A DNA stretch of 64,000 nt. Source: a virus (taxonomy: Duplodnaviria > Heunggongvirae > Uroviricota > Caudoviricetes). The position numbers were made by a program, and so were the translations under genes. Where the stretch lies: the IMG/VR virus record IMGVR_UViG_3300045051_000179, positions 47,051-111,050 of that record, one strand, 5' to 3'. How positions within the stretch are numbered: position 1 is the first letter of the stretch; the number at the start of each line of letters is the position of its first letter. Of this stretch, positions 1 through 64,000 are shown piece after piece. Under the pieces are notes generated by a model. That model saw only the letters and a program-made list of their open reading frames with translations. It ran no database searches and was not told the origin of the DNA.

Positions 1-676
1 CAAACTGCTTGTGGTCTTCCAAGAGTTCGGTGGTGATCTACTCGGATTCCAGACAGAGTTCGAGGCGACCTTTGCCGATGAGGCCACGGCCTATTACCCG
101 TGGGAGTTGATCATTGGTTGCACTGACAACGACCAGAATGTCTGGCGAGAATGGCCACCCGGCTTCGAGTCGGATGGTGGCGAACTCTCTATCGGCGTTG
201 ACCTTGCACGCGACCAAGACAAGACAGTCTTTACGGTGGTCGAACATAAGGAAGGCAAGGCCACGGTCTTGCTTGCAAAGGCGACACAGGACAAATACAA
301 CGAACAGTTCGAATACTTGAAGCGATTGATCACAATGGTCAAGCCCGGTAGGGTGACCATCGACCAGACAGGTGTCGGACAAAAATTCGTAGAAGACGCA
401 CAGCGCGAGATTTTAGACACGGCCATTGAGGGCGTTGTCTTCACCAATGCTGGCAAGGAGCGATGGGCAACCGCCTTTAAGGGCGATATGCAGCAGCGTC
501 TTGTCTCTTGGCCTAACCTCGCAGACCTTAAGCGACAGATTCACGGAATCAAGCGCACTAAAACAGAAGCCAATTTCTATCGATTCTCGGGCACGCATGA
601 CGACTACTTTTGGAGTCTCATGCTTGCCCTCTATGGATCAGCCAATCGCGTAGAGCCGAGAATTTCATTTTTGTGA
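1..676 (+). CDS. terL: Terminase large subunit, C-terminal nuclease domain. Partial: the reading frame is open to the window start.
   Basis: Contains an RNaseH-like terminase nuclease pattern (GVDLARDQDKTVFTVVEH ... VTIDQTGVGQ). The frame stays open upstream of the first GTG, and the portal gene follows immediately. Confidence 0.7.
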   Translation, partial: KLLVVFQEFGGDLLGFQTEFEATFADEATAYYPWELIIGCTDNDQNVWREWPPGFESDGGELSIGVDLARDQDKTVFTVVEHKEGKATVLLAKATQDKYNEQFEYLKRLITMVKPGRVTIDQTGVGQKFVEDAQREILDTAIEGVVFTNAGKERWATAFKGDMQQRLVSWPNLADLKRQIHGIKRTKTEANFYRFSGTHDDYFWSLMLALYGSANRVEPRISFL

Positions 677-688
677 GGGCCGAGAGCC

Positions 689-892
689 ATGAGCACTGGG
701 AAACCCGTAGCCATACGGTGCAGTTGCGGAACGTTATTTGGTTACAGCGATGAAGCCAACGAACGCCTCGTGATTAAGCATCGAGACCTATATCGAATGA
801 TTTATGGCGAGGTTAAGGGTCCATGCCGTAAGTGCGGCAATGATGTTTCTTGGTCGCCCACGAAGCATATCAAGGGTGGCGATGCCGCATGA
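689..892 (+). CDS. Small zinc-ribbon protein.
   Basis: The pairs CSCG ... CRKCG form a 4-Cys ribbon. The ORF is tightly packed between terL and the portal gene. Confidence 0.45.
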   Translation: MSTGKPVAIRCSCGTLFGYSDEANERLVIKHRDLYRMIYGEVKGPCRKCGNDVSWSPTKHIKGGDAA

Positions 893-1107
893 TGGAAACC
901 CGAGACCTTGATCGTCTAGTATCGCAAACCAGTCTCAACCCGTTCGTGAAGATCGCACTTCGCCGGGTACGAAAGGCCATTGCGTCCGGTGATGTCTCTG
1001 GCTTCTCAATAGATAAGCACAAGTGGAGTGTCCGCGTGGTTGATCCTGCGGGACTCTCTTGCACGTGGACGTTCTCCCTTCGGGATAAAGACGAGGAATC
1101 AGCCTAA
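889..1107 (+). CDS. Hypothetical protein.
   Basis: Its ATGATGG start overlaps the previous stop codon. It ends 1 nt before the portal start. Confidence 0.4.
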   Translation: MMETRDLDRLVSQTSLNPFVKIALRRVRKAIASGDVSGFSIDKHKWSVRVVDPAGLSCTWTFSLRDKDEESA

Positions 1108-2489
1108 TGGCACAGAGTAAACAGGCGACAGAAACGCGAAGTAGAGATTCCTCGGGACGCTTTACCAAGGCACAGGTTGACGTGCCCGTACCGGGCCGTA
1201 TCCAAGCCAACATCTTCTCTTTGGGCCTGAAGCCTGACGGTCAGAAGATCGCGATCAACCCAACTCGTAAGGCTCGTTATACCACGTATTACGAGATGTA
1301 CCGTCAGCATCCTACGCTGCGGGCCGGTATTGAGAAGATCGCCAAGGTTACCGTTGCTAACGGTTTTCGCTTTATTGCCGAAGACGCAGATATTGCCGTT
1401 GACCAGAATCAGGTCAAGGAACTACGCAGGTTCTTCCGTGCATCAAACGCACATCAATTACTTCGAGATACGTATCGCGACCTGATGATTTACGGCGAAG
1501 CATTCTGGCTGATCGAGAAGCGACTGAATAAGAAGCCAATTAGGGCTCGTCGTCTGCATCCGTACTATATGGATGAGGGGACAGTCGTCGGGGAAATCAC
1601 TGGGTGGCGCTTTGGCCCGATTCAGGCATCGGATAAGGCAACGGAATACAAGGCCGATCAAGTCATTCAGTTCAAGTTCGACGATCCTGACAATGACACT
1701 CGCGGCCTGTCGCTCCTCGCATCGCTAGAGTTGACGGTTGCATCCGATCTGTTCGCGATGAAATACAACGAAAAGTTCTTCGAAAACTCTGCTCGTACCG
1801 GCATCATCTTCAACATGAAGGGTGCTACCGAAGCAGAGGTTAAGCGTAACCGCGCTTGGCTCGAATTGAACTATGTTGGTGTTGAGGCTGCTCACCGTCC
1901 GATCCTCCTTGAGGGTGGGCTTGAGGTTCAGAAGTCCGTCAGCACTCGCGCTGAAATGGAATTCATCGAAGGCCGACGCTTCAACCGTCAGGAGATTCTG
2001 TCTGTTCTGGACATCGATCCAACCAAGTTGGGCATCAACGAAAACTCCAACAGAAGCGTCAGCAAGGAAGCAGATAACACCTTCCGTCAAGAGAATATTT
2101 CTCCGTTGCAGTTGGTTGTTGAGGAAGAAATCAGCAACCGCCTCATCATGGAGATGTTTGGCTATGACGATATCTTGTTCCGCCAGAACGATTCCAGCCG
2201 CCGTGACCTCCTTGAGAGCATGAAGGCATACGGTGATGGCGAACGCATGGGTGTCTTCACTATTAACGGTATCAGAAACGAATTCGGTATGCCGAAGATC
2301 ACAGGTGGCGATGTCGCCTTCGTCCAGACAGCAGCAGGAGCAATCCCTGTTGAATGGCTCGATGACGTGGCTAAGCGCTTGATAACGGTTGGGCCGGGTG
2401 GAGTACAGACACTTCCACCGGTTGACACTGGCTCGCCTGCCGCAGGTGGCGGCGACCAAGGCGCGGCTAATGACCAGCCAGCAGGATAA
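1107..2489 (+). CDS. Portal protein.
   Basis: A 460-aa protein directly downstream of terL, with an HK97-like portal size and composition and an acidic or Gly-rich C-terminal tail. Confidence 0.8.
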   Translation: MAQSKQATETRSRDSSGRFTKAQVDVPVPGRIQANIFSLGLKPDGQKIAINPTRKARYTTYYEMYRQHPTLRAGIEKIAKVTVANGFRFIAEDADIAVDQNQVKELRRFFRASNAHQLLRDTYRDLMIYGEAFWLIEKRLNKKPIRARRLHPYYMDEGTVVGEITGWRFGPIQASDKATEYKADQVIQFKFDDPDNDTRGLSLLASLELTVASDLFAMKYNEKFFENSARTGIIFNMKGATEAEVKRNRAWLELNYVGVEAAHRPILLEGGLEVQKSVSTRAEMEFIEGRRFNRQEILSVLDIDPTKLGINENSNRSVSKEADNTFRQENISPLQLVVEEEISNRLIMEMFGYDDILFRQNDSSRRDLLESMKAYGDGERMGVFTINGIRNEFGMPKITGGDVAFVQTAAGAIPVEWLDDVAKRLITVGPGGVQTLPPVDTGSPAAGGGDQGAANDQPAG

Positions 2490-2493
2490 GAGC

Positions 2494-3948
2494 ATGAATC
2501 AAGAAGTCAAATTCAAGTATACCTTCCCTATTGCCAAAAGCGAAGCCCGAGAGGACGGCAACTTTCTAATCGGCTACGCCTCTGGACCGGAAGTGGATAG
2601 CGAGAAAGAGCGCATGTCTCCCGAGGCTATTCAGGCTTTCTCTGATCAGATCAATGCCAGTAGTGATGGCCATCGCCTTGTCTATCGTGATGCCCACGCC
2701 CCTGATGGCGTCCTTCGAGACCTAGGAGATATCACCAAGGCTTGGATCAATGAAAAGATGCACCTTGGCATCGAAGTCAAACTCGATATGGAGAATCCTG
2801 CTGCCGCATTCCTGTGGAAGCAAGTCAATAACGGCAAGCAGTACGGTATGTCCGTTGCTGGCCGTGTTTACGATTACATCGATGAGTTCGTTGCTGAGGT
2901 AGGGTCGCAAGTCCGAACTTACAAGGCAATCATTCTTGATGAGATTAGCAATACTACCCGACCGGCTTGGTATCCAAGTTTCGGTTCCGTGCTAGCAAAG
3001 TCCATTAAGGACGCTGAGAGCGCTGTAGCAAGTAGCGGTGAGGTCAGCGAAAAGTCTGCGACCACCGATGAGGGAGAGAACACGTTGACAAACGAGGTAC
3101 TCCTTGACGCACCGGTCAAGGACGAAACAAAGTCTGCTGCTATCACTGACATCAACGACGAACGAGTCGTTAAGTGGAGTAGCGCAGCAAGTGATGCTAG
3201 CGGTGCAGCCTATGTGCTGTCCAGCGTCCTTGCCATTCTTGGTGACGAAACCAGCGAGGCTGATACAGGCGATGCCGACAAGTTGAAGGCAGCCGTCGCA
3301 GCCATTCTCTCATTCATTGAGTCAGAAACGGCTGAAATCGGTACCGTAGGGGATGTTTCCATGAGCGATACCACAACCGAGGAAAACGAAATTGAAAAGT
3401 CCGATGACGAGGCTGCTGCCTCCGAGGCGACAGATGAGGCTTCGGCTGAGTCTGCCACCGAGGAAACAGTCTCCGAGGAAGTCGTGACTGATGACGACGC
3501 TGAGAAGTCCGACAAGGACGACGAGGCTGACGTTGAAAAGGCTGGCAAGAAGATCAGTGCTGCTAACGCAGCCAAACTGATGGCCATGTTTGCCGAGATT
3601 CAGACGACACTCCAAGATGTTGGCGTGATCGAGGCTGATACTACAACCGACAAGAGTTCCGATAATGCGGCTTCCACAGACGCAGAAGTGACCATCGAAA
3701 AGACGGACGAGTCAGAGACAGTTGACGAACTGACAACTCAGAAGTCTGCCGATGAACTGGCTGCTGAACTAGCGAAGGCACGCGCAAGGATCGAGGAACT
3801 AGAGAATTCTCCGACAACAGTTCTTCCGGGTCTCGTCACTGACGCGACAAAGAAGACTGCTGAGAGTGATTTCGAGGAACTTCTAAAGAAGGCTTCTCCT
3901 TCCGAGAGACTTCGCTACTCATTGGCTGCCCACACGGGTGGTCGTTAA
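2494..3948 (+). CDS. Prohead protease (HK97 S78-like) fused to an acidic coiled-coil scaffold domain.
   Basis: The N-terminus (EDGNFLIGYASGPEVDSEKERMSPEAIQAF ... YRDAHAPDG ... GMSVAG) resembles the HK97 prohead protease His/Ser region. The C-terminal half is very acidic and contains ELAAELAKARARIEELE. The start was chosen at the ATG just after the portal stop. The 2389 start in the ORF track would overlap the portal gene. Confidence 0.6.
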   Translation: MNQEVKFKYTFPIAKSEAREDGNFLIGYASGPEVDSEKERMSPEAIQAFSDQINASSDGHRLVYRDAHAPDGVLRDLGDITKAWINEKMHLGIEVKLDMENPAAAFLWKQVNNGKQYGMSVAGRVYDYIDEFVAEVGSQVRTYKAIILDEISNTTRPAWYPSFGSVLAKSIKDAESAVASSGEVSEKSATTDEGENTLTNEVLLDAPVKDETKSAAITDINDERVVKWSSAASDASGAAYVLSSVLAILGDETSEADTGDADKLKAAVAAILSFIESETAEIGTVGDVSMSDTTTEENEIEKSDDEAAASEATDEASAESATEETVSEEVVTDDDAEKSDKDDEADVEKAGKKISAANAAKLMAMFAEIQTTLQDVGVIEADTTTDKSSDNAASTDAEVTIEKTDESETVDELTTQKSADELAAELAKARARIEELENSPTTVLPGLVTDATKKTAESDFEELLKKASPSERLRYSLAAHTGGR

Positions 3949-3969
3949 TCAACCAAAAGGAATCCGTAA

Positions 3970-4854
3970 ATGGATCAGATTACAGTACGTAAGGCGTTGG
4001 ACCTTGCATCTTCGGGCTCTTACCTAATCCCAGAGATTGTAGACAACGCAATCCGCGACTATGCTACGTCGGAGCCAGTTCTGGCTAACGTAGTCACTCG
4101 CGTGCCTTGGGCTACGAACACCTACTTCATCCGTAGGCGTGACGCCCTCCCGACTGCCTCTTGGGCTGTTGACGGTGGTAACCTGCCGAACGCATCTCAG
4201 AGCACGTACAAGAAGGTCAGTCAGTCGATTGCCTACCTGTACACGGTCGGTTCGGTCACTGGACCGATGCAGGAAGCCGCTGGCTCCCTGTACAACGCTC
4301 TTGCTCTTGAGGTCGAGGCCCACAGCCGCGCCCTGATCGAGCAGTTGTCAACTGACATCGCTACGGCTGATGGCCAGTCCGACGACATCATCGGTATGTT
4401 GTACCAGATCGACACCGATGACAAGATGAACTGGGGCTCCACGGGCTCTGGTGAGGTTGACGCCGCTGGTGCGTATCTAACCCTTGAACTGATCGACACA
4501 GCAATCGACACCGCTCGCGGTGAGGTTGACCTGATCGTCACTTCTCGAAAGGTACGTCGAGCGATCAACGGTCTGCTACAGGCTCAGCAGCAGTTCGTGG
4601 ACAGGACTGAGGTAGCCGCTGGCTTCCGCGTTCTGACCTACGATGGTATCCCCATCGTGACCGACCTGCACTGGGAGACTGACGAGGATATCCTCTTTGT
4701 CCGTCGAGCAGACGCGAAGTTGCTTGTTCACAAGGACTTCACCTACGAGGACTTGGCTCACACCAAGGACGCATCGGACTTTATGATCAAGGGTTACTTT
4801 GGATTCAGCCTTGAGGGGCGTCCTGTACACCTTGATAATTTCGTCCTTCCGTAA
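3970..4854 (+). CDS. Major capsid protein (HK97 fold).
   Basis: A 294-aa protein directly after the protease-scaffold gene. Its composition and position are typical of an HK97-family major capsid protein, and it has a strong GGA-rich ribosome-binding site. Confidence 0.75.
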   Translation: MDQITVRKALDLASSGSYLIPEIVDNAIRDYATSEPVLANVVTRVPWATNTYFIRRRDALPTASWAVDGGNLPNASQSTYKKVSQSIAYLYTVGSVTGPMQEAAGSLYNALALEVEAHSRALIEQLSTDIATADGQSDDIIGMLYQIDTDDKMNWGSTGSGEVDAAGAYLTLELIDTAIDTARGEVDLIVTSRKVRRAINGLLQAQQQFVDRTEVAAGFRVLTYDGIPIVTDLHWETDEDILFVRRADAKLLVHKDFTYEDLAHTKDASDFMIKGYFGFSLEGRPVHLDNFVLP

Positions 4855-4919
4855 GGATTAACGTGGTGAGGAGGGATCGTTAACGCGGTCCCTCCGACCC
4901 GCTAAAGGAGAGCCATCTG

Positions 4920-5438
4920 ATGGCAGTTCGACTGAAGCACCTAACCAAGCATCACGCCCTACAGAAGCACTACTTCTATGAGGGTCACGCAGTCGCGGTT
5001 AATGGGGTCATCGAGATTCCTGCTAATCGTCCTGCTTGGGCACAGCGTATCTACAAGTTAGGTTATATGCTGGACCCCGAGACAGATCGTCGTCTTTCAT
5101 TGGGCGAAGTTCTAGGTCTCTTTAGTGCCAAGAGCACACCCACGCCGGTAGAGGAAACTCCCGCAGTGACGCCAGAGGCGACTCCGGAAGCAACTCCTGT
5201 ATTGGACGAGAACGCCAAGAGCGAGGAAAACACCGATGAGACTAACACCACAGCAGACACGACTACAGATGTCGTGGCAGAACCAGTCGCGCCAGATGCA
5301 ACTTCAGTGGATGTTGAGCAGCCAAGCGCAGCAATCCCAGTTGATGCTGACGCAGAAGTATCTGCCAATAACGACGTACAGCCGGAGTCTCCTGAATCTC
5401 CTGTCACAACTGACAGCGCCGAGGGTCTCCTACCGTAA
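4920..5438 (+). CDS. Head-associated hypothetical protein with a Thr/Pro/Glu-rich low-complexity tail.
   Basis: About 70 residues of globular N-terminus are followed by TPTPVEETPAVTPEATPEATP and a long acidic tail. It lies between the capsid gene and the glycosyltransferase. Confidence 0.5.
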   Translation: MAVRLKHLTKHHALQKHYFYEGHAVAVNGVIEIPANRPAWAQRIYKLGYMLDPETDRRLSLGEVLGLFSAKSTPTPVEETPAVTPEATPEATPVLDENAKSEENTDETNTTADTTTDVVAEPVAPDATSVDVEQPSAAIPVDADAEVSANNDVQPESPESPVTTDSAEGLLP

Positions 5439-5447
5439 GGGCACGTC

Positions 5448-6725
5448 ATGCGCGTCCTCGTAATTGGTGATAGTCCACTAATCAAGACCGGGTTCGGGCG
5501 CGTGAATCACCACGCCGCTGAAGCCTTCCTCCGTCAAGGATGGGAAGTGGCCGCTGTCACTGGTCTGCAATACGAGGAACGAGAGTCTGATCTTGCGATC
5601 CAGCAGTTCGTTCCACTCTCCACCGATGTCAGTGGTTTGTTCAAGGTTATTGAAGTAATTGAGAACAAACTCTTTGAGCCGGATGTCATCTACCTGACGG
5701 CTGATGCGGGCTCAGTTTCGGCCATGGCCTCGGTGATCCCTGCCCGTATCCCAGTTTTTGCGTATGTTCCGATTGAGGGCGAGCCTCTCGCGAGCGCGAA
5801 TTGGAGGGCCATTCTATCCAACATCAACTTCATGACTTGTTCAAAGTACGGTGTCGATGTAGTAGCCCGTGACATGCGCCAGAATATTCCCTACGTCTAC
5901 CACGGAGTGGACTTGAACACATTCACTCCTTTGTCAGAATCAGAGCGTGACGAATATCGTAGGCGCTTGGGGTGGCAAGGAAAGTTCGTTGTTATCTCTG
6001 TCGCGCAGAATGTCCGACGCAAGCAACTGACAAGGCTCATTGAGGCCACATCGATCCTCAAGCATCACTATAAGCAGAAGGACATTCTGACCTATCTGCA
6101 TACTGTCCCCTTCCAGAACTACTGGTTAGAGGGGTGGAACCTACCTGAAGTCTCCGCTGCCTACGATACACATGAGGAAGTTGTCTTCAATCCCCTCATG
6201 AGCGGATTCGGAAAAGCGGTCCCTGAGCGCGGCAATCTTGACGTTCCGGGTATTCGTGAACTTCTGTCGGCTGCGGACCTGTTCGTTCTTCCTTCACAGG
6301 TTGAGGGATTTGGCCTGCCGATAGCGGAAGCCATGGCCTGTGGGACGCCTGTTATGGTTACTAAATACGGTGCCGGATGGGAAGTTGCTCGCCTTGGTGG
6401 AGGCGCACCAATCGAGGTAGCCGATTATGAAACCCATAAGTCCGGTACGCGCTACGCCAACGTCAGCCCGAAGGCATTAGCCGATACCATCCTAGCACTT
6501 AAACGTGATCCGAAGCGCTTAGCCCGGATGCGAGCACAGGGCCTTGAGGCAGTGAAGCAATTCAGTTGGCCCGCATTCGAGGAGACCGTCGTTGGCAAGA
6601 TTGAGGAGACACTCACCCGGTCAGAGACAAGGCGTCGGGAGCAGGAACAGGCTGATTCAGGGCGGGAGGAAGCCGGGTCGTCGTCCGGGTTACTTCGAGA
6701 AACTACGCCTGTTGCTAGCACTTGA
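5448..6725 (+). CDS. GT-B fold glycosyltransferase, family GT4-like.
   Basis: Contains the EGFGLPIAEAMACGTPVMVT motif (E-x7-E region) and an N-terminal Rossmann beta strand, MRVLVIGDS. Confidence 0.8.
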   Translation: MRVLVIGDSPLIKTGFGRVNHHAAEAFLRQGWEVAAVTGLQYEERESDLAIQQFVPLSTDVSGLFKVIEVIENKLFEPDVIYLTADAGSVSAMASVIPARIPVFAYVPIEGEPLASANWRAILSNINFMTCSKYGVDVVARDMRQNIPYVYHGVDLNTFTPLSESERDEYRRRLGWQGKFVVISVAQNVRRKQLTRLIEATSILKHHYKQKDILTYLHTVPFQNYWLEGWNLPEVSAAYDTHEEVVFNPLMSGFGKAVPERGNLDVPGIRELLSAADLFVLPSQVEGFGLPIAEAMACGTPVMVTKYGAGWEVARLGGGAPIEVADYETHKSGTRYANVSPKALADTILALKRDPKRLARMRAQGLEAVKQFSWPAFEETVVGKIEETLTRSETRRREQEQADSGREEAGSSSGLLRETTPVAST

Positions 6726-6851
6726 ACGTCAAAACCTACCGCTTATCTCCAAGTCTCGTCTCTTGGCTGCATCCCGCAGGAATGATCTGCGTCAAAAGTC
6801 TGCTTTCCGCCGCAAGCGTCGAAAGCGTAGCGCTCTGCTGAGAGGTTCGTA

Positions 6852-7406
6852 ATGGCCTTAATTACCTCGGATTACTTCAATACACAGATGGCCACACTCG
6901 GACTCAAGGCTAAGTTCACGCCCGAAGCAGAGGCTCTTGATGTCCTCATTCAGGAGGCATCCGACTGGGTGGAGGGCTATTGTGATCGAGTGTTTGCCAG
7001 CACCGAGTACGTGGAGGCCATACACTATCCATGGCGCTCTCGGACCCCTACAGCAGTTCTAGAGAATTGGCCCGTCACCGAGGTTACTGATATCTCTTGG
7101 GAAGATCAGAATGGCATGACCGGTGACTATGATCCAGATACCGTATGGATTGACCCAGCAGGAACGCTGACATGGAAGAATCCTACCTTCAATTCTTGGT
7201 TCGGGACACTTCGCTACACGATCACCTACAAGGCTGGCTACGAGACAATTCCTTCGAACGTCCAGCGTGCCACCGCCCTTAAGGTTGCCAACCTCATGCA
7301 GCCTCAGTACCAAGGCGTTCAGGAAAGAGAGGTCTTCATGGTTTCTAATCTAGAGGCCATGATTGTTGATCTGCTCGAACCATTCCGTCGAGAGCGATTT
7401 GGTTAA
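6852..7406 (+). CDS. Head-tail connector (gp6-like adaptor).
   Basis: The N-terminus MALITSDYF ... ALDVLIQEASDWVEGYCDRVF is typical of gp6-like connector proteins, and the gene sits after the head genes. Confidence 0.55.
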   Translation: MALITSDYFNTQMATLGLKAKFTPEAEALDVLIQEASDWVEGYCDRVFASTEYVEAIHYPWRSRTPTAVLENWPVTEVTDISWEDQNGMTGDYDPDTVWIDPAGTLTWKNPTFNSWFGTLRYTITYKAGYETIPSNVQRATALKVANLMQPQYQGVQEREVFMVSNLEAMIVDLLEPFRRERFG

Positions 7407-7940
7407 ATGTATGCCATCCAGATCACGACACTGGGTTTTCCGGAGGCCATCCGGAAACTAGAGAAGGTTCTTGATATCGTCGAGAACCAGCGAGATGACA
7501 TCGCTACTGCCGCCCTACATGGAGCGGCTACGGTCTTTGTCAGGAACTTCCAGACCGAAGGTAGAACGTCCGGTCATCCGTGGCCAAAATTGGCAGCCTC
7601 CACACAGTCTGAGCGTGAAATCCTCGGCTTTGATCCTGAGCATCCGATCTTGATCCGATACGGTGGACTTGAGTATGCGACATCGACCTACTTGGTGACT
7701 GCGCCAAAGACGGCTAGGCTCTACAGCGTAGACACACAGGGCAAGGCAATCGGTATTGATATCTCTGCTTCCTCGGATACCGTGACCGTCGTGGCCTACG
7801 GAGAGAAGGCAGCCAACCAAGTTGGCGGTGGTCCGACCGATGTGCCCGAGAGAATGTACTGGTTCACGACGAATCAGGTTATGCTGAAGGCACACGATGC
7901 TGCTGTGGACTGGCTCGCAGATGCCATTAAGAGGGTCTAA
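7407..7940 (+). CDS. Head-tail joining or head-closure protein (hypothetical).
   Basis: Assigned by position between the connector and tail genes. It is translationally abutted to both neighbours. Confidence 0.4.
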   Translation: MYAIQITTLGFPEAIRKLEKVLDIVENQRDDIATAALHGAATVFVRNFQTEGRTSGHPWPKLAASTQSEREILGFDPEHPILIRYGGLEYATSTYLVTAPKTARLYSVDTQGKAIGIDISASSDTVTVVAYGEKAANQVGGGPTDVPERMYWFTTNQVMLKAHDAAVDWLADAIKRV

Positions 7941-8423
7941 ATGGAAGCGATTGTCGATGCCATCATTGCGGAACTGACATTATTCAAGGACACGGCCAGC
8001 GCCTCCGGTGGATGTTCAGATATCCTAGAGATTGAAGCCCTCTACTGGGGCGATCCGGGCAGCCTGCCCATTAATGCCTACCCTGCGATTGTGGCGCAGC
8101 CGGTAAATGATAGACCAGACATCGAAACGACGGGCTATGAGGTTCGTAATTTTGCGGTACTGGTTACCGTCCTGATCAATGCTAAAGAGTATTTCGATGC
8201 TGAGCCGCTTGAGGCAACTGGTGATCGCCAGTTGACACAGGTAATTGAGGCATTGAGGAACTGGTTTAGAACGGACCACAACAGATCGTTATCTGGCCTA
8301 TTAGGAGTAAGAGAGGTAGTTGCCTCTGGCACCGACTACATGGTCCAAGTTCGCGGCTCCGTGATTGCGAAGTCCGCTCAAGTAACGCTGACTGTCAACA
8401 AACAGCGTCAGCGCCAGACATAA
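7941..8423 (+). CDS. Tail completion or terminator-like protein (hypothetical).
   Basis: Assigned by position immediately upstream of the major tail protein. Confidence 0.4.
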   Translation: MEAIVDAIIAELTLFKDTASASGGCSDILEIEALYWGDPGSLPINAYPAIVAQPVNDRPDIETTGYEVRNFAVLVTVLINAKEYFDAEPLEATGDRQLTQVIEALRNWFRTDHNRSLSGLLGVREVVASGTDYMVQVRGSVIAKSAQVTLTVNKQRQRQT

Positions 8424-8435
8424 GAGGAAGTACAC

Positions 8436-9395
8436 ATGAGCCTTGGAGCCCTTGGCTACGTAGGATTTGGTGTTCAAACTGAGGAGGAAGTTTTCGTCGC
8501 TCCGACGAAGTTCCTGCCAGTCACCACGTTCTCATTCGAAGATTCTAATGACTTCATGGTTCCAGACCAAATTAGGCACAGCCGTGATCGATATATCGCC
8601 ATGGCTGCTCCTTACCCGGTTTCGGGTACCATGGAAATGGAGTTGATCCCAACGGAAGTTGCATCACTCCTTAAGTCAGCATTCACCGCGTCTGCATATT
8701 CATCACCATACGCTGGTGGTGGATACTCTCACGTCTTCACTCCGGCCAGCGAACTCGACTTCTTCACGTTCGAGTCATCCGCAGCCGACACTCTCGTCAT
8801 GCGCTACTCTGGCGTCCGCGTCAACACCCTAGAAATCAAGGCAGCCTTCGGAGAAATCGTGACAGCATCCTTCGGTCTTGAGGGTCTGAACAGAGCCAAG
8901 CAGGGCAGTGCATCTACACCGTCCTTCTCTGACGTTACACCGTTCAGTTTCACTGGCGTTGACGTTAAGGTTGATGATACCCTTCTAGGTACGGTCAAGG
9001 ACTTTACCTTCGGTATCAACAACAACCTAGAGCGTATCGGTACGGTTCGAAAGACCCGATCATGGCGTCGAATGGCGCTCGGTATGCGAGAGGTTTCCCT
9101 AGCGCTGACTATCGACTTTACGGATACGGCTGAGTATGATCGCTTCCTAGCAGAAGACATCTTCGATGTCGATCTGCACATGGAGTGCGAGTCCGCTATC
9201 ACCGGCATGGGTACACAGAAGCCGATACTTCGTATCCAGATTCCGAAGGTCCGATGGAACAAGGTTGGCATTCCGCTTTCCGCGAATGACTACCTACAGC
9301 AAGCCGTTGAGGCATTGATCGTCGCGCCGATTGGTGGAGACATCTTCACTGCCACCCTCGTCAACAACGAGGAAACGGTCGAGTCGTCCGGTTAA
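8436..9395 (+). CDS. Major tail (tube) protein.
   Basis: A 319-aa protein with a strong ribosome-binding site, lying directly upstream of the chaperone pair and the tape measure gene. Confidence 0.6.
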   Translation: MSLGALGYVGFGVQTEEEVFVAPTKFLPVTTFSFEDSNDFMVPDQIRHSRDRYIAMAAPYPVSGTMEMELIPTEVASLLKSAFTASAYSSPYAGGGYSHVFTPASELDFFTFESSAADTLVMRYSGVRVNTLEIKAAFGEIVTASFGLEGLNRAKQGSASTPSFSDVTPFSFTGVDVKVDDTLLGTVKDFTFGINNNLERIGTVRKTRSWRRMALGMREVSLALTIDFTDTAEYDRFLAEDIFDVDLHMECESAITGMGTQKPILRIQIPKVRWNKVGIPLSANDYLQQAVEALIVAPIGGDIFTATLVNNEETVESSG

Positions 9396-9486
9396 TTGAA
9401 CGCTTAGCGTTCGTATACGTCCTAGCCGTTCAGTCTTATAGAGAGATTGGACGGTTAGGACCACATTCCCGAGAGGAAAATAGATA

Positions 9487-9855
9487 ATGGCCCTTTTGCG
9501 TCTAGCAAGTAATGAGACCAAGAAGATTCAACTAGGAGATTCTGAGGAAGACTTCATCGAAGTCAAGGCAGACATCAGCAAGCGTACCTTCATTCAACTG
9601 ATCCAGTCCATGCCTGAGGGCATCACGGATGGCACTTCGCTCACGATCAGCGATAGCGTTGGGCTACAGGAGAAATTGTTCAGCACCTTCGTAACCGACT
9701 GGTCCCTGAAGGACGAGAAGGGCGCTCCTCTCCCGGCAGACGTAGATAACTACCTGCTGCTTAGTCGAGAGGCAGCCGACGCGGTTGACGCCGCCGTTGT
9801 GGCGCATTTCGAGAGTCTGTCGCCGTCGAAGGACGATGCCACCAAAAGCGCGTGA
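9487..9855 (+). CDS. Tail assembly chaperone (G-like).
   Basis: A 122-aa acidic protein immediately upstream of the tape measure gene. It is overlapped by a downstream ORF in another frame. Confidence 0.6.
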   Translation: MALLRLASNETKKIQLGDSEEDFIEVKADISKRTFIQLIQSMPEGITDGTSLTISDSVGLQEKLFSTFVTDWSLKDEKGAPLPADVDNYLLLSREAADAVDAAVVAHFESLSPSKDDATKSA

Positions 9856-10141
9856 TCTAGCCCGTCTGACGGCGGAAGGATTCAAGGTAGAGGCACTTCG
9901 TAAGCAGCGTCCCGACCTAGCGCGAGCCTACGATCTTTACGTCGAATGTCGTCTTGTTCAGATCATCGGCCTCGAAATCCCGAAGAACAAGAAAACATCT
10001 CTACACATTACACCGTATACCTCCGGCTATGGCTCCCTTCCTGAGCCCGGTGGCATGCTCGATCAGCCTTATCGCATGATGGAATTGTGGTCGCACTTCC
10101 TCGCTGGCGATAGGCTCGCATTCAGTAAATCCCTCAAATGA
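9785..10141 (+). CDS. Frameshift extension of the tail assembly chaperone (GT-like), read in the +1 frame.
   Basis: The ORF is open from 9785 in frame 2 and overlaps the last 70 nt of the G ORF. It has no start codon or ribosome-binding site of its own, and it ends 80 nt before the tape measure gene. Confidence 0.5.
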   Translation: MTPPLWRISRVCRRRRTMPPKARDLARLTAEGFKVEALRKQRPDLARAYDLYVECRLVQIIGLEIPKNKKTSLHITPYTSGYGSLPEPGGMLDQPYRMMELWSHFLAGDRLAFSKSLK

Positions 10142-10152
10142 GGAGGACAAGA

Positions 10153-10203
10153 CCGCCTATCTGCTAACTATGTCACGACACTAGAGCAGATGGGCGGTTT
10201 TTT
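10153..10203 (+). terminator. Rho-independent terminator between the chaperone and tape measure genes.
   Basis: The arm ccgcctatctgct pairs with agcagatgggcgg (13 bp including one G-U pair) and is followed by tttttt. Confidence 0.55.
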
Positions 10204-10220
10204 CTGTTTAAGGCAGATAC

Positions 10221-13200
10221 ATGGCTAGTCAAAGCGATATCAAACTGAATATAGTCGTATCTGTCAGCGGACAACAGGCGCTTAATACGCTGGCGTCCGG
10301 TATTGCTCGGGTTAATGCCGTACAGGCACGTGCTGCTACAGCCGCCAACAACACTACGCAGGCAGTGTCTCGCCAGAGAACACAACTGACGGGTCTTGCC
10401 GGTCGCCTAGAGGAAGCCGAGACCCGATATGATGCTTTGTATCGCGCATCGTACCGACTTCAGATCGTTGGATCGCAACTAGTAAATGGCGGTAAAGACA
10501 TCCTCGGTATGGTCAAGATGTTGACCGATGGCTGGGGCGACTTTGAGTTCATGGTCAACCGTGCTGCTGGTGCCTTGCAGATTTGGAAGAACGTAGGATC
10601 ATCGCTCAATCCGATCTATACTGCTCTGATCGATAATCTTCAGGCTGCCACAAAAGAACTTCGTCTATTCCCTGCTGATGATGTAGCCAAGGCAACATAC
10701 TTCTGGGCATCAACATCTGGTCAAGCCGTCAATTCTCTATCTGACCTAAAGGTCGTGATGGAGGCCGTTAATCCTTTGATGAAGGTCGCGGCCCTTACGC
10801 AGACCAGTTACGAAACAGCCATCAAGGGTGTCTACAGTATTATCGTCCAGTATGGTAAGGGCCTTGGCGATGTTGCTGATGTAACCAACAAACTTTTCCT
10901 GTCCTCACAGCGTACCGCCCTTGAGTTCCCCGACCTGATCAACGCCTTCAAGTTTGTGGGTCCTGTCGCTGGCGCCTTGGGTGTTAGTTTCGAGGATGTC
11001 GCTAACGTCCTAGGCCAGATCGGTGACGCCGGTATCCGTGGCACCATGGCTGGCCGCGCACTTCGCCAGATGTTCATTCAGTTGGAGCGCCCAACGGCAA
11101 AGACGACTAGCGTTCTTAACGCTCTGTTCATGAGCACGAAGGGCATCAACAAGTCCTTCAAAGACGTAGTATTCCCGAATGGCAAGTTCGTCGGTATCAC
11201 AGGTTTCGTTCACGCCCTTGCTGTCGCGCTTAAGGACGCTGATACAGCACAACGTGGTCTTGTTCTCGCTTCTATCTCAACAGCGAACGAACTGCCTGTC
11301 TTGACAGCCCTTGTTGGTAACGAAATCAAGGTGATCAAGGGTATTCCGGGCGCATACGACAAGGCTAAGTCTTCGGTTAGCAATGCCGCCAATGCCGCTG
11401 AGCAGTTCAGAAGGTCTTGGGAATTGCTAGCCAATTCATGGAAGGGTATCACCGGGCGTATCACCGCTGGCGTGGAAGTCATTAAACTCAAGATCGGTCA
11501 GGACATTGCCAATGCCTTGCGTCCTGCTGTCGAGCGAGTTACAGAACTTCTCGACAAGATTGAAAAGTGGGTTAAGCAGAATCCGGCCATTGTAACTGCC
11601 CTAGGAAGGCTGGCCGGTATTGGCGCTGCTGTTATGGCACTTGCTGGATTCGCCCTTATTGCCACAGGCTCGTTGCTCGGCCTATACGCAGCAGTCAGGG
11701 TGCTTGCCACAGGATTTGGCCGACTGATTGCCCCGATTACTGGTGTTGTCGGTCTGGTTACATTGTTCGGAGAGGCCATTCTCCGCAACTGGACCCGCAT
11801 TACTCGAACCCTATCTCCGGCTATTAAACGCCTGACGGATACATTCCGCTCGTCAAATCCAATCATCCAGCAAATCCGCGAGGCTTGGCTAAGCGCACAC
11901 AAAACCATCAATGATTTCATGGACTTCATTGTTCGAGTTGCCGTAAGCGTTTTGCGCCACTTCCTAGACATGATCAGCGGGGTCGCCAATTCGAATCTCG
12001 GTAAATGGCTCGCGCAAGTTAGTGCTGAACTTGTGAAGTTAGTCACCATTGCAGCGGGCGTGTTGCTCGCGCTAAAAGGTCTGAATCTTATCTGGGTTGT
12101 TCTGGCCGGGACTGTTAAGTTGTTCTTGAGTCCTCTCCGTAGTATGTTCATGGGCCTTGTTCAAATGGGTGATGCTGCCGTGATTGCAGGCGGTGGACTG
12201 AAGGGCCTTAAGGCAGCGCTTAGCGCCATCAGCCTCACAGGCGCTCTCGCGATCATTACGGCCCTTGTCTTTGCTGTCCAGCAACTCGCAGAGATGAACT
12301 TCCTAGGCATCGGTGACTTTTTCAAGAACCTTACTCGCGGCCTGCCGGAAATAAAGAATGAAGTCAAAGACCTATTAGCAGAGATGGGTGATGCCGGTAA
12401 GGGCCTCGGCCCCCGAATTGCGGATATGGCAACAGCAGCATGGGGCGCATCGGAAAAGGCAGCACAAAAAGCAGCCGATGCCGCCAGCAATGCCGCTGAG
12501 GCGGCGCGTGTTGATCTGACGAAGGGATTTGATCTATTAGGAATCTCCACATTCAAGGCCATGCAGGCTCAGGACGCCTTAGATAAGGTAAAGAAGTCTG
12601 CTGAGGAAATGAAGAAGGAGTTGCTCGAAGGAGTAGTGGCTGCCGCAGATGCCGCTGGCGTTAATGTCGATGATTTTGCCTCTCGCGTGGTCGTTGGGCT
12701 AGGCAAGATGAGACTGTCTTGGTACGACGCCTCTAAATATGCCACTGATTTCTTCGGTATAGTCAAGGACGGAACACCCTCGGTAGAGGATGCCGTGCAA
12801 CTATGGAACAAGATGTTCTCGCAGGGCCTGACTAAGGGTCTTGATCCGAAGCAGTTCCTTAAGGACACCGTTAGCCAAGAAGACATCAATAAGTACATCA
12901 ATGACATCAATGCCAAGATTCTGATTGCCGAAAAGATTGGCCCTGCGCTTCAGAACAAGGATTTTGGAGTCGCCTATGGGATTCTCCTACAACTTAAGAA
13001 TGATTCTAGTCAGTATTCAGACCAGATCAATGCACAGGTTGATAATTTGATCGGTGGGATTCCCGAGACGATCAAGGGTGTTGTTGAGGAGGCATCGAAC
13101 ATCGCTGTTCGGGCTCCACAAGAGATTGCTGACGCTATTGTTGCTGGCGTGGCCAAGATCAAAGACTTCAAAACTACCCTAAAGAAGGCCCTTGCTGGGC

Positions 13201-14216
13201 TGATGAAACCTCAGGATTTTGTGTCCGGTCTTATTGGCGACATCACGAGCGCTGATCTTAAGTCGGCATTTACTTCTGACAAGGTTGGCGCTGTTGATCT
13301 AGCGCAAGGCGCTCTCGACGGCTTGATGACTACGTTTGCTGACGCAATTGCATCGGCTGGCGAAGACCTCGGGCCTTTGCAGGCTGCTGTAAAGAAGGCA
13401 TTTGGTCCGCAATTGATCACCGCCGCCCTAGGCGATCTTCATACGTGGAAGGGCGTCAAGTTAACTCCGGAGCAGACCAAGGCCATCCAGCAAATGGTCG
13501 ATACGTTGTTCCCGCAGTTTGCTCCGCTTCCATCTGGCTCAGTTGTCACATCCACTGCCTCTGAACTAGCCAAGAAGATTCCGAAGATGCTGGCTTCGGA
13601 GTTTGATCCGAAATACAACCGCGACACTGTGCCGCTACCGAAGACTGGATCGGACGCATTTGCTTCCATTATTGCAGGAATGCGTACTCAGGTCGAGCCG
13701 ATGAAGAAACTGGCCAGTGACACACAGAGTGAAATATCCCTGATCATGAGGACGAGTCTTTTCAGTGACGGCTTTACTTCGGCTAAGACGTACTCAGATG
13801 GCTGGGCATCAGGGTCGAAATACTACATCATGCCACGCCTGATCCGTACTCTCCGGTCCATCTCGGATTACGTAGCCGGTAAGTCCCCTCCACCCAAGGG
13901 ACCACTCAAGGATATTGACAAGGGTGGTTTTAATGTTGGGCAGGCATGGGCTACGGCTGTTGGTTCCGGCGCGATGCTGGCAGTTCAGCAGGCATCCTCT
14001 GCTGCTGCTCAAGTCAATAGAGCCCTGCAACTCGACAGTGATGGTCTTTCTAGTTCTATGAGCCTCGATACCACTAATTCACGCAAGGTCATTGTTGAGG
14101 TACAGGTTACATCACCTGATGGTTCTGTTGGCAAGATGGACATGAAGACACTGGCCGGTGCGCTAACTGGTTCGGCCCTCACTAGATCGCTCGAAGCAGC
14201 GGCAGCCGCAAAGTAA
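10221..14216 (+). CDS. Tape measure protein.
   Basis: A 1331-aa protein with Ala-rich hydrophobic segments in the middle and a coiled N-terminus, lying after the G/GT pair. Confidence 0.85.
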   Translation: MASQSDIKLNIVVSVSGQQALNTLASGIARVNAVQARAATAANNTTQAVSRQRTQLTGLAGRLEEAETRYDALYRASYRLQIVGSQLVNGGKDILGMVKMLTDGWGDFEFMVNRAAGALQIWKNVGSSLNPIYTALIDNLQAATKELRLFPADDVAKATYFWASTSGQAVNSLSDLKVVMEAVNPLMKVAALTQTSYETAIKGVYSIIVQYGKGLGDVADVTNKLFLSSQRTALEFPDLINAFKFVGPVAGALGVSFEDVANVLGQIGDAGIRGTMAGRALRQMFIQLERPTAKTTSVLNALFMSTKGINKSFKDVVFPNGKFVGITGFVHALAVALKDADTAQRGLVLASISTANELPVLTALVGNEIKVIKGIPGAYDKAKSSVSNAANAAEQFRRSWELLANSWKGITGRITAGVEVIKLKIGQDIANALRPAVERVTELLDKIEKWVKQNPAIVTALGRLAGIGAAVMALAGFALIATGSLLGLYAAVRVLATGFGRLIAPITGVVGLVTLFGEAILRNWTRITRTLSPAIKRLTDTFRSSNPIIQQIREAWLSAHKTINDFMDFIVRVAVSVLRHFLDMISGVANSNLGKWLAQVSAELVKLVTIAAGVLLALKGLNLIWVVLAGTVKLFLSPLRSMFMGLVQMGDAAVIAGGGLKGLKAALSAISLTGALAIITALVFAVQQLAEMNFLGIGDFFKNLTRGLPEIKNEVKDLLAEMGDAGKGLGPRIADMATAAWGASEKAAQKAADAASNAAEAARVDLTKGFDLLGISTFKAMQAQDALDKVKKSAEEMKKELLEGVVAAADAAGVNVDDFASRVVVGLGKMRLSWYDASKYATDFFGIVKDGTPSVEDAVQLWNKMFSQGLTKGLDPKQFLKDTVSQEDINKYINDINAKILIAEKIGPALQNKDFGVAYGILLQLKNDSSQYSDQINAQVDNLIGGIPETIKGVVEEASNIAVRAPQEIADAIVAGVAKIKDFKTTLKKALAGLMKPQDFVSGLIGDITSADLKSAFTSDKVGAVDLAQGALDGLMTTFADAIASAGEDLGPLQAAVKKAFGPQLITAALGDLHTWKGVKLTPEQTKAIQQMVDTLFPQFAPLPSGSVVTSTASELAKKIPKMLASEFDPKYNRDTVPLPKTGSDAFASIIAGMRTQVEPMKKLASDTQSEISLIMRTSLFSDGFTSAKTYSDGWASGSKYYIMPRLIRTLRSISDYVAGKSPPPKGPLKDIDKGGFNVGQAWATAVGSGAMLAVQQASSAAAQVNRALQLDSDGLSSSMSLDTTNSRKVIVEVQVTSPDGSVGKMDMKTLAGALTGSALTRSLEAAAAAK

Positions 14217-14226
14217 GGAATAGGGA

Positions 14227-15801
14227 ATGACAACGACAGTCTATTGCAGCAAAGATGCCAGCGCACTGATGAATGCCACGATCTACAATTGGTCGGGCTC
14301 CGATCTTCATCATCCCGTAGGAAGAATGTACGGCGGTGCCTATCTAGTTCGATCTGCAATCTACTTCCCTATTTCCTTCTCTGGCATCACCACGATTTCC
14401 TCTGCTGTTTTGTGGCTCCGTGGATCGAAGACGGGCTCCTCACATTGCTATGGCGACACAACGACTAAGACTGTCTATATTCGTCGTAGCCTTAAGACAT
14501 GGGGTGAAGATACTCCTAACCCTGAGGGCATGTGGGAAAATAGAACATGGGATGGAGACGATCTAAACTCTACGAGCCTAACCAATCAGGCTTCACTTAC
14601 TTTGTCCTCGGGCGTCACTGACGGAACGTGGTATTCAGTAGATATCACTGGCATTGTTAATGACTGGAAGAACGGGGCTCTCAATCTCGGTCTCATCCTG
14701 ATCAATAGTAACGATACGGATTATCATGATGGTGTTGAATTCTATTCTCGCGAAAAGGGTAGCGCGTACCGCCCGTATGTTGTTCTCACGACCAGCAGCA
14801 ATACCGCCCCGAACGCGCCAACGGGACTTGCTCCGACTGGCGATGCTACGGTTTCCTCGCTTAAGCCGACGTTCACTGGTACGTTTAGCGACCCGAACGC
14901 GGGAGACTCGTTAACCGCATATCAGATTCTCCTTTATGCTGACGACGGAACGACACTAATATGGGACTCTGGCTCGGTCGGCGGCATCGGCACAACATTC
15001 TCTAGGACATACTCTGGTCCAGCCCTATCGTACAACACGTTCTATAAGTGGAAGGCGAGAACTAGAGACAGTGCCCTTGCATACGGCCCGTACTCGTCGC
15101 TTCAGAGATTCCAGACCGTCAATGATACTCCACCACCAGTCATTACCGGTCTATCTGCAACGATCCTTACAAATTCTATCGATCTTGACTGGGACATTTC
15201 TACGCTGGCAGATGCAGATTTCGATCACTACGAACTGTATCGTCGCGTCTTCGGTGACACAGAGTGGACGGAACTATCCTCCATCTTCACCAAGACATCA
15301 TTGATCTTCCACGACCTAGGTGTCTCGTTCGGCGTTCTCTACGAATACAAGATTACGCAATTCAAGAATTCTGGTGGTGGATTCGATATCGAGTCCGATG
15401 ATTCCGATATCGTCGAAGCATCCCTTGAGGGTGATGCTCTCGATATCTGGATGGTCGTAGGCGCTGACGGTGATCCTGATCATACCTTTGAACTTCCGGT
15501 CACCGCAGACTCCTTTGTCGAGCCTATCCAGCAGGAGGTTTTCGAGCCCCTTGGATCGGAGCGTAAGACCGTTGTCCGAGGCAAGGTACTTGGTGCTGAG
15601 GGAACACTATCAGTGCTTTGGGACTCCTCTGAGCGCGATGAGATTCTACCGAAACTTCACTATATCACTCACCACCGTGGGCCGCATATTCTCCGCTCAC
15701 CATTCGGTGATACGTGGCTGGTAGAGTTTGGTGGTCCGACCAAGGCGTATGAGCCTGTTGGTCACTTGAATGTCTCCCTGCAATGGACAGAGGTAGCGTA
15801 A
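14227..15801 (+). CDS. Minor tail protein (distal-tail-like) with a DNRLRE-like N-terminal domain and FN3-like repeats.
   Basis: The segments SAVLWLRGSK ... TWGEDTPNPEGMWENRTWDGDDL and PNAPTGLAPTGDATVSSLKPTFTGTF ... YQILLYADDG fit the fibronectin type III pattern. The gene is directly downstream of the tape measure gene. Confidence 0.6.
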   Translation: MTTTVYCSKDASALMNATIYNWSGSDLHHPVGRMYGGAYLVRSAIYFPISFSGITTISSAVLWLRGSKTGSSHCYGDTTTKTVYIRRSLKTWGEDTPNPEGMWENRTWDGDDLNSTSLTNQASLTLSSGVTDGTWYSVDITGIVNDWKNGALNLGLILINSNDTDYHDGVEFYSREKGSAYRPYVVLTTSSNTAPNAPTGLAPTGDATVSSLKPTFTGTFSDPNAGDSLTAYQILLYADDGTTLIWDSGSVGGIGTTFSRTYSGPALSYNTFYKWKARTRDSALAYGPYSSLQRFQTVNDTPPPVITGLSATILTNSIDLDWDISTLADADFDHYELYRRVFGDTEWTELSSIFTKTSLIFHDLGVSFGVLYEYKITQFKNSGGGFDIESDDSDIVEASLEGDALDIWMVVGADGDPDHTFELPVTADSFVEPIQQEVFEPLGSERKTVVRGKVLGAEGTLSVLWDSSERDEILPKLHYITHHRGPHILRSPFGDTWLVEFGGPTKAYEPVGHLNVSLQWTEVA

Positions 15802-16542
15802 ATGCAAACCGTTACCGATGCCTTCATCGAAGAACTACGTCAACCTGTCTTTCAGATGCGAGTCCGTATGGATGTGCTCGACTCCTCCGGTGATCCCGTT
15901 GATGGCGGTACCTTCAATGACGTTGGTTTCAGTTCTGACTCTACGGCTATTCTTCTGGATGGCTCGGTAGACGTTGACGTGACCCGACCAGCCCGTAGAA
16001 CATTCACAGCGACCCTCTTGAATCAATTCGGTCAGTGGAGTCCATCTGCGGATTGGTCGGGCTTATTCTATGTTGACCGAGAAGTCAAGTTATATCGTGG
16101 CCTAGTCTACCGTGACGGTACGGACGAATTGGTCCCCATCGGTACCTTCCTTATCGATCACGCTGATGTGATTGTCGAGCGCAATATGTCTACCGTTGTC
16201 CTGTCTGGCACCGACCGATGGAAGAAGATCGCAAAGTCACTAGCCACCCATACGCATACGTGGGCCGTAAACACGAACATCAATACCGTGATCACGGACA
16301 TCCTGACGCTTATCGGTGCAGGGGTGACAACCTCCCTTGATACTCTTGGATCAAGGTCTGCCCTAGCCAAGGAATTGAATGTGAAATTAGTCGTAGAATT
16401 AGGCGACTCATGGGGCGATGTCTTATGGAAGTTGGCAGCAGACTACGGCATCGATATGTACTTTGATCCAGATGGTGTTTTCACGACACAGGATATGCAG
16501 AATCCGGATGATCAAGCGATTGTCTATACGTTCGTAGCATGA
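15802..16542 (+). CDS. Minor tail protein.
   Basis: Assigned by position. Its start is coupled to the previous stop codon. Confidence 0.45.
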   Translation: MQTVTDAFIEELRQPVFQMRVRMDVLDSSGDPVDGGTFNDVGFSSDSTAILLDGSVDVDVTRPARRTFTATLLNQFGQWSPSADWSGLFYVDREVKLYRGLVYRDGTDELVPIGTFLIDHADVIVERNMSTVVLSGTDRWKKIAKSLATHTHTWAVNTNINTVITDILTLIGAGVTTSLDTLGSRSALAKELNVKLVVELGDSWGDVLWKLAADYGIDMYFDPDGVFTTQDMQNPDDQAIVYTFVA

Positions 16543-16549
16543 GGCGATA

Positions 16550-18316
16550 ATGGCAGTTTCAGTTAGACAGTTCACAACGGCCTCTACGGCGACCGGTCCC
16601 CTCACGATCACATTCACGGACGACCCGATTCCGGGCAATCTGCTATTTATGTGGCAGTCTGAACGCAATGATCCGCATCCATTACTCGGAAGTTCAAGTT
16701 TTAATCCGCCTAGCAGAGTATGGACCTCTGTTGTCAGTGATGTATTTGTCGGTCATGGCAACTATCATGGCAACATGGTCTGGCGAGTCTCTGATGGTTC
16801 AGAAAGAAGCCTCTCTTACGATGGCACAGACCAGAGTCTGGTTGCCATGTGGGAGGTTGAGGGCTCTAATGGCGTTATTGCGGAAGTTCTTCAGGTCGCT
16901 GGTGCCTCCGGTGTAACACAGACTATTGGAACATTTGCTACTCCTGCTGCTGGTTCGTTGCGAATCATGGGTCTTTCCGGAGAAAACCAGAACTGGACGC
17001 CTGCCTCTGGGTGGACGGAGGATTGGGATACCTTCTATGTTGAGGGTGGCGATGGGCAGCCGACGATCTATGCTGCCCACAGTTCTTCTTCTAATGTAGC
17101 ACAGGCCACGGCCAATGGCAGCACGCTCTATGCTGGCGTAGCACTCATGATCGAACCCGGTGGCCTCGATTGTAATCCGAGATTTATCGATAACTTCAAT
17201 CGACAGATTACCCTTACATCTGGAACCGACAACTACGGACGAACCCTAGACGGCTTGACATGGGATGGATCGAATACCATTCCCGGTGGCGGCTCTACAT
17301 CGATCTATTCCGTTGATGGATCGTCTGCCTACCTAGATATAGATATCACGAATGATTCTGCTAATAGCCATGTTGAGTCGCTGACAGTTCCGTTTGAGTT
17401 GTGGATGCTCAACAATCAGGACTATACTGTACGATTCAAGACCTCCAGTATCCCCAATGGAACATCTGGTCACCACTACACGGAATTCGATTTCGATATC
17501 GACGGGCCTACAGATGGTCCAATTCAGGCAAAGGCTAGGATTTCTTCTTCTGCGACCTACGGTAGCCTCCATCTTGGCGGCAGCAATGTCGCTAAGACGA
17601 ACTGGATTGCCGATGAGTGGTATACCTTAGCCATCCAAAGAACAAATTCGAATACCAAGGTTAAGGTCTGGGCTGATTCTGAAGTCGAACCTGTTGGATA
17701 CGCGGTAACGCTCACGGGTGATTATTCGTGGCCAATCGATACTGATGCAGTGTTTACGCTTGGTATCGATTGGACGCAGATCACTAGCGCCACTCCGGCG
17801 AGGATACAATTCTATCTCGATGACCTGATTGCAGGTTGTATTGAGAATGTGCCCGTCACCCCACCGACAGCCACATTCGGTACCTATACCAGAGACAGGA
17901 TGCTTCTCAGCATTCGTGCCTCCTTCACCGACGACAACTTGTATAATCATGCACTTGTTATCGGTACCGGAGATAAGACCACCACATATGTATCTGAAGT
18001 CAGAGACGACGATGCCGGATCGCCAACGAGAATAGCCTCCATCGGTGATCGTGTATTCAAGTTCGAGACAGATCAGATCAGTTCTCAGGTGGCGGCTGAT
18101 GCTGCCGCGAGAAAGGCGTTCCTTCAGCATTGCCTAGTGTCGGAAGACATCGACCTAGAGGCCATCTGCAATCCTGCTTTCGAGGGTAATGATGTCATTG
18201 CTGTTCAGGAATTGACATTCTCTGAACTGAATCGCAAATTCCGTATCAGGGCCTTTACGATTCCGCTATCGACATCTCGACAGGTATTCAAACTGAGTAG
18301 GGTTATTGCGCTGTGA
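16550..18316 (+). CDS. Minor tail or baseplate protein.
   Basis: A 588-aa protein rich in Thr, Ser and Gly, located within the tail module. Confidence 0.5.
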   Translation: MAVSVRQFTTASTATGPLTITFTDDPIPGNLLFMWQSERNDPHPLLGSSSFNPPSRVWTSVVSDVFVGHGNYHGNMVWRVSDGSERSLSYDGTDQSLVAMWEVEGSNGVIAEVLQVAGASGVTQTIGTFATPAAGSLRIMGLSGENQNWTPASGWTEDWDTFYVEGGDGQPTIYAAHSSSSNVAQATANGSTLYAGVALMIEPGGLDCNPRFIDNFNRQITLTSGTDNYGRTLDGLTWDGSNTIPGGGSTSIYSVDGSSAYLDIDITNDSANSHVESLTVPFELWMLNNQDYTVRFKTSSIPNGTSGHHYTEFDFDIDGPTDGPIQAKARISSSATYGSLHLGGSNVAKTNWIADEWYTLAIQRTNSNTKVKVWADSEVEPVGYAVTLTGDYSWPIDTDAVFTLGIDWTQITSATPARIQFYLDDLIAGCIENVPVTPPTATFGTYTRDRMLLSIRASFTDDNLYNHALVIGTGDKTTTYVSEVRDDDAGSPTRIASIGDRVFKFETDQISSQVAADAAARKAFLQHCLVSEDIDLEAICNPAFEGNDVIAVQELTFSELNRKFRIRAFTIPLSTSRQVFKLSRVIAL

Positions 18317-19965
18317 CACAGTTACCAAACCAAGAACAGAATCAGATCAATAACAATCTTGCCAGTCGAATCATCGATGTCATCGACGCTCGTATTAAGC
18401 GCAAGACTCGATCCATGGCCATGGTCGAAACAACATGGGGAGAGGTTGCTGCTCGCGATACTGGCGCTAATACTGTTGATGTCTATCTCTATGGATCAGC
18501 ATACTCGTCTCCCGGTTTTCGTGTCATTGCTGGTGGCCCGCCTCTGGTTGGTGCTCGTGTACGAGTTGCCATTGACAAGGAGCGCGGTGATCGATGGGTC
18601 ATGGAGCCCATTACCAGCGGCTCTGGTACCACCATTGGTGGCACTGTCGGAGCGATGGAAGACGGTTCTACCGTTGTGGCTGCCCCGACATCGATAGACT
18701 TCCGCCACGGACTTGACGTTACATCGAGCGGCACAACCGCAAGAGTTGCCGTTGACGAAACCGAACTCAGCATCCCAGAAGCAAGCCTATCTATCGCAGA
18801 CAATACGACTGGCAATGTCACTAGTACCGCTCATGGTTTCGCCCCGAAATCGCCCGCTGATGCAACGAAGTTCCTGAACGGAGCCACTACACCGGCATGG
18901 GCGCAGGTAAAAGACTCTGACCTTAGCACAACCGACATTACGACGAACAACAGTTCTTCGACAAAGCATGGATTTGCACCGAAGTCTCCTGCTGATGCCA
19001 CACAGTTCTTGAATGGCGCAACAACCCCTGCCTATGCGCAGGTAAAAGATTCTGACCTTTCTACTTCGGACATCACTACAAATAATGCAACCACGAGCAA
19101 GCACGGATTCCTGCCGAAACTGCCGAATGATGCTGCGAAGTTCCTAGACGGAACTGGTGCCTTTACGACAATATCTGTAGGTCATATGGCTCTTACAAAT
19201 GAGGGCACACAGGACGAAATCAAAGTCCACGGCTCCATGGGAACGACAGAGACTTTTGATCCGACCGATGGAAATGTTCACACCGGAACACTTGACAACA
19301 ACTGTACCTTCACGATCAATGCTCCGATTGGCACTGGTGCGGCCACGCTAGAACTGTGGATTACGCAGGATGGTACTGGTGGCCATACAATCACATGGCC
19401 CGGTAGCGTAACTTCGAACGGTACGTTAACGCCTAGCACTGCCGCAGGGGTTACAGTCCGATATATCCTAGAGAGTGTAGATGGCGGCACGTCTTGGATT
19501 CTCGATCTTGTCGGCGGTGCAAGTGTGGCTACTGTCACGACTAAGGATGAAGGATCAACTCTTTCCTCAACAGTGACAACATTTGATTTCACTGGCGGGG
19601 GCGTAACTGCCTCGGGGTCAGGGGCGACCACAACAGTTAATATCCCCACACCAGCGATTACGACCAAGGATGAAGGATCGACGCTCTCATCGACGGTGAC
19701 AACACTTAACTTTACTGGTGCCGGAGTCACTGCCTCTGGTTCTGGGGCCACAACCACGATTGATATCCCCGGTGGTGGCAGCGGCGGGACAATCACGACA
19801 GAGGACGAGGGCTCAACCCTTTCGTCAACCGTTACAACGCTCAATTTCACGGGCGCTGGTGTTACTGCTTCCGGATCGGGCGCTACCACGACCATCAACA
19901 TTCCGGGTGGCGGAGGAACAACTAGTGCCGCAATGAATGTCTACGCTTTCCTGAATTTCCGATAA
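18313..19965 (+). CDS. Tail fibre protein with two sets of triplicated internal repeats.
   Basis: The sequence HGFAPKSPADATKFLNGATTPAWAQVKDSDLSTTDITTNN occurs three times. The sequence TTKDEGSTLSSTVTTFDFTGGGVTASGSGATTTVNIP also occurs three times. Confidence 0.55.
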   Translation: MTQLPNQEQNQINNNLASRIIDVIDARIKRKTRSMAMVETTWGEVAARDTGANTVDVYLYGSAYSSPGFRVIAGGPPLVGARVRVAIDKERGDRWVMEPITSGSGTTIGGTVGAMEDGSTVVAAPTSIDFRHGLDVTSSGTTARVAVDETELSIPEASLSIADNTTGNVTSTAHGFAPKSPADATKFLNGATTPAWAQVKDSDLSTTDITTNNSSSTKHGFAPKSPADATQFLNGATTPAYAQVKDSDLSTSDITTNNATTSKHGFLPKLPNDAAKFLDGTGAFTTISVGHMALTNEGTQDEIKVHGSMGTTETFDPTDGNVHTGTLDNNCTFTINAPIGTGAATLELWITQDGTGGHTITWPGSVTSNGTLTPSTAAGVTVRYILESVDGGTSWILDLVGGASVATVTTKDEGSTLSSTVTTFDFTGGGVTASGSGATTTVNIPTPAITTKDEGSTLSSTVTTLNFTGAGVTASGSGATTTIDIPGGGSGGTITTEDEGSTLSSTVTTLNFTGAGVTASGSGATTTINIPGGGGTTSAAMNVYAFLNFR

Positions 19966-19980
19966 GGAGAAATCTTCTAA

Positions 19981-20403
19981 ATGACCGCTAATACCTCGCC
20001 TATCTTTGGGCTAACTCCCAAGACAACTGGAACAAACTTCTCAAACGCTACTGGTACAACCAAGACTACTATCTTCACGGCAGGATCAAATGGTTCTAGG
20101 GTTCTAGCGATCAACGCCACCACCGACGACACTGCGGCAAATGATGTAAACCTTCATCTTCAGCCCGGTGGCTCTGGTACGGTTTTCAACCTAGGTGGTA
20201 AGCGTGTTGCGATTGCGTCAGGTAATGTCGTAGCCTCTACGATTGCATCTGTTTCGCTGCTCGATGCCTCGCAAATGCCGGGTGTGATCCTGAGTGATGG
20301 GTCAATCCAATTAGCAGCCAGTGATGTACTTCAAGCCGGTGTCGTGGCTGCGGTGACATCTGGTAAGACCCTGACTATTGTTATTCAGGCGATTGACTAC
20401 TAA
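19981..20403 (+). CDS. Hypothetical tail protein.
   Basis: Has a ribosome-binding site (aaggag) and lies within the tail module. Confidence 0.4.
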   Translation: MTANTSPIFGLTPKTTGTNFSNATGTTKTTIFTAGSNGSRVLAINATTDDTAANDVNLHLQPGGSGTVFNLGGKRVAIASGNVVASTIASVSLLDASQMPGVILSDGSIQLAASDVLQAGVVAAVTSGKTLTIVIQAIDY

Positions 20404-20406
20404 GCC

Positions 20407-21027
20407 ATGCCTAACATTACTCCTGCTGCTTTTGGTGTTCCTGCTGGTGGGCCTCGATCTTCTAGGATTATCTACCCGAGTTCTGATACGTCTATCAATG
20501 ACGGTAATCCGACCGGAAACAACGACACTGGTACCACGATTTTTCTTGGCTCTAATTTTGCCGGTTCAGATGGATTCACCCGTGATAGTCTTTTCACGTT
20601 TCGCCTCTCAGAACTTACGGCCTTTTGGCCAATTGCTAGGGCCGTGCTAACCTGTCCTATTGGGGCAAGAAACGACGGCATCGGCGGTAATTTCGGAATG
20701 CGCCGCCTGCTACAACACTATGACCCCAAGAGCGTTACATGGAATAAACGGGATGCCAACAACAACTGGGCGACATCTGGCGCTCGAAGTGTTGGCGTGG
20801 ATGTCTCATCGGACTGGGTGTCACTGGTGAATTCCACGGGAAGCAGCACGTCAGCAATCTTCACTATGAACGTTCCAACGAGTTGGATTTACGATTCCAT
20901 ACTTGCGAATGCCGATCTTCAATTGTTTCTGTATGGTTACGGCAACAATGGTAACACGCTTGATATTGGATCGCTAGAAAACACAACCTACTCAAAGCGT
21001 AACTATATGACAATCACTAGGGGATAA
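20407..21027 (+). CDS. Hypothetical tail protein.
   Basis: Closely packed against the previous gene. Confidence 0.4.
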   Translation: MPNITPAAFGVPAGGPRSSRIIYPSSDTSINDGNPTGNNDTGTTIFLGSNFAGSDGFTRDSLFTFRLSELTAFWPIARAVLTCPIGARNDGIGGNFGMRRLLQHYDPKSVTWNKRDANNNWATSGARSVGVDVSSDWVSLVNSTGSSTSAIFTMNVPTSWIYDSILANADLQLFLYGYGNNGNTLDIGSLENTTYSKRNYMTITRG

Positions 21028-21030
21028 GTT

Positions 21031-22239
21031 ATGACGATCAGGAGATTGCTCGTCTCTGGCTCTGGTGGATCGTTTTATGCTCGATCCCTAAGGGCGTTGT
21101 CTTCCGCTCCGCTTGGGGGTTGGACGCAAATCCAGTTCCCTAAGGCATCTGCATACAATGGCTACACTTATGTAGCATGGCTGAACGGTACGACTGGCAC
21201 TAGCCAAGTCATGCCCTACCAGAACCTAACGCAGACAGCATCCTCCCCGGTGCAACTTCATGCTTCCTACGGATCGGTGGATAATCACTCCTCTCCGGCG
21301 TGCCTTGTCATGGCGACATCGCACAAACTTCTATCTGCGTATGCTGCGCACGACGGAGCGAACCTCTACACTCGTTTATCGACTAACTCTCTGCTCGCGG
21401 ACCCGACCCTATCGGGTGGGGTGGCCGGAGAAGTCACTGCTCTAACTTCCGGCGACTGGACCTACGCCAACCTCGTTCAACTTGATTCAGGAACAGTATT
21501 CCTGTTTTTCCGCTATGTTTCAGGCCCCACTGGTTATCTTGAATACCTCAAAAGCACAGATGAGGGTGCGACATGGACGAGCCACACACAAATCTATGGC
21601 GGCAACTCTGGACATGTCCCATACTGGCGAATCGGACATGACGGAACACAGATTCACTTCATCATCACAGATGTTGAGCCTCAGACCGGATCGACCTTTC
21701 ATTTCTACATGCTCGAAGACGGGACGCTCCATAAGAGCGATGGAACAACACTAGGATCGTTTATCCATGCTAGCGATTGTACGCCAGTGCTATCTAATAC
21801 TGGTGGTGCTAACTGGTCGTGGGGCGTGTCTGTCGATGGGTCTGGTCCTGCGGCTGTTCTGATGCAGGATATCGGAAGCGATAACGCTATCAAGACAGCC
21901 CGATACCGCTCCGGATCGTGGCAGATAAATACGGTTGCTGCCAGCGTAGGAGGCCAACTGACTGGTAATCAGTTTGCCTCGGGTTGCGGTATCCTCCCGA
22001 CGAACCCAAACGTAGTATACCTTGCCAAGAAAGTGGGTAGTCACTTCGAGCAATTCCGCTATGTCTCACAAGACGATGGCGTAACATGGTCGTCTACGCA
22101 ATTGACTAGCGGGTCTACAGTCGAAAACATCTGGGTAGACGGGGTACGAAACGCCTCACCGGGATTAGAGGCCGTATGGCTCAAGGGAACATATACCAGC
22201 GACACGAGTTACAACTTCGGTGTCGAGGGCTGGGGATAA
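21031..22239 (+). CDS. BNR/Asp-box repeat protein (sialidase-like beta-propeller), probably a tail-associated glycan-binding or depolymerase protein.
   Basis: Two canonical Asp-boxes are present: STDEGATW and SQDDGVTW. Confidence 0.6.
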   Translation: MTIRRLLVSGSGGSFYARSLRALSSAPLGGWTQIQFPKASAYNGYTYVAWLNGTTGTSQVMPYQNLTQTASSPVQLHASYGSVDNHSSPACLVMATSHKLLSAYAAHDGANLYTRLSTNSLLADPTLSGGVAGEVTALTSGDWTYANLVQLDSGTVFLFFRYVSGPTGYLEYLKSTDEGATWTSHTQIYGGNSGHVPYWRIGHDGTQIHFIITDVEPQTGSTFHFYMLEDGTLHKSDGTTLGSFIHASDCTPVLSNTGGANWSWGVSVDGSGPAAVLMQDIGSDNAIKTARYRSGSWQINTVAASVGGQLTGNQFASGCGILPTNPNVVYLAKKVGSHFEQFRYVSQDDGVTWSSTQLTSGSTVENIWVDGVRNASPGLEAVWLKGTYTSDTSYNFGVEGWG

Positions 22240-22358
22240 TTCATTACAACGGCAGGCAACTCCTCGCCTGCACCTATCAAGCACTAATGAAAACTCTCCG
22301 TCATTAGTAGCATCAAATATGATGAGGACATCATAGTTATGACTATCAGGAGAAATCA

Positions 22359-22868
22359 ATGGTAGCAGCACTTTCTGTTCGTGTTTATACAAGCACGAAC
22401 GCAGCCACAGAGTCGGCAGCCGTAACAGGTATCGACTTCATCAGCGCTGACAACGCGACCAACTCGTCGGGTAATCGAACTTCGAACCCGGTTACAGTTG
22501 GTACGAATTCCTATGAGAAGCACCTTCGACTCAAGGTCGATACTTCTCCGGCAAACGGTGTAACAAACTTCCTATTCTGGACAGACGGTGCCGGTACTGC
22601 AAACGTTGGTCTTCGGGCCAAGGCAGCAGTCGGTACTGGTGGTGCTACACCGGGTACAGGCGACACAACTCCTTCGACAACCTCTATGACTGGTGATACC
22701 GATGCGTATGCGGCTACATCTGGTGCAAAGGTACAGTGGGATAGTGCCTCATACGTAACGCAGAACAACGTTACAAAGGCTCTGTTGCTTCAGTTGCAAC
22801 CGACTGGTTCTGCCAATCCGGGCAACTGGACACAGGAAACTATTAACTACAGCTACGACGAGACCTGA
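22359..22868 (+). CDS. Thr/Gly-rich hypothetical tail protein.
   Basis: The ribosome-binding site caggag lies 6 nt before the start. Composition is low-complexity Thr/Ser/Gly. Confidence 0.4.
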   Translation: MVAALSVRVYTSTNAATESAAVTGIDFISADNATNSSGNRTSNPVTVGTNSYEKHLRLKVDTSPANGVTNFLFWTDGAGTANVGLRAKAAVGTGGATPGTGDTTPSTTSMTGDTDAYAATSGAKVQWDSASYVTQNNVTKALLLQLQPTGSANPGNWTQETINYSYDET

Positions 22869-22888
22869 GCCGTCGTAAGAATAACCTA

Positions 22889-22917
22889 TTGACAAATAGG
22901 TAAAGTTCTGCTAGAAT
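22889..22917 (+). promoter_or_regulatory. Sigma70-type consensus promoter, TTGACA-N17-TAGAAT.
   Basis: TTGACA lies at 22889-22894 and TAGAAT at 22912-22917. This is 25 nt upstream of the LAGLIDADG gene start. Confidence 0.5.
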
Positions 22918-22941
22918 AGGCTAGTGAAAGGAGGTTGTTCA

Positions 22942-23667
22942 ATGAATGACCAAGAAGTGCTGGCCTATCTAGGAGGCTTTGTAGACGGGGAAGGTTGTTT
23001 TTCTGTCAATTCCCAAGGGTCTTTGATGTTCTATATCAGTCAACTAGACCCTCAACCGTTGCTCTTAATGCATCAAAGATTCGGTGGCAACATTAGACGA
23101 GAGCGTGATCCTCGTGGCTTTAGGACAATGGTCTACTGGGGAATGTCAAGCCGACAAGCGGCTGAGGTCATCAGGACTCTCAGGCCGTATCTTATCGTCA
23201 AGGCAGAACAGGCTGATGTAGCCTTAGAGTACCAGAAACGAAAGTCCGGTGAGATTGAATCCCTTGAGCGTGAAGAAGAAGGCAAAATCCGAAAGGAACT
23301 TGCCGACAAACTTCGTTCTCTCAAGAGGATCACGTATGATCACATCGAACTTCCTGAAAACATTAAGTATGGTGGCGACCACACCGGTAAGCGAATCAAG
23401 CGTATCTCTAAGTCTAAGCCTCCCAAGAAAACCCGTATAAAGACTTCTACTCCTGTCAAGGGAGAATGGAAGAAGGGAAAGATGCCCGAAGTATCTGTCC
23501 TGAGAGAACAATACGAGTCACTTGGTCTATCGGCTGTCGCTCGTGAATACAAGGTTAGTCGTCAGACAGTTCTTAACTGGCTGATCAAGAATAACATTCC
23601 GAGACTCGGACGAACCGAGGAATCGGAGAAACGAAGAATTGCTGGACTGAAAAACATCTGGCAGTAA
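22942..23667 (+). CDS. LAGLIDADG homing endonuclease (single motif) with a C-terminal helix-turn-helix.
   Basis: LAYLGGFVDGEGCF is a LAGLIDADG motif. KVSRQTVLNWLIKNNIP is a helix-turn-helix. AAAGGAGG lies 7 nt upstream of the ATG at 22942. Confidence 0.75.
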   Translation: MNDQEVLAYLGGFVDGEGCFSVNSQGSLMFYISQLDPQPLLLMHQRFGGNIRRERDPRGFRTMVYWGMSSRQAAEVIRTLRPYLIVKAEQADVALEYQKRKSGEIESLEREEEGKIRKELADKLRSLKRITYDHIELPENIKYGGDHTGKRIKRISKSKPPKKTRIKTSTPVKGEWKKGKMPEVSVLREQYESLGLSAVAREYKVSRQTVLNWLIKNNIPRLGRTEESEKRRIAGLKNIWQ

Positions 23668-23755
23668 CCGCCACAAACGTACGTCTATTCCCTTTGGATA
23701 GGCGTATTTTTGTACCCTGAGGGCTATAGCCCTTGATAAAGGATAAGACAACTCA

Positions 23756-24226
23756 ATGACTGAAAGCAAAATCCGCGAATACATATTCTGGGGGACGGTC
23801 CTTCTTAATGATGGTACAGAGGAATTACTCGATCTAGAGGAACATGGTTGGGCGGATAAAGAACGCCTAGCCAATACTGTTCGTTTCTCGCTCATCCCAA
23901 AAGATGGTGCTCCTAAGACCCTCTATGGCAGTGATTTCGTTCCTATCGTAGTCAATATTCCAAAAGGTGCCAAGCCTGTATTCAAGACGAGAGTCAAGAA
24001 TGCCGTTCCGGTCATGAGCACCGGAGGCAGGCATCCAGTATCCTTCCGCATGTACGGAATCGGATATAAACTAGGCAATCAAGAGCCCATGCTATGGGTT
24101 CTTCCAACGGGCGCAATAGAGGTCGGTGAAGACTCTAAATTCGCTGACATGCTCCTGAATGCCCTAACATACGACAATCCAGAATCTAGACTGGTCACAG
24201 AACCGAATCTAGTTATCGAACAATAA
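23756..24226 (+). CDS. Hypothetical protein.
   Basis: A 156-aa ORF downstream of the homing endonuclease gene. It may be cargo co-inserted with it. Confidence 0.4.
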   Translation: MTESKIREYIFWGTVLLNDGTEELLDLEEHGWADKERLANTVRFSLIPKDGAPKTLYGSDFVPIVVNIPKGAKPVFKTRVKNAVPVMSTGGRHPVSFRMYGIGYKLGNQEPMLWVLPTGAIEVGEDSKFADMLLNALTYDNPESRLVTEPNLVIEQ

Positions 24227-24322
24227 CCCTTCAATCTACTCAATAGAATGAAGGTTCAACGCGGGACTCAACCTCGAATGAACTACATGGGAATCTCACA
24301 ACAGAATATCGGTAGGGCATAA

Positions 24323-26911
24323 ATGGCTTGGGCACTTGTAGGTACAATCGGTACTGCCGTACAGGGCGCAGCAAGCGCTGACGCATCCCCTGCATTCGGA
24401 GCATCTGAAAACAGAACTGCTGGCAACTTACTCGTCCTGTTTTCCTCGGTTACCAAGTCTGCAACACTTCCTTCGACTCCGGCTGGCTGGACGATTGCTA
24501 AGCAAGTTGCCGGTACGTCCACGTCCGCAACGATCTATTACAAGGTTGCTCTTGGTTCTGATGCTGCTCCGACAATTACCGGAGTTACCAACGGCCAGAT
24601 CGCCGCGCAGTTGGCTGAGTTCTCTGGCGTTGTGGCATCTGTTGTCAACCAATCTGGTTCCGCGACCGGTACATCGAGCCCCGTAACTGCAACGAATGCT
24701 GGCGCAGATACCAGCACTAACTCACTTATCCTCATGGCCAGCGGCGATACCAGATCGGCTAACCGCGCACCTAATGATACATGGACAAGCAACCACGTCA
24801 CAGCAGTAACGGCAGCCGGTAACAACAACGGTGTCTCCAATCAGGTTCACTATTCGTTCGGCTATGGTAACACCAACTCAACATCTGGTGCTGATACTGC
24901 GATCCTGACCGCCTCTGTTACGACAAGCATCACCGGTATCGCAGTTGTCGATGCAGTATTCAAGCCCGGTCTGACGGCTATTGGTTCGTTTACTGCTAAT
25001 GCTGTCCTGAAGTCAACCCCTTCTGGTACATTCACGGCAGACGCAACACTCAAGAAGACTCTCAGTTCGACTTTTACTGCTGACTCTACGCTTCTAAAGA
25101 CGTTAACTGGCACGTTTACTGGTGATGCCGTATTAAAGAAGACACTGACCGGCACTCTTACGGCAGATTCCGTACTGAAGAAGACGATCAGTGGATCATT
25201 TACTGCCGATGCCACTCTTGCTTCTAATGTAACGACCGTTGGTGGCTCCTTCACTGCGGACGCGACTCTTAAGAAGACCCTTAGCAGCACTTTTACTGCT
25301 GATGCCCTTCTATTGAAGGTTGTGACGGGAAGCATTGCTTCTGATGCAACACTTCAGAAGACCCTTTCTTCGACATTTACAGCAGATGCAGACCTTAAGA
25401 AGACGCTATCGGGTTCGTTCACTGCTGACTCTCTCTTGCGAGTGCCGCGATCCGGATCATTTACATCTGATTCCGTCCTTCTAAAGACTATCTCGACAAC
25501 CGATCCGATTACCTTCGCGTCAGTGGATTCTGCGCTTACAGGAGTATACGGCTCTACTACAGATGGAACAAATTGGGTGGCAGTCGGCAAGAACGGTACC
25601 TCACCGGCCATTGCCTTGTCCACCGATCCTGCTAGCGCATGGTCCTTAGGTACGATATCTCCAACTCCGGACGCCAATAGCGCTGCTATTACAGACATTA
25701 TTGATGATGGCGTGCGATTTGTCGGTGTCAGTCCCTCTGCTCAGGTCAGTTCATCCGACGCACAGGTTCTCTACTCCACTGGCGGGCGTCCAGATGTCCT
25801 TGATAACTTCAACAATCGAACCATCTCCGATGTACATACCGGTTCGGGTCACGCTCAGTGGGGAGTCTCCTCTAGCGGTGTGGCGCATTACTTCACCGGA
25901 GGCGTCGAGAACTTCGCAGGCGTGGCTAATGGCTATGGTAGGATCGTCTTCGATCCTTCTTCAATAGGATCGGCAGGATCGTTCGGCTACTTCACTGATT
26001 CCCTAGAGGGAGTCCCGTCGCCAACCGATGACGAGCCGACATTCACCTACAGATTCCGTACAGATACCATCCCAGACGGATCGGCAGGGCCGTTAACCGG
26101 TAGTCGTGGGCCGATAGAATACTACTACGAGTGGTCTGCCAACAATAGCAGCGAAACCATTGACATCTATGTTTACGTAAGCAGCGTCGGCGGTGTTGGT
26201 AGAATCGACATGGCGGGAGCGGCTGCCCCGGTGGCCAAGACGAACTGGGTAGCCGACACTTGGTACACGGTCAAGACGCAGCGACTACATAGTGGTCTTG
26301 TCCAGATGAAGGTCTGGGCAGATGGCGATTCCGAACCGGGCTGGATGTTGTCACACAACCTCGGTGTAGACTATGATGACTGGGGCGGTGGTGGATTCGT
26401 ATTACTCGAAGTCACGGTCAATAACGATTGCGACGACGGTTCCGGTTTTGGTGGCGACAGAATTGTCCTAGAATTTGACGACTTCATTGCTGGCGGAAAC
26501 GCCGCGATGACTTGGACACTCCGGACGGTTTCAATTCAGCCACCCGGTACGAATAACCTTGGTGGTCCTGTCGATGTCGCCTACGGCAACGGCATCTATG
26601 TTGTTGTGGGCCGACGCGATACGAGCACAGGCGGTGGTGGAAGAATCTGGACCACGCCAGATATGACCGCTGGCTCCTTCACGTTGAGGGTGAGCGATAT
26701 AGGCGGCTCGACAGGCACCGTCACAAAGGTTGCTTTTGGTGGCGGTGAATTTGTAGCCCTTGCCGATGATGGCACAAGCCAGTATCTCATGACCTCGACA
26801 AACGGTATTTCATGGAATACCTCTGCCGCTGATCCATTTGGCGCTGGCGCTTGGGCGTATAACCTAGCCTATGGGAATGGAGTCTGGACCTTTGTGGGCG
26901 GTGATGCATGA
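24323..26911 (+). CDS. Tail fibre or receptor-binding protein with an 11-copy block of 15-residue repeats.
   Basis: An 862-aa protein. The repeats follow the pattern LKKTLSGSFTADAxL. It has a Gly/Trp-rich C-terminal domain. Confidence 0.6.
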   Translation: MAWALVGTIGTAVQGAASADASPAFGASENRTAGNLLVLFSSVTKSATLPSTPAGWTIAKQVAGTSTSATIYYKVALGSDAAPTITGVTNGQIAAQLAEFSGVVASVVNQSGSATGTSSPVTATNAGADTSTNSLILMASGDTRSANRAPNDTWTSNHVTAVTAAGNNNGVSNQVHYSFGYGNTNSTSGADTAILTASVTTSITGIAVVDAVFKPGLTAIGSFTANAVLKSTPSGTFTADATLKKTLSSTFTADSTLLKTLTGTFTGDAVLKKTLTGTLTADSVLKKTISGSFTADATLASNVTTVGGSFTADATLKKTLSSTFTADALLLKVVTGSIASDATLQKTLSSTFTADADLKKTLSGSFTADSLLRVPRSGSFTSDSVLLKTISTTDPITFASVDSALTGVYGSTTDGTNWVAVGKNGTSPAIALSTDPASAWSLGTISPTPDANSAAITDIIDDGVRFVGVSPSAQVSSSDAQVLYSTGGRPDVLDNFNNRTISDVHTGSGHAQWGVSSSGVAHYFTGGVENFAGVANGYGRIVFDPSSIGSAGSFGYFTDSLEGVPSPTDDEPTFTYRFRTDTIPDGSAGPLTGSRGPIEYYYEWSANNSSETIDIYVYVSSVGGVGRIDMAGAAAPVAKTNWVADTWYTVKTQRLHSGLVQMKVWADGDSEPGWMLSHNLGVDYDDWGGGGFVLLEVTVNNDCDDGSGFGGDRIVLEFDDFIAGGNAAMTWTLRTVSIQPPGTNNLGGPVDVAYGNGIYVVVGRRDTSTGGGGRIWTTPDMTAGSFTLRVSDIGGSTGTVTKVAFGGGEFVALADDGTSQYLMTSTNGISWNTSAADPFGAGAWAYNLAYGNGVWTFVGGDA
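24975..25490 (+). repeat. In-frame 45-bp tandem repeats (about 11 copies).
   Basis: The units read FTADATLKKTLSSTFTADSTLLKTLTG and so on. Confidence 0.7.
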
Positions 26912-28614
26912 CATCACACGCTAGGATTTGGGTAACCACTGATCCGATCAACGTATCGGCTACAGAGGTCTTTACTTCGACAGGCACAGATGGCGCTCTC
27001 GGTGGCGTTGCCTACGATTCTACGACTACGATCTGGACGGCTGCTGCCGATGACACTGGTCGTATCTATCAGACTGCTGATCCATCTGGTACATGGGTAG
27101 CGCAGACTACCGTTACGGCACAGAATTCCTCCACGGTCACGGCCTCCGGGGGAACGACTGTCTCCGGTGGTAAGTCTGCCTCCCACATCCAGCAGGGTAA
27201 GACCCGTACGCCATTCACACTAGATGCTGTAATCGAGAAGACGACATCTGCGTCCTTTGCCGCAGATTCCTTGCTGCTCAAGCGCACGTCTTCTTCGCTC
27301 ACTGCTAATGCCACGATCAAGAAGACCCTAAGTGGATCATTCACGTCGAATGCAGTTCTATTTAAGGTCGCTACGGGATCGTTCAGTGCTGATAGTACGC
27401 TGTTTAAGACAGTCTCTAGTTCCATCACGGCAGATGCCTTCATTGTTGCCAACACTGGCGGCGGAACATTCACTGCCGATGCAGTTCTGCGCAAGGTTCA
27501 GACCGGATCGTTTGCTGCTGACGCTACGCTGCTCAAGTCGATCAGTGGCTTGTTTGCGGCCGATTCTACACTAAAGAAGACGCTGAGTGGTTCGCTTACC
27601 GGCGATGCATTGCTGCTAAAGGGCTTCAACTCTAGCGTCACCGCTGATGCGGCAATCAAGAAGACTCTAGCCGGGTCCGCAACTGCTGATTCTGTTCTTC
27701 TCAAGACGACATCAGGCTCCCTCTCGGCCAATGCCGACCTCAAGAAGACCCTGACCGGATCAATCACTTCTGATGCGGTGCTATTCAGGGTCCAGTCGGG
27801 TAGCGTAGTGGCTGATGCGGCCATCCTCAAGACAACATCAGGATCGTTCACGGCTGACGCAGAACTGGTAGCCCAAGTTGCCGGTACTGGATCATTCCGC
27901 GCCGACGCTGTATTGCTCAAGACCTTCACTCAGTCGTTCGTTGCAGATGCAGTTCTCCTAAAGACAGCCACATCCTCGTTCACGGCTGATGCCTTCCTCA
28001 ACACGAGAATTGTTGGCTCGATAACTGCTGATGCAGTCCTGTTCAAAACTCTGACAGGATCAATCACATCCGATAGTGTTCTGAAGAAAACTTTGGCGGG
28101 CTTCTTTACTGCTGATGCAGTCATTGTCGGCGCGACAACCAGAACGGGATCATTCTCCGCAGATGCAGTTCTACGAAAGACACTGAGCGGAGGCTTCACG
28201 GCTGACGCCATTCTTGTTCGCAGAACTGTCAGCAACATCACTGCTGATGCGGTTCTATTCAGATCGTTTACAGGCTCGATAACCGCCCATGCGGTATTGA
28301 AGTCATCCTTCGTGGGCTCATTCACTGCTGATGCACTGTTGCGCTTGCGAACAATGGGCTCGATTACGGCTGATGCTGCATTCCTGAGGGTTGTCCAAGG
28401 GTCATTCACCACAGACGCATCTATTGCCACCAGCCAGACTGGTCACTTTACTGCCGACGCATACATTGCACCTCGAAGTAGAGTGCATGTCAGCCAGACC
28501 CAATCAATCTTGATCCGGACAAGCCAAACTGCCTCTGTCCTGATCGCTTCTTCCTCGATCAAGACCTCGCAAACATCGTCGATCCTGATCACTACCTCAA
28601 TCACGGAGAGTTAA
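26908..28614 (+). CDS. Repeat-built fibre-like protein with about 28 copies of the same 15-residue repeat.
   Basis: A 568-aa protein. Its start overlaps the upstream stop codon (ATGA). It carries the same repeat family as the upstream gene, plus a C-terminal SQTxSxLI mini-repeat. Confidence 0.55.
   Translation: MTSHARIWVTTDPINVSATEVFTSTGTDGALGGVAYDSTTTIWTAAADDTGRIYQTADPSGTWVAQTTVTAQNSSTVTASGGTTVSGGKSASHIQQGKTRTPFTLDAVIEKTTSASFAADSLLLKRTSSSLTANATIKKTLSGSFTSNAVLFKVATGSFSADSTLFKTVSSSITADAFIVANTGGGTFTADAVLRKVQTGSFAADATLLKSISGLFAADSTLKKTLSGSLTGDALLLKGFNSSVTADAAIKKTLAGSATADSVLLKTTSGSLSANADLKKTLTGSITSDAVLFRVQSGSVVADAAILKTTSGSFTADAELVAQVAGTGSFRADAVLLKTFTQSFVADAVLLKTATSSFTADAFLNTRIVGSITADAVLFKTLTGSITSDSVLKKTLAGFFTADAVIVGATTRTGSFSADAVLRKTLSGGFTADAILVRRTVSNITADAVLFRSFTGSITAHAVLKSSFVGSFTADALLRLRTMGSITADAAFLRVVQGSFTTDASIATSQTGHFTADAYIAPRSRVHVSQTQSILIRTSQTASVLIASSSIKTSQTSSILITTSITES
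27210..28470 (+). repeat. In-frame 45-bp tandem repeats (about 28 copies).
   Basis: The units read FTADAVLLKTxxGSF and so on. Confidence 0.7.
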
Positions 28615-28950
28615 ATGGCTAAGAATAGGTACGCAAAGAGCACGGTGATATTTGCCGAGGCTGTCTTCAGCGATCCCGACAACAGCGCTAGCCCGCTTGA
28701 CCCGGAGACTGGTCATACCCTGCTTGATCCATCAACGGTGATCTGCCGATTGCGTAGGCCAGATGCCAGCCTTCGGACATTCACTTATGGCGTTGATAAC
28801 GAGTTAACTAGACGAGAGCAAGGCAAGTACCGCTTCACGCTCACCCTCGATCAAATTGGAACGTATCGCTGGGCTTGGGCTCCATCGGCAGGAATAACGA
28901 CTGCCACTGAATTCGATGAGTGCGATAGTTACTCAGTTCACAATCTCTAA
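28615..28950 (+). CDS. Hypothetical protein.
   Basis: Its start directly abuts the upstream stop codon. Confidence 0.4.
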   Translation: MAKNRYAKSTVIFAEAVFSDPDNSASPLDPETGHTLLDPSTVICRLRRPDASLRTFTYGVDNELTRREQGKYRFTLTLDQIGTYRWAWAPSAGITTATEFDECDSYSVHNL

Positions 28951-28970
28951 GATACCCATGGAGGTACGAA

Positions 28971-29783
28971 ATGTATAGGCCAGTACAACGTAAGCAGATA
29001 GGAGACCCATACACTACGCTTGATGCTTCGATATGCACGATGGAGTCGGGTGCAATGGCACTTGACTTCCATACCCTAGGCAGAGTGAAGTTGTGGGGCG
29101 GTCAGTTAGTCCAGCACTGTGGTCGTTCCTACTCTGACATCGCCGCCCACGGCACCAATCTCAATAACCTGCAAACAGCATGGAAGTATTACGGTTACAC
29201 GCTGACGATCAAGTCCGGTCACACGTGGGCTGATCTTCTGGCTGACCTCAAGGCTGGTCATGGCGTCGTTCTACAGGGTGACTATGATCAACTCTCCTAC
29301 GGCGCTAAGTGCCAGAAGAATTTCTACGGTGCTCATGGTATCTACCTGAACCCTGAATTCTACGGTACGGCTATCCTCATGATGGACCCGCTGTGTGGTT
29401 CTCCGAAGTGGGTCAGCAATGCTGAACTTCGTAATTTCGCAGAGAAGTTCGGTCGATTGGTATTCCCGTACTCTCAGAACTACCAGAAGATTTGCTATGC
29501 CATCACGGCTGCGCATCCGACAACTGCGCCTGCGCCGACACCGACGACACACAAGATCAATATTGCTGCCAATGCCAAGGTCTATCAGGCTAACCTGACA
29601 TCGACTGGCTGCATCAAGTCTTGGACTGTTACTACGTGGTATTCATCTGCTAGTTCCGCTCCTTGTCTCGCGGCGACCAAGAAGCCGGGATGCAGCAGCG
29701 GTAGCGCCACATTGGCCTACGTCACGAAGGGTGTCTTTGCTGGCAAGTGGGTCCGCATAGGCTCAGGAGTGACTTACGTCTAA
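28971..29783 (+). CDS. Two-domain protein; the N-terminal domain may be a Cys/His peptidase-like lysin. The TP-rich linker is PTTAPAPTPTT.
   Basis: The ribosome-binding site ggagg lies 7 nt upstream. Conserved Cys (DASICTMESG) and His (GAHGIYLN) residues are present. It is the last gene before the late terminator. Confidence 0.35.
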   Translation: MYRPVQRKQIGDPYTTLDASICTMESGAMALDFHTLGRVKLWGGQLVQHCGRSYSDIAAHGTNLNNLQTAWKYYGYTLTIKSGHTWADLLADLKAGHGVVLQGDYDQLSYGAKCQKNFYGAHGIYLNPEFYGTAILMMDPLCGSPKWVSNAELRNFAEKFGRLVFPYSQNYQKICYAITAAHPTTAPAPTPTTHKINIAANAKVYQANLTSTGCIKSWTVTTWYSSASSAPCLAATKKPGCSSGSATLAYVTKGVFAGKWVRIGSGVTYV

Positions 29784-29867
29784 TTAACCCTCAAAAGTGA
29801 AGAACGAAAGGGGGTGATGTGCTCATAGACCCGTATTACTACCCAGTACCGGGAACGATACAACAAG

Positions 29868-29926
29868 GCCCGTAGACTAATTGGAAAACCTGAAAAGGTA
29901 ACCTGATAGTCTACGGGCTCTTTTTT
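29868..29926. terminator. Convergent (bidirectional) rho-independent terminator.
   Basis: The arm gcccgtagacta pairs with tagtctacgggc, followed by tctttttt on the + strand. An A-rich run on the other side would serve the - strand. Confidence 0.65.
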
Positions 29927-30003
29927 GTTTGCCTTGAATATTCTAGCGCGTCCTGCGGCCTCCTAGGGCCTCTCGCTATGCCACGGAACCGGAGTTCCGT
30001 CCG

Positions 30004-30339
30004 CTAGGACTGGCGGATCAGGGTAGTCGTAGTAGGTTGTCCACCAGATACGGGCATGTATGTAATAGTAGATTTGCCACCTGATCTGCCAGAGGAGATA
30101 GTCACGTTCGGTAATTCTGGGTCCTCCCAATCTTTCTCCGGGCATGAGTTTCGTCCGTGGACGTTCCACTCGTGCCCATTCGAGCATCGATATTGCTCCA
30201 TCCTCTGACTAGGAGTATGATCGTGATATACGCCCTCCTCGTCATAGAACCTGTGGCTCAGATTCATCAGTGTCGAATAGGCCCCCAATGGAGCTACCTT
30301 GCTCTTAATCCCAAGAGCGACACATTTAGGACACTTCAT
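30004..30339 (-). CDS. Zinc-ribbon protein.
   Basis: Carries the Cys pairs CPKC ... CSNGHEW ... C. Confidence 0.45.
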   Translation of the reverse strand: MKCPKCVALGIKSKVAPLGAYSTLMNLSHRFYDEEGVYHDHTPSQRMEQYRCSNGHEWNVHGRNSCPEKDWEDPELPNVTISSGRSGGKSTITYMPVSGGQPTTTTLIRQS

Positions 30340-30551
30340 GCTGGGACCTTCTTCAGTGTCTTATTCTTGGGAAGGTAGATGGTTATGGTCTGATGTAGGT
30401 CACCGGGAGGGTATGCCCAATCTCGACTGCCATCATATGGTGCGTCCCATAGGTCTCGATTAGTATCTATTTGCCCACTCTCAATTAGGCCCGTATACAC
30501 ATAGGTATCGTTCCCAATATTGAGTACGATAGTAGCGCTATTCTCCGTCAT
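30336..30551 (-). CDS. Hypothetical protein.
   Basis: Its start is coupled to the upstream stop codon. Confidence 0.35.
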   Translation of the reverse strand: MTENSATIVLNIGNDTYVYTGLIESGQIDTNRDLWDAPYDGSRDWAYPPGDLHQTITIYLPKNKTLKKVPA

Positions 30552-31059
30552 GATACCTAAACAATCCTTCTATTCTCGGGAGCGGTTCAACCGATCCATC
30601 ATAAAGCACAAGAGTATGAAGCAGTTCTCCACCAGCCTCTTTAATTCGAGCCTCAATCTTGTCTCTTGTTCTGCCAAGATAGCAGGAATTGTCGAGGAAG
30701 ATAAACTCCCTACCGTCGTAATTACCATCAAAGAATACCAAATCCATTGGCGATCCAATATTAGGAAGATCGTTATGGCGCAATCCTCCAAATACCCACT
30801 TAGGGTCGATCCATTGCGCGTATCTGTACGCCCAATTCTTGAATCCATAGCCCCATTTGCCAGAGACCACAATGGTCGGCGCGGGAGCAAGAAATCCATA
30901 GCGATTCATGAATCGATCATGCTGTATCTGGTAGAAGTAATCACTCGATAATACCGCATCCATGCGATCAAAGAACTCTGTGCCGCCACCAACAGAATAC
31001 TCCAACTGATCAGTCGCGTATTCGATTAGACCGTGTGCGATTTCAAATTCATTGACCAA
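30538..31059 (-). CDS. Hypothetical protein.
   Basis: A 173-aa ORF. Confidence 0.45.
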   Translation of the reverse strand: MVNEFEIAHGLIEYATDQLEYSVGGGTEFFDRMDAVLSSDYFYQIQHDRFMNRYGFLAPAPTIVVSGKWGYGFKNWAYRYAQWIDPKWVFGGLRHNDLPNIGSPMDLVFFDGNYDGREFIFLDNSCYLGRTRDKIEARIKEAGGELLHTLVLYDGSVEPLPRIEGLFRYHDGE

Positions 31060-31324
31060 TTGGGTTTACATCCTCCTGCCAAGTGTAGTGACATCTATTG
31101 CACTGAACGAAGAAGTGCTCTGCCTGTTTCGGATGTGTCATGCATAATTCATGGTAATCGCAATCGATGCCATGTGCCCTCCATGTTTTTTGAATATCAA
31201 GAGGTCTATGGTAATCAACGTATGGATCGACACTTTGACACTTTGGACATGGCCCAAATACTCTGCCAGTCCTAGGGTCGGGAATAGGATCGATAGAGAA
31301 CTGCGGATGCGTACGACCTAGCAT
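31049..31324 (-). CDS. Cys/His-rich hypothetical protein.
   Basis: The internal start MLGRTH was chosen to avoid a 100-nt overlap with the endonuclease VII gene. Confidence 0.35.
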   Translation of the reverse strand: MLGRTHPQFSIDPIPDPRTGRVFGPCPKCQSVDPYVDYHRPLDIQKTWRAHGIDCDYHELCMTHPKQAEHFFVQCNRCHYTWQEDVNPIGQ

Positions 31325-31764
31325 TCTGGCTCCTCTAAAGAGGGTAGCGAATCGCGTCCCCAATGGTCTATGATTGCGCCACCATTGGCCACATAAATCA
31401 GAGCCGCAGAGACCCTTTCCCACCCATCAGATTCGATGAGACCGACCAGTGTATTGCAGGCTGGGCATAGGATATATCGAACCGCCCCTGTAGTATGATT
31501 GTGATCAACATAAATCGCTGGTCGCTCTCTACAGATGGCGCATAATCCACCCTGTAGTCTGAGGAGCGCATCGTAGTCCTCAAGGACCATGCCATAACGA
31601 GTGAATAGTTGTCTCTCGCGGTCGCTGCGAATGGGCGGAATTATACCAGCCCTAACAGCAGCCTGTCGCTGGCCCTTAGTCATCTCTGATCGATGTAGGC
31701 CCCTGAGTTGTTCTGGATTATGCTTGGGTCGGGCGGTCATCGGTACCTTTCTCTCGGGCTTCAA
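31318..31764 (-). CDS. Recombination endonuclease VII (Holliday junction resolvase).
   Basis: Contains the motif CAICRE ... VDHNHTTGAVRYILCPACNTLVG. Confidence 0.7.
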   Translation of the reverse strand: MKPERKVPMTARPKHNPEQLRGLHRSEMTKGQRQAAVRAGIIPPIRSDRERQLFTRYGMVLEDYDALLRLQGGLCAICRERPAIYVDHNHTTGAVRYILCPACNTLVGLIESDGWERVSAALIYVANGGAIIDHWGRDSLPSLEEPEC

Positions 31765-32203
31765 ATTCCATCAGGGCCATAGCATGAAAGATGACTGAGG
31801 CAAGATGATGGCGACCAGTTTCTTGGTCCATTGACTCGCCATTCCAGAACAGCATAATGTGGCGCAAGGCTGCTTCGTAACTTAAATGCCAAGCAAAGCC
31901 CTTTTCCCAATTCCTGTCGTCATACTTCTCGGCACCCTTGCCGTACAAACGGGCAACTTCCCACAATGGAATGACGGGGATCAGGTCGAAACGAGCAAGT
32001 TTCTCGCCCTTCTCACCACCGGTAATGGGGTCCTTGGTTCTGATTTCTGGATCATGCGCTATATCGGTGGTTAGTTTAGCCAACGAACTTGCCTCCCACA
32101 TACATATCAAACTTGGCGCTTGTGTCCTGCCAGTTGCCCCCGAACCGGATGGCCTTGTCATCGATATAGGCGAGTGCTGGAATTTTCTCCGCTGTCGCTC
32201 CAT
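31718..32203 (-). CDS. Hypothetical protein.
   Basis: Has a conserved C-terminal region (GGEKGEKLARFDLIP ... NWEKG). The N-terminus is uncertain. Confidence 0.4.
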   Translation of the reverse strand: MERQRRKFQHSPISMTRPSGSGATGRTQAPSLICMWEASSLAKLTTDIAHDPEIRTKDPITGGEKGEKLARFDLIPVIPLWEVARLYGKGAEKYDDRNWEKGFAWHLSYEAALRHIMLFWNGESMDQETGRHHLASVIFHAMALMEFEAREKGTDDRPTQA

Positions 32204-32552
32204 CCACTTCGATGTCGTACTTTGCGCAATACTGCCTTAGATAGTCAACCTCATCCATGATGCCCTTAGCGATATCTCGACCCTCGTGTTCGTGCCAGAC
32301 GGCAGATAGGCGAGAAGTAAATAGGATCACCTTATATCCGGAGGCGCGGACATCCTTCACCCACTGGACGACGCCAGTAAATGGCTCAGGGAATTCGTGG
32401 AGCCCTCCCCAAGGACGGATCGTGCCATCAAAGTCTAGGCAGATGATGCCCTCCGCTACGGGAGGATGTCCATTCTCTTTGGCGAACTTATCGAGTTTCT
32501 TCTGGCGAGGGTTACTCGCAGTCGATTTCTTCTCTGCTACCGATGTAGTCAA
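32076..32552 (-). CDS. HAD-superfamily phosphatase.
   Basis: ICLDFDGTI matches HAD motif I (DxDGT). ILFTSR and YIDDK match the later HAD motifs. Confidence 0.6.
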   Translation of the reverse strand: MTTSVAEKKSTASNPRQKKLDKFAKENGHPPVAEGIICLDFDGTIRPWGGLHEFPEPFTGVVQWVKDVRASGYKVILFTSRLSAVWHEHEGRDIAKGIMDEVDYLRQYCAKYDIEVDGATAEKIPALAYIDDKAIRFGGNWQDTSAKFDMYVGGKFVG

Positions 32553-32910
32553 GAATTTCCTCCAAGGCTAGATTGGTTTTGTCATCAGGGTCTTGCTTGC
32601 GCATCATGGCTGCCCACTGAACGGCAAGGTCGAGGGAGGTTACAATGAACCCATCCTCGAATGCTTCCTTTAATTCCTGAGGTTCGGCTTTCTCCCACTC
32701 ATCACCGACCGTATCGTAGTACCATCCGCCGATTCCTATCTCACCCTTCAGGGTCAGGAAGATCAGATCAACAGCACCGCCATGGGCGGTAGGTTCTAGG
32801 TTCTCCCACGCTACAAAGACCTTACCATAGAGGGCAGGGATTAGATCAGACCACTTCTCTTTCGAGGCTGCCGATTCCTCAAAGGGGATCGGGGGAGTAT
32901 AGAGTCTCAA
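32512..32910 (-). CDS. Hypothetical protein.
   Basis: A 132-aa ORF in an operon context. Confidence 0.4.
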   Translation of the reverse strand: MRLYTPPIPFEESAASKEKWSDLIPALYGKVFVAWENLEPTAHGGAVDLIFLTLKGEIGIGGWYYDTVGDEWEKAEPQELKEAFEDGFIVTSLDLAVQWAAMMRKQDPDDKTNLALEEILDYIGSREEIDCE

Positions 32911-33227
32911 AGCGAGGGGCCTCCTTCATTTTCCAGTCTCTCTACTGCGTCACCATTGCTCTGTTCCTTGGCTAGGATTGCCATGGCCTCATTGTAGTCC
33001 TCGGTATTCATGATGACCCGAAGACCAATGACGCGAGCGTATTCCAGTTGCTCTTTGACGGTCCAATCCCTAAAGTTGTACGGAACACCACGGTCATCGA
33101 TGTCCATGATGATGATCTTGCCACGTTCTACGAATCGCGAGCGCGTTATCTCCCAAGTCCTAAGGCTGTCCATTATAGCCTTTAGGCGCTCGAATGTCAA
33201 TGGCTCATCTGAATCCAGAATGCTCAC
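32907..33227 (-). CDS. Hypothetical protein.
   Basis: Its stop codon overlaps the start of the downstream gene. Confidence 0.4.
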   Translation of the reverse strand: MSILDSDEPLTFERLKAIMDSLRTWEITRSRFVERGKIIIMDIDDRGVPYNFRDWTVKEQLEYARVIGLRVIMNTEDYNEAMAILAKEQSNGDAVERLENEGGPSL

Positions 33228-33228
33228 G

Positions 33229-34038
33229 TCATACTCCTAGTGTCAACTTTAAGACTTCTAATCCCTCGGGACCAGTGCAGATATCGCTCGTCTGTCCTGC
33301 GATTCTTGCCTCCCACGCCCGTGCCTGCAATTCAATCTGATCGACCATCGGCCCAATATCCTGTCTCACGCCCTGTGCCCAGACACGCTGATTGGTAAGG
33401 TCTGCGATGATGTTGTCCTCGCCCTGAAACTCCCACAGCCTTATACGACTAGAGGAGTCTGGTTCGAGGTAGCGAACCTCAAGAGTTCCTGTTAGATTCT
33501 TCTTTGGAACGGAGAAATCGTAGGCGGCTTGGTCATTCGAATCATACCTGAGGTTGATCCTCAAGTCCTTACCGAAGGTCCAGCGAAGTAGATCGATATC
33601 ATGGCTGGCATGATCAACGGCTACGCCTCCGTATTCTCCCTTCGGCTTTGGGCCAGCCCGTTCGATGCGCAGATCACCATTATACAGGCTCGCCCTGATG
33701 AATGCAAATGCAGGATTGAACCTGCCTAGGTAGCCGACAGATAGCGACACGCCAAGTTTTTCTGCGGTATCAACCATGACTTCTGCCTGCGCGATCTTAT
33801 GCGATAGTGGCTTTTCCACCAACACAGGCTTGCCCTCGGTGAGGAACATCAATGTTGGCATCCCGTGATAGGGTGTAGGAGTGGCTATTACCGCTGCATC
33901 TGATCGCAGAGTAACCTGATCGTAGTTGATCGGACCATCAATGATATCTAGGCGCTCTACGTCGTGGCCGAATGATTCGAGGATGTTGGCATGGAGTTTA
34001 CCCATCTTTCCCTTAGCCCCAATGACGGCGATTCTCAA
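33229..34038 (-). CDS. Gfo/Idh/MocA-family NAD(P)-dependent oxidoreductase; probably a sugar dehydrogenase.
   Basis: MRIAVIGAKGKMG matches the Rossmann fingerprint, and VLVEKPL matches the family motif. Confidence 0.7.
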   Translation of the reverse strand: MRIAVIGAKGKMGKLHANILESFGHDVERLDIIDGPINYDQVTLRSDAAVIATPTPYHGMPTLMFLTEGKPVLVEKPLSHKIAQAEVMVDTAEKLGVSLSVGYLGRFNPAFAFIRASLYNGDLRIERAGPKPKGEYGGVAVDHASHDIDLLRWTFGKDLRINLRYDSNDQAAYDFSVPKKNLTGTLEVRYLEPDSSSRIRLWEFQGEDNIIADLTNQRVWAQGVRQDIGPMVDQIELQARAWEARIAGQTSDICTGPEGLEVLKLTLGV

Positions 34039-34778
34039 TGACTTATCTCTCCCATTTTCGCATAAAGGGCATCAGACTTCACGATATCTGCTCCACCCTT
34101 GCTGTGGATTAAGTATGCCTGCTGTGGGGCTCTTGGCAGCCTATCCGATCCACGCAAAGTGCTCTCGTGCTTTCCGTCGAGCATCATCAATTCATGGAGC
34201 GGGCGAACCATCCATGAGCGCTTCGTCTTCCAAAGCCTCACATGCCAATGATACGGTTCCTCTGGCCCGAGTACGCCGTCCCACCAGTTCAATGACAGGT
34301 ATAGCCAGCCTAGAGCGGCAGGGTGCTTGGCCATTCCTGCGGCGCTGGTGACGAACTTCATATGTTCGAGCATCTGATATGAAGGTAGTTCATCTGGATC
34401 AAGCCCGAACGTCCATTCATATCGATGACGGGCTAGACCCTTATTGCGAGTCTTAGAGAAGTTTTCAAACTTCTCATGAACAACCCTAACAGGAGCCGTG
34501 TTCGGATAGTTCCACGACTCCATCTTCTCGATGTCTTCTTCTGATGAACCCGTATCAACGATAACAATCTCCTGTACATGAGGTAGTAGGAAGGTTGTAA
34601 GTGCCGCTAGACGATCTATCGGAGGATTGAGGACCATGAAGTGAACGGATATACCGGGTAGTAATTCCCGATCATCGTGTTCGAAATCATAGTCCTCAGT
34701 CGGGATCAAAAGTGATGGGTCGTCTGCCGAGTTGAGCGTGGCTAGGGGCTCCGGGCGTTCCGTCGAATCCAATGTCAT
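34035..34778 (-). CDS. GT-A fold glycosyltransferase, family GT2-like.
   Basis: ISVHFMVLNPP ... EIVIVDTGSSED has a DxD-type region. The start is uncertain and overlaps the upstream gene by 83 nt. Confidence 0.55.
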   Translation of the reverse strand: MTLDSTERPEPLATLNSADDPSLLIPTEDYDFEHDDRELLPGISVHFMVLNPPIDRLAALTTFLLPHVQEIVIVDTGSSEEDIEKMESWNYPNTAPVRVVHEKFENFSKTRNKGLARHRYEWTFGLDPDELPSYQMLEHMKFVTSAAGMAKHPAALGWLYLSLNWWDGVLGPEEPYHWHVRLWKTKRSWMVRPLHELMMLDGKHESTLRGSDRLPRAPQQAYLIHSKGGADIVKSDALYAKMGEISH

Positions 34779-35484
34779 GTTTCCTTCTAGCAGGAACTCC
34801 CATCACGGTAGTTCCTTCTTCAACATCTTTTGTCACGACTGATCCAGCCCCGACAATGGCATTCTTCCTAACGATTACTCCGGGCAAGAGAATCGCTCCA
34901 CCACCAATAGCGGCTCCGTTCTCGATTTTCGGCGCATACAGATTCGTGTCGTTCTGGTTCTTGCCCGCAAAGGAGTTATCATCCATGGTCAGAACACCAG
35001 TCGAAATGAATACATCATTGCCGATGATGACGCTGTTAGTTATGTGGCTAAGGTCGATCACCCTTGAGCGCCTGCCCATCCTGACAAGTTTTTGGAACGT
35101 GGAGTTCGAGCCAACGATAGAGTCATCGTAGACAACACAATCTTCTCGAATACGCACACCGTCCCCAACCAGCACCCTCCGACCAATATCAGTTCCAGTG
35201 TAGATAGTGACATTGGTTCCGATAACGGTATCCTCACGAACGATGGTATAGCCATCGGAATATTCCATGGGCTGGCCGGGGCGGTGCTTGGGGCGACCTA
35301 TCACGCTGTTATCGTGGATGGCAACGCGATCCGCAATGATCGTGTTCTCATGGATAACGACATTAGCCCCGATATAGAGTCCCTTCCCAAGCCTTACGGA
35401 CGGATGAATAACAGCCGAAGATGCGATCCATGAGCCCTTAATGCCCTTATCAGACCAAGGCATGTTACCTCCCTCAGACGACAT
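34696..35484 (-). CDS. Left-handed beta-helix (hexapeptide-repeat) acyl/acetyltransferase, sugar N-acetyltransferase-like.
   Basis: Repeated [LIV]-G-x-x-x-x hexapeptides run throughout (IGANVVIHENTIIADRVAIHDNSVIG ...). Confidence 0.7.
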   Translation of the reverse strand: MSSEGGNMPWSDKGIKGSWIASSAVIHPSVRLGKGLYIGANVVIHENTIIADRVAIHDNSVIGRPKHRPGQPMEYSDGYTIVREDTVIGTNVTIYTGTDIGRRVLVGDGVRIREDCVVYDDSIVGSNSTFQKLVRMGRRSRVIDLSHITNSVIIGNDVFISTGVLTMDDNSFAGKNQNDTNLYAPKIENGAAIGGGAILLPGVIVRKNAIVGAGSVVTKDVEEGTTVMGVPARRKHDIGFDGTPGAPSHAQLGRRPITFDPD

Positions 35485-36271
35485 TGACGATCTTCGTAGT
35501 ATCGATATTCTTGATGTAGACTAGCGTGCCATTCGAATCGGCGCTAGAGGTCTTGATCAGAATCACGCCCCAGTCCTTCGAGCCATTGACAAGGCCCAAG
35601 AACCAAGCATTGCCAGCGGTGCCACTGTAGTTCTTTAGTAGATCACCGTTGGTCCCACGGTAAAGCGGCATTCCATACGTGATCGGATACTTCTGACGAA
35701 TGGCTCCGTTGCTGAATGCAATGCCTTCTTCGTTAGTTGCATAAATCATCTTATCACCTGTTTCATAGAAGGTTCCCTCTGGAAAGACCCAAGAAATCAT
35801 ATCGTCCACGATGATGGAGACATACGATAGATGGCCAGTAGAACCGGGTGTCTTACCAATCCATCGGGCGGTTGCTCGATAGATGTCCCAGTAACCGTAA
35901 TGGTCGCGATACCAATCGAGGTACCTGATATAGTCAAGAGTGGCATTCTTGTAGTTATCGTACGTGGCATAGGTGTATCCGTTACCCGGAGAATACTTGC
36001 CTGTTGCGAGCACCGTCAGATTAGCATCCCAGAGCATGTTACCCCACGAGCCCGTGGTCTTGGCATAGCCACTAGTTCCGAACTGACTCTCGACGCGGAA
36101 CTGGGAGAGAGCAAACGTAGGATCGACACCGCCAGCCACGAATTGATCATAGATCAGGCTCGCTTCCGGTACTGCCGGTGAATTCTTGCTCTTAAGCAAC
36201 TGTGTAAACTTATCCTTCGAAATCCTCGGAGGAAAGTGTGTTGGGGAATTTTGACTGGGAACGTCTGTCAT
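35474..36271 (-). CDS. Endolysin, GH73 N-acetylglucosaminidase domain plus a C-terminal binding domain.
   Basis: FALSQFRVESQFGTS matches the GH73 catalytic Glu motif (AQAxLESGWG-like). Confidence 0.65.
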   Translation of the reverse strand: MTDVPSQNSPTHFPPRISKDKFTQLLKSKNSPAVPEASLIYDQFVAGGVDPTFALSQFRVESQFGTSGYAKTTGSWGNMLWDANLTVLATGKYSPGNGYTYATYDNYKNATLDYIRYLDWYRDHYGYWDIYRATARWIGKTPGSTGHLSYVSIIVDDMISWVFPEGTFYETGDKMIYATNEEGIAFSNGAIRQKYPITYGMPLYRGTNGDLLKNYSGTAGNAWFLGLVNGSKDWGVILIKTSSADSNGTLVYIKNIDTTKIVNVV

Positions 36272-36327
36272 CTAGCGACCTGCATACTTTCTATGCGGCA
36301 CATGAGGGGCGGCTTGGTGGCCATGAC

Positions 36328-36474
36328 TTACTTCTCGACCCTCGGCCCATCTACGGGATAGGCGACCTTGCGGACCTCGCCCGCAATCTTGGCGACAGCC
36401 TTAGTGGCTCGTTCCATTTCCTCGCGAGTAAACGGTCGCGGGACAGGAATGCGAATTGTGACTTGCGAGTTCAT
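36328..36474 (-). CDS. Small basic protein of 48 aa, not in the ORF track.
   Basis: AGGAGG lies 5 nt upstream of the ATG. The peptide reads MNSQVTIRIPVPRPFTREEMERATKAVAKIAGEVRKVAYPVDGPRVEK. It sits between the holin and endolysin genes. Confidence 0.35.
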   Translation of the reverse strand: MNSQVTIRIPVPRPFTREEMERATKAVAKIAGEVRKVAYPVDGPRVEK

Positions 36475-36491
36475 TATATCCTCCTAAAAGA

Positions 36492-36527
36492 TAAAACGGT
36501 GCGCCAAACTTAATTGGACGCACCGCC
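36492..36527 (-). terminator. Rho-independent terminator on the - strand, downstream of the holin gene.
   Basis: A stem cggtgcg(t)cca / tggcgcaccg with an 8-nt loop, followed by TTTTATCTTTT on the - strand. Confidence 0.5.
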
Positions 36528-36539
36528 TTCATTGCTGAC

Positions 36540-37022
36540 TTACTTCGAGTCTGGTGCTGGCAGATCAACCGCAGTCTCAACCGGTGCATCCGTAGTATCA
36601 GATGCCGTGTCGGCAGTGACATCAGACGTATTGATCGTAGTATCCGTTGTGTTAACTACGACCGACGCATTGTCGCCAGCCGGGTTGAATTCTCGCAGAA
36701 CCGCAGACTCAACGGCAGATGACAACTGCTCGGCTGAAACCTTGAGACCAGCCTTTTCAAGAGAGACAGATGCGTAGTTCAGCGCAGCGACCTTCTTGTC
36801 GGCAACATAGCCTGCGATCTTGCCCTGCTCAGCGGCCTGAACAGCATCAGACACGATGGCCTGTAGCAATTCGAACTGCTTAGCGTTCGTATGAGCCTTG
36901 ATCCAAGACAAAAGATTCTTCGATGCAAGACCAACAACTCCGGTAATGACCAGCAATAGCGCATTGGCCAGTGCCTCATTCAGTCCGGATGACTGTAGAA
37001 TAGTAACCAAATCTGGCGTCAT
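36540..37022 (-). CDS. Holin (LL-H-like family).
   Basis: An N-terminal transmembrane helix (ALANALLLVITGVVGLAS) is followed by WIKAHTNAKQ ... AVESAV and an acidic tail. The gene is adjacent to the endolysin gene. Confidence 0.55.
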   Translation of the reverse strand: MTPDLVTILQSSGLNEALANALLLVITGVVGLASKNLLSWIKAHTNAKQFELLQAIVSDAVQAAEQGKIAGYVADKKVAALNYASVSLEKAGLKVSAEQLSSAVESAVLREFNPAGDNASVVVNTTDTTINTSDVTADTASDTTDAPVETAVDLPAPDSK

Positions 37023-37031
37023 TTGTTTCTC

Positions 37032-37400
37032 CTAGTTGACCCGGAGGGCTATGGCTCTTTCCATGCTCTCTCGAATCTGCTGCACGATTTCGACGAGTTG
37101 TTGGGCGGTGATGCTATCGTTGCCAAACAAATCTTCGACATCAAGCCGTACCTCTACGGCCAACTTGTTATTCCCTGCATCTGCATGGAATTTTACCACT
37201 TCGACATACAGGATCGGGATTGCAATTTCATCAGGTTGCCTGCCGAGAACATTGCTCCAATCCAGAGAGACTGTTGCGACATCCGCAAAGTCAAATCGTC
37301 CTAATAGATCGGCCAGTACCCTCATGCCTTCCGGCGCGAATCGTCTAGCCTTGGTAAGAATAGGCGGGCGTGACCCTAATTCTACTGCGATGACTCTCAC
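37032..37400 (-). CDS. Hypothetical protein.
   Basis: A 122-aa ORF coupled to the primase gene. Confidence 0.4.
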   Translation of the reverse strand: MRVIAVELGSRPPILTKARRFAPEGMRVLADLLGRFDFADVATVSLDWSNVLGRQPDEIAIPILYVEVVKFHADAGNNKLAVEVRLDVEDLFGNDSITAQQLVEIVQQIRESMERAIALRVN

Positions 37401-38263
37401 GGAATTCCAATCTCTTGTAGTGTACCACCATTTAGCAGGTGGAGTGTAATGTCCTTACCCTTTGTTGGTCGGACCCTTATGGCCTTTTCGTTGAGAACAC
37501 TCGTTGAAATTTCAGCAGCCTTGTCTCCCGCATCATCTGCATCGAATGCTAAGTATACGCTCTTTGCCCAGAAGATGTCAAGTCCCCATAATTCGAATGT
37601 AGTCTTCGTCATGGATGCACCGGGGATAGCCCCGATACCCCATGTCTCATCAAGATGTCGAGTCTTAGACCAGACGGCGTGAGCATCGCTTTCACCCTCT
37701 GCGAGAATGACATTTGGCCTGCCTCGAAGATCATTGATGTTGTACAGCACTCGACGGCTGCCAGTCTCCATGAACTTCTTGCCAACCTTTGGTCGATATT
37801 TGATACCGGCCACGGATTCGTCATCGTAGTAAGGATAGGCTATGCAATTACCGAAGGGCTTCCAACCGAGACCAAAGTGTTTGACTACCCTTGGGTCAAG
37901 ATCGCGGCGTACGATATATTCTGTGACCTCCTGCGGAGCCATGGAGTAAAGGTTGCGCCTTAGTTCCTTGGCCAGATCAGCAAAGTCCCTGCGTTCTTCG
38001 TACATCTGGTTCGATGTTGACTCATATGCCTGTAAGGCGACTTGAATCTCATCAAGTTCTTGACCCTGCTTTCCGGCTAGTTTCCAGATGCCACCCTTCT
38101 CGGGGCAGCCGAAGCAGTAGAAGAATCCTCGATCCAGATCGATAGATAATGATGGGACTCGATCATCATGGAAGATGCAGTTTGTCAGAAAGTTCTGACT
38201 ACGCTCATGTACTGGCCGATCTAGAATCTTGGATATCAGATCGGTGTAGGCGTAACGGCTCAA
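37397..38263 (-). CDS. dnaG: DNA primase (DnaG-like; CHC2 zinc finger plus TOPRIM domain).
   Basis: CIFHDDRVPSLSIDLDRGFFYCFGCPEKG is a CHC2 zinc finger. ILAEGESDAHAVW and LAFDADDAGDKAA are TOPRIM motifs. Confidence 0.75.
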   Translation of the reverse strand: MSRYAYTDLISKILDRPVHERSQNFLTNCIFHDDRVPSLSIDLDRGFFYCFGCPEKGGIWKLAGKQGQELDEIQVALQAYESTSNQMYEERRDFADLAKELRRNLYSMAPQEVTEYIVRRDLDPRVVKHFGLGWKPFGNCIAYPYYDDESVAGIKYRPKVGKKFMETGSRRVLYNINDLRGRPNVILAEGESDAHAVWSKTRHLDETWGIGAIPGASMTKTTFELWGLDIFWAKSVYLAFDADDAGDKAAEISTSVLNEKAIRVRPTKGKDITLHLLNGGTLQEIGIP

Positions 38264-38505
38264 AGGTTATCCTCGGCCCTATCAAAGCCCTTTCGCAATT
38301 GCCTAGCCGTATCAGTATGTTCATGTTTCACGAGTTGGGAATCGACCAGAACAAGCGTACGAAGTAGGTCGGAGATTGCTTCCTTCACAATTGGCTCATG
38401 ATATTCAAGTCTTGCTAGAAGATTCTCCACCCTCTGTAGTGTTATCCGTTGATGTTGTGCCACTGTCGGCCTCCTTGCCTGCTGCTTGCTGGCAAAGCAA
38501 GTCAT
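38260..38505 (-). CDS. Hypothetical protein.
   Basis: A small ORF in an operon context. Confidence 0.35.
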   Translation of the reverse strand: MTCFASKQQARRPTVAQHQRITLQRVENLLARLEYHEPIVKEAISDLLRTLVLVDSQLVKHEHTDTARQLRKGFDRAEDNL

Positions 38506-38722
38506 ATGTCTGTCTGTCGATAATCATCTTGCCATCATCGGTAGCGGTGAAGATGAGTTCCGAGATACCGGGTTCATCCGAGTCGCTGAACTGCGCTGTG
38601 AGTTTCCGGCCATCTTCAGTTCGGGTGCCCCATTGATCGATCAATGCCTCGGCTACCTTCACTAGGCGTACGCCCTCCGGAAGATAGATATTGAGGATAT
38701 CGATCTTAGCAAAGGCCCTCAT
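38405..38722 (-). CDS. Hypothetical protein.
   Basis: A small ORF. Its start is uncertain because it overlaps the upstream ORF. Confidence 0.3.
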   Translation of the reverse strand: MRAFAKIDILNIYLPEGVRLVKVAEALIDQWGTRTEDGRKLTAQFSDSDEPGISELIFTATDDGKMIIDRQTYDLLCQQAAGKEADSGTTSTDNTTEGGESSSKT

Positions 38723-39033
38723 CAGAGCGCCTTAATCAGGGCATCAATGAAGATGTCGTAGTCGTCGTGTATACTCTCTACCCAGCCATGTTCGTCCAAG
38801 ACAGCGAGGCTCTCTCCATTGGGAAGTTTATATCCGGCCCTAGTAAGGTCTGCGCCTAAATCATAATCCCATCCGGAATTCCCAAATGGCCTCTTGCCCG
38901 AGAATCCTTCCTGCTCGTCCCACAGGGTCAGTAGTAGTTTCTTGAAGTAATCCCTTGCGCTAGTGGCGCCAGAGTCATAATCATTGATAGGAAAGTCGAG
39001 GGCATCACGAAGTTCCGTTGGCGTTATCTTCAT
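38722..39033 (-). CDS. Hypothetical protein.
   Basis: A 103-aa ORF. Confidence 0.4.
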   Translation of the reverse strand: MKITPTELRDALDFPINDYDSGATSARDYFKKLLLTLWDEQEGFSGKRPFGNSGWDYDLGADLTRAGYKLPNGESLAVLDEHGWVESIHDDYDIFIDALIKAL

Positions 39034-39036
39034 TGT

Positions 39037-39423
39037 TTACATATCCCCCGGCTTACGGTAGGAAATCTTGGTTACCGGCGTAGTCGTAACTGTTCCTCTA
39101 TTCTCGGCATAGAATTCCATGTGCGATCCGACAAGCAGACGATCAACCATTATCATTGACCCGCCGAAGGTGGCGCCATTAGGACGACCCCTGACCCAAT
39201 CTTCGCCAACATACCCGCCACGAACGAAACCATTGCCAAGATCGAATTGGTAGATCGTGTTCAGAGTATGAACTGAGAGCAAGCCATTCAACCCAGAGAA
39301 GTCGAACTCCTCACTATGATCCAGTTGGTCAAGAAACTGCGGAGCATTGACATCAAACCCATCGTGGTTATTTGCCATCTGCCTTCTCCCTTGCTGCTCT
39401 CCTGTTTCCGCATTCCATGGCAA
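39037..39423 (-). CDS. Hypothetical protein.
   Basis: A 128-aa ORF. Confidence 0.4.
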   Translation of the reverse strand: MPWNAETGEQQGRRQMANNHDGFDVNAPQFLDQLDHSEEFDFSGLNGLLSVHTLNTIYQFDLGNGFVRGGYVGEDWVRGRPNGATFGGSMIMVDRLLVGSHMEFYAENRGTVTTTPVTKISYRKPGDM

Positions 39424-39568
39424 CAGCCTTCTGTTGCTCGGGTGTGACTGTCTTGCCGGTCGGGATGTGACAAGTGTAGATCATTACTCCTGTCTTTCGA
39501 TCACCGACCAGCAAGGTGTCAAATGGCCCTTGCAGTGTTCCGCAATTACCACAGGTTCTAGTAGGCAT
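39368..39568 (-). CDS. Cys-rich small protein.
   Basis: Contains CGNCG ... C ... C. The ATG start was chosen over the TTG start used by the ORF track. Confidence 0.3.
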   Translation of the reverse strand: MPTRTCGNCGTLQGPFDTLLVGDRKTGVMIYTCHIPTGKTVTPEQQKAVAMECGNRRAAREKADGK

Positions 39569-39694
39569 TAGCCAACTTTGCTGCAAGCAGCATTAGTATC
39601 ACCTTATGATCAGCGGTCAGTGTCACAAAATACATCTGGTTGACGAGTTCGTTATAGATTCGAAGGACTTCTGCTGTCTTCTCTCTTGTAGTCA

Positions 39695-39937
39695 TTAGAC
39701 CGGGAAGACTTCATCGATAGAAAGTTCCTTGCCCTGCGCAGCATCGGCTACTGCCTGATAGAAGACGCCGGGATAGTTCGCTGCGACATCAGCCTTGGAA
39801 ACAAATTCCTCGTCTACCTGTGCCGTGCCATCGGCAAAGACTTTAAACGGGGCAAGACCTTCCTTGCCCGGACGCCGAATGAAACCGTCGAATGTAACTT
39901 CTGCCATGTTAATTGCCCTCCTGAGGCCATACTTCAT
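39695..39937 (-). CDS. Hypothetical protein; paralogue of the next gene.
   Basis: C-terminus reads KELSIDEVFPV. Confidence 0.4.
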   Translation of the reverse strand: MKYGLRRAINMAEVTFDGFIRRPGKEGLAPFKVFADGTAQVDEEFVSKADVAANYPGVFYQAVADAAQGKELSIDEVFPV

Positions 39938-40172
39938 CGATACTCAGCCAGTTATCGGCCTTGTAGTCTTCTAGTGTCTTGTAAAACCTGCTGCCATATT
40001 CGTCAGCAAAGTACGCTTTGTCTTCTACGTCGTCGGCTAGTTCGTCGTTGACATAGATATCAACGAATGGCGGGTCAGAGTAGATTTCAATCCGCTCCAA
40101 CCCACGATCATTGTTGAGTTCGATATATCCTTCCCAATACGCCTTACGCATCGCGATTGATACTCCTCTCAC
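39909..40172 (-). CDS. Hypothetical protein; paralogue of the previous gene.
   Basis: C-terminus reads NWLSIDEVWP. Confidence 0.4.
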   Translation of the reverse strand: MRGVSIAMRKAYWEGYIELNNDRGLERIEIYSDPPFVDIYVNDELADDVEDKAYFADEYGSRFYKTLEDYKADNWLSIDEVWPQEGN

Positions 40173-40575
40173 TGTCGAATCCAGAAGGATACCGGGCCTT
40201 GAGTTTGTCGATATTGGCAGTCGCTACCTCCGACAGAGAAAAGCCATACTTGTCAGCAAGACAGGCAACGTACCACAGTTCGTCACCCAGTTCCTTAAGC
40301 ATCTTGTCTCGGTCCTCCGAGTGACCATGCCCAATTTCCTTCTTGACGATATCCGCAATAGCACCAGCCTTCATGGATAGACGAGTCGAGAGTTCCAGAA
40401 TCTCAGCCGCCTCGCCCGCCAGACCTAGGGTGAATACGGCCTTAGCAATATTCGAATCCGGATAAATGGAGGCAGTGCGGAGGGCTTCCATTTGGTATCG
40501 ATTGAGCGTTTCGATGTCACTCATGCTTGTATCCATACCATCTAGTTCCCCTAACATCGGGAAACTCAGCATCAA
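40144..40575 (-). CDS. mazG: MazG-like nucleoside triphosphate pyrophosphohydrolase.
   Basis: EAAEILE ... GDELWYVACLA ... LSEV ... NIDKLKAR matches the MazG motif pattern. Confidence 0.7.
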   Translation of the reverse strand: MMLSFPMLGELDGMDTSMSDIETLNRYQMEALRTASIYPDSNIAKAVFTLGLAGEAAEILELSTRLSMKAGAIADIVKKEIGHGHSEDRDKMLKELGDELWYVACLADKYGFSLSEVATANIDKLKARYPSGFDSERSINRDA

Positions 40576-40720
40576 AGTTCTTGATCACGATCTTGCTGAT
40601 TGGAACAATCAGGAAGTGACCGCCCTCTGGTCCCCTCGTCGCTATAGCAGCAGTGCCATTGGGAAAAATCTCCAATAACACTGCTTCTATGTTGTCGAGA
40701 TATGCTACCGGAATCCTCAT
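40517..40720 (-). CDS. Hypothetical small protein.
   Basis: A 67-aa ORF overlapping its neighbours. Confidence 0.3.
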   Translation of the reverse strand: MRIPVAYLDNIEAVLLEIFPNGTAAIATRGPEGGHFLIVPISKIVIKNFDAEFPDVRGTRWYGYKHE

Positions 40721-41319
40721 CAGAATGGAAGTTCATCCTCGAAGATTTCCTTCGCTGCCTTGCTGACCTTGGCTGCATCGGCATCCGACAACTTTGAAGC
40801 GGCAACAGATGCCACATCCTCATCGGCTGGCTTCACCGGGCGGGGCTTGCGCTGACGGAGAATTCGGTAATCAGTAACCTTGTGCTTGCCATTGTTGTGA
40901 ACAACGGAAGCGACAAGGCGCTTCCCTTCAAGGTCTTTGAAGTCCTCAAGGTCAATCTCGTCATCGACAGCCACACCAAGCGCGGCGGCAAAGAACTTGC
41001 GGGCTCGGGCCGGAACTGGCAGAAGCCCAACGTGGGTTGGATCAATGAAACCAAAAAACAGACGGTCATCACCAACAGGGTCGCCATGCTCGTCTACGAG
41101 TTCGCCGCCATCCAAGAAGGAAATGGGACGAAGTAGAACCTTGAGCGTGTCGCGAACGATGTTGTTGCCGTCTGCATCCTTGCGATACAGGTCAACCTGA
41201 TTCTTCTGGACCTGTACTTCCTTGATTTCGACAATGTAGTCGTCTTCTGGAAGAAGTGTATAGGTTGTGTTAGTACGATTTGCTTCATATTGCTCGGCGG
41301 ATGGAGCGTGGAAAGCCAT
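40720..41319 (-). CDS. Putative ssDNA-binding protein.
   Basis: The acidic C-terminal tail ends ...IFEDELPF, resembling the SSB DDDIPF protein-interaction tip. It lies in the replication block. Confidence 0.45.
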   Translation of the reverse strand: MAFHAPSAEQYEANRTNTTYTLLPEDDYIVEIKEVQVQKNQVDLYRKDADGNNIVRDTLKVLLRPISFLDGGELVDEHGDPVGDDRLFFGFIDPTHVGLLPVPARARKFFAAALGVAVDDEIDLEDFKDLEGKRLVASVVHNNGKHKVTDYRILRQRKPRPVKPADEDVASVAASKLSDADAAKVSKAAKEIFEDELPF

Positions 41320-41429
41320 AAGGAATTCCTCCTGATCTTAAACAGAGACTCTGCTTCTAATTACGGGATGAGTCGATCCCAATCAACGGTATTGATTATA
41401 CCACAGATGATGGAAGGTTGTCAAGTCTT

Positions 41430-41648
41430 TTATCGAGATATTAGTTGGATGTTTGATTCTCCCTCGAAGTAGATATCCGCATCGAGAGTCATCGTGACCT
41501 GAGCCCATTCATTTGTACTCACATGGAAACTGATATCAGTCAGTCCCCTAATCTCTTGACCGTCCATCTCCACCTTGGTAAGGATGCCCTTACCCTCCGG
41601 GCACGTAATCTTGATCTTGTGTGGATGCCATTCAGCAGCGGGACTCAT
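41430..41648 (-). CDS. Hypothetical protein.
   Basis: A 72-aa ORF. Confidence 0.35.
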   Translation of the reverse strand: MSPAAEWHPHKIKITCPEGKGILTKVEMDGQEIRGLTDISFHVSTNEWAQVTMTLDADIYFEGESNIQLISR

Positions 41649-42238
41649 TTCTTCCTCCTGCCCGGTGAACGACTGGTTTGATCTTCTTTGGAGTATCCGA
41701 TTTTCGCAGCAGTACCCTGCGCCTTCTTTGCAAGGAATAGCCTTTCATAGGAAAGCAATTCTGCATGACGATCTTCGGTGATGATATGCAGCGGCGGAAC
41801 GCGCTTGCCATTCGGAAACGAGATAGCGTCATTCGTTGGATTGATTCTGATCATTGGGGCCTTACCCCATTCCTCTGCTCGTTGATTAACCTTCAACCAG
41901 TATCTCCCTAGTTCTGCCGGTAAAACTTCGGAAACGATCTGAATGCCATCACGGACAACAGTATTCCATTGTGTCCACAGAAGTGAACCCATCTTCTCGT
42001 TCTTGTTTTCCATAGCATAATGCAGCGACAATGCATCAAACTGCAAGGCGGTTACATGACCGACTCTACCAGTCGATGAAACTATCCCGCCACCCGGCTT
42101 GAATTTCGGGTCGGGACCATCGTGCTCCATGAGCCATTTTGCTCCGCGTCTTTCATCATCCTTGCTGCGGCGCAGCCTGCGCTTGGCATCTGAGTTAATG
42201 AAGATGTTGACGGATTTTGCTTCAATTTCCTCATTCAC
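41645..42238 (-). CDS. Hypothetical protein.
   Basis: A 197-aa ORF with a basic C-terminus. Confidence 0.4.
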   Translation of the reverse strand: MNEEIEAKSVNIFINSDAKRRLRRSKDDERRGAKWLMEHDGPDPKFKPGGGIVSSTGRVGHVTALQFDALSLHYAMENKNEKMGSLLWTQWNTVVRDGIQIVSEVLPAELGRYWLKVNQRAEEWGKAPMIRINPTNDAISFPNGKRVPPLHIITEDRHAELLSYERLFLAKKAQGTAAKIGYSKEDQTSRSPGRRKK

Positions 42239-42566
42239 TCTTGGTATCAGCCTTTGAGTTGTTGTTAGACTTGATGAACGTTACAAAGATCATCAGCATA
42301 ACGACAATACCAAACGCACCTTGAAATGACAGTGATGGCCAACCCATGTCCTTGGCTGCTAGATTTTCGGCCCAAGATAGAATTGCCGCAATACCAGCAG
42401 TAAACGCAATAGTTAAGGCAAGCATCCCAACGCTGCCAATGATGATTGACTTCAAAACAAACTCCTCACTCGTATTGCAGTTCTGTAACTGCCACGAGAT
42501 ACTTCCCCTGTTCACCGAACACCATGTTATTGGTGCAACCACAGGGCACATAGTCAATATTGCCAT
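42231..42566 (-). CDS. Small membrane protein (3 predicted transmembrane helices).
   Basis: Hydrophobic helices include IIIGSVGMLALTIAFTAGIAAIL and FGIVVMLMIFVTFI. Confidence 0.4.
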   Translation of the reverse strand: MAILTMCPVVAPITWCSVNRGSISWQLQNCNTSEEFVLKSIIIGSVGMLALTIAFTAGIAAILSWAENLAAKDMGWPSLSFQGAFGIVVMLMIFVTFIKSNNNSKADTKSE

Positions 42567-42687
42567 CCTGCTGCCTGCGCAGGGTCAGGATCGTACAAGA
42601 TTCTAATGCTGCATGGTCAGGGTCCTTGCAGTTTAGGCACCAGTTCGCAGGCCAGATTGATACGGGTATTACTCTCGGTGCCATCAT
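42466..42687 (-). CDS. Cys-rich small protein.
   Basis: Contains CLNC ... C ... CGC. Confidence 0.3.
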   Translation of the reverse strand: MMAPRVIPVSIWPANWCLNCKDPDHAALESCTILTLRRQQDGNIDYVPCGCTNNMVFGEQGKYLVAVTELQYE

Positions 42688-43028
42688 GATTGTCCACGTC
42701 CCTGCCTCCGTCGAGCAAATGCAGACGAAAAGGGAATCTCGCGCTGATGTACTGTTCGTTCTCTACGGCGATTGATCACGCCAAGTTTACGTAGGGATAC
42801 ATGATCGTGCTTCGCCATGGCCTCTAGGAGGTCTGTGGCTTCATCTTCTAGTGATTGTTGAATACTATGCTGCGTCATCTGCAACACCATTAGCGATCTT
42901 GGTGATCGTCCTTTGCATACGCTTCCTAGCAGCCGCAGTAGTGGTTGATCGCACGGTGTGAGACGTGATGTTCGCCCATTGGGCTGCTTGTTTCGGTGAT
43001 AAACCATCACACCAAGCGAGCGTTTCAA
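42684..43028 (-). CDS. Hypothetical protein.
   Basis: A basic ORF that overlaps its neighbour. Confidence 0.3.
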   Translation of the reverse strand: MKRSLGVMVYHRNKQPNGRTSRLTPCDQPLLRLLGSVCKGRSPRSLMVLQMTQHSIQQSLEDEATDLLEAMAKHDHVSLRKLGVINRRRERTVHQREIPFSSAFARRRQGRGQS

Positions 43029-43308
43029 TACGTTCCTGTAGGGGCAACTTATTGACTGCCTGCTCGGCGTCGAGTAAATCTAGATGATAGTCGTTTCCGA
43101 TGACTGATGAATACGATGTTGACATATCGTCTGCATCAGCCGCTCGGGCTGGTCCTGCCGTGATGATACTCCCACCGGGATTCTCAAGAGCAGCGCGGAT
43201 ACCATGGCGTTCGATTAAGAGTTTCTTGATATATTCGTTGAGCCTGTATAAACCCTGCGAATCGTAACTCTCTCTTACGCCTTCATAGGCGCTAGGATTA
43301 CTGGCCAA
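42865..43308 (-). CDS. Sigma-70 region-4-like helix-turn-helix protein (small sigma or anti-sigma-like regulator).
   Basis: LPLQERIETLAWCDGLSPKQAAQWANITSHTVRS is a region-4 HTH signature. Confidence 0.5.
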   Translation of the reverse strand: MASNPSAYEGVRESYDSQGLYRLNEYIKKLLIERHGIRAALENPGGSIITAGPARAADADDMSTSYSSVIGNDYHLDLLDAEQAVNKLPLQERIETLAWCDGLSPKQAAQWANITSHTVRSTTTAAARKRMQRTITKIANGVADDAA

Positions 43309-44336
43309 TATGAATCTCCACTGACTCGGATTAGACTGGCACGTCCATCCGAGTATTCCACAGTGACGGTTGTTCCATCGACTGTCGAAAGGGCCTTGAT
43401 CAGTAGCGAGGCATCGACAAGAATCTTACCCTTGCCGGTGACATTCGCTTCAATTTCAACTCTCCCTGATTGTGCGCCACTGATGCTAAGGGTTTTCTCC
43501 GTGGCGTTGAGAGTAACCTTGTTGAACTCTGTTCTACCCTTCAGCGATTTGAAGGATTCGATAAGCGTCTTACGGTTGGCTGATATTGAGACATTATGCT
43601 CGAATTTGGGTAATGATGGCAGTTTGCCATAGCCCGGTCGAAGCACGGAAACGACTCGATATCTGCCTGATCCTATTTGTACTTGTGGAGATTGCGTATC
43701 ATTTCGAATTGGGAAGTAGAATCCACCAGCATCCTCAAGGCCCTTAAGGGCCGAGAATAGTGTTGACGGGAAGTGAGCATCAAAGACTTCCGAAGCGGGC
43801 AATGGCCCTACCTCGACGCCCATATGATTGTCGTTGGCTCGCAGCCAGAATGAATCCTTGACGACTGATCCATACACCTGATCATGCGGGCTAAAATCGC
43901 CTACTGCAAGATCAAGATATTTCGATGCGGCAGGGAGAAAGCCTGCATCAAACTTCACTACGGGTCCGTCACCGAATGGCTTGGGCCGGAGCAACATAGG
44001 AGTCTCATGGCCAATGTTGTCCATCGTCACGCTGCTACCAAAGGCTGTCTTTAATTGTGCCCCATCTTTGTCGATTGTGAAGAAGACCTCGCCCTTCCCC
44101 TTGAGGGCCTTCAGGGTCGTCAGGAATAATCGAGATGACACGATAGCGGTACCATCTTGGTCAGTAGGTCCAACGGTGGCCATGATCGTCTTCTCGTGGT
44201 CCCCAGCAATGAGTTTCAGGACGCCATTGTGCGCCTGAATGATGACCCTATCTGTTGGCCTATCCGCCTTCTCTCGGACAGACGCAAACCTACCTATCGT
44301 CTCTCCGATTTCCCGTAGTTCTATGAAGGTTGTCAT
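43275..44336 (-). CDS. dnaN: DNA polymerase III beta sliding clamp homologue.
   Basis: A 353-aa protein with three-domain length. LKLIAGDHEKTIMATV ... SSRLFLTTLKAL ... VFF resembles the clamp N-terminal pattern. The C-terminus reads ILAPMKA. Confidence 0.6.
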   Translation of the reverse strand: MTTFIELREIGETIGRFASVREKADRPTDRVIIQAHNGVLKLIAGDHEKTIMATVGPTDQDGTAIVSSRLFLTTLKALKGKGEVFFTIDKDGAQLKTAFGSSVTMDNIGHETPMLLRPKPFGDGPVVKFDAGFLPAASKYLDLAVGDFSPHDQVYGSVVKDSFWLRANDNHMGVEVGPLPASEVFDAHFPSTLFSALKGLEDAGGFYFPIRNDTQSPQVQIGSGRYRVVSVLRPGYGKLPSLPKFEHNVSISANRKTLIESFKSLKGRTEFNKVTLNATEKTLSISGAQSGRVEIEANVTGKGKILVDASLLIKALSTVDGTTVTVEYSDGRASLIRVSGDSYWPVILAPMKA

Positions 44337-44815
44337 TCGCCCTTCTTCAGTGCCTCATCTGCGGACTTACGATAGACTTCAAACCACTCACCAGTGTCAC
44401 CTGTTCCTGTCTGTGGTCGGTACTGCTTGATGATGCGAGCAGGGTCTTCATATCCCTGTGACTTCATTATAGCATACATCATGGCAGGGGATCGATTGAT
44501 TCCGTGGCCACAATGCACCAGTAATTTCCCTTTGCTTGGGACTGTCTTCGAGAAAGCAATGCCTCGGGCGAACCAAGAGGCTGGCTTTGGCTTACCATCG
44601 TCAAGCGTCTCAGGGAGACCAGATAGATCAAGATGCACGAATGCATCCTTGATTTCCTGTGGCTCAGGCTTATCCGGCCAGTTGACGTTGAGGATATGGG
44701 TAATACCCTCTTTCTTGAGGGCAGGGATATCGGTTATGGCTAGCGTGCCGCCAATATATAGATCGCCAGTGATCCTTGAAATGCTCAACTTGATACCTTC
44801 AACGAATCTATCCAT
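44333..44815 (-). CDS. Dual-specificity / protein tyrosine phosphatase.
   Basis: LLVHCGHGINRSPAMMYAIM contains the HCxxGxxRS P-loop, and ITHILNV matches the family. Confidence 0.8.
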   Translation of the reverse strand: MDRFVEGIKLSISRITGDLYIGGTLAITDIPALKKEGITHILNVNWPDKPEPQEIKDAFVHLDLSGLPETLDDGKPKPASWFARGIAFSKTVPSKGKLLVHCGHGINRSPAMMYAIMKSQGYEDPARIIKQYRPQTGTGDTGEWFEVYRKSADEALKKGE

Positions 44816-45237
44816 TCTTCATAGGTCTGCTTAACAATACAGCGGACAGTTCTGTTCTTCATGCCGTATGAGTATACCACATCCATATGGTCCTCGTCAA
44901 CATGCTCGAAAGCGCGACACGAGACAGCCGTCTCGACAACCCATTTATGCTCATGGGGCTTAGAATGGTTCCATCCGTGAGCAAATTGATAGTCTACGCC
45001 TAAGTTATGGAAGTATGGATCAGTATCGCAGTATGTCCAACTCTTTACCTGCAATCCAACTGGAAGAATTACTGCATCGTCAGGCGCGTTATGGCATAAG
45101 GTCAGGAATGCCTCAGCCCTGCCGGGATGCGTTGCATCTTCTGAGTCCACGGGTGTCTTCCATCTATAGGCAAACGTACCAGCACGGTAGTCTTTGTAGT
45201 CAAGTCTGAAGTCGAACGGCTTGGATTCTTCCGGCAC
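44785..45237 (-). CDS. Hypothetical protein.
   Basis: A 150-aa ORF. Confidence 0.4.
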   Translation of the reverse strand: MPEESKPFDFRLDYKDYRAGTFAYRWKTPVDSEDATHPGRAEAFLTLCHNAPDDAVILPVGLQVKSWTYCDTDPYFHNLGVDYQFAHGWNHSKPHEHKWVVETAVSCRAFEHVDEDHMDVVYSYGMKNRTVRCIVKQTYEEWIDSLKVSS

Positions 45238-45538
45238 TTAAGTCTGCTATCCTTTCGAATGCATCGGCATAGAGGTCGATACTGCGGGTTGCACTACAGT
45301 TACAATCAATGATACGTACCCTGACTTGTCTATCGTGATATCGAACGATGATATATCGTCCACGCAGATAAGATAGGTCGGGCGAAATGGCCGCATAAAG
45401 GCCGTGTGAATATCCTCTAGCGCACGCCGAAAGCGGGCCGCGAGACGAGTCATGATTGCAGTACCATGTCGCACTAACTGAGATGCCCGTACCAGATATG
45501 GTTGCCCTTGGTGACGGGACAGATGTTGGCTGCGGCAT
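45200..45538 (-). CDS. RlpA-like double-psi beta-barrel (DPBB) domain protein (lytic-transglycosylase- or expansin-like).
   Basis: SATWYCNHDS ... SHGLYAAISPD ... YIIVRYHDRQVRVRIIDCNCSATRSIDLYADAFERIA resembles the RlpA/3D pattern. The start is uncertain. Confidence 0.5.
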   Translation of the reverse strand: MPQPTSVPSPRATISGTGISVSATWYCNHDSSRGPLSACARGYSHGLYAAISPDLSYLRGRYIIVRYHDRQVRVRIIDCNCSATRSIDLYADAFERIADLSAGRIQAVRLQT

Positions 45539-45686
45539 ACTGTCCCTGATGGCAAGCAACGCAAGTGTCTGATCGGGACGAATCGCCACCGGCAAGAATG
45601 CCACGTCGGGGACCGGCGAAGATGAGGGGGAATGCGCGGTTGAGACGCTCGACCACATCAGCAGGAAGACGGATGCGCATAGTAGA

Positions 45687-46094
45687 CTACCTCGCCCTCG
45701 GTAGGTTAATGTTCGCGCTCGGCGCAGAATCAAACTTACCAAGGAACTTGATAGCATTGATATTCTGTTCGACAGCATCGAGAAGATGCGTGATCTTCTT
45801 AGCCTTCGTACGTGCATTGATTTCCTCCTGCTGTTCATCTTGCGTTTCCAGCATGGCGTAATTGTTTGCAGCGGCGTCTGACAAAGGCTTGTCGGATCGC
45901 ATCTCTTTAGCCCGCTTAAAGGCTTCTGCTTGTGCATACTTTCGCTTCATCTCTGCCTCCTCAGCAAGAGATTGTGCATCCGCAGCAAGGTTGCCGAGGA
46001 TAGCGAAAGATGTCACTAGATCGTCTAGATGTTGTGCCGTTGGATTGCTCTTAAGCAACTCCATTGTGTGCGTTAGGAATTCATCCCTGTTCAA
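45687..46094 (-). CDS. Hypothetical coiled-coil protein.
   Basis: A 135-aa ORF. Confidence 0.4.
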   Translation of the reverse strand: MNRDEFLTHTMELLKSNPTAQHLDDLVTSFAILGNLAADAQSLAEEAEMKRKYAQAEAFKRAKEMRSDKPLSDAAANNYAMLETQDEQQEEINARTKAKKITHLLDAVEQNINAIKFLGKFDSAPSANINLPRAR

Positions 46095-46140
46095 TCTGTA
46101 CCTCCAAGATACACATTATACCATACCCGTATGGTGGCTG

Positions 46141-46338
46141 TCAAATCTCATCGTACTGTAGGGAAAAGAATAAAGCCTCCCCAATGAGTGGCCTATTCGT
46201 AAAGGCCAATCGCTGAGGAGACTTATCTTCAACTCGCTCCCCATATAGGAGCCATATGTAGGTTGGGTAATCCTTAGGCATGCCGAAACGATCTAGGTTC
46301 AACTTAGGAGGCGGCATGACGGGAGTTCGAGCGCCCAT
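46141..46338 (-). CDS. Hypothetical protein.
   Basis: A 65-aa ORF. Confidence 0.3.
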   Translation of the reverse strand: MGARTPVMPPPKLNLDRFGMPKDYPTYIWLLYGERVEDKSPQRLAFTNRPLIGEALFFSLQYDEI

Positions 46339-46673
46339 CAGAAGCCGAGAATAGCCTTTCGCTTCGCCAATCGCGCAGCCTTATCGGGCTGTCGTAGGCC
46401 CTTGATGCGAATGTACCTACCCTGTCGAGAGGCTGAGGCAATACGGTCCCTGAGTTGTCGCTTCTTCCGGTAGATACCCACCCTCGGGCGATCCGAGACA
46501 TCGCTATCCACTCGGTCTTTCTCAGGGAAGATAGGACCAATCCTGATCTTCTTATCCTTCTTTAGCATCTCTTGAATCCATGGCAAGCGCACGGCTAGCA
46601 ACCTAGCCTTGCTTGCCTTTTCTTCCTTAGTTAGTTTCGCCACAGCGTACCTCTGCTCTCTTGCCATTCTCAC
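46338..46673 (-). CDS. Basic hypothetical protein.
   Basis: A 111-aa ORF rich in Lys and Arg. Confidence 0.4.
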   Translation of the reverse strand: MRMAREQRYAVAKLTKEEKASKARLLAVRLPWIQEMLKKDKKIRIGPIFPEKDRVDSDVSDRPRVGIYRKKRQLRDRIASASRQGRYIRIKGLRQPDKAARLAKRKAILGF

Positions 46674-46787
46674 TCACAGAGAAATGTTTCTTAGTTGCTC
46701 CGCACTTAGGACATGGGGTATTTACGAGACTTCTCCATGCCTTGTCGGCATTGCCCGGATCGGCAGGCTTACCGTATGGGCTCTTAG

Positions 46788-48068
46788 TCAATCTAATTCC
46801 TCCCCCGACAGGTCTGATTCTTCGACCATTCGACCGGTTCGAAGATCAATGCGCATTGGGACATTCCTCTGCGCCTCTCCGTGACGGTTCTTCACTAACT
46901 CGCAGTCCAAGATATTCGGGCTGATATATCGGTCGCGCTTGAGGATGATGCCAATGTCGGCTGCATCTCTGATTGCGCCGCTGCCTTTGAACGTGTAGTA
47001 TCCGGACTGTTTGTTGGCAGGATCATTTTGAGCCTTCGCCTGTTCGTTGGAGAGTTGAGAAAGGGCGATGACCGTGCAGTCCAGTTCCTTTGCAAGATTC
47101 TGAAGTTCAAGGATCGTTGTGCGTGCATCTTTAACCTCATCTCCAGTGTCGTAAACATTCTGTACGAAGTCTACAATCATCAAGTCGAGACCCAAGGTCT
47201 CTTTCTGGTGAATCGCCTTACTGCGAATATCTGAGAGCCTGTAGGCGGTATCATAGATACGCAGCGAAGTTGTCGGTATCCATGCCTCTGCCCGTTGGAC
47301 TGCCGCTACTTCATCATGCCCAATGAAGGCTCGATTCTTGATTGTCCGCTGAGGAACGCCACTCTTGATAGACGCAAGCCTGATCAAGTAGTCTTCTTGT
47401 GTCATTTCCAGAGAGAAGACCTCGACCCACTTGCGAGTTTTCAGCGCGTGATAGATAATGTTCACGGCAAACAACGTCTTGCCTGTGCTAGAGAACCCAC
47501 CTACGACCCAGAGATGTCCGGGCTGTAGTCCACCTGTCAATTGCTGCAAGGTGGAACTAAATGGCAGTTTGATCGCATTGATTTCCTTGACATTCTGAAT
47601 ACGATAGAGAATATCGCTCGGATCAGGACTACGATCAGGGACAGGTAGAGTCATCCTTACGTTTCGCAAGAGTGATTCTGCCTCTGCCATCAGGCCGTCG
47701 CTGTCTGCTCGCTTCTCCTCTGCCAGCGTAATGAATGTCGCGCCTACCTGCTGTAATTTTCTTGCAGTGGAGAGGCCCTTAACGATCTTGGCACTCTCAA
47801 TTGCTTGCGGCACGGTGACGGGAATCTTGTTCAGTTTCTCAACGTACTCCATCGCGTCACCCTGTCCATCAAGGGCTTCGAGTAGCAATGGGAACTCAGG
47901 GGTCTTTCGGTCTCCGCTCACGCTGAGAATGGCCTTCATGATCTTCCGTGGTGTCGGTCCTTGGAAGTCATCGCTCCGAAGTTCTTCGCTATTGATAGCC
48001 CAGAATGAATCGGGGAATCGAATGATCCCCGCTAGGACTGTGTTTTCCGCCTCTATGTTCGCAAGCAT
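46788..48068 (-). CDS. dnaB: Replicative DNA helicase (DnaB family).
   Basis: GGFSSTGKT is a Walker A motif, LDLMIVDFVQ a Walker B region, and VIALSQLSNEQ the H4 motif. Confidence 0.85.
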   Translation of the reverse strand: MLANIEAENTVLAGIIRFPDSFWAINSEELRSDDFQGPTPRKIMKAILSVSGDRKTPEFPLLLEALDGQGDAMEYVEKLNKIPVTVPQAIESAKIVKGLSTARKLQQVGATFITLAEEKRADSDGLMAEAESLLRNVRMTLPVPDRSPDPSDILYRIQNVKEINAIKLPFSSTLQQLTGGLQPGHLWVVGGFSSTGKTLFAVNIIYHALKTRKWVEVFSLEMTQEDYLIRLASIKSGVPQRTIKNRAFIGHDEVAAVQRAEAWIPTTSLRIYDTAYRLSDIRSKAIHQKETLGLDLMIVDFVQNVYDTGDEVKDARTTILELQNLAKELDCTVIALSQLSNEQAKAQNDPANKQSGYYTFKGSGAIRDAADIGIILKRDRYISPNILDCELVKNRHGEAQRNVPMRIDLRTGRMVEESDLSGEELD

Positions 48069-48610
48069 TACTCTCCGTTGTCTTTTCTAATCTGCTTTAG
48101 ACCGTCTCTAATCTGCTGACGCATTGTTCTAACGCCCCATGTAAGGTGCACGGGAGGAGATGGCCATAGCCAGCGATCTGCAAGCACGAGTTGGGCCTGT
48201 GATTTCTTCTCAATCAGGTAGGGCTCGATCAATGTCAGGAAATCCAATGCTTCCTGCCCATTGAGACGCCACTTCCATTCCTTCTTGCTATCGGTTACGA
48301 CTACTCTACCATCGTTCATGACATCACCGGCAAAGTGGTTCTGCCCGCCCGAAGTAATGGAACCACCAAAGTGTTCTTGCATCCATTCATGCATCGGTCG
48401 GTAGTTGCCAGAGACGGCAATGGAGAGCGACAATTTCTTATCGACGCTGATCGTACCCTCGCCATCGAATAGACCAGCAGCGTAGGCGATATCAAATGCG
48501 GTGGGCCATGGCTTGACTCGATTAGCGGCCAAGTCGCTTCGGCCCTCAGCCAACGCGGCCTGAAATGCCGGATCATCCATGGCCTTATTCCAATGGTAAT
48601 CCCCTATCAT
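48068..48610 (-). CDS. LAGLIDADG-family protein; paralogue of the homing endonuclease at 22942.
   Basis: IAYAAGLFDGEGTISV ... FGGSI parallels LAYLGGFVDGEGCFSV ... FGGNI. Its start is coupled to the dnaB stop codon. Confidence 0.65.
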   Translation of the reverse strand: MIGDYHWNKAMDDPAFQAALAEGRSDLAANRVKPWPTAFDIAYAAGLFDGEGTISVDKKLSLSIAVSGNYRPMHEWMQEHFGGSITSGGQNHFAGDVMNDGRVVVTDSKKEWKWRLNGQEALDFLTLIEPYLIEKKSQAQLVLADRWLWPSPPVHLTWGVRTMRQQIRDGLKQIRKDNGE

Positions 48611-48840
48611 GACTTCCCCATATATACGGTATGAAGGGTTCTGACCTCAACATCGCTGTCGGTCAAATCCAAGTAACCAAAGTCCAGCCAGTCATCGATG
48701 CTCGATACGTACCTAGCCTTCGGGGTCGTGATCGTGATGAGTTCGAATCCCTGATCAACCAGTTCATCGAACTCAGTCACGGGTATATCAAAGGCAGCAG
48801 TTTCGGTGGCTGCCTTTATGAAGTGTGTCTTCTGTGTCAT
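48607..48840 (-). CDS. Hypothetical protein.
   Basis: A 77-aa acidic ORF. Confidence 0.35.
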   Translation of the reverse strand: MTQKTHFIKAATETAAFDIPVTEFDELVDQGFELITITTPKARYVSSIDDWLDFGYLDLTDSDVEVRTLHTVYMGKS

Positions 48841-49457
48841 GACGTTGCAAGGTCCCGATAGCGTGAAGCAAGGTCTCCTGCCTCAGCATAGAACCGAAGT
48901 TCATCACTGTGGACGCGAGTATCCTGCAAGGATCGATGATCCTTTGCATCGATGCTATACGTATCGCCACCCTTGATTTCAAAGATACGGCGTGGAGCGC
49001 CGACATCGAGAGCCCAATAGGTGATACGACGCGCTAGACGAGGTAGATACAGGTTGATGTACTGCCTATCGAAGTGCGTTACCCCGGACCCGCCGTAGGG
49101 AATGTGCGTGGAGTCCTCAGTGAACTGATCCAGCCACTTGGAAATCATGGCATCCGCGACGGCAGGATGAACGCCATTACCAGCCTGCAATTCAGCGAGC
49201 AGGCCGTTGGTCTCGTGCATCTTGCGTACGACATCCTTGCTCATGAGGGCCTTCATGCCCTTGGCGGATGGCTGGATGACAACCTCGAATGATCCTATCT
49301 CCTGTAGGGAAGGATTGTCGAGCATGATGAGTCCAACTTCAACAATCTCTGAGGCATCTGGATTCTGCTTTACGACTCCCGGTGCCGGATAGAGAACAAC
49401 CGACTCGTTGCCGGTCGTCTCAAGATCGAGCATCAGGATCAAACTGCCCTTAGGCAT
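48837..49457 (-). CDS. DnaQ-like 3'-5' exonuclease (DEDDh).
   Basis: LMLDLETTG matches the Exo I motif and HRSLQDTRVHSDEL the Exo III motif. Confidence 0.7.
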   Translation of the reverse strand: MPKGSLILMLDLETTGNESVVLYPAPGVVKQNPDASEIVEVGLIMLDNPSLQEIGSFEVVIQPSAKGMKALMSKDVVRKMHETNGLLAELQAGNGVHPAVADAMISKWLDQFTEDSTHIPYGGSGVTHFDRQYINLYLPRLARRITYWALDVGAPRRIFEIKGGDTYSIDAKDHRSLQDTRVHSDELRFYAEAGDLASRYRDLATS

Positions 49458-49612
49458 TAGGCTAGCCTCTCATCACCGTTAAGGTTCTCATCGAATAGGT
49501 ATCCTTCCACGGCATCCTTCGCCACGTCTGGGTCCTGAAAGATATCTTCGAATTCATCGGGTCGGTCAACGAGCCACTGGATGAATTCCAATAGTAGGTC
49601 CCTACTTGTCAT
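49457..49612 (-). CDS. Small acidic protein of 51 aa, not in the ORF track.
   Basis: Bounded by TAATG overlaps at both ends, and in frame between its neighbours. Confidence 0.3.
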   Translation of the reverse strand: MTSRDLLLEFIQWLVDRPDEFEDIFQDPDVAKDAVEGYLFDENLNGDERLA

Positions 49613-49785
49613 TACTTGCCTCCGTTCGTATAACCGGGAAATTCCTTGGCAATTGGGCAGACTACTGTGTAGTCTACGTAATCATCCTCGGGGTCGTTAT
49701 CATCCAGCGACTGCATCACGTGCTTCCCATTCAGTACGGCAATGCCTTCCTCGCAATAGATACAGTAGATCGTCTTAGTCTTCAT
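49612..49785 (-). CDS. Small Cys-containing protein of 57 aa, not in the ORF track.
   Basis: AAGGAG lies 4 nt upstream. Its start shares an ATGA overlap with the upstream gene. The peptide reads MKTKTIYCIYCEEG... Confidence 0.3.
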   Translation of the reverse strand: MKTKTIYCIYCEEGIAVLNGKHVMQSLDDNDPEDDYVDYTVVCPIAKEFPGYTNGGK

Positions 49786-50084
49786 TTGACTCCTTCTAGA
49801 AATTCAACAATGACATCTCCATGACAGGCGAGTGGCTTACAGAAACAGAGTAGCGTCTTACCTCGCAGGGGTTCTAGGAAGTCGGGATCGAGTTCTAGTT
49901 TTCCTCGCAGATACCATCGATACCAAGCGAGCACTTCATCCCGGCCCATAGGCAGACCATGTTCATCTAGGCTGCCGACAGCAATTGGATTCCCCCACTT
50001 GCCATCGAAGCCCCGCCCAGCCCTGCCAATGTAGACAGAGTTGGGCGGGATGCCATCATGAATATTAGCGACCGTTGTGGCCAA
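49782..50084 (-). CDS. DUF4326-like protein.
   Basis: Contains GNPF-type and LLCFCKPLACHGDV motifs. Confidence 0.5.
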   Translation of the reverse strand: MATTVANIHDGIPPNSVYIGRAGRGFDGKWGNPIAVGSLDEHGLPMGRDEVLAWYRWYLRGKLELDPDFLEPLRGKTLLCFCKPLACHGDVIVEFLEGVK

Positions 50085-50086
50085 GT

Positions 50087-51019
50087 CTACTTGGCGATCA
50101 ACGCATTCGGGTCGAGAATGAAACTCTGGCCCGATGGGAGAACGATGGTCTGGATGGTAGGAGCCAACTTCTGAATCAGTGTGTACTGAATCAGTTCAGG
50201 CGTGAGCGACTGCTGTAGCAAATCGTTGGCCTTGGCCTGAGCCTCGGCGGCGATGAGAACGGCATCAGCATTACCCTGAGCCGTGGTACGAATCTGGTCT
50301 GCCTGAATCTTCTTCTGGTTGAGAACCTGCTGCTCGGTGAGAACCTGCTGCTCTGCAACCTGCTTGGCCTCAATAGCCTGCTTGTACTGCTCAGAGAAAT
50401 CAATGTTCGAAATGGCCACGTCATCAACGACGATACCATAATCATCCAACTTGTCAGCCAACTTCTGAACTGCTTCCTTACGGATGTCTTCTCGGTGGGC
50501 AAGAACCTCACCGACGCCATACTTCGGGACAACTTCCTTGATGAGGTTGGCGAAGAACGGCCTGACAATCTTGTCAGCGTAATCGAGACCGACATTCTGG
50601 TAGAGGCGCACGACATTCTGCTGGTCGATATGAACGTTCAGGGTACCGGACATGATAACGTCCTGATATTCCCTTGATGCGGCAGCCAACTTATCGAAGT
50701 TGATACCCTGCACGCGAGTGTCAACGTCGGTGACGTTGTTCACGAAAGGCGGCAGGAAATTCAGACCCGGCTTGAGGGTCTCGGTCTGGACCTTACCGAA
50801 GGACGTAACGACGCCAACGTGGCCAGCCTCAATGGAATGCACGAACATTGTGGCGATCAGGAACCCGACGCCGAAGAATGCCAGCACGGCAGTCCCAGCA
50901 ATGGCGCTCGGACTTGCCCCCTTACCTGTTACGTCGCTCTTGGTCGTCGCCACAAACAAGAACAGAGCAATACCACCAATAGCAGCCAGCAGGCCCAAGC
51001 CTGTCAACAGAATCTCCAA
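50087..51019 (-). CDS. SPFH/band-7 (stomatin/prohibitin-like) membrane protein.
   Basis: An N-terminal transmembrane region is followed by a band-7 core (GHVGVVTSFGKVQTETLKPGLNF ...) and a Gln/Ala-rich coiled-coil tail. The start codon is TTG. Confidence 0.75.
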   Translation of the reverse strand: MEILLTGLGLLAAIGGIALFLFVATTKSDVTGKGASPSAIAGTAVLAFFGVGFLIATMFVHSIEAGHVGVVTSFGKVQTETLKPGLNFLPPFVNNVTDVDTRVQGINFDKLAAASREYQDVIMSGTLNVHIDQQNVVRLYQNVGLDYADKIVRPFFANLIKEVVPKYGVGEVLAHREDIRKEAVQKLADKLDDYGIVVDDVAISNIDFSEQYKQAIEAKQVAEQQVLTEQQVLNQKKIQADQIRTTAQGNADAVLIAAEAQAKANDLLQQSLTPELIQYTLIQKLAPTIQTIVLPSGQSFILDPNALIAK

Positions 51020-51020
51020 G

Positions 51021-51194
51021 TTAGTTCTTCCTCTCTTTCAGTTTCGCAAATACATAGGTTCCAGTAAACAGAATTGCGCCCAAGAACACCACGAGGATGA
51101 ATCCCTTCGGGTCTCGATCAAGAGTAATGAGCGCGGCGAGAACAATGATGACTGATACAATCCCTCCTAATATAGCACCGAATGACAACTTCAC
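51021..51194 (-). CDS. Small two-helix membrane protein of 57 aa (NfeD-like partner of the SPFH protein), not in the ORF track.
   Basis: AAGGAG lies 5 nt upstream of a GTG start. Its stop codon is 1 nt before the SPFH start. The peptide reads VKLSFGAILGGIVSVIIVLAALITL ... VVFLGAILFTGTYVFA. Confidence 0.45.
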   Translation of the reverse strand: MKLSFGAILGGIVSVIIVLAALITLDRDPKGFILVVFLGAILFTGTYVFAKLKERKN

Positions 51195-51400
51195 TTATTC
51201 TCCTTCTTGCTACGCTTGCTACCACGGCTGATCCAGAGCAACTGCAACCTGATAGCGGAAGCCATGAACTCTGTCATGTCCATCATTTCGTCATACGAAA
51301 CTGCGTTGTCATAGAGGAACTGACCACTAAGCGGATTGATCCCGTCTGCTAGTGCCTTGGCTGCCTTCTCTAGCAGTTCGATTTCACGTGTCTTGGTCAC
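51191..51400 (-). CDS. Hypothetical protein.
   Basis: A 69-aa ORF sharing a GTGA overlap with the downstream gene. Confidence 0.35.
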   Translation of the reverse strand: MTKTREIELLEKAAKALADGINPLSGQFLYDNAVSYDEMMDMTEFMASAIRLQLLWISRGSKRSKKENK

Positions 51401-51627
51401 TTCTTTTCCTCCGATGGAGTCAATGCAGAAATTCTGAGCGCTGTGTCATCCGGCCAAGGATCAGATTCGTCTCCAAATTCCCCCTTCTTGGTTAACCCCG
51501 CAACAGTATCAGCAAATCTCAAATCATTGAAAGAGCAGAGCGTGTCTGCTTTTGGGCTCGATGTCATGATGGCACTAGTAAATCGACTCAGACGAACAAA
51601 AGCCTCCGCGACACGATCATTGATCAT
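51397..51627 (-). CDS. Hypothetical protein.
   Basis: The internal start MINDR was chosen, giving an ATGA overlap with the lipoprotein gene. Confidence 0.3.
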   Translation of the reverse strand: MINDRVAEAFVRLSRFTSAIMTSSPKADTLCSFNDLRFADTVAGLTKKGEFGDESDPWPDDTALRISALTPSEEKK

Positions 51628-51836
51628 GGATTCACCGAGTCGCAACTCATGGCGACATATTGGCCCTGTCCAGTGCCACCTGCATAGAACAGGCAGTTCT
51701 CTCCGTGTGGCCCTTTGGCATAGGACCAAGAACCGTTGTCCTTAGTATCGCCACCAGAGGCGACCACTCCGGGGCCAGTGGTACAGCCAACTAGAAGGAG
51801 CGTCAAGATAATCAGTAGTCGTATCGGGCTAGCCAT
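51624..51836 (-). CDS. Lipoprotein (paralogue A).
   Basis: A signal peptide with the lipobox LLVGC, followed by CLFYAGG ... SC. Confidence 0.55.
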   Translation of the reverse strand: MASPIRLLIILTLLLVGCTTGPGVVASGGDTKDNGSWSYAKGPHGENCLFYAGGTGQGQYVAMSCDSVNP

Positions 51837-52128
51837 CAGACAGTTCCTTGGCCTCAGCCTCTAACCGCTGTGCCTCGGCCCGGAGAGTTGCCGCACGGTC
51901 GCGCTTCTCCTGTCGCTGCGTGGCGTAGGCCGTGACCTCATCGAGCGTCTCGGCAACGCCTTCGCGCCCGTTCTGGCCGCGCATGAAGGCGTCATCGAAG
52001 ACATCCTCCACGCCGACGTAATCGTGGAGCCATTCGTCGGCCAGATAGGTGTCCCCGACACGCAGGAGTTTCCCGTCGAGGTAGACCGCCGTCCATTCAC
52101 CGGCTGTGTGGAACTCAATTGCACTCAC
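51829..52128 (-). CDS. Hypothetical protein.
   Basis: A 99-aa ORF. Confidence 0.4.
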   Translation of the reverse strand: MSAIEFHTAGEWTAVYLDGKLLRVGDTYLADEWLHDYVGVEDVFDDAFMRGQNGREGVAETLDEVTAYATQRQEKRDRAATLRAEAQRLEAEAKELSDG

Positions 52129-52355
52129 TTAGATTCCTCCGTATGGCATGGGCATTCACATCGACCAGTTCGACCAAAAAACAATCGACCCGGATAGGCG
52201 CACTCTCTGTGCCTTGAGTAATCGCATGAAGCGCTGACACGTCCAGCAAGGACGTTCAACAATGAACGTAACGGGTCAGCCTGCATCCGGCGATCCTCAG
52301 CATACATCCAGAGACCGAGAAGAATGAAGCCGATGACCATGATAATCTCGCTCAT
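52125..52355 (-). CDS. Small membrane / Cys-rich protein.
   Basis: A transmembrane helix (IIMVIGFILLGLWMY) followed by the Cys cluster CECPC. Confidence 0.35.
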   Translation of the reverse strand: MSEIIMVIGFILLGLWMYAEDRRMQADPLRSLLNVLAGRVSASCDYSRHRECAYPGRLFFGRTGRCECPCHTEESK

Positions 52356-52807
52356 TCGGCAATCGCCTTACGAATACGTTCGCTGGCTTCCTCGGCCAAA
52401 CGGTAGCCTAACGCTATAGCATCTTCGCACACTGGGCACGTTCCGTGCCCCGGTACTCGTGCTGCCAGATGAACGAGCGCTGCCCGTGTCTCTGCAATCT
52501 CGCGATCTGAGGCCGACGACACGGGTAGGGCGGCATTGTAGACGCTAAGAAACAGTCGTCTCTTAGCATTGCTGATCGACCCTGCCTCTCGGATGGCAGC
52601 AACGGTCAGTTGTCCCTCTAGCACATCAAACCAGTCCAATGCCTCATCCAGAGCGTTAACATCCAATTCGGCTAGCCGAAGATCATAGTCATCTGGCGTG
52701 CGGATTGGCTCCCACGAACCACCGACACGCTCAAAGACAATCTGTGCGCCATCAGGCGCGTCTAAGTACGGATCAGTTACTCGAAATGGCCTAGGCCAGT
52801 CAGTCAC
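52352..52807 (-). CDS. Hypothetical protein.
   Basis: A 151-aa ORF. Confidence 0.4.
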   Translation of the reverse strand: MTDWPRPFRVTDPYLDAPDGAQIVFERVGGSWEPIRTPDDYDLRLAELDVNALDEALDWFDVLEGQLTVAAIREAGSISNAKRRLFLSVYNAALPVSSASDREIAETRAALVHLAARVPGHGTCPVCEDAIALGYRLAEEASERIRKAIAE

Positions 52808-53004
52808 TCAGATTCCTCCGTGCTTATATCTGCTTGGAATGCTGTTTCGCATTCAGGACAGACCAGTTCAATTGTCCCGCCTCCGAACAAGAGGGCAAAT
52901 GGGTCGGCCAACGTAGCGATGACCTCTTGTTCGCAGGAAGGACAAGAAAACGGTATCCCTATACTATCAGTCTCGGCCTCGATTGTCAAGTCCAGATCAG
53001 TCAT
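52804..53004 (-). CDS. Zinc-ribbon protein.
   Basis: Contains CPSCEQE ... CPECE. Confidence 0.4.
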   Translation of the reverse strand: MTDLDLTIEAETDSIGIPFSCPSCEQEVIATLADPFALLFGGGTIELVCPECETAFQADISTEESE

Positions 53005-53245
53005 CTTTGAACATCTCCATCTGCATCATCACGAGGATCGATAGGTCCCAACCCTGCTCATACCATCTTGGCTCTTGCATCTCTCCACTCTGCCAGCCTT
53101 CGGCATTTAAGAGGGTCGCTTCTTCTAGGAGTTCATTACGAAGGTCTTGAATCGCTTGAGCAATAGGATTAAAGGCATCAGCAGCCAAGACAAAGGCGCT
53201 CATGGGGACCTCTCTCTTACGAGCAATAGTCTTGCGCTCGGTCAT
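52997..53245 (-). CDS. Hypothetical protein.
   Basis: An 82-aa ORF. Confidence 0.3.
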   Translation of the reverse strand: MTERKTIARKREVPMSAFVLAADAFNPIAQAIQDLRNELLEEATLLNAEGWQSGEMQEPRWYEQGWDLSILVMMQMEMFKDD

Positions 53246-53264
53246 AGCAGTTCAACCTTTGTAG

Positions 53265-53507
53265 TCATGTCGGGTATCCTAGCCGTTCTGCCTCTGCCCA
53301 CTGCTCAGCATCTATCCTCGCAAGTTCCTCAACTAACTTCCTAGCAGTTTCCTCTATGGCATGGCCTCGATAGAAGTCTGTTACCCCAAGCGTGAGAACA
53401 CCGAATTGATCCTCTCGAATGACCTTCATCAGGGCCTTCATCATGTAGAAAGTCTTAAAGTCATTGATCATCCACTCGTCGCGAGGCTTATCGACTATGT
53501 AGCCCAT
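53265..53507 (-). CDS. Hypothetical protein.
   Basis: An 80-aa ORF. Confidence 0.3.
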   Translation of the reverse strand: MGYIVDKPRDEWMINDFKTFYMMKALMKVIREDQFGVLTLGVTDFYRGHAIEETARKLVEELARIDAEQWAEAERLGYPT

Positions 53508-53508
53508 C

Positions 53509-53751
53509 TTAATTCGAGGCCGTCAGATGGAGAACATCACTAGGAAGACCAACTTCAATACTGATGAGCGATCCATCTTCATAGGTGTTGATCATGATTA
53601 TCACTTTCTTGCCGTTGATCAGGACAGGAATTTCCTTCTGTTGCCAGATGTCGTTATGCTTGTTGCCATCCGTAGGAAAGCCCATACCAATGGCCTTACC
53701 CGAGTACATCTGTACTCCGATAGTATCTTTTGCGCTACCTAGGTATCCCAT
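53509..53751 (-). CDS. Hypothetical protein.
   Basis: An 80-aa ORF. Confidence 0.3.
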   Translation of the reverse strand: MGYLGSAKDTIGVQMYSGKAIGMGFPTDGNKHNDIWQQKEIPVLINGKKVIIMINTYEDGSLISIEVGLPSDVLHLTASN

Positions 53752-53960
53752 TACTCATGCCTCTCTCGAACAGGGATAAAGAGGGTCTTTGGAGGCTCTT
53801 GCTTCTGCGTGCTCCTCACCATACCATTCTCATCATGCGCCGCGAATTGCCCACAGTTAGGGCAATTCGTCCAACGGGACCAGAGAACATCGGGACCACG
53901 CTTCTGTAGGCTAATGCCATAGAAATCCAGCGAGGCCGTGCAATTACTGCATCTGTTCAT
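53751..53960 (-). CDS. Zinc-ribbon protein.
   Basis: Contains CSNC ... CPNCG. Confidence 0.35.
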   Translation of the reverse strand: MNRCSNCTASLDFYGISLQKRGPDVLWSRWTNCPNCGQFAAHDENGMVRSTQKQEPPKTLFIPVRERHE

Positions 53961-54220
53961 TCAGCATCCTTCAGCATTTCCTCGCTCATGGCAGCAAGTT
54001 CCTTGGCAAGGTCTACAGAGGGAATATACTGCTCGCTATCTGATTGCAGTATAGTCTCTAGGTTGTCAGCAAATCCCAGCCCGAAAGCAGGATTCTGTGC
54101 CGCCATCCTAAGAGCGACAATCAATACGACCAGATGGGCATCCTCTCCATTGAACTCTCTAGCAGAGTCATACATCGCAGTGATAACTGCTAACGTATTG
54201 AGCGCGATTTGCGGTGTCAC
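53957..54220 (-). CDS. Hypothetical protein.
   Basis: An 87-aa ORF. Confidence 0.35.
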   Translation of the reverse strand: MTPQIALNTLAVITAMYDSAREFNGEDAHLVVLIVALRMAAQNPAFGLGFADNLETILQSDSEQYIPSVDLAKELAAMSEEMLKDAE

Positions 54221-55068
54221 TTCTTTTTTGAAACCTCCCTAGGGGTGATACGATTAACTGATTCACCGGCAAGGAAGGCAGCCTTTGCTTCTTCTCCTGC
54301 AAGTTTGTAGCATACCGGACGAACTGGACAGTAATTGCATTGCCACAGGTCTGCTTCCGGTACATTGGAATAAGAGATAGGTTTTCCTGCTTTTCGCTGC
54401 GCATCGAGGACCATTAGCCTGTCATCAAGAAATGTTTCAACTTCCTCGTCAGACATTACCTCACTGACAATGCTCCTACCGTGCTTGGTGGTCCCGCCCT
54501 TCTTGAGGAAGATTTCCTTGTAGCCGTCCATCGCAAGGTATACGATTGATAGGTCAGTGAATCGAGCCTCAAGTCCTAGCAGCCATCGATAGATCGAAAC
54601 CTGCTGCCTGTGCGAGAGCCAAGCGGTATCGTAGAAAGGCAACTTAGCGGTGGTCTTCCAGTCTACGATCTTCTTCTTCTTGCCGGAACCGATCACTCGG
54701 ACAGTATCAGGCTGACCACTGATCTTGACGCCACGATGTTCTCGCTCATACCTGACTTCAGTATCAGACCTGTCGTCATCAACTGTTTCGAGCATGGCGT
54801 GAATGATACTTCCTCGAACGGCAGGCCAGTTATCGGCAGGAGAGATGTAGTAATCGTTATTGGCTTCTAGGAATACCTTGCGGGCGCATCCAAGAAGTTG
54901 CGTAACCGAGATAGAATCCGGGCGTTCCTTTTCTACCTGTACCCTAGTTAGAATAAGTATCTCATAGGGTGTGTTCGCCCATGAACCCTCCTGCTTGGCG
55001 ATCTTAAGTGCATCATCAAACAGAACGTTCTTGTTATTGGTATCGATCCAGCCGATTTGTGGACTCAA
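54217..55068 (-). CDS. Cas4/RecB-like PD-(D/E)XK exonuclease with a Cys cluster.
   Basis: IVDWKTT is a D/ExK motif and HRQQVSIY a QxxxY motif. An N-terminal Cys plus C-terminal CNYCPVRPVC form the cluster. Confidence 0.7.
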   Translation of the reverse strand: MSPQIGWIDTNNKNVLFDDALKIAKQEGSWANTPYEILILTRVQVEKERPDSISVTQLLGCARKVFLEANNDYYISPADNWPAVRGSIIHAMLETVDDDRSDTEVRYEREHRGVKISGQPDTVRVIGSGKKKKIVDWKTTAKLPFYDTAWLSHRQQVSIYRWLLGLEARFTDLSIVYLAMDGYKEIFLKKGGTTKHGRSIVSEVMSDEEVETFLDDRLMVLDAQRKAGKPISYSNVPEADLWQCNYCPVRPVCYKLAGEEAKAAFLAGESVNRITPREVSKKK

Positions 55069-55256
55069 GATTGTCCTCGTTTCTTTCTAGGCTTGATCAC
55101 GAGAGGCTGAGCCTCATCAGGGGTGTATGATTTGTGGCATGTATCGCAATCGATCTTATACCCACCATCATTCCACATACAATCGCTATCCCATGATGTC
55201 CAAATGATGGCCCCACCACAAGGACAAGACTTTGGATAGCGCTTATTGAAGTACAT
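55065..55256 (-). CDS. Zinc-finger mini-protein.
   Basis: Contains CPCGG ... CDTCH. Confidence 0.4.
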   Translation of the reverse strand: MYFNKRYPKSCPCGGAIIWTSWDSDCMWNDGGYKIDCDTCHKSYTPDEAQPLVIKPRKKRGQS

Positions 55257-55548
55257 CGCTCTCCATTCCTAGGTCTTCCTTGAAAACCACGATATCATAT
55301 GTCTTTCCGTCAGCCCATACGCTCAGGACATGGGTTGTATCTGTGTCGTAACGATGAGCATTATACATACCCTGAGGAATTTCTGCAAGTTGTGAGCGTA
55401 GAATTCTACGGTACTCAGCCATCCCGTACATGTTGACGGCCTTGATCATGACGCCAATCGGGTCTTTCTCGTAGGTCCGGGTATCCCGATAGTTCGTGAA
55501 CTCAGTCATCTTCGCCCGTATCCAGCAGGCTATCAATTGCAGCGGCAA
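55243..55548 (-). CDS. Hypothetical protein.
   Basis: A 101-aa ORF. The start may instead be the internal MTEF. Confidence 0.35.
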   Translation of the reverse strand: MPLQLIACWIRAKMTEFTNYRDTRTYEKDPIGVMIKAVNMYGMAEYRRILRSQLAEIPQGMYNAHRYDTDTTHVLSVWADGKTYDIVVFKEDLGMESDVLQ

Positions 55549-55807
55549 TCAACGCACCAGCCTTTGTCAGTTCCCTAATCCTGTCATCAGGAGTAGGCTT
55601 GAAGTATTCCCATTCCCAAGGCCACAACTCATATTGGAGGTTGGTACCATAAGCATAATCCTGCTTGCGCTTATCAACGGGAATAGCGTAGACGGCAGCC
55701 GCATAAGACAGGGCCTCGCCCTCTCCTCGGTCGTGCTCTCGATCATACCCTTCTACATCGATCTGTCGCTGTCGTTCAGCGGCTATGAGTTCAATTCCTT
55801 TTACCAC
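55502..55807 (-). CDS. Hypothetical protein.
   Basis: A 101-aa acidic ORF. Confidence 0.35.
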   Translation of the reverse strand: MVKGIELIAAERQRQIDVEGYDREHDRGEGEALSYAAAVYAIPVDKRKQDYAYGTNLQYELWPWEWEYFKPTPDDRIRELTKAGALIAAAIDSLLDTGEDD

Positions 55808-56190
55808 TTGTCAATCTCCCCCTGTAGATAACGATTCAGATCGATAGGATTTTCATCCCAATCCTGATTCCACTTCTCTGGATTCCCGCCAGACAATACT
55901 TCCATGTAGCCTAGGAAGTGCTGTGGAGTGCCACGCTTGACTTCCAGTGGCGGCTTCTCATCGTAATACTCAACCTCAGCACCGTCCTGACAACCCCAGC
56001 CAGAGGTATCACACCAGCCCCAGACATAGGCGTACCGATCATCCTTCATCTTCATGAGGAATCCGCCTTCCCATTGTCCGTATCCCTCAGTGCTATCGCC
56101 CCAAGCGGCAATAACAGAATCAACAGATCGTTCGGAGATTCCGGCACGATCCAATGATTCCGAGAAATCATAAACAGTGTATGAACTCAT
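55801..56190 (-). CDS. Hypothetical protein.
   Basis: A 129-aa Trp-rich ORF. Confidence 0.4.
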   Translation of the reverse strand: MSSYTVYDFSESLDRAGISERSVDSVIAAWGDSTEGYGQWEGGFLMKMKDDRYAYVWGWCDTSGWGCQDGAEVEYYDEKPPLEVKRGTPQHFLGYMEVLSGGNPEKWNQDWDENPIDLNRYLQGEIDKW

Positions 56191-56308
56191 TCTTCACCCT
56201 TCCATTCGATCCACCATGTCATACGAAGGGCATGATGCCATCTCTCGGCATGATTAGCGGGCTTAAGGCAGCGTAGTCCTCGTCCGTGATGAGACTTGCA
56301 TTGCGACC

Positions 56309-57388
56309 TCATATTGTCTGCCTCACTCTAGTTGCGTTCTCGTGAACGGTATTCGGGGATACAAGGGTGAATTTACCCTTGAGTTGGAGTTCCTTGATGT
56401 TATGGGCTCCTACGTAGGACATTGAGGATCGCAATCCTGCCTGTAGATTGTGAAGAATGTCGGCTACCTTGCCCTTAGCGGGGACATATCCCTCAATGCC
56501 CTCAGGCACATATCGTTCACCATTGGACCCAAAGATGCTCTGGCCTCGATACTTTCTCCACTTGGTCCCGTCAGCAGCCACCACGATGCTCCCCGGACAT
56601 TCATCAGCCCCGGCAATGAGAGAGCCGATCATAACGACACTTGCGCCAGCAATAAGGGCTTTAGCAATATCTGCTGAAGACGTTACGCCACCGTCGCCAA
56701 TCAGCGGCACCCCAAGGTCAGCGTCAGCAACCTCAAGGATCGAGGATAGTTGAGGATAACCGACGCCAGCAACAGTTCGCGTGGTGCATACAGCGCCAGC
56801 CCCGATTCCTACCTTAATAGCATCTGCGCCAGCATCGACTAAATACTTAGCACCATCAGCAGTAGCAACATTGCCAGCGATGACCTTGAGGTTTGTGACG
56901 TTCTTGATGGCCTTGATCAACTTGGCAACCTTGACATGATGCCCTTGCGCCACATCGATGCATACACCCTCTAGGTAAGGCAACATCATTGTCGTAACTT
57001 CGACACTATCAAGGGCTGCGGCGATATTGCGAATGCCGACAGACATCCAAAACGGAACCTTAGCATCATTCAATTGATGCCTATCTCTGACTAGATCGGC
57101 ATGATCCCCGAACCTATGCAGGATTCCCATGCCACCAGCATTCCGCATAGCAATAACCATATCTGGCCCAGTGACATAATCCATGTTAGCACTGATGATC
57201 GGAATTGTCAACTTCCTACCAAGGAAGTCAACAGATGTATCAATCGTCTGGCGAGTTTCAATATCAGATAGACCCGGAACGATGAGAACGTCATTGAAGG
57301 TAAGGGCCGTGTGCGGGGAGTACCAAACATGACTTGGCTTGACGCTCATATGTGACCCCTTAATTTGCCGCAATCTGGACATGGACAT
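56309..57388 (-). CDS. GMP reductase / IMP-dehydrogenase-family enzyme (GuaC-like; no CBS insert).
   Basis: IISANMD ... CIDVAQGH ... VIAGNVAT ... [11 protein letters not shown] (catalytic Cys loop) ... [14 protein letters not shown] ... IGDGG ... MIGSLIAG. The true start is probably the internal MSVKPSH at 57349. Confidence 0.75.
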
Positions 57389-57457
57389 TATTAGTACGCT
57401 TGAGGACTAGCAACCTATCAAACTTCTTACCGGTAAGATCAATAAGCACACCCAATC

Positions 57458-57649
57458 TTATCCAATCTCCCTAGCCAGTCGAATGAAGTATGGAGCGCAC
57501 TTCTCGCCGTATGTCAGCGGAGTTTCCTTTGTGAGATGTGTCACGAGGTCAGTGAATTCCTCTGGCTTTTCGCGCCAGCGCCTATCCCATTCCTCGAAAA
57601 TCTTTGCAATCTTCTTTTCGCCCAAGCGAACACGATCTGATTCTGCCAT
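57458..57649 (-). CDS. Hypothetical protein.
   Basis: A 63-aa ORF. Confidence 0.35.
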   Translation of the reverse strand: MAESDRVRLGEKKIAKIFEEWDRRWREKPEEFTDLVTHLTKETPLTYGEKCAPYFIRLAREIG

Positions 57650-57757
57650 GTTAATCCTCCAAAACTATAACGCTAACCTTGGGTTTGATCAATGCAATCC
57701 CAAGGCTAGCCAAGATTCCTGCCAGTATCAATGCGGCCAGACCAAGACCTAACTTCA

Positions 57758-58066
57758 TTAGAAACTCCAATTCGAAATAGCGCCGATAGTACCGGCAAAA
57801 ATCGCGACCAACAAAACAGATACAGAAACCCAATGGTCCCTCTTGTTAGTGCCTATAGCAACCAATAGAACGGCAATGACTGCTAAAACCTTCATGCTAA
57901 TTGCAAATGGAAGTCCATATTGCAACAAGAAAAGGACAAATGGGTTTTGTTCTGTTCGTGTTCCACCCTGCATCATCATCATAAATGTCAGTGTATCTGC
58001 AAGTTGAGCAAGGATGGTGAAAAGAATAAGAAGATTCACTCTCCACCCGTCGAGGAAAGGCGGCAC
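57758..58066 (-). CDS. Small membrane protein.
   Basis: Contains two or three hydrophobic helices. Confidence 0.35.
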   Translation of the reverse strand: MPPFLDGWRVNLLILFTILAQLADTLTFMMMMQGGTRTEQNPFVLFLLQYGLPFAISMKVLAVIAVLLVAIGTNKRDHWVSVSVLLVAIFAGTIGAISNWSF

Positions 58067-58281
58067 GAGTGCGGGGCTTCGCTGGTCGCTATCCCTCGCC
58101 CGGAGCGGTGGGCGACGACACCGTATCCCACATCGCGTAGCGCCCGGATCAGCGCGTCGGCATGGAGCAGTCGATCCTCGTGGCTGCGTTCGTAGCGATA
58201 CATCACGGCGACTTCGTTGGCGTAGAGCGCCTCAGCGACGGCCTCTCGGAGTCGGGTCACGGTTGTCTCGTCGGAGGTCAT
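58036..58281 (-). CDS. Hypothetical protein within the high-GC island.
   Basis: The internal ATG (MTSDETT ...) shares an ATGA overlap with the upstream mini-ORF. Confidence 0.35.
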   Translation of the reverse strand: MTSDETTVTRLREAVAEALYANEVAVMYRYERSHEDRLLHADALIRALRDVGYGVVAHRSGRGIATSEAPHSCRLSSTGGE

Positions 58282-58433
58282 CGGACTTCGCTTTCGTAGA
58301 CGCCACATCGAACGCAGCGCCGCTCGGTGTACGGGTGCTCGGGTGTGGACATCGTGCCCGGCACTTCCTCCCAGCGGTGCGTAAGCCACTCGCGACCGTT
58401 GCGCTTGCAGAACACGACGATCCGCTTGCTCAC
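58278..58433 (-). CDS. Zinc-ribbon-like mini-protein of 51 aa with a GTG start, within the high-GC island; not in the ORF track.
   Basis: AAGGAAG lies upstream. The peptide reads VSKRIVVFCKRNG ... CVRCG. It is coupled to its neighbours by GTGA and ATGA overlaps. Confidence 0.3.
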   Translation of the reverse strand: MSKRIVVFCKRNGREWLTHRWEEVPGTMSTPEHPYTERRCVRCGVYESEVR

Positions 58434-58840
58434 GTCGGGGTCCCTTCCTTGGCGATCCGGTCGAGAATGGTTCTCACGTCCTGCTGAGCGTCAGCGATGC
58501 GCTGTCCGCTCGCTGCAACGACGGCGGGCTTCTCCAACGTCGCGGCTAGCAGTTCTCGTGCCGCATCCCGTAGTGCCAGCCATTCCGGGTTGATCGCGGC
58601 GGCTTCGCGTCGCCCCTGAGCGACGCCGTTCAAGTACGTGTCTCGGATGAAGTCGGCGTCGGCGGCTTCGGCTTCGATGGCGAGGATCGAGTCGAGCGGC
58701 GTCTTGGGCCACTGATAGCCCTTGGTGCTGAACTCCAGCAGCCGCTTCCCCGCTTCTGTGCGTGGTTCACCGGGCATCGGGTGATTATGGTAATCTGGGT
58801 CATCCAGATTAGAATTCGGAAACAGGTCATGCCCCATCAC
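58430..58840 (-). CDS. Hypothetical protein within the high-GC island.
   Basis: A 136-aa ORF. Confidence 0.4.
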   Translation of the reverse strand: MMGHDLFPNSNLDDPDYHNHPMPGEPRTEAGKRLLEFSTKGYQWPKTPLDSILAIEAEAADADFIRDTYLNGVAQGRREAAAINPEWLALRDAARELLAATLEKPAVVAASGQRIADAQQDVRTILDRIAKEGTPT

Positions 58841-59049
58841 TTTGTCACCTTATATTGACTGTCAGGAAGACACGAGATAGAAGCATGACCATCTGTTCCG
58901 ACGTAGAACCAACAGCCAACCTCTCTATCGGCATCATGAACGTACTTGACGGCACTACCAATGTTTTGTCCGACATTCTCGCCCGGAGCAGTAGCGCCAG
59001 CGCAGCCAGCAAGAACAATTGTCACGGCCAGCAAAAGAATCTTCCTCAT
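58837..59049 (-). CDS. Lipoprotein (paralogue B).
   Basis: A signal peptide with the lipobox LAGC, followed by CWFYVGTDGHASISC. Confidence 0.55.
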   Translation of the reverse strand: MRKILLLAVTIVLAGCAGATAPGENVGQNIGSAVKYVHDADREVGCWFYVGTDGHASISCLPDSQYKVTK

Positions 59050-59246
59050 CAGGCAGTCTCAATCTTTACATCAGGACTAGTCCCGAGAACAGAATTAACA
59101 GCCTCAATAGCCCTTCGCTTCACGTTGGTGCGGAAGGTAGCCATTGGAGACTTGTCATAGACACTCTTAGTTACTCGAACAGAACGAGAGATAACAGTCC
59201 CGTCTGCCCTCGTGTATGAAACTGAAACTGTTGCTTCAACGGCCAT
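59049..59246 (-). CDS. Hypothetical protein.
   Basis: A 65-aa ORF. Confidence 0.35.
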   Translation of the reverse strand: MAVEATVSVSYTRADGTVISRSVRVTKSVYDKSPMATFRTNVKRRAIEAVNSVLGTSPDVKIETA

Positions 59247-59265
59247 CGATAACCTCCTTATGTGC

Positions 59266-59757
59266 CTACATTATACCATGCGAGAGACGTTGAGTCAAGG
59301 TAGATGGTTCATTCGCCCCGCCTAGCAGGACATTAGGTTCTGGTACATCCCATACACCTTCGTGATAGATGTAAACAGGGATGCCCTTCTTCTCTGCGCA
59401 CTTCACCGCATCTGATGTGCCCGGTGTCCTTGGGCCAGCCGCGAATATTGCCACAAGGGCATCGGACTCATCGATCATCCTTTGATTGCGTTGATGGCCA
59501 GCACCTCGTCCTGCAATATTCCAGAATGCCTCGAAGGTCTTGACGGTCTCATCAGGAAGGTCAATGAAGTCTGTTTGCGCTGCCCAAACGAATTTCACAT
59601 TGGCATCAACTCCTGACGGAGCATCGCCAACATTGATGGTATGACCATTCCGTATAAGGCTCTTGACGACTCGATCAATGAACCAGATATCTGTCCAGCC
59701 ATTCATCCTGCCACGAACAGGATCAGGGCCTCGACTACCACTAATGGCGACTCTCAT
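59266..59757 (-). CDS. SLOG-superfamily protein (DUF2493-like).
   Basis: MRVAISGSRG ... VGDAPSGVDA ... AGRGAGHQRNQRM ... GTSDAVKCAEKKGIPV matches the DUF2493 pattern. Confidence 0.65.
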   Translation of the reverse strand: MRVAISGSRGPDPVRGRMNGWTDIWFIDRVVKSLIRNGHTINVGDAPSGVDANVKFVWAAQTDFIDLPDETVKTFEAFWNIAGRGAGHQRNQRMIDESDALVAIFAAGPRTPGTSDAVKCAEKKGIPVYIYHEGVWDVPEPNVLLGGANEPSTLTQRLSHGIM

Positions 59758-60275
59758 TCCCTAGACCTTAACCACTTCTCAAATGTTTCGTTGCATAGAA
59801 CTGCCGGTGACCGCTTCTCACGGAGCATGGCAATTGCCTCATCAGCACTTTGTCCCATGTACATCAAGGCACGCGCCACGACAAGAGAACTTCGATTGAG
59901 CCCTGCCTGACAGTGGACGAGAACCTTCTGGCCCTTCGCAAGGAGGCCGACAACAAACAGCGCAGCATCTTCCACGGACCCACCATCAACTTCGGTCGAG
60001 TCATACATGGTAACCTGAACGGTGTCACCCTTGGTAGGATATTTCTCCCAAGGATAAAGTGACACGATGGTATCGAAGCGATCACCAAGATCGAGGTTAT
60101 CCACGTACCCGCCGTGCCAAAGATTACCTGTGACATGGGTAATAATGGGCATGCTGAATGGCGTATTGCCCATATGCGCAATGCCATCTATCCAGTGAGT
60201 GAATGGGTCCGCACCGTCAGGCGCAACCCAACCATAGGTCTTCTCAACTGTATTGGCCCCGGTATCTCCGCTCAT
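59754..60275 (-). CDS. Dual-specificity / protein tyrosine phosphatase (second copy).
   Basis: VLVHCQAGLNRSSLVVARALM contains the HCxxGxxRS P-loop. Confidence 0.8.
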   Translation of the reverse strand: MSGDTGANTVEKTYGWVAPDGADPFTHWIDGIAHMGNTPFSMPIITHVTGNLWHGGYVDNLDLGDRFDTIVSLYPWEKYPTKGDTVQVTMYDSTEVDGGSVEDAALFVVGLLAKGQKVLVHCQAGLNRSSLVVARALMYMGQSADEAIAMLREKRSPAVLCNETFEKWLRSRE

Positions 60276-60763
60276 GCCCTCTCCATCACTGTGAACCTGT
60301 CATCAAGGATAGGATCAAGCACAGGCTTGACATCCTCCCATCGCAGGCCCCCGTTTCCGCATCCGGGCCTGCACATGATGACTCGATAATCTGGCTTACC
60401 GTCAATCTCAGTTCGCATTTCCCATGCCGACCGTTCAATCAACTCAATCTCGGCTTTCGCCTGCCATCCCATCTCGCCATTAGGTCCATACTGCGGCTTA
60501 ACAGGGAACGTATAGAGCGAGAAGTTATATGGGCTATCTCGATTGAAGTTAGGCTCGATGTCAAACCTGAAAACGTGATTGCCCTTGGTGCGAAGGGCCG
60601 TACCAAGATTACCGGCTAGCCAAGGATAGCGGTTTCTTGCCTCTAGAGCAATGCCCCTACCCATGACTGCCTCTCCGTTGGATTTGTAGAATCCATTAGT
60701 CGTGATGACCACGCCATCGAACTCATCGATGTAGTCCCAGATATTTCCGAAGCGCTCGATCAT
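60272..60763 (-). CDS. Macro domain protein (Macro_2/phage-type; ADP-ribose processing).
   Basis: GNIWDYIDEFDGVVITTNG ... AVMGRGIALEA ... IMCRPGCGNGGLRWEDV matches the Macro_2 pattern. Confidence 0.65.
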   Translation of the reverse strand: MIERFGNIWDYIDEFDGVVITTNGFYKSNGEAVMGRGIALEARNRYPWLAGNLGTALRTKGNHVFRFDIEPNFNRDSPYNFSLYTFPVKPQYGPNGEMGWQAKAEIELIERSAWEMRTEIDGKPDYRVIMCRPGCGNGGLRWEDVKPVLDPILDDRFTVMERA

Positions 60764-61179
60764 GCTCTCTTTTCCTCATCAATGATGTATCTCATCCATG
60801 CACGGTCGGGCTCTATGTCTGGATACCTTGCAACAGCAAGGTCATATTCGGGCTTTGGGGCTACTACCTCCAAGCCTGCCCCATCATAGAAGACAACCTC
60901 GGCCTCAGGCGCGTCTTCTAGTTTCTGTGGCCACTCTGCGTCCCATTCCCAACCGTAATCAGTCCATGACTTGAAGGAAACTGGATGCCTGCTCTCATAT
61001 TCGTATTCAAATCCAAGCAGCGCAGCGATTTCTTCTAGTGCATCTTCAAGTCCTGTGCTGAGACCAAGAGAACCAGCGAACGGATCATTAGGACCGAAGT
61101 CCCACGCAAGTTCTCCGTTCACATAGAACGCACCCAGACCACTATCAGGGTCACGCACTACGACAAGTTTGTTAGTCAT
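60760..61179 (-). CDS. Hypothetical acidic protein; first gene of the Macro-DSP-SLOG operon.
   Basis: A 139-aa ORF whose stop codon overlaps the Macro gene start. Confidence 0.4.
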   Translation of the reverse strand: MTNKLVVVRDPDSGLGAFYVNGELAWDFGPNDPFAGSLGLSTGLEDALEEIAALLGFEYEYESRHPVSFKSWTDYGWEWDAEWPQKLEDAPEAEVVFYDGAGLEVVAPKPEYDLAVARYPDIEPDRAWMRYIIDEEKRA

Positions 61180-61320
61180 GTCTCAATCCTTTTAAGTCGT
61201 TGTAATTCCTGCATTGTTTCCTTCCTGAAGGCGAGGGTCTCCTGCGGTATTCGCCAATGACTTGGCTCTCCCCATCGGTTGTCGGGGTGAAGTATACGAT
61301 CTACCTCTGGTCGCTTAATA

Positions 61321-61590
61321 CTAGCCACTGTTAACGTAGCAATGAATGATTATTTCACCAGTAGCACCGAAGGCAGCAGTACCGACATATCGACCAGCGG
61401 GAACATCCTCACCAGTGAAGGCAAGGGTAATGACTCGCTGAATAGGCTCAGAAGACTGATCAGCCTCGGCCCAAATCGTAGGCGTACCGCTCTGGTTGGC
61501 GAACTTGATAGGACGCCACGTGGTAGGCAGTTCTACAACCTGCGTATAGGTCTGATCCAACGGGTACTTTAGGATGCGACGGTCAGCCAT
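61321..61590 (-). CDS. Hypothetical protein.
   Basis: An 89-aa ORF overlapping the 3' end of the integrase gene. Confidence 0.4.
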   Translation of the reverse strand: MADRRILKYPLDQTYTQVVELPTTWRPIKFANQSGTPTIWAEADQSSEPIQRVITLAFTGEDVPAGRYVGTAAFGATGEIIIHCYVNSG

Positions 61591-62477
61591 TCCGGTTCTT
61601 CCTCCTGCGTGTTTGCGTCTACTTTTGCGTCTTTTACGAGACGAATACCATTGCCTAGATTGCGAGGGTCAAGCCCACTAGCCGCGACCAAATCACCGAT
61701 GTCCATAGTCACGTACTGCTGGGTCGTACTAACGCTGGCATGACCAAGCAATTTCTGGACTGCGAAGACATTAGCCCCTGCCCTGATAAGTCGAGTTGCA
61801 TAGTGATGACGCAGGGAGTGAGGATGAATATTCACCTTCGCCTTGCGTGCCGCCATGTCAACGATCCCGTTTACGGTATCAAACGACAGACGGCCACCAT
61901 CAGGATTGTGGACAAGATAGTCGGACTCAGCGCCATTGTCCTTGTCAAATGCCTGCAAGGCATCAATCGTCTCCGGCAGGACAGGAACTATGCGCTGCTT
62001 GTTGCCCTTACCGGTTACTACCATGTAGTAGCCGTACTCTTTGGTCCACTTCATTGCGTCGGCGCGAAGATCAGAGACTTCGGATGCACGAAGGCCATTG
62101 AGCAGGAGCGAGACAACGGCTGCTTCTCTGGAAGTTTTGGTCGCAGCGATCAGGGCCTCGACATCCTCATCGGACGGTACCTCAGGGACATTTCCTGACG
62201 GGCGCTTTGGTGCCTTGACTGCCTCAAAGGGTGAATACTCGATCATCTTTCGGGTCGCCAGCCACCTATAAAACGTGCGGACAGTATTGAATCTCCGTGC
62301 CGCACCATTAGCCTTATAGGTCTTGGTCAACCATGCCTTGTATTCAGCAGCACCCTCGACCGTGAGAGGAAGGCCCTGCTCAAACCAAAGGCGCAAGTCA
62401 TTCCCATACGCACGCACAGTTTCAGGACTGTTCTGCGTATTCAAGAATGCTTGCGCCTCAGTAGCAAATGTGGTCAT
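61569..62477 (-). CDS. int: Tyrosine recombinase/integrase (XerC/D-like).
   Basis: ARG ... HPHSLRHHYATRLIRAGANVFAVQKLLGHASVSTTQQY contains the R-HxxR-Y catalytic signature. The start was chosen at MTTFATEAQAF, which gives the family's typical length. The ORF track extends it upstream to 62615. Confidence 0.85.
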   Translation of the reverse strand: MTTFATEAQAFLNTQNSPETVRAYGNDLRLWFEQGLPLTVEGAAEYKAWLTKTYKANGAARRFNTVRTFYRWLATRKMIEYSPFEAVKAPKRPSGNVPEVPSDEDVEALIAATKTSREAAVVSLLLNGLRASEVSDLRADAMKWTKEYGYYMVVTGKGNKQRIVPVLPETIDALQAFDKDNGAESDYLVHNPDGGRLSFDTVNGIVDMAARKAKVNIHPHSLRHHYATRLIRAGANVFAVQKLLGHASVSTTQQYVTMDIGDLVAASGLDPRNLGNGIRLVKDAKVDANTQEEEPEWLTVAS

Positions 62478-62649
62478 CGAGTACCCTTTGCTTGACCTCA
62501 TAGATAAGTTCTCTGGCTGCCTCTGGATGGCGGCGCACAAACCAATAGGCTCGTGCTGTAGACCTTCGGTCCTCGTACCACTTGGGTGCGAGATGCCTAA
62601 GGTTTCTCCACTCAAAGAGAAGATCGTTGAGGATGTCTTGCTCGTTCAT
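62458..62649 (-). CDS. Hypothetical small protein upstream of the integrase gene.
   Basis: A 63-aa ORF rich in Arg and Trp. Confidence 0.35.
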   Translation of the reverse strand: MNEQDILNDLLFEWRNLRHLAPKWYEDRRSTARAYWFVRRHPEAARELIYEVKQRVLDDHICY

Positions 62650-62683
62650 TGTCCCCCAAGTATACCAGTATCAGAAAGGATTG

Positions 62684-62977
62684 TCAAGCCAATCCCCCAC
62701 CGTGTGTTTCTTCCTGATGATAGACCATAGCCCTACCTTCGCCCATCTCAACTGTGAAACCACAGTCATCGATGTCGCAGATCATCCAGCCATCATCGAA
62801 GTGCCATGTAGTCGGAGTAGCCGTTGCCTTGCCTTCTGGCTTCGGCCCAAGATCATAGGCTGCTACGGCTGTCCAGCCATAAGGGATACTTTCGGCAGGA
62901 TCAGTGACAACATGATAGGCAAGGATGACATCTCCTACCTTAAAGGGCTCGCCTATATCAACGGCAGTGATTGTCAC
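62684..62977 (-). CDS. Hypothetical protein.
   Basis: A 97-aa ORF. Confidence 0.4.
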   Translation of the reverse strand: MTITAVDIGEPFKVGDVILAYHVVTDPAESIPYGWTAVAAYDLGPKPEGKATATPTTWHFDDGWMICDIDDCGFTVEMGEGRAMVYHQEETHGGGLA

Positions 62978-63297
62978 TTCGCTACCTTCCTAACAGTAAT
63001 CCACGCATGAACATTTCCTGACTGCTGGTCCATGGCCCATTCAATCTTACTGACGAGGAAATTACCTTGGGCTCGACCGCGAGTAAGAGAGCCCATCGCT
63101 AGGATATCACCCTTCTTTTTCCATACATACGCGCCAACAGGATACGCAATAGCAAACGTCAGGTCAAAACAAAACCACTGATAGACACTCACTGTGGCTG
63201 GTAGGTGCTCTCGTCCGATTGTCCAAGCCGCTATCCAAGCAATAGACAAGAACAAAGTCCATACCCACCAGATGAATAGCAAGACCTTAAGTGTCAC
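62974..63297 (-). CDS. Membrane protein (two N-terminal transmembrane helices).
   Basis: The hydrophobic N-terminus reads VLLFIWWVWTLFLSIAWIAAW. It is coupled to both neighbours. Confidence 0.45.
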   Translation of the reverse strand: MTLKVLLFIWWVWTLFLSIAWIAAWTIGREHLPATVSVYQWFCFDLTFAIAYPVGAYVWKKKGDILAMGSLTRGRAQGNFLVSKIEWAMDQQSGNVHAWITVRKVAK

Positions 63298-63432
63298 TTC
63301 TTCTCAGCCTCTTTAGCCTTCTTGGCAATGATAGGCAGCGTCACCGTGATCAAGCCACGGGCATTGACCTTCATTGCTTCTTTGCGCTTCTTCAACTTCT
63401 TTTCGCGCTGCTCGTAATTCTTTGGCATCATG
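63294..63432 (-). CDS. Lys-rich basic mini-protein; first gene of the leftward operon.
   Basis: The ATGATG start chosen is preceded by gaggatc. The ORF-track start at 63518 would lie inside the structured leader. Confidence 0.35.
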
Positions 63433-63686
63433 ATCCTCAAATGAATTGTTGCTGACCTTTCGGGAGAGGCGACCCAAGAGGCTCCTGCAATCCGCGCACC
63501 TTCCCTTTGTACCACCAAGGGAGGACTATTGGGGATGCACTCGCCTCATCATTCTATAGACAAACGTGGTCCGTGACTACATTCCTGATGGACCTCTCCC
63601 GAGAGGCCAGCAATTGACAGGCGGCGACTCGGTAATTACTCCGATTATGTGGCTCTTATCAGTCCGTATCCCACGGGCGACCTGTC
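63433..63686 (-). promoter_or_regulatory. Structured leader / operator region of about 250 nt between the leftward promoter and the first gene.
   Basis: No ORF is present. There is a palindrome CCTCTC-CC-GAGAGG at 63596-63609, and its 10-nt reverse complement TCGGGAGAGG at 63463-63472. There is also a hairpin tccctt-N9-aaggga. Confidence 0.35.
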
Positions 63687-63692
63687 TCCTGC

Positions 63693-63722
63693 CATTCTAA
63701 CGGTTGACTATCGGATTGTCAA
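63693..63722 (-). promoter_or_regulatory. Sigma70-type consensus promoter on the - strand, TTGACA-N17-TAGAAT.
   Basis: The -35 element is the reverse complement of 63717-63722, and the -10 element is the reverse complement of 63693-63698. It is identical in both hexamers and in spacing to the promoter at 22889. Confidence 0.5.
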
Positions 63723-63739
63723 TACCTGAATGACGGTCT

Positions 63740-63898
63740 GTCATGCTTCCATCACCACTTCATGGTCAGTGAGGGCATATCCTTCCTCATAGCCACCATG
63801 ATTTTCTAGTTCCTCCATGGCTATCCTCTCCGAGATAAAGATGTTCACAACACCCCAGATGCCATCAGCATGCTCGTGCCAGAGAATCCAGACTGTCA
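63740..63898 (-). CDS. Possible 52-aa ORF upstream of the leftward promoter.
   Basis: Has ATG at 63898 and a gaggaag stretch upstream, but no recognisable motif. Very tentative. Confidence 0.2.
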
Positions 63899-64000
63899 TG
63901 CTTCCTCTACCCATCCTCTCACAACATTGTAGCCTCGACTAAGAGCCTGCATCATTCGATGCCCTCCCACACTGTTACTAGTATGGACAATGAATAGGCC

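What the first reader, a model, noticed from the sequence alone, without database searches (positions are those of the whole stretch)
44333..44815. The phage encodes two separate dual-specificity / tyrosine phosphatases (44333-44815 and 59754-60275).
Both proteins carry an unambiguous (V/L)HCxxGxxRS catalytic loop, but they are otherwise divergent, at about 160 and 173 aa. One sits between the beta clamp and the DPBB protein in the replication block. The other sits in the Macro/SLOG operon. Cysteine phosphatases are uncommon in phages, and two in one genome suggests deliberate manipulation of host phospho-signalling or of phosphorylated nucleotide or RNA ends.
Basis: partly seen in the sequence, partly recalled or inferred. 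Interest (0 to 1): 0.6.

Follow-up and report, generated by a model that had tools for sequence, protein, structure and literature searches.

The report
Two unrelated cysteine phosphatases in phage
A roughly 111 kb phage carries two intact but only distantly related cysteine (dual-specificity type) phosphatase genes; one belongs to a family already annotated in actinobacteriophages and the other to a rare phage-only branch, and their gene neighbours suggest nucleotide- or sugar-linked substrates more than host protein signalling, though no substrate is known for either.

Summary
Window 44333-44815(-) encodes DSP1 (160 aa, VHCGHGINRS). Window 59754-60275(-) encodes DSP2 (173 aa, VHCQAGLNRS). 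Both pass Pfam's DSPc cut-off and give confident VH1-like DSP models. Cys, Arg and the upstream general-acid Asp are invariant in their homologues.

They share 28% identity and belong to different subfamilies, so they are not recent paralogues.

DSP2 is ordinary. It belongs to PHROG 10650, is annotated in 42 deposited phages, has at least 1585 protein clusters, and occurs in many Actinomycetota genomes. Here it is joined by ATGA overlaps to a DarG-type macrodomain upstream and a YAcAr-type SLOG downstream. Across 98 lineages only the DSP2-SLOG pair recurs, in 4-5. DSP2 loci are rich in tRNA arrays (16/62 lineages against 0/40 controls).

DSP1 is rare, with one 50%-identity cluster and no match in 185,579 reference genomes. 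In four high-GC lineages it lies beside a GT4 glycosyltransferase in the virion module. Here it is ATGA-coupled to the sliding clamp, and a GT4 gene sits next to the capsid gene.

The substrates are unknown. Context slightly favours non-protein phosphoesters over host phosphoproteins. Both are real members of known kinds, of moderate interest.

The parts
44333..44815 (-). DSP1: 160-aa VH1-like dual-specificity phosphatase of a rare, phage-only subfamily
44489..44518 (-). DSP1 catalytic P-loop VHCGHGINRS (Cys102 nucleophile, Arg108)
   Evidence: Translation. H101, C102, H104, G105, N107 and R108 are invariant in all 7 family members.
44597..44602 (-). DSP1 Asp72-Asp73, the candidate general acid about 30 residues before the Cys
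   Evidence: Invariant in the family alignment. It aligns in the region of the acid loop of VHR. Coordinates.
59754..60275 (-). DSP2: 173-aa dual-specificity phosphatase of the actinophage 'PTPc tyrosine phosphatase' family
   Evidence: ORF. Pfam DSPc 3.1e-14. phrog_10650 at 2.5e-43 over the full length. 42 annotated phage homologues. AF2 pLDDT 94.6. Foldseek top hits are Tk-PTP, vaccinia VH1 and MPXV H1.
59889..59918 (-). DSP2 catalytic P-loop VHCQAGLNRS (Cys122, Arg128)
   Evidence: Translation. H121, C122, Q123, A124, G125, N127, R128 and S129 are invariant in 38 diverse homologues.
60000..60002 (-). DSP2 Asp92, the candidate general acid
   Evidence: Invariant in 38 homologues. It aligns with the acidic loop of PRL-3.
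43275..44336 (-). DNA polymerase sliding clamp, whose start overlaps the DSP1 stop (ATGA)
   Evidence: Pfam DNA_pol3_beta 8.1e-8 and phrog_947 at 2.2e-14. Junction sequence.
44785..45237 (-). 150-aa ORF of unknown function just upstream of DSP1, overlapping it by 31 nt
   Evidence: ORF. No family hit. 62% identical homologue in the same relative position in L001.
60272..60763 (-). DarG-type macrodomain protein, ATGA-coupled to the DSP2 start
   Evidence: NCBIfam antitoxin_DarG 1.6e-10, macro region only. PADLOC DarG 1.8e-10. PDB 5m3i at 4.9e-4 and 5m31. phrog_335.
59266..59757 (-). SLOG-superfamily protein (YAcAr/YspA-like), ATGA-coupled to the DSP2 stop
   Evidence: BLASTP 7e-7 to the Estes 'DprA-like' protein, which matches PF10686. 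8 of 10 aligned family members match PF10686, best 6.4e-18, and the window protein keeps all invariant residues.
60760..61179 (-). 139-aa ORF of unknown function, first gene of the ATGA-coupled string orf139-Macro-DSP2-SLOG
   Evidence: ORF. Junction. No family hit. Weak homologue next to MazG in L002.
61569..62615 (-). Tyrosine recombinase/integrase upstream in the same orientation. The closest DSP2 relative (L010) also has an integrase 320 bp upstream of its DSP2.
   Evidence: Pfam Phage_integrase 1.3e-29. L010 context.
62659..62687 (-). Sigma-70-like promoter match (11/12, extended -10) upstream of the integrase-to-SLOG gene string
   Evidence: This is a consensus match only, and the total count is not above shuffles.
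46115..46144 (-). Perfect sigma-70-like promoter match (12/12 with TG) upstream of the gene string that leads to DSP1 and the clamp
   Evidence: This is a consensus match only.
5448..6725 (+). GT4 glycosyltransferase between the major capsid protein and the head-tail adaptor. It is a homologue of the GT4 found beside DSP1-family genes in other phages.
   Evidence: Pfam Glycos_transf_1 5.6e-20 and GT4-conflict 1e-8; phrog_2170 at 1.5e-31. tblastn 7e-25 to the L090 GT4.
49782..50084 (-). DUF4326 homologue. This domain is proposed in the literature to process terminal ribose phosphates of ADP-ribose derivatives.
   Evidence: tblastn 44% identity, 2e-16, to the PF14216 protein of L002. The proposal is in PMC9503650.

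Best explanation
Shown: the phage encodes two catalytically intact VH1-like cysteine phosphatases acquired independently from two different subfamilies.

Inferred from conserved residues: each should hydrolyse a phosphomonoester by the standard PTP/DSP mechanism. The P-loop Cys (C102 or C122) attacks the phosphate held by the loop amides and Arg (R108 or R128). An Asp about 30 residues upstream (D72/D73 or D92) protonates the leaving group. Water then releases phosphate from the thiophosphoryl enzyme.

DSP2 is a member of a widespread accessory-gene family of actinophages and prophages. In this phage it is translated as part of the overlapping string orf139, DarG-like macrodomain, DSP2, SLOG. 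The same early arm also holds cREC and DUF4326 genes. The most likely role (about 0.4) is removal of a terminal phosphate from an ADP-ribose-derived, nucleotide or RNA-end substrate, within an anti-defence or RNA-damage-response gene island. HAD, calcineurin-like or DUF4326 enzymes are proposed to do this step in other phages.

DSP1 belongs to a rare phage-only branch. In its high-GC relatives it is part of a conserved cassette with a GT4 glycosyltransferase in the virion-structure module. Its most likely ancestral role (about 0.35) is a dephosphorylation step linked to virion glycosylation, acting on a sugar phosphate, phospho-glycan or phosphorylated acceptor. In this phage the gene has moved and is translationally coupled to the sliding clamp, so its role here is less certain.

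The two enzymes are therefore probably not a coordinated pair.
For: Identity and integrity:
- Pfam DSPc is above threshold for both.
- Catalytic Cys, Arg and Asp are invariant in 7 and 38 homologues.
- The models are confident and give strong DSP fold matches.

Independent origin:
- 28% identity.
- DSP1's profile matches human VHR better (1.4e-14) than DSP1 matches DSP2.
- DSP1 hits phrog_10650 only at 8e-4, against 2.5e-43 for DSP2.

DSP2 context:
- ATGA overlaps with the Macro and SLOG genes.
- The macrodomain is DarG-type. SLOG is confirmed at family level.
- A cREC gene lies 3.6 kb upstream and a DUF4326 gene is at 49782-50084.
- PMC9503650 groups Macro, SLOG and cREC as ADPr-derivative processors. 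It proposes DUF4326 as a ribose-phosphate processor. It also reports cysteine (rhodanese-phosphatase superfamily) phosphatases coupled to ARG domains in cellular systems.
- SLOG lies within about 1 kb downstream on the same strand in 4-5 independent lineages, including an identical 4-nt overlap in L010.
- DSP2 loci are rich in tRNA arrays: 16/62 lineages against 0/40 controls, p=1.7e-4. RNA-repair genes (RtcB, RlaP, PNKP, CCA enzyme) occur in 14/62 against 3/40, p=0.058.

DSP1 context:
- GT4 and a 333-aa partner are adjacent in L088/L254/L255, L256/L253, L090 and L092. GT4 identity falls to 35% and the gene order varies. The cassette lies next to an FkbM methyltransferase and head-tail genes.
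- The window has a homologous GT4 beside its capsid gene.
- Cluster O mycobacteriophages have methyltransferase and glycosyltransferase genes in the structural operon (PMC4351075).
Against: - No substrate is shown for any member of either family. No held paper reports biochemistry on a phage DSP of this kind.
- By sequence and fold, the closest solved relatives of both are protein phosphatases (VHR, MKPs, PRL, VH1). Fold ranking does not separate substrate classes.
- The DSP2 neighbourhood is mostly not conserved. No neighbour family is shared by more than about 10 of 98 lineages. Macro is shared by one other lineage. SLOG within 10 kb is no more frequent than in controls (10/62 against 9/40, p=0.44).
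- tRNA density is flat with distance from DSP2. The control loci come from smaller genomes, so genome size is a confound.
- The window has no tRNA, RtcB or RNA ligase.
- DSP1 is 38 kb from the GT4 gene here. In the three roughly 110-kb relatives it sits in replication-type neighbourhoods.
- The 333-aa cassette partner is unidentified.
Confidence: 0.5

Rival explanations
1. One or both enzymes are true protein phosphatases. They would dephosphorylate host (or phage) pTyr, pSer or pThr proteins to subvert Ser/Thr/Tyr-kinase signalling or kinase-based abortive infection.
For: The best sequence, profile and fold matches are protein DUSPs: VHR/DUSP3, MKPs, DUSP19/22, PRL-3, and poxvirus VH1/H1, a viral protein phosphatase. 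The general-acid Asp is conserved, as in protein DSPs. DSP2-family hosts are mainly Actinomycetota, which are rich in eukaryote-like Ser/Thr kinases (general knowledge). The largely unconserved neighbourhood of DSP2 fits a stand-alone host-takeover gene.
Against: No conserved kinase, FHA or other phospho-signalling neighbour family emerged in 98 DSP2 lineages or 7 DSP1 lineages, though no kinase or FHA profile was used as a seed. The few recurrent neighbours are nucleotide, RNA or glycan enzymes. The DSP fold includes many non-protein phosphatases (PTPMT1 is DSP1's top structural match), so similarity to DUSPs does not fix the substrate.
Confidence: 0.3
2. DSP2 (and perhaps DSP1) is an RNA-end phosphatase in tRNA repair. 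It would trim 5'-, 3'- or 2'-phosphates so that RtcB, ATP-dependent ligases or the CCA-adding enzyme can restore tRNAs cut by host anticodon nucleases. This would resemble the RNA 5'-phosphatases of the same superfamily (BVP, PIR1).
For: In phage Estes the DSP2 gene lies two genes after RtcB and beside a 20-plus tRNA array. In NiceHouse it lies two genes before a tRNA nucleotidyltransferase. In Wildcat and Bongo it lies 1.5-2 kb from tRNA/tmRNA arrays. There are 419 tRNAs in 1.33 Mb around DSP2 genes against 7 in 1.36 Mb of control loci. RlaP, PNKP, the CCA enzyme or RtcB lie within 10 kb in 14/62 viral lineages. A DSP1 relative (L002) lies within 9 kb of RtcB and an RNA ligase. The DSP1 P-loop HCGHGINRS resembles HCTHGxNRT of the RNA triphosphatases (my recollection of those motifs).
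Confidence: 0.15
3. The two genes are recent paralogues from a duplication within this phage, or one is an inactive pseudo-phosphatase.
For: Both are DSPc domains of similar size in one genome.
Against: They share only 28% identity and fall in different PHROG families and subfamilies. Each has much closer homologues in other phages: 78% for DSP1 and 64% for DSP2. All catalytic residues are intact and invariant.
Confidence: 0.03

Closest known systems
Actinobacteriophage 'PTPc tyrosine phosphatase / dual specificity phosphatase' family (PHROG 10650; e.g. Mycobacterium phages Bongo gp83, Wildcat gp96, Estes gp133; Rhodococcus phage NiceHouse gp258)
   Same: DSP2 matches over its full length (phrog_10650 at 2.5e-43; 40-49% identity to these proteins). 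It shares the invariant HCQAGLNRS loop, Asp92, the N-terminal GNTPF...ISH extension and the C-terminal RSPAVLCN motif.
   Different: The genome is unrelated at the DNA level to any deposited phage, has 51% GC and no tRNAs in 64 kb. The macrodomain neighbour is found in only one other lineage. I found no report of biochemical testing of the family. DSP1 is not a member (8e-4, partial match).
Eukaryotic atypical and VH1-like DUSPs (VHR/DUSP3, DUSP14, DUSP19, DUSP22, MKPs) and poxvirus VH1/H1
   Same: Same fold and catalytic apparatus. The DSP1 profile matches VHR at 1.4e-14. DSP2's fold matches VH1 and MPXV H1. Like VH1, these are virus-encoded single-domain DSPs.
   Different: Identity is 18-26%. 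DSP1 has its own invariant motifs (NVxWPDxPEP, LDDGKPKP, RPQTGTG...WF), and DSP2 has an extra N-terminal beta-rich extension. The protein substrates of those enzymes (MAP kinases, STAT1) do not exist in bacteria.
Non-protein DSP-fold phosphatases: PTPMT1 (lipid), laforin/SEX4/LSF2 (glucan), BVP/PIR1/Mce1 (RNA 5' ends)
Phage ADP-ribose-derivative processing neighbourhoods (Macro, SLOG, NADAR, cREC, DUF4326) described by Iyer et al. 2022 (PMC9503650)
   Same: The window has a macrodomain, a SLOG, a cREC and a DUF4326 gene in its early arm. Macro and SLOG directly flank DSP2. The paper notes phosphatases, including cysteine phosphatases of the rhodanese-phosphatase superfamily, coupled to ADPr-processing domains in cellular systems.
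   Different: In the passages I read, the paper does not list a DSP-type phosphatase in the phage Macro/SLOG neighbourhoods. The terminal-phosphate step is assigned there to DUF4326, HAD or calcineurin-like enzymes. The macrodomain here is DarG-like, which in DarTG acts on ADP-ribosylated DNA and not on a soluble metabolite.
Virion-glycosylation gene sets of mycobacteriophages (e.g. cluster O: O-methyltransferase plus glycosyltransferases in the structural operon; PMC4351075)
   Same: DSP1 relatives lie with a GT4 glycosyltransferase and an FkbM-type methyltransferase among head and tail genes. The window has a GT4 gene between the capsid and adaptor genes.
   Different: No phosphatase is reported in the cluster O cassette. 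In this window the DSP1 gene is not in the cassette but in the replication block.

Membership tests
Cysteine-dependent PTP/DSP superfamily (Pfam DSPc PF00782) | Signature P-loop HCX5R(S/T) with the nucleophilic Cys and the phosphate-binding Arg | tested here: met
   VHCGHGINRS and VHCQAGLNRS. Cys and Arg are invariant in 7 and 38 homologues.
Cysteine-dependent PTP/DSP superfamily (Pfam DSPc PF00782) | Score above the curated Pfam gathering threshold | tested here: met
   40.5 and 53.4 bits against a cut-off of 33.5.
Cysteine-dependent PTP/DSP superfamily (Pfam DSPc PF00782) | General-acid Asp on a loop about 30 residues N-terminal to the Cys | tested here: met
   D72/D73 (DSP1) and D92 (DSP2) are invariant. 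They align with the acid loops of VHR and PRL-3.
Cysteine-dependent PTP/DSP superfamily (Pfam DSPc PF00782) | Compact alpha/beta DSP fold | tested here: met
Cysteine-dependent PTP/DSP superfamily (Pfam DSPc PF00782) | Phosphomonoesterase activity abolished by Cys-to-Ser mutation | not testable with these tools
   This requires purified protein.
Actinophage PTPc / dual specificity phosphatase family (PHROG 10650) | Full-length match to the family profile (DSP2) | tested here: met
   2.5e-43, residues 23-172 against profile positions 13-167 of 169. 39 of 42 phage hits cover at least 80% of the query.
Actinophage PTPc / dual specificity phosphatase family (PHROG 10650) | Full-length match to the family profile (DSP1) | tested here: not met
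   8e-4, and only residues 93-134 around the P-loop. tblastn finds a single phage record at 29.5% identity.
RNA 5'-tri/diphosphatase branch (baculovirus BVP, PIR1/DUSP11, metazoan capping enzyme) | P-loop of the type HCTHGxNRT (motif recalled from memory) | tested here: inconclusive
   DSP1's HCGHGINRS shares H at +2, G at +3, N at +5 and R at +6. DSP2's HCQAGLNRS does not share the His. The reference motif was not verified with a tool.
RNA 5'-tri/diphosphatase branch (baculovirus BVP, PIR1/DUSP11, metazoan capping enzyme) | Closer overall similarity to this branch than to protein DUSPs | tested here: not met
Glucan phosphatases (laforin, SEX4, LSF2) | DSP domain joined to a carbohydrate-binding module or equivalent glucan-binding surface (general knowledge) | tested here: not met
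PTP-SAK (Pfam PF22784, DSP-PTPase domain of the 'Swiss Army Knife' protein) | Score above the Pfam gathering threshold | tested here: not met
   DSP1 scores 17.1 bits against a cut-off of 27. Some relatives (P0004-P0006) carry precomputed PF22784 hits alongside DSPc, so the families overlap.
   The DarG-like macrodomain lies within 10 kb of DSP2 in 1 other lineage of 98. SLOG lies within about 1 kb in 4-5 lineages and within 10 kb in 10, which is not above the control rate.
DSP1-GT4 structural-module cassette | DSP1-family gene adjacent to a GT4 glycosyltransferase in diverged lineages | tested here: met
   Seen in L088/L254/L255, L256/L253, L090 and L092, with GT4 identity of 35-61% between groups and different gene orders.
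DSP1-GT4 structural-module cassette | The same adjacency in this window | tested here: not met
   GT4 is at 5448-6725(+) and DSP1 at 44333-44815(-), 38 kb apart. L001 and L002 also lack GT4 within 10 kb of the DSP1 gene.

The most novel reading that the evidence does not exclude
Neither enzyme acts on proteins. DSP1 would define a new phage-only branch of DSP-fold phosphatases that works with a GT4 glycosyltransferase in building or trimming phosphorylated glycans on virions. DSP2 would be the missing terminal-phosphate phosphatase of phage Macro/SLOG/cREC systems. In that role it would detoxify or erase phosphorylated ADP-ribose-type immune signals or toxins, or clean phosphorylated RNA ends. 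Under this reading a large, unstudied family found in actinophages and prophages would be a counter-defence enzyme.
Probability: 0.25. Interest if true: 0.7.

Novelty: new member of a known kind. Interest (0 to 1): 0.4.

Why it matters
Virus-encoded DSPs are known from poxviruses, baculoviruses and archaeal viruses. I found no biochemical study of the phage families. DSP2's family is large: at least 1585 protein clusters, dozens of cultivable actinophages, and many genomes of Actinomycetota and Nitrosomonadaceae. Assigning it a substrate would annotate a common accessory gene in genetically tractable model phages.

If the substrate is an ADP-ribose-derived or RNA-end phosphate, it would add a new enzyme class to phage counter-defence. 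If DSP1 works with GT4 glycosyltransferases, it would add a phosphatase step to phage virion glycosylation, which affects immune recognition of therapeutic mycobacteriophages.

If both turn out to be ordinary protein phosphatases, the finding remains a modest annotation.

Tried and rejected
1. DNA-level identification of the phage: megablast of two 6-8 kb stretches found nothing in 50,697 phage records. A 519-aa structural-arm ORF also found nothing by tblastn, Pfam or PHROGs.
2. RNA-triphosphatase hypothesis for DSP1, prompted by its HCxHGxNR loop: rejected as a membership claim, because BVP, PIR1 and Mce1 are more distant than ordinary DUSPs.
3. Macro-DSP2-SLOG as a conserved operon: rejected by the 98-lineage census.
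4. My first neighbour census used a greedy ORF picker that chose antisense shadow ORFs in high-GC loci. I redid it with all ORFs and with iterative HMMs.
5. Control anchors: the window's DnaB has no relatives in IMG/VR. An 11-sequence endonuclease VII alignment was too divergent to search with. A 3-sequence alignment worked, but it mostly returned roughly 50-kb genomes, so genome size remains a confound.
6. Literature: the 2016 RNA-repair survey that defined RlaP and the 'Swiss Army Knife' protein, and the 2023 virion-glycosylation paper, are not held. Two searches were unproductive.
7. Host or prophage search for DSP1 in 185,579 genomes found nothing.
8. The 333-aa partner of the DSP1-GT4 cassette could not be identified by Pfam, PHROGs or a PDB profile search.
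9. PADLOC: neither DSP matches a known defence-system component.
10. Co-occurrence of DSP1 and DSP2 in relatives could not be tested, because the fetched loci span only +-10 kb and the two genes lie 15 kb apart here.
Full report
OBSERVATION

Window 44333-44815(-) encodes 160 aa (DSP1) and 59754-60275(-) encodes 173 aa (DSP2). Their catalytic loops read VHCGHGINRS (44489-44518) and VHCQAGLNRS (59889-59918). Both score above Pfam's curated threshold for the dual-specificity phosphatase catalytic domain: 40.5 and 53.4 bits against a cut-off of 33.5. They match solved DUSPs by sequence. The two share 28% identity over 146 residues.

The window is clearly a tailed phage. It has a + strand structural arm with a major capsid protein at 3970-4854 and a head-tail adaptor at 6852-7406. 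Its - strand arm carries a holin, primase, DnaB, sliding clamp, endonuclease VII, a PD-(D/E)XK nuclease and a tyrosine recombinase. Both proteins occur, 100% identical, on a metagenomic contig of 111,050 bp. No deposited phage shares DNA similarity with the window.

ARE THEY INTACT ENZYMES?

In the seven known DSP1-family proteins, H101, C102, H104, G105, N107 and R108 are invariant. So are D72 and D73, which lie 30 residues upstream, where DSPs carry the general acid. In 38 diverse DSP2 homologues, H121-C122-Q-A-G-x-N127-R128-S129 and D92 are invariant.

TWO DIFFERENT FAMILIES

DSP2 is a full-length member of PHROG 10650, named 'dual specificity phosphatase' (2.5e-43). DSP1 touches that profile only around the P-loop (8e-4).

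DSP2 has homologues in 42 of 50,697 deposited phage genomes: Mycobacterium clusters including Bongo, Rey, Estes and Wildcat, plus Gordonia, Rhodococcus NiceHouse and two Halogranum viruses. They are annotated 'PTPc tyrosine phosphatase' or 'dual specificity phosphatase'. The family has at least 1585 clusters in the large protein collection, 78 loci in IMG/VR and 80 loci in reference genomes. The genome loci are mostly Actinomycetota but include Nitrosomonadaceae, Dormibacterota and others.

DSP1 is rare. Seven proteins were found by the word-indexed search. A full HMM scan of 1.84 billion representatives found a single 50%-identity cluster below 1e-30, and the next hit was at 2e-24, where generic DSPs begin. 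There is one weak hit among deposited phages, one locus in IMG/VR, four in JGI and other metagenomes, and none in 185,579 reference genomes. No deposited phage record matches both proteins.

The pair therefore reflects two independent acquisitions and not a duplication.

CONTEXT OF DSP2

In the window, four genes are joined by ATGA stop-start overlaps: orf139 (60760-61179), a macrodomain protein (60272-60763), DSP2, and a SLOG protein (59266-59757). They lie downstream of a tyrosine recombinase and a promoter-like site.

The macrodomain is specifically DarG-like: NCBIfam antitoxin_DarG 1.6e-10, PADLOC DarG 1.8e-10, and PDB 5m3i and 5m31.

The SLOG label needed more work. The window protein has no significant Pfam hit of its own. 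It does align, with all invariant residues, to a family in which 8 of 10 members match Pfam YAcAr (SLOG), best 6.4e-18.

The same arm also holds a cREC-domain gene at the window's edge and a DUF4326 gene (49782-50084). A survey of viral NAD+/ADP-ribose systems groups Macro, SLOG and cREC as processors of ADP-ribose derivatives. It proposes DUF4326 as a processor of terminal ribose phosphates. It also notes cysteine phosphatases of the rhodanese-phosphatase superfamily coupled to ADPr-processing ARG domains in cellular systems (PMC9503650). That makes a terminal-phosphate role for DSP2 on an ADP-ribose-derived or related substrate plausible.

IS THE DSP2 CONTEXT CONSERVED?

I clustered all ORFs around 157 DSP2 genes (78 viral and 79 genomic loci, 98 lineages at 80% DSP2 identity) and searched them with iterative profiles. 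No neighbour is widely shared.

- The DarG-like macrodomain occurs in one other lineage.
- SLOG lies within 10 kb in 10 lineages. It lies within about 1 kb downstream on the same strand in 4-5 of them. In the closest relative, L010, the overlap is the identical 4 nt.
- RlaP occurs in 8 lineages, PNKP in 8, CCA-adding or poly(A)-polymerase-family enzymes in 4 and RtcB in 3.
- In annotated phages the DSP2 gene lies two genes after RtcB and beside a tRNA array (Estes). It lies two genes before a tRNA nucleotidyltransferase (NiceHouse) and 1.5-2 kb from tRNA/tmRNA arrays (Wildcat, Bongo). In Gordonia phage PhinkBoden it is near none of these.
- aragorn found 419 tRNA/tmRNA genes in the 1.33 Mb of viral DSP2 loci. 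Sixteen of 62 lineages have at least three.

As a control I used 40 lineages of IMG/VR loci anchored on endonuclease VII and lacking DSP2.

| Measure | DSP2 viral loci | Control loci | Fisher p |
|---|---|---|---|
| tRNAs / sequence searched | 419 / 1.33 Mb | 7 / 1.36 Mb | - |
| Lineages with at least 3 tRNAs | 16/62 | 0/40 | 1.7e-4 |
| Lineages with an RNA-repair gene | 14/62 | 3/40 | 0.058 |
| Lineages with a SLOG gene | 10/62 | 9/40 | 0.44 |

Three caveats apply. tRNA density does not rise towards DSP2. The controls are mostly roughly 50-kb genomes, while DSP2 phages are larger. The window itself has no tRNA, RtcB or RNA ligase.

I read this as follows. DSP2 is a mobile accessory gene that tends to live in the early-gene islands of large phages, alongside tRNA, RNA-repair and nucleotide-processing genes. 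It has a genuine but minority pairing with SLOG.

CONTEXT OF DSP1

Here DSP1's stop overlaps the start of the sliding clamp (ATGA). A conserved 150-aa ORF of unknown function precedes it. A perfect sigma-70-like promoter match lies 1.3 kb upstream.

In the 78%-identical relative (L001) the gene is again in a replication-type block. In a 50% relative (L002) it lies between a PD-(D/E)XK nuclease and an amidase and DUF4326, with RtcB and an RNA ligase 5-9 kb away on the other strand.

All high-GC relatives tell a different story. In L088/L254/L255, L256/L253, L090 and L092 the DSP1-family gene lies with a GT4 glycosyltransferase and an unidentified 333-aa protein. Gene orders differ, and GT4 identity between groups is only 35-61%. 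The cassette sits inside the virion module, next to an FkbM-type methyltransferase, a head-tail adaptor, a minor tail protein and the tape measure.

The window encodes a homologous GT4 (5448-6725), directly between its capsid and adaptor genes. Methyltransferase and glycosyltransferase sets in the structural operon are known from cluster O mycobacteriophages, where they are thought to modify the capsid. No phosphatase is reported there (PMC4351075).

This is the strongest conserved-neighbourhood signal found for either enzyme. It suggests the DSP1 branch arose as part of a virion-glycosylation cassette. The role of the relocated copy in this phage is less clear.

WHAT FOLD AND SEQUENCE SAY ABOUT SUBSTRATE

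They say very little. DSP1's profile is closest to VHR/DUSP3 and the MKPs. Its top structural match is the lipid phosphatase PTPMT1. The glucan phosphatases score in the middle, and the RNA 5'-phosphatases (BVP, PIR1, capping enzyme) score lower than ordinary DUSPs. The HCxHGxNR loop of DSP1 resembles my recollection of the RNA-triphosphatase loop, but membership of that branch is not supported. Neither DSP matches a known defence-system component. I found no biochemical study of these phage families.

VERDICT

DSP2's family is already recognised, the 'operon' is not conserved, and nothing specifically indicates host phospho-signalling.

My estimates are:
- About 0.9 that both are active DSP-fold phosphatases of separate origin.
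- About 0.4 that DSP2 acts on an ADP-ribose-derived, nucleotide or RNA-end phosphate.
- About 0.35 that the DSP1 branch is tied to glycosylation.
- About 0.3 that one or both are protein phosphatases.

This is a new member of a known kind, with a possibly new branch in DSP1. It is of moderate interest because the family is large, experimentally tractable and unstudied.

Noticed in passing
window 60272-60763 (-): The macrodomain next to DSP2 is specifically DarG-like (NCBIfam and PADLOC DarG about 1e-10; PDB DarG macrodomains 5m3i and 5m31). A phage-borne DarG-type DNA ADP-ribosyl glycohydrolase with no DarT beside it would be a candidate counter-defence against host DarTG.
   Followed up: partly
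window 5448-6725 (+), between the capsid gene 3970-4854 and the head-tail adaptor 6852-7406: A GT4 glycosyltransferase (Glycos_transf_1, GT4-conflict, phrog_2170) sits inside the head-gene block. This suggests that the virion proteins are glycosylated.
   Followed up: partly
L088, L090, L092, L253-L256 (loci of DSP1-family relatives): A conserved cassette of DSP1-like phosphatase, GT4 glycosyltransferase and an unidentified 333-aa protein, sometimes with an FkbM methyltransferase and a 239-aa protein, lies in the structural module of high-GC (67-71%) phage contigs. I did not find it described in the papers held.
   Followed up: partly
L010-L087 (IMG/VR loci with DSP2-family genes): DSP2-family genes lie in regions very rich in tRNAs: 419 tRNA/tmRNA genes in 1.33 Mb against 7 in 1.36 Mb of endonuclease-VII-anchored control loci. 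RlaP, PNKP, CCA-enzyme and RtcB genes are often nearby. Genome size is an uncontrolled confound.
   Followed up: partly
window 31718-32203 (-), 56309-57388 (-), 40144-40575 (-): A cluster of nucleotide-pool enzymes: a PF18909 dATP/dGTP diphosphohydrolase-type domain protein (5.8e-31), a GuaB/GuaC-like IMP dehydrogenase or GMP reductase (6e-89) and a MazG homologue. PF18909 proteins also recur 1-2 kb upstream of DSP2 genes in 7 other lineages. No PurZ-like gene was seen in the window.
   Followed up: no
window 50087-51019 (-) and 49782-50084 (-): An SPFH/Band 7 protein (2.3e-37) is followed immediately by a DUF4326 homologue. DUF4326 also lies near the DSP1-family gene in L001 and L002.
   Followed up: partly
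window 33229-34038 (-) and 34696-35484 (-): A GFO/IDH/MocA-type oxidoreductase and a hexapeptide-repeat acyltransferase, both typical of nucleotide-sugar modification, lie next to the lysis genes (glucosaminidase-like 35474-36271, holin 36540-37022). They may supply a modified sugar for the GT4 enzyme.
   Followed up: no
window 63896-64000 (-), running off the window end: The C-terminal part of a small gene carries a precomputed cREC_REC (PF20274) hit on the source contig. This domain is predicted in the literature to open cyclic phosphates on RNA ends or ADP-ribose.
   Followed up: no
The DPBB_1 match (8e-6, below threshold) covers only its last 90 residues or so. Its 5' part overlaps a separate 135-aa gene (phrog_38137) that follows a perfect sigma-70-like promoter match at 46144-46115.
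   Followed up: partly
window 2389-3948 (+): A 519-aa ORF in the head-gene region has no match in 50,697 phage genomes, Pfam or PHROGs. Together with the absence of any DNA match for the two stretches tested (40000-48000 and 57000-63000), this marks a very divergent phage lineage. Its relatives L001 (51% GC) and L002 (64% GC) are also contigs of about 110 kb.
   Followed up: no
L117, L118, L128, L134, L141, L143, L156, L159 (genome loci); Halogranum virus hits: The DSP2 family is not confined to Actinomycetota. It occurs in several Nitrosomonadaceae genomes (twice in one chromosome), in Dormibacterota, Chloroflexi and Vulcanimicrobiota MAGs, and in two haloarchaeal viruses. This points to wide horizontal spread.
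   Followed up: no

Follow-up and report, generated by a model that had tools for sequence, protein, structure and literature searches.

The proteins that best match the SPFH protein described here, in sequence and in fold, are the prokaryotic prohibitins (SPFH4; Hinderhofer et al. 2009; the 'prohibitin family protein' of NCBI, cd03401) together with eukaryotic PHB1 and PHB2. The second-best structural and sequence relatives are HflK and HflC, the SPFH pair that cages FtsH in E. coli and has the same cage-forming architecture. The HflK/C-FtsH and prohibitin-m-AAA complexes are established (PMC2636767; PDB 7wi3, 7vhp, 9cz1), and HflK/C affects the lysis-lysogeny decision of phage lambda via FtsH (PMC10269572). 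Other SPFH genes belong to NfeD-SPFH operons (YbbJ-QmcA, PH1510-PH1511 and NfeD-FloA), in which a membrane-protein gene immediately precedes the SPFH gene. The SPFH proteins with NfeD partners are those of the stomatin, flotillin and SPFH5 types, whereas the prokaryotic prohibitins (SPFH4) and HflK/C (SPFH3) are reported to lack one (PMC2636767).

Few membrane-protein genes are as common in phage genomes as those for SPFH proteins: relatives of the protein described here were found in 534 phage records, with no more than 34% identity to any deposited phage. Phage SPFH proteins form the profile family PHROG 200, to which our protein also belongs; its members, such as MbpS of Kayvirus and orf75 of Burkholderia phage CSP3, are variously annotated as 'lipoprotein', 'prohibitin family protein', 'putative protease' and 'band 7 protein'. 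The SPFH gene is adjoined by a small membrane ORF in Streptococcus phage phiST1 (58 aa, two transmembrane (TM) segments), Staphylococcus phage SA1 (86 aa, one TM segment) and Halorubrum virus Serpecor1 (44 aa). We know of no phage SPFH protein whose function has been tested. The presence of SPFH proteins in phages was still called unclear in 2026 (PMC13239085). In Kayvirus a small membrane protein, MbpV, is encoded in the same three-gene stretch as MbpS (PMC7150955).

The window analysed here, a stretch of 64,000 nucleotides, possesses genes for a portal, a tape measure, DnaB and an integrase as well as a holin, which confirms the original prediction that the locus is encoded by a phage. The phage is tailed and probably temperate, of the siphophage type; megablast against deposited phages detected no close DNA relatives of the window. 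An SPFH gene (50087-51019) and a gene for a 57-aa membrane protein (51021-51194) are both located on the minus strand, at the coordinates first given for them, and have DnaB, exonucleases and a PD-(D/E)XK nuclease as neighbours. The pair sits in the early/replication arm of the genome, outside the lysis cassette. A canonical holin candidate, a Holin_LLH gene (36540-37022; E=1.5e-12), adjoins a glucosaminidase-like gene; the two occupy 35.5-37.0 kb, at a distance of 13 kb from the pair, which argues against a direct place for the pair in the lysis cassette. At all gene junctions from 48.0 to 53.2 kb, the genes either overlap or are no more than 2 nt apart. In the interval from 49 to 55.5 kb, a terminator scan found no minus-strand terminator, and none within the gene run, and a promoter scan found promoter-like sites only at chance level. 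PADLOC gave no defence-system match for the pair or its neighbours.

The SPFH gene has a TTG start codon and encodes a protein of 310 aa that is almost certainly an SPFH scaffold of the prokaryotic prohibitin branch. The SPFH/band-7 identity originally assigned to it is borne out by Pfam Band_7 (PF01145), which matches residues 62-233 (50321-50836, minus strand) over 171 of 176 profile positions with E=2.3e-37 and 129.2 bits, against a gathering cut-off of 23.6; the match to PHROG 200 (E=3.2e-53, 182 bits) extends over residues 7-285. The family layout of a membrane anchor, an SPFH alpha/beta domain and a long C-terminal helix is found in the AF2 single-chain model (pLDDT 85), in which helices at residues 2-30 and 37-58 precede a beta/alpha domain at 60-208 and a helix at 210-271. 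With this model, Foldseek ranked PHB1/PHB2 and the HflK/C cage subunits at the top, with a probability of 1.00 to the cage subunits. The ranking, prohibitins first, was the same as that of phmmer against the PDB: PHB1/PHB2 (E=2.5e-24), HflK (8e-9), HflC (2e-6), stomatin (4e-6) and QmcA (4e-5). A close cellular relative from a Chloroflexota MAG (P0076) is publicly named 'prohibitin family protein'. In contrast to HflK/HflC, the phage possesses a single SPFH gene and not a K/C pair, and its product scores far below the equivalog cut-offs of hflC (TIGR01932; 56.4 versus 134.4 bits) and hflK (TIGR01933; 48.9 versus 159.4 bits).

Like the prohibitins, the phage scaffold has an N-terminal membrane anchor, an SPFH domain, a long helix and a short C-terminal tail. 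It differs from them in being encoded by a phage, in having two N-terminal helices rather than one, and in the company of a private gene for a 57-aa membrane partner that is absent from its cellular relatives. An N-terminal transmembrane anchor had been predicted; it is present, as a hairpin (50846-51016, minus strand) of two hydrophobic helices rather than one, residues 2-30 and 37-58 in the AF2 model, joined by a short Lys-containing loop. Hydropathy places the hydrophobic segments at residues 1-27 and 38-63, and an alignment shows both to be kept in most relatives. The predicted Gln/Ala coiled-coil tail corresponds to the single helix of 62 residues at 210-271 (50207-50392, minus strand), in which Gln and Ala account for 42% of residues, versus 19% for the whole protein, and which Foldseek aligns with the wall of helices in PHB and HflK/C structures; in SPFH cages, this coiled-coil segment forms the wall. 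Individual protein look-ups identified a phage-borne clade of close SPFH relatives at 60-80% identity, and cellular relatives at 40-52% identity in genomes of Chloroflexota and Thermodesulfobacteriota. Single-protein scans of IMG/VR and JGI metagenomes yielded near-full-length relatives only at 35% identity or less.

The gene directly upstream begins with GTG (51194-51192), which overlaps the stop codon of an upstream 69-aa ORF (GTGA) and is separated by a 5-nt spacer from a Shine-Dalgarno-like site, AAGGAG (51200-51205, minus strand), within the end of that ORF. Its TAA stop codon (51023-51021) is followed by a single base (51020) and then by the TTG of the SPFH gene, and it fills the gap between the flanking genes exactly. 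The GTG start, the AAGGAG site, the single base before the SPFH gene, the length of 57 aa and the two TM segments agree with the original reading of the sequence. By hydropathy, the product has two hydrophobic segments and about 48 of its 57 residues in membrane helix. The loop motif L-[DE]-R-[DN]-P-[KR]-G is conserved in the family, where 17 alignment columns are invariant, the motif included, and the C-terminus is basic (net +3). No other small ORF with two TM segments is present among the approximately 34 small ORFs of the window.

An open frame of 57 codons means little by itself, and the case for a real gene is made by conservation. In two divergent phages, L007 and L006, the orthologues retain an open frame at a nucleotide identity of 50-63%; dN/dS is 0.26-0.35, changes are fewest at codon position 2, and the ATG starts of the orthologues align with the GTG of the window. 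The start codons of the SPFH orthologues, GTG in L007 and ATG in L006, likewise align with that of the SPFH gene in the window. The original prediction of a true gene is therefore very probably correct as regards a conserved gene, and what it encodes is a real membrane protein, a helical hairpin. It had also been called unannotated, but public gene callers do call the ORF (P0121; P0123, 'hypothetical protein'). The family is represented by only three clusters among 5.8 billion proteins in a word-indexed search. An exhaustive HMMER profile search of 1.84 billion representatives recovered only the protein itself and two spurious matches to TM repeats, and nothing was found by tblastn against 50,697 phage records or by pattern scans of IMG/VR and JGI metagenome contigs. 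The small neighbours of the SPFH genes of phiST1, SA1 and Serpecor1 are unrelated to it in sequence (tblastn). By these sequence criteria, the 57-aa protein is a new orphan family of narrow distribution, with three related phages as its members so far.

Coupling of the two genes had been predicted from the 1-nt gap between them. The spacing is real, but every junction from 48.0 to 53.2 kb is equally tight, so the gap says nothing specific about the pair. That the small gene travels with the SPFH gene, as proposed, is seen instead in gene order: each of the three phage contigs with the small gene has it immediately before the SPFH gene, with the junctions TAAcTTG, TAAGTG and TAATG. In L006 the pair is retained while all of its immediate neighbours differ from those of the window; of the 17 L006 genes tested, the pair and one distant gene are the only ones with a homologue in the 64 kb. 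A purine-rich site, GAGAGGAAG (51027-51035, minus strand), falls within the final codons of the 57-aa frame and precedes the SPFH start codon, TTG, by 7 nt; its K-E-R codons are kept in L007 and L006 (AAAGAGAGG and AGAGAGAGA). As judged from gene order and sequence, the pair has been inherited as a two-gene module in three phages, and its two products more likely than not act together. Phage genomes fairly often contain small membrane ORFs. A small TM ORF is directly upstream at 7 of 10 SPFH loci of the phage clade (60-80% identity), versus 6 of 73 cellular loci of Chloroflexota and Thermodesulfobacteriota. Three phage-clade SPFH genes (L004, L150 and L151) have no membrane ORF upstream, and the closest cellular relatives are stand-alone genes, which indicates that the scaffold needs no such partner.

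Taken as a whole, the explanation that we favour, a module of a prohibitin-type cage and a hairpin partner, has in our estimation an even chance of being right. By homology with prohibitins and HflK/C, the SPFH protein would form an oligomeric ring or cage, held together by the SPFH domains and the long helix, which may enclose part of the cytoplasmic membrane of the host. The charge pattern of the scaffold, with an acidic N-terminal tip and a Lys-containing loop between the helices, suggests an N-out/loop-in topology that would put the SPFH cage on the external side of the membrane, the arrangement of HflK/C and prohibitins; the bias is weak (+1 in the loop). The 57-aa protein is probably made at a fixed ratio to the scaffold by termination-reinitiation, and probably resides within or beside the membrane area so enclosed, as its partner or client. 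Because the module is in the early/replication arm, away from the lysis cassette, its likeliest function, which is speculative, would be to remodel the quality control of host membrane proteins during early infection, for instance through caging or modulation of the host protease FtsH, as is known of HflK/C and prohibitins. FtsH or quality control as the target is a tentative assignment by analogy. The original reading had suggested that the pair could modulate holin timing, superinfection exclusion or membrane-protease-dependent defence.

A different reading is that the 57-aa protein acts alone, as a holin/antiholin-like or superinfection-exclusion peptide, and is next to the SPFH gene merely through shared ancestry of the gene block. 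Class II holins, which have two TM domains in an N-in/C-in topology and a charged C-terminus, and many small phage exclusion proteins generally show paired TM helices with a short loop and a basic C-terminus. The two hydrophobic segments, short loop and strongly basic C-terminus (net +3) of the 57-aa protein resemble this pattern, a generic look in a protein whose topology is only predicted. Small lipoproteins are a class often used for exclusion, and a small lipoprotein gene conserved in L007 and in the phage-clade locus L147 is found nearby. The holin-like MbpV of Kayvirus, too, shares a three-gene stretch between lysK and tgl with the SPFH protein MbpS (PMC7150955). Against this reading, the Holin_LLH gene and its glucosaminidase-like neighbour are 13 kb away, Pfam and PHROGs give no holin-family match for the small gene, and L006 keeps the pair among different neighbours, which would be unexpected for mere block ancestry. 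Independent action of the 57-aa protein is thus possible but unlikely. A holin role in particular was rejected: a canonical Holin_LLH candidate exists elsewhere, no holin profile matches the protein, and its neighbours are replication and nuclease genes.

Much less probable is that the 57-aa protein is a split-off or duplicated N-terminal hairpin that supplies or copies the anchor of the scaffold. Anchor helices can be separately encoded in the phage clade, since the SPFH proteins of L147 and L152 have one TM helix and a one-TM ORF of 36-42 aa, which resembles the missing first helix, overlaps their SPFH start by 4 nt. The SPFH protein of the window, however, already possesses both helices, and the frame offset at the junction varies (+1, 0 and -1) across the three phages, so that a conserved fusion by programmed readthrough or frameshifting was rejected. 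Comparison of the 57-aa family with SPFH N-terminal hairpins by hhalign gave a probability of 1%, so that a duplication of the scaffold's own hairpin was likewise rejected.

The original prediction had compared the pair to bacterial NfeD-SPFH operons. On a reading of this kind, the small protein would be an NfeD reduced to a minimum, with the task of nucleating or regulating the scaffold. A small membrane protein encoded first, an SPFH protein second and tight spacing are indeed features of the YbbJ-QmcA type of operon, and NfeD proteins also possess membrane helices (PMC2636767). The comparison fails in other respects, and we consider it highly improbable. The 57-aa protein has no match to NfeD (PF01957) in Pfam, nor to NfeD or OB-fold families in Pfam, NCBIfam or PHROGs, and a scan of the products of six neighbouring ORFs of the window gave no NfeD match. 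With about 48 of 57 residues in membrane helix, the protein is too short to accommodate the OB-fold that defines NfeD; an NfeD identity was rejected on these grounds. The scaffold is of the prohibitin type, a subgroup reported without NfeD partners and only distantly related to QmcA (E=4e-5), and the small protein has no relatives beyond the three phages. At 80 cellular SPFH loci, where flanking ORFs were listed and scored for hydropathy, no small membrane ORF recurs. Just as improbable is an untranslated chance frame, which would suit an ORF that is short, has a non-ATG start and lacks a database family, but not one that is conserved in two divergent phages at a dN/dS of 0.26-0.35, intact at 50% DNA identity, preceded by a correctly spaced Shine-Dalgarno-like site, fitted exactly between its flanking genes and the sole two-TM ORF among some 34 small ORFs in the window.

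The locus thus consists of an ordinary SPFH gene, of a kind already well known in phages, and a new membrane partner. At least four unrelated forms of upstream peptide occur with such scaffolds: the 57-aa hairpin, the 36-42-aa single helices that replace the first helix of the scaffold, hairpins of 74-77 aa, and a widespread bacterial protein of 84-86 aa with a TM segment and a zinc ribbon. The prohibitin branch of SPFH proteins has been described as partnerless, and the recurrence of small membrane ORFs directly upstream, both in phages and in a large bacterial family without a name, suggests that short length and rapid divergence may have hidden such partners. A rather doubtful generalization is that prohibitin-type scaffolds cooperate with small membrane peptides that evolve fast and whose genes immediately precede theirs; the hairpin and cage of the phage would then be a compact means of commandeering part of the host membrane soon after infection begins, for instance by enclosing FtsH. 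As a compact two-gene module, the pair would offer a tractable entry to what such a cage encloses and to the capture of FtsH or quality-control factors. If none of these proposals holds, the locus is one more phage 'prohibitin family protein' beside an orphan membrane peptide.

Two genes upstream of the 57-aa gene, a predicted lipoprotein of 70 aa (51624-51836, minus strand) has the lipobox LLVGC and two further Cys residues, and no family match in profile searches. It may be a third member of an envelope module, a weak suggestion. Its homologue in L007 (59% identity) is encoded directly upstream of the small gene, and that in L147 (51% identity) 1.7 kb upstream of the SPFH gene.

The two genes lie on the minus strand exactly where the original prediction placed them: a 57-aa ORF (51021-51194) with a GTG start (51194-51192), followed by the SPFH gene (50087-51019), which encodes 310 aa from a TTG start. 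An AAGGAG site (51205-51200) is located five bases upstream of the GTG, which overlaps the TGA of a 69-aa ORF farther upstream (GTGA), and the TAA of the 57-aa ORF (51023-51021) ends one base ahead of the TTG. The observation was thus confirmed; the interpretation placed on it is borne out in part.

The large protein belongs to the band-7 superfamily, as had been proposed: it matches Pfam Band_7 (E=2.3e-37, residues 62-233) and PHROG 200 (E=3e-53). It is specifically of the prohibitin type. A sequence search of solved structures placed human and other prohibitins first (E=2.5e-24), followed by HflK (8e-9), HflC (2e-6), stomatin (4e-6) and QmcA (4e-5), and the NCBIfam equivalog models for HflC and HflK match it far below their cut-offs. 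The AlphaFold2 model, built from an alignment of 30 sequences (mean pLDDT 85), has N-terminal helices at residues 2-30 and 37-58, an SPFH domain (60-208), a long helix (210-271), a short helix (274-285) and a poorly predicted tail. Foldseek ranks PHB1/PHB2 cage subunits ahead of HflK/C, stomatin, erlin and QmcA as structural matches in the PDB. Together with a Gln+Ala content of 42% in the long helix (19% in the whole protein), these results uphold the predicted band-7 core and Gln/Ala-rich helix, with two refinements: the type is prohibitin, and the supposed single N-terminal anchor is a pair of hydrophobic helices.

The 57-aa ORF is a real gene. Of the roughly 34 small ORFs in the window, it alone has two transmembrane segments, and orthologues of both genes are found at the same place on two divergent phage contigs, L007 (SPFH proteins 80% identical, small proteins 58-60%) and L006 (77-82% and 41-43%). 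The small frame stays open at nucleotide identities of 63% (L007) and 50% (L006), and the GTG position of the window is ATG in both orthologues. Nonsynonymous divergence is 0.35-0.60, synonymous sites are near or past saturation, and dN/dS is 0.26-0.35 where computable; codon position 2 changes least, as it should if the hydrophobicity of the protein has to be maintained. The alignment has 17 invariant columns, including a motif in the inter-helix loop, L-[DE]-R-[DN]-P-[KR]-G, and a basic tail, K-x-[KR]-E-R. Since the last codons of the small gene also form the purine-rich site AAAGAGAGG ahead of the SPFH start, this stretch may be under double constraint.

The small protein is an orphan. It has no match in Pfam, PHROGs, NCBIfam or PADLOC, and no relatives were found in deposited phages, IMG/VR or JGI metagenome contigs. 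A profile search of 5.8 billion proteins recovered three clusters, all of 57 aa and all from phage-like contigs, and an exhaustive HMMER search of 1.84 billion representatives returned only the protein itself and two spurious matches to transmembrane repeats.

At all 16 successive gene junctions from 48068 to 53245 (minus strand), neighbouring genes either overlap by 1-8 nt or are no more than 2 nt apart, and a scan for terminators within this run found none. Tight coupling thus characterises the operon as a whole, and the 1-nt gap is weak evidence for pairing. Conserved adjacency is stronger evidence: every known homologue of the small protein is encoded directly upstream of an SPFH gene (junctions TAAcTTG, TAAGTG and TAATG), and the pair is kept in L006 though its surroundings differ, only three of the 17 genes tested there (the small gene, the SPFH gene and one dehydrogenase-like gene) having homologues in the window. 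The two genes have thus been inherited jointly. The frame relation at the junction is +1, 0 and -1 in the three phages, which rules out a conserved fusion by readthrough or frameshift and is consistent with termination-reinitiation.

The pair had been likened to bacterial NfeD-SPFH operons, and this reading fails. The defining feature of NfeD is a C-terminal OB-fold domain; an NfeD search with the 57-aa protein found no match, and the protein has no room for an OB-fold. A survey of prokaryotic SPFH proteins (PMC2636767) assigned NfeD partners to the stomatin-type (SPFH1), flotillin-type (SPFH2) and SPFH5 groups and none to HflK/C (SPFH3) or to prokaryotic prohibitins (SPFH4), the group to which this scaffold corresponds. 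The ORFs flanking SPFH genes in 80 cellular loci also include no recurrent small membrane ORF; a small hydrophobic ORF is in the right place in six of 73 such loci, and these look like noise. As a functional analogy, a small membrane partner of an SPFH cage is nevertheless a fair description. Profile comparison lent no support to a derivation of the 57-aa protein from the hairpin of the scaffold itself (probability 1%).

Small hydrophobic ORFs of at least three unrelated forms are found directly upstream of the SPFH gene in seven of ten loci of the phage-borne clade. The 57-aa hairpin (window, L007 and L006) is one form, and 74-77-aa two-helix proteins (phage contigs L148 and L149) are another. 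The third consists of single helices of 36-42 aa that overlap the SPFH start by 4 nt (L147:2098-2208 and L152:2376-2504); the SPFH proteins of these two contigs have one transmembrane helix only, and the short ORF resembles the first helix that they lack relative to the two-helix forms, as if the anchor had been split. Distant SPFH relatives in metagenome loci (24-35% identity), some on contigs of 135-735 kb that are therefore cellular, have an ORF of 84-86 aa directly upstream in 22 of 35 cases (for example L103:2643-2903, L105:2643-2897 and L130:2607-2861), which overlaps the SPFH start by 8 nt in the four loci where the junction was read. Its product has an N-terminal transmembrane helix, a basic stretch and a zinc-ribbon-like tail (C-x2-H...C-P-x-C-Y), and the adjacent SPFH genes are of the one-helix type. 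In the protein database this family forms at least 1,352 clusters, one of them from a Gemmatimonadaceae MAG; it has no Pfam domain and is named 'hypothetical protein' in every source among the matches listed. Small membrane ORFs also adjoin the SPFH gene in a few deposited phages; in Kayvirus, one three-gene stretch encodes both the SPFH protein MbpS and the holin-like small membrane protein MbpV (PMC7150955). These observations are only suggestive and hint that prohibitin-type SPFH genes are often preceded by unrecognised small membrane ORFs.

The SPFH gene itself belongs to an ordinary, already catalogued class of phage genes. A 2006 paper mentioned SPFH ORFs in T4-like phages (PMC1524935), a role in lysogeny like that of HflC has been a speculation in one paper (PMC10269572), and a 2026 paper states that the reason why phages hold SPFH genes 'remains unclear' (PMC13239085). 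By tblastn, 534 phage records covering many hosts contain relatives; none reaches 60% identity, and the 40 matches listed do not exceed 34%. Their annotations are 'prohibitin family protein', 'lipoprotein', 'band 7 protein' or 'putative protease'. Of the 50,697 deposited phage records, none is closely related to the window at the DNA level; an identical SPFH protein is recorded on a 111-kb metagenome contig (database record P0001). The nearest relatives (60-80% identity) are on viral-looking contigs with runs of small genes, single contigs bearing a terminase (GpA_ATPase), HNH nuclease, ParB, RNA ligase or Acb2/Tad1-like gene, and cellular relatives (40-52%) are found in MAGs of Chloroflexota (Limnocylindria) and Thermodesulfobacteriota. 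In L149, a gene of the Acb2/Tad1-hairpin family, a family of anti-CBASS/Thoeris sponges, is located about 1 kb upstream of the SPFH gene (L149:1198-1428). What is new is the real, narrowly distributed, non-NfeD membrane partner.

As the best-supported mechanism, a prohibitin-like cage would fence a membrane patch, with the hairpin protein as its co-assembled partner or client. A weak signal in the charge distribution suggests, for the scaffold, a cytoplasmic loop and an SPFH domain on the outer side of the membrane, the orientation of HflK/C and prohibitins, and, for the 57-aa hairpin, two cytoplasmic ends with the conserved loop outside. Cage and hairpin may act early in infection on membrane-protein quality control, FtsH being the obvious candidate target by analogy. 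The evidence establishes what the two proteins are and that they are inherited together; how they assemble, their topology and their target are inferred.

The phage origin of the pair, also part of the original prediction, is evident from genes for a portal (1107-2489), a tape measure protein (10221-14216), a DnaB-like helicase (46788-48068), an integrase (61569-62615) and a holin (Holin_LLH, PF09682, E=1.5e-12; 36540-37022, minus strand) in the window, which is DNA of a tailed phage. The long minus-strand run that contains the pair is the early/replication arm, and also encodes a PD-(D/E)XK nuclease (54217-55068), a DUF4326 protein (49782-50084), an exonuclease-like protein (48837-49457), an HNH endonuclease (48068-48610) and the DnaB-like helicase. 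The holin candidate and a weakly matching glucosaminidase-like gene beside it (35474-36271, minus strand) are likely the lysis cassette, 13 kb from the pair. Two genes upstream of the pair, a predicted lipoprotein of 70 aa (51624-51836, minus strand; lipobox LLVGC and two more Cys) has no family match; in L007 its homologue immediately precedes the small gene, and in L147 the homologue is 1.7 kb upstream of the SPFH gene, an arrangement that hints at an envelope-directed gene set. Similar small lipoprotein ORFs are just downstream of the SPFH gene in loci L151 and L147.

Other features of the window were also recorded. An HNH endonuclease-like ORF (48068-48610, minus strand; PHROG 5046, E=3e-19), immediately next to the helicase gene, is possibly a homing endonuclease; in L007, of which only the region near the contig end was sampled, the alignment is confined to HNH residues 40-90. 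After the tail genes, a 568-aa ORF (26908-28614, plus strand) translates into little but short degenerate repeats that follow the pattern S-[FL]-T-A-D-A-x-L-x-K-T, and a 270-aa Peptidase_C39-like ORF (28971-29783) closes the plus-strand structural arm. Sugar-modifying and metabolic genes (glycosyltransferases, a hexapeptide-repeat transferase and an IMPDH/FMN-dehydrogenase-like gene) are located at 33229-35484 (minus), 5448-6725 (plus) and 56309-57388 (minus). Of the 17 genes tested in the otherwise unrelated L006, the IMPDH/FMN-dehydrogenase-like gene (PHROG 9582) is the only one besides the pair that the window shares.

Follow-up and report, generated by a model that had tools for sequence, protein, structure and literature searches.

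We lean, with a little more confidence than doubt, towards reading four consecutive minus-strand genes of an uncultured phage as occupants of a variable accessory slot, that is, as independently acting counter-defence genes directed at NAD+/ADP-ribose (ADPr) immunity that form no dedicated multi-subunit system. The genes, numbered P1 to P4 in order of transcription, encode an acidic protein, a macrodomain, a dual-specificity phosphatase (DSP) and a SLOG protein, and lie within the early/replication arm of the ~111-kb phage; the 64-kb stretch of its DNA analyzed here is referred to as the window. An earlier note on this DNA had placed the genes in the early leftward arm, which was borne out, and had connected Macro, SLOG and phosphatase domains with an ADP-ribose/NAD+ theme. 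This connection is supported, as families linked to ADP-ribose/NAD+ conflicts account for three of the four products. It was only in 2026 that phage macro enzymes were demonstrated to defeat DarTG2 (AdfM) and RES-type NADases (Adpp); SLOG proteins of viruses and DSP phosphatases of phages are frequent and without demonstrated function. The phage is only distantly related to cultured ones (portal identity ~28%), and a megablast search of cultured phages with the locus returned no match.

Gene junctions and transcription signals

The four ORFs occupy positions 60760–61179 (P1), 60272–60763 (P2), 59754–60275 (P3) and 59266–59757 (P4), and a 4-nt ATGA overlap joins P1 to P2, P2 to P3 and P3 to P4, all as previously described. 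The overlaps had been taken as a sign of stoichiometric partners; they carry no such meaning, because a 4-nt overlap is the default junction in this phage genome. It accounts for 28 of 79 junctions (35%) in the minus-strand arm under a crude gene model, where it is the commonest junction type, and for 20 of 56 junctions when the gene calls supplied with the source contig are used. Further runs of three overlapping genes are found at 55256→53960 and 53004→52128. The coupled run is also not limited to four genes and extends back to the integrase.

This first gene of the block, a tyrosine recombinase/integrase (61569–62615, minus strand; Pfam Phage_integrase, E = 1.3e-29), measures 348 aa by longest ORF versus 302 aa by the source contig's gene caller. 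It overlaps by 22 nt the gene of a DUF7352 protein (61321–61590, minus strand; Pfam DUF7352, E = 1.3e-14), which overlaps by 8 nt a possible 50-aa ORF with a GTG start (61176–61328, minus strand). This uncertain ORF, present in the ORF list and absent from the source contig's calls, overlaps P1 by 4 nt. P4 closes the block and is followed by the gene of a 65-aa basic protein (59049–59246, minus strand; pI 10). The closest relative, L003, keeps this gene together with SLOG, as a 74% identical copy directly after it.

Just two promoter-like sites surround the block, one ahead of the integrase and one at the end of the SLOG gene. The upstream site, a sigma-70-like consensus match (62659–62687, minus strand; TTGACA-17-TATACT, with TG), is the only candidate start for the coupled block from integrase to SLOG. 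The other, likewise a consensus match (59270–59298, minus strand; TTGACT-17-TATAAT, with TG), lies within the SLOG gene, at its 3′ end, is followed by an AAGGAGG ribosome-binding site and is a candidate marker of the downstream boundary. A terminator scan yielded sites no more numerous than in shuffled sequence. The genes would thus belong to a long, packed early leftward transcription unit whose start lies at the integrase or ahead of it and whose last gene is SLOG.

Predicted activities of the four products

By its profile matches, P2 (163 aa) is a macro-only protein of the DarG2/TARG1 clade that retains the Asn/Lys catalytic pair. The motif GCGNGGLRWEDV reported earlier is present, whereas the accompanying "Macro_2-type" label did not hold: P2 has no Pfam match at E ≤ 0.1, and Macro_2 (PF14519) is matched by 0 of 29 family members, compared with 10 of 29 for the classical Macro profile (PF01661). 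DarG models matched P2 in both NCBIfam (1.6e-10, under the full-length cut-off, with the macro part alone matching) and PADLOC (1.8e-10), and the P2 family profile retrieved DarG from the PDB (7e-13 and 8e-11) ahead of TARG1 (7e-8). P2 also matched PHROG 335, "phosphatase" (2.6e-20). The DarG match covers positions 22–137 of the 338-position model, and P2 lacks the C-terminal DarT-binding domain. Alignment with PhiKZ-type AdfM (hhalign probability 98.3) placed N23 and K89 of P2, both unchanged in all 29 family members, against N23 and K78, the active-site residues of AdfM (PMC13309987). As a control we used River4 gp177, a NARP1-embedded macro chosen by synteny as a stand-in for the Adpp of Vibrio phage Gary; it scored TARG1 far above DarG and carries Ala at the Lys position.

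P2 is therefore predicted to hydrolyze ADP-ribosyl bonds, either on DNA in the manner of AdfM or in a soluble ADPr derivative. The earlier idea that it removes DarT marks is reasonable because its macrodomain is DarG-like with the Asn/Lys pair conserved, and by analogy it has an experimental precedent in AdfM, the anti-DarT factor macro of chimalliviruses and a proven phage counter-defence (PMC13309987). Most likely, P2 would strip ADP-ribose from thymidine in DarT2-type-modified phage ssDNA, as AdfM does; alternatively or additionally, it may hydrolyze a soluble ADPr ester such as ADPR-1′′-phosphate. The substrate is ambiguous, in that a 55%-identical relative occupies the position that Adpp has in NARP1-AP operons. 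In cultured phages, P2 matches come from enterobacterial, Vibrio, Aeromonas and some Firmicute-infecting phages and P3 matches from actinophages, and the two sets have no record in common.

The cysteine phosphatase assignment of P3 (173 aa) was confirmed by Pfam DSPc (PF00782; E = 3.1e-14, 53.4 bits, cut-off 33.5) and by PHROG 10650 (2.5e-43). The reported HCxxGxxRS P-loop was found as VHCQAGLNRS. Across 60 homologues, the P-loop HCQAGLNRS with C122 and R128, and the upstream general-acid D92, are kept, the three residues being invariant, and relatives in the PDB are PRL and VH1-type DSPs. P3 can thus be read from its sequence as a DSPc enzyme with an intact predicted Asp/Cys/Arg triad. It may dephosphorylate a nucleotide- or ADPr-type metabolite, or a phosphoprotein, made during defence. 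As a counter-point, the DSP homologue of mycobacteriophages is encoded after RtcB and a tRNA array, a context that points to RNA repair and away from ADPr.

For P4 (163 aa), the proposed SLOG/DUF2493 identity stands on the predicted fold and on relatives, not on P4 itself, which has no DUF2493 match and whose lone Pfam signal is cpYpsA SLOG at E = 0.098. YAcAr (DUF2493; PF10686) is matched by 8 of 24 relatives (best 1.6e-8), some of them 47–49% identical to P4, which suggests that P4 is a divergent member of that family; P4 also matched PHROG 289 (1.8e-14). The AF2 model (pLDDT 88) predicts the architecture of the SLOG superfamily, Rossmannoid and three-layered, in which strand 1 leads into a Gly-rich loop and the polar pocket is conserved; its best Foldseek matches were the ThsA SLOG domain with 3′cADPR, DprA, ShosA, LOG and MCP. 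S8, R9, D51, R90, N91 and T114 are invariant in the family, and its conserved motifs are ISGSR, GDAxSGVD, AGxxRN and PGT; the second of these resembles the DprA motif GxAxGxD. P4 would bind, and possibly cleave, an ADPr-derived immune signal, as the ThsA SLOG domain binds 3′cADPR. Actinophage SLOG relatives are annotated as DprA-like ssDNA-binding proteins, DprA is the second-best structural match, and P4 may instead serve recombination beside the integrase and nuclease genes.

P1 (139 aa) is acidic, as noted before (pI 4.1; 30 D+E versus 11 K+R), and belongs to a rare orphan family with only 20 matches among 1.8e9 representatives. Its members share an N-terminal domain of ~95 aa with the motifs DPDSG..Y.DG, ESR and YWP..LEDAP, and their neighbors are a Fic protein, a secreted protein or an IMPDH-like gene, with no conserved partner. 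P1 matched nothing in Pfam, PHROG, PADLOC, the PDB or the DarG models, and a fold search returned no matching fold. Two candidate roles were rejected on these grounds, namely the missing DarT-binding half of DarG and a DNA mimic. Matches to giant proteins with cadherin/Big_9 adhesin repeats were treated as motif noise. P1 has no assignable role in the explanation proposed here.

Gene neighborhoods and competing explanations

We surveyed viral loci carrying homologues (L-numbers), comprising 80 macro-anchored and 78 DSP-anchored loci. None contained all four genes; in total, the set occurred in 0 of ~175 related loci and was limited to the window and to L001, a fragment identical to it. The proposal of a conserved co-located unit thus failed in every other genome examined. 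The earlier note had named a lack of co-location in other genomes as telling against its proposal; this lack holds for the four-gene set and not for pairs, which recur. The backbones of L004, L008 and L011 are collinear, at 70–80% nucleotide identity, and between the DUF7352 gene and a PDDEXK nuclease gene these loci carry SLOG alone, DSP and SLOG, and DSP alone, respectively. In L003, Macro and SLOG are three small ORFs apart, the DSP is absent and a P1 homologue lies 3.4 kb further downstream. The left anchor of this variable slot is the integrase, conserved at 83% in L003 and at 51–53% in L004 and L008, with the DUF7352 gene directly 3′ of it in all relatives with the pair (L003, L004, L008 and L011); P4 is the most constant occupant of the slot among relatives.

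Because related phages carry the genes singly or in pairs, they look like swappable anti-immunity genes. Together with its relatives, the locus provides a natural series of SLOG only, DSP only, DSP with SLOG, Macro with SLOG, and all three, which indicates that the genes work independently. Under the slot explanation, the region 3′ of integrase–DUF7352 would gain and lose small genes, each acting alone against NAD+/ADP-ribose immunity. Any cooperation would be loose: the enzymes may clear different bonds in ADPr derivatives, with no obligate partnership.

Pairs were limited to L003, L008, L018, L031, L056, L074, L106, L117 and a few others. Macro and SLOG are linked in the window, L003, L018, L031, L056 and the Klebsiella N4-like phage Pylas, in which a YAcAr SLOG gene (gp08) lies 2.4 kb from a P2-family macro gene (gp18). 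Nine of the 78 DSP loci had a SLOG gene within 5 kb, as did 3 of the 80 macro loci. These pairwise associations are infrequent (4–12% of loci), and many sampled loci are mutually related, so that enrichment is only roughly estimated. An apparent DSP–SLOG adjacency in Gordonia phages PhinkBoden and WilliamBoone, suggested by similar coordinates, proved coincidental.

The survey bears most heavily on the proposal of one dedicated operon, whose four products, made in fixed ratio, would assemble into a complex or work as an obligate pathway to undo ADP-ribosylation or to destroy signals derived from NAD. Contiguity with ATGA overlaps speaks for it, as do fusions of SLOG, Macro and a cysteine-phosphatase-superfamily domain in other viruses (PMC9503650), the adjacency of a macro gene directly upstream of a DSP gene, seen once independently (L106), and DSP→SLOG adjacency again in L008 and L117. 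But overlaps of this kind make up over a third of the phage's junctions, each gene is found without the others in collinear relatives, no related locus holds all four, and P1 family members elsewhere have unrelated neighbors. The neighborhood survey has already largely refuted this proposal, and we consider it very improbable. A different division of labor, metabolite salvage, would make P2 an Adpp-like ADPR-1′′-phosphate phosphatase and P3 a second phosphatase for another phosphorylated ADPr (e.g., 2′-phospho-ADPR); the two would convert non-canonical products of NAD+ breakdown to plain ADPR and feed it to NARP1-AP-like NAD+ reconstitution against RES-type NADases. Adpp is itself a macro protein, present in 15% of NARP1 operons (bioRxiv 10.64898/2026.01.28.702374), and many P3 homologues are annotated as Pfam PTP-NADK. 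In L015/16 a P2 homologue (55% identity) immediately precedes Namat-Adps, and in L012/13 a P3 homologue immediately follows the orthologous pair (80% and 58% identity); Namat occurs within 5 kb in 6 of 78 DSP loci, with NAMPT-like genes in ~4% of phage records. Yet neither Namat nor Adps turned up across the 64-kb window and the next 10 kb, the 80 best Namat loci do not include the sample from which the window comes, only 1 of 80 Namat-anchored loci contains a DSP, and P2 is DarG-like by sequence, unlike the NARP1-embedded macro. Salvage is accordingly an unlikely function for this locus. The recurrence of DSP and P2-type macro genes beside Namat-Adps is nevertheless a lead towards a second kind of NARP1-associated phosphatase; should it fail, the locus would consist of ordinary early-region accessory genes.

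There is a small but real chance that the genes are unrelated neighbors in a mosaic early region, with the SLOG protein as a DprA-like ssDNA helper for the recombinase and nucleases, the DSP dephosphorylating proteins of host or phage, or RNA 5′ ends during RNA repair, and the macro clearing tRNA-repair by-products. SLOG-containing relatives keep the order integrase–DUF7352–...–SLOG followed by PDDEXK/exonuclease/DnaB genes, the DprA-like annotation of actinophage relatives accords with DprA as a top structural match, MrMagoo has its DSP gene after RtcB and a tRNA array, and a second DSPc gene elsewhere in the phage adjoins a clamp-like gene. Set against this, the P4 family is YAcAr and not DprA, its best structural match is a cADPR-binding SLOG domain, the 64-kb window has no RtcB or tRNA genes, and linkage among Macro, SLOG, DSP and Namat recurs across unrelated phage families. 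About as doubtful is a further reading, in which the DSP-type phosphatase, YAcAr SLOG and DarG-like macro would be a facultative three-enzyme ADPr clean-up cassette assembled piecemeal, the DSP removing a defence-made ADPr phosphate and the SLOG representing a new class of Thoeris-signal binder or hydrolase. Candidate DSP substrates for such a cassette are ADPR-2′-phosphate, ADPR-1′′-phosphate or a phosphorylated signal, and the DSP would then add a new accessory enzyme, of non-macro type, to the arms race of phages over NAD+/ADP-ribose.

Comparison with known systems

P2 shares with the AdfM and DarG2 macrodomains a single macro domain of ~160 aa, phage-encoded in AdfM, and DarG is its best profile match; its N23/K89 correspond to N22/K80 of T. 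aquaticus DarG and N23/K78 of AdfM. It differs from PhiKZ-type AdfM in being 27% identical, in a 6-residue insertion after the Asn and in the lack of a phage nucleus context, and from full-length DarG in having no DarT-binding C-terminal domain. The comparison with Adpp, the macro ADPR-1′′-phosphate phosphatase of NARP1-AP operons and a proven phage counter-defence (bioRxiv 10.64898/2026.01.28.702374), is similarly two-sided. Both are phage macros of the TARG1/Poa1p-like clade, and a 55%-identical relative of P2 adjoins Namat-Adps; however, P2 is not beside Adps or Namat in the window, and River4 gp177 ranks TARG1 first whereas P2 ranks DarG first.

For P3, the closest described genes are the actinobacteriophage "PTPc tyrosine / dual specificity phosphatase" genes (PHROG 10650), which are 40–49% identical over ~150 aa and share its P-loop. 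Their hosts, by contrast, are Mycobacterium, Gordonia and Rhodococcus, and they lie after RtcB/tRNA arrays or among replication genes. P4 resembles in predicted fold the SLOG sensor of ThsA (type I Thoeris; 7uxs, Foldseek E 7e-5) and DprA (4ljk, 2e-4), but at 15–20% identity and a TM-score of ~0.5–0.6, with an insertion after strand 1. It is also a standalone 163-aa protein, probably of the YAcAr family, without the SIR2 effector or the extra domains of DprA.

At the level of the whole locus, co-occurrence and linkage of Macro, SLOG, NADAR and Nudix genes have been described for DNA viruses, with a rhodanese-phosphatase-superfamily domain as a further member (PMC9503650). The earlier suggestion that the arrangement is not a described system needs qualifying: Macro/SLOG/NADAR neighborhoods and rhodanese-phosphatase-superfamily fusions have been described computationally (PMC9503650), whereas the exact four-gene set occurs in no other genome examined. 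The network of Iyer, Burroughs, Anantharaman and Aravind (2022) includes a YpsA-like-clade SLOG and a rhodanese-phosphatase (DUF4326) domain and was predicted to degrade host ADPr-derived signals (PMC9503650). Our locus is like it in having standalone early Macro and SLOG proteins encoded in one neighborhood, with a partner from a metal-independent cysteine phosphatase superfamily. It differs in that P3 is a classical DSPc and not DUF4326, in that the genes are adjacent here and fused there, and in the extra orphan acidic P1 and the facultative linkage in relatives.

Extent of the coupled block in the early-gene arm

The window belongs to a 110,922-bp metagenomic phage contig (Logan SRR24010766), with structural genes on the + strand over about 1–30 kb of the window and a long run of small early and replication genes, including those for DnaB, a clamp-like protein and a PDDEXK nuclease, on the − strand over about 30–64 kb. 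Four − strand genes encode an acidic 139-aa protein (P1, 60760–61179), a 163-aa macrodomain protein (P2, 60272–60763), a 173-aa dual-specificity phosphatase (DSP; P3, 59754–60275) and a 163-aa SLOG protein (P4, 59266–59757). These positions match those of the earlier note, and the ATGA overlap is present at every junction (P1/P2, P2/P3 and P3/P4). The coupling had been taken as a sign of stoichiometric partners. This reading does not hold, since 4-nt overlaps make up 28 of 79 junctions (35%) over the whole − strand arm in a crude gene model, and the run extends upstream; the source contig's own gene calls give 20 of 56. Further runs of three such overlaps lie at 55256→53960 and 53004→52128. 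Overlap by itself carries no information on stoichiometric partnership.

Going upstream, the P1 gene shares 4 nt with a possible 50-aa ORF, this ORF shares 8 nt with the DUF7352 gene, and the latter shares 22 nt with the integrase gene. One promoter-like site stands ahead of the integrase (62687–62659); another, a near-consensus extended −10 site (TTGACT-17-TATAAT with TG), lies within the 3′ end of the SLOG gene (59298–59270). Followed by an AAGGAGG ribosome-binding site and an ATG (59246–59298, −), the latter precedes the gene for a basic 65-aa protein that is kept alongside SLOG in the closest relative. A promoter-site scan found none immediately upstream of P1. Because the overlaps reach the integrase and promoter-like sites occur only at the ends of the run, the coupled block spans integrase to SLOG, and there is no self-contained four-gene operon.

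The integrase (61569–62615, −) has an ambiguous start, the longest ORF (TTG) giving 348 aa versus 302 aa from the gene caller; this tyrosine recombinase sits amid early genes of a 111-kb phage and is always paired with DUF7352. A few kb upstream, in both the window phage (just past the window's right end, about 63896–64207 by offset) and the relative L003 (1–279), is a gene for a cREC_REC protein (PF20274), a family predicted by Aravind's group to process cyclic ADPr or 2′,3′-cyclic phosphates. Among the other early genes, one (50087–51019, −) encodes a Band_7/SPFH-domain protein, and the product of another (45200–45937, −) matches DPBB_1 (RlpA-like) below the Pfam cut-off (26.4 vs 28.8 bits).

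Predicted activities of the four products

For P3 the earlier assignment stands, and the protein is a genuine cysteine phosphatase of the DSPc family, predicted to be active: it scored 53.4 bits against Pfam DSPc (cut-off 33.5) and 2.5e-43 against PHROG 10650, and D92, C122, R128 and the P-loop HCQAGLNRS were invariant among 60 homologues. A second, divergent phosphatase gene (44333–44815, −), whose 160-aa product matches Pfam DSPc at 2.8e-10, runs into the start of a sliding-clamp (DNA polymerase III beta)-like gene (43275–44336, −), which brings the phage's cysteine phosphatases to two.

P2 had been labeled Macro_2-type, a label that must be dropped, as neither P2, which had no Pfam match, nor any of 29 relatives matched Macro_2; Macro (PF01661) was matched by 10 of the 29. 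Of DarG, the antitoxin against DarT, only the macro part matched P2, at 1.6e-10 (NCBIfam) and 1.8e-10 (PADLOC), and the P2 family profile ranked DarG macrodomains highest in the PDB (5m3i, 7e-13; 5m31, 8e-11), followed by TARG1 (7e-8). Profile comparison with PhiKZ-type AdfM, the phage anti-DarT macro factor, gave a probability of 98.3. ITTN(23) and FPVK(89) of P2 align with AdfM N23 and K78, named as catalytic residues (PMC13309987), and N23 and K89 were invariant in all 29 relatives. As a control we used River4 gp177, a macro protein within Adps-X-Namat, the position of the ADPR-1′′-phosphate phosphatase Adpp. Whereas P2 ranks DarG first and carries the Lys, DarG (0.08) comes far behind TARG1 (2e-9) and SCO6735 for gp177, which has Ala at that position. 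In sequence, P2 is DarG2/AdfM-like, unlike gp177. Its most likely activity is the removal of ADP-ribose from DNA, as by AdfM; alternatively, it may act on soluble ADPR-1′′P, as Adpp does.

For P4, the SLOG half of the SLOG/DUF2493 label is the firmer one. P4 itself gave only a marginal Pfam match to cpYpsA SLOG (E=0.098) and none to YAcAr/DUF2493, but 8 of 24 relatives, among them proteins 47–49% identical to P4, match YAcAr. Its AF2 model (pLDDT 88) has a SLOG fold matching the ThsA SLOG domain with 3′cADPR, DprA, ShosA, LOG and MCP. The ISGSR, GDAxSGVD, AGxxRN and PGT motifs are conserved. P4 is predicted to bind or process a ligand. P1 is acidic as described (pI 4.1) and belongs to a rare family (20 matches among 1.8 billion representatives); its structure is predicted confidently (pLDDT 87.7), and family and fold searches returned no match.

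Gene neighborhoods in relatives

For each gene we gathered relatives in metagenomes and in IMG/VR, and we ran family HMMs over their loci. The closest, L003 (108 kb, integrase 83%), reads Int-DUF7352-74-78-70-Macro(71%)-76-79-66-SLOG(69%)-65aa; the scan found no DSP in this locus, and another 3.4 kb along is a P1 homologue, adjoining an IMPDH-like gene. Elsewhere, P1 relatives adjoin a Fic protein (L020) and a secreted protein (L021); in L020 (228–1057), a short contig and single observation, the P1-family protein (47% identity) shares a 4-nt overlap with the end of the Fic-domain gene. The window's own IMPDH/GMP-reductase-like gene (PF00478; 56309–57388, −) is kept in relatives at 51–73%, and counterparts lie beside DSP (L014), beside the P1 homologue (L003) and upstream of Namat-Adps-DSP (L012).

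Three loci have backbones collinear at 70–80% nucleotide identity, and the one difference among them is what fills the slot between DUF7352 and a PDDEXK nuclease (about 5000–5600 of each locus): SLOG only in L004, DSP and SLOG in L008, and DSP only in L011. This clean natural cassette-swap series is direct evidence that the genes are gained and lost independently.

Of 80 IMG/VR loci anchored on a macro gene, three had a SLOG gene within 5 kb and two a DSP, the two being one contig counted twice. Among 78 DSP-anchored loci, a SLOG-like gene lay within 5 kb in nine (about seven lineages, including Mycobacterium phages MrMagoo, Aziz and Rey and Gordonia phage Yvonnetastic), a NAMPT-like gene nearby in six and a macro gene nearby in three (adjacent in L106). 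No locus of either set held all three enzyme families or P1, and P2 and P3 matches had no cultured-phage record in common. The four-gene set, proposed earlier as a co-located unit, is therefore unique to the window phage among the genomes examined, while pairs recur. The actinophage DSP/SLOG pair has an RNA-repair-like context; MrMagoo (L180, 1978–7325) carries tRNA array, RtcB ligase, small ORF and DSP and, further along, DprA-like SLOG, small ORF and phosphoesterase.

Probable independent functions and known counter-defense systems

The best-supported reading, which we hold somewhat more probable than its rivals together, is a variable slot of counter-defense genes that would act independently and center on NAD+/ADP-ribose chemistry. 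An obligate four-protein system is contradicted by the modularity of the genes in relatives and is very improbable. The functions might instead be unrelated: next to integrase and nucleases, SLOG could assist recombination in the manner of DprA, and DSP could dephosphorylate proteins or take part in RNA repair. The annotations in actinophages and the setting among RtcB and tRNA genes speak for this, and we give it perhaps one chance in five. Somewhat less probable still is a salvage module feeding NAD+ reconstitution, as no NARP1 (the Namat-Adps NAD+ reconstitution pair) was seen within the 74 kb inspected.

Large relatives vary in which positions they fill of the arrangement [Macro]-Namat-Adps-[DSP]-methyltransferase. 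In L015/16 (5001–7814), Namat-Adps is immediately preceded by a P2 homologue (55% identity); in L012/13 (2679–6163), the orthologous Namat-Adps genes (80% and 58% identity) are immediately followed by a P3 homologue, and the methyltransferase that comes next has a homologue (48% identity) after the macro gene in L018 (5001–6001). In Klebsiella N4-like phage Pylas (L182), the YAcAr SLOG gp08 lies 2.4 kb from gp18, a P2-family 'Poa1p-like' macro. The Pylas SLOG (119 aa, 259–618) is annotated 'GTP binding - deoxyribosyltransferase' and the macro spans 3001–3504; in N4-like phages both are early genes inside the first 5.5 kb.

Macro, SLOG, NADAR and Nudix are found together in DNA viruses, share neighborhoods, occur fused, associate with the rhodanese-phosphatase-superfamily domain DUF4326, and are predicted to degrade host ADPr-derived signals (Iyer et al. 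2022, PMC9503650). AdfM strips DarT2 marks off DNA (PMC13309987). The macro protein Adpp, which occurs in 15% of NARP1 operons, turns ADPR-1′′P into ADPR and defeats aRES (bioRxiv 10.64898/2026.01.28.702374); the ADPR-signal glycosidase RyDEP, too, is inserted in a NARP1 locus. The macro, DSP, SLOG and Namat-Adps links agree with this work. Each family was already known and the Macro-SLOG-phosphatase theme already predicted; new here are a classical DSPc as the phosphatase, one slot at which relatives form a natural series of cassettes present or absent, and DSP repeatedly beside Namat-Adps.
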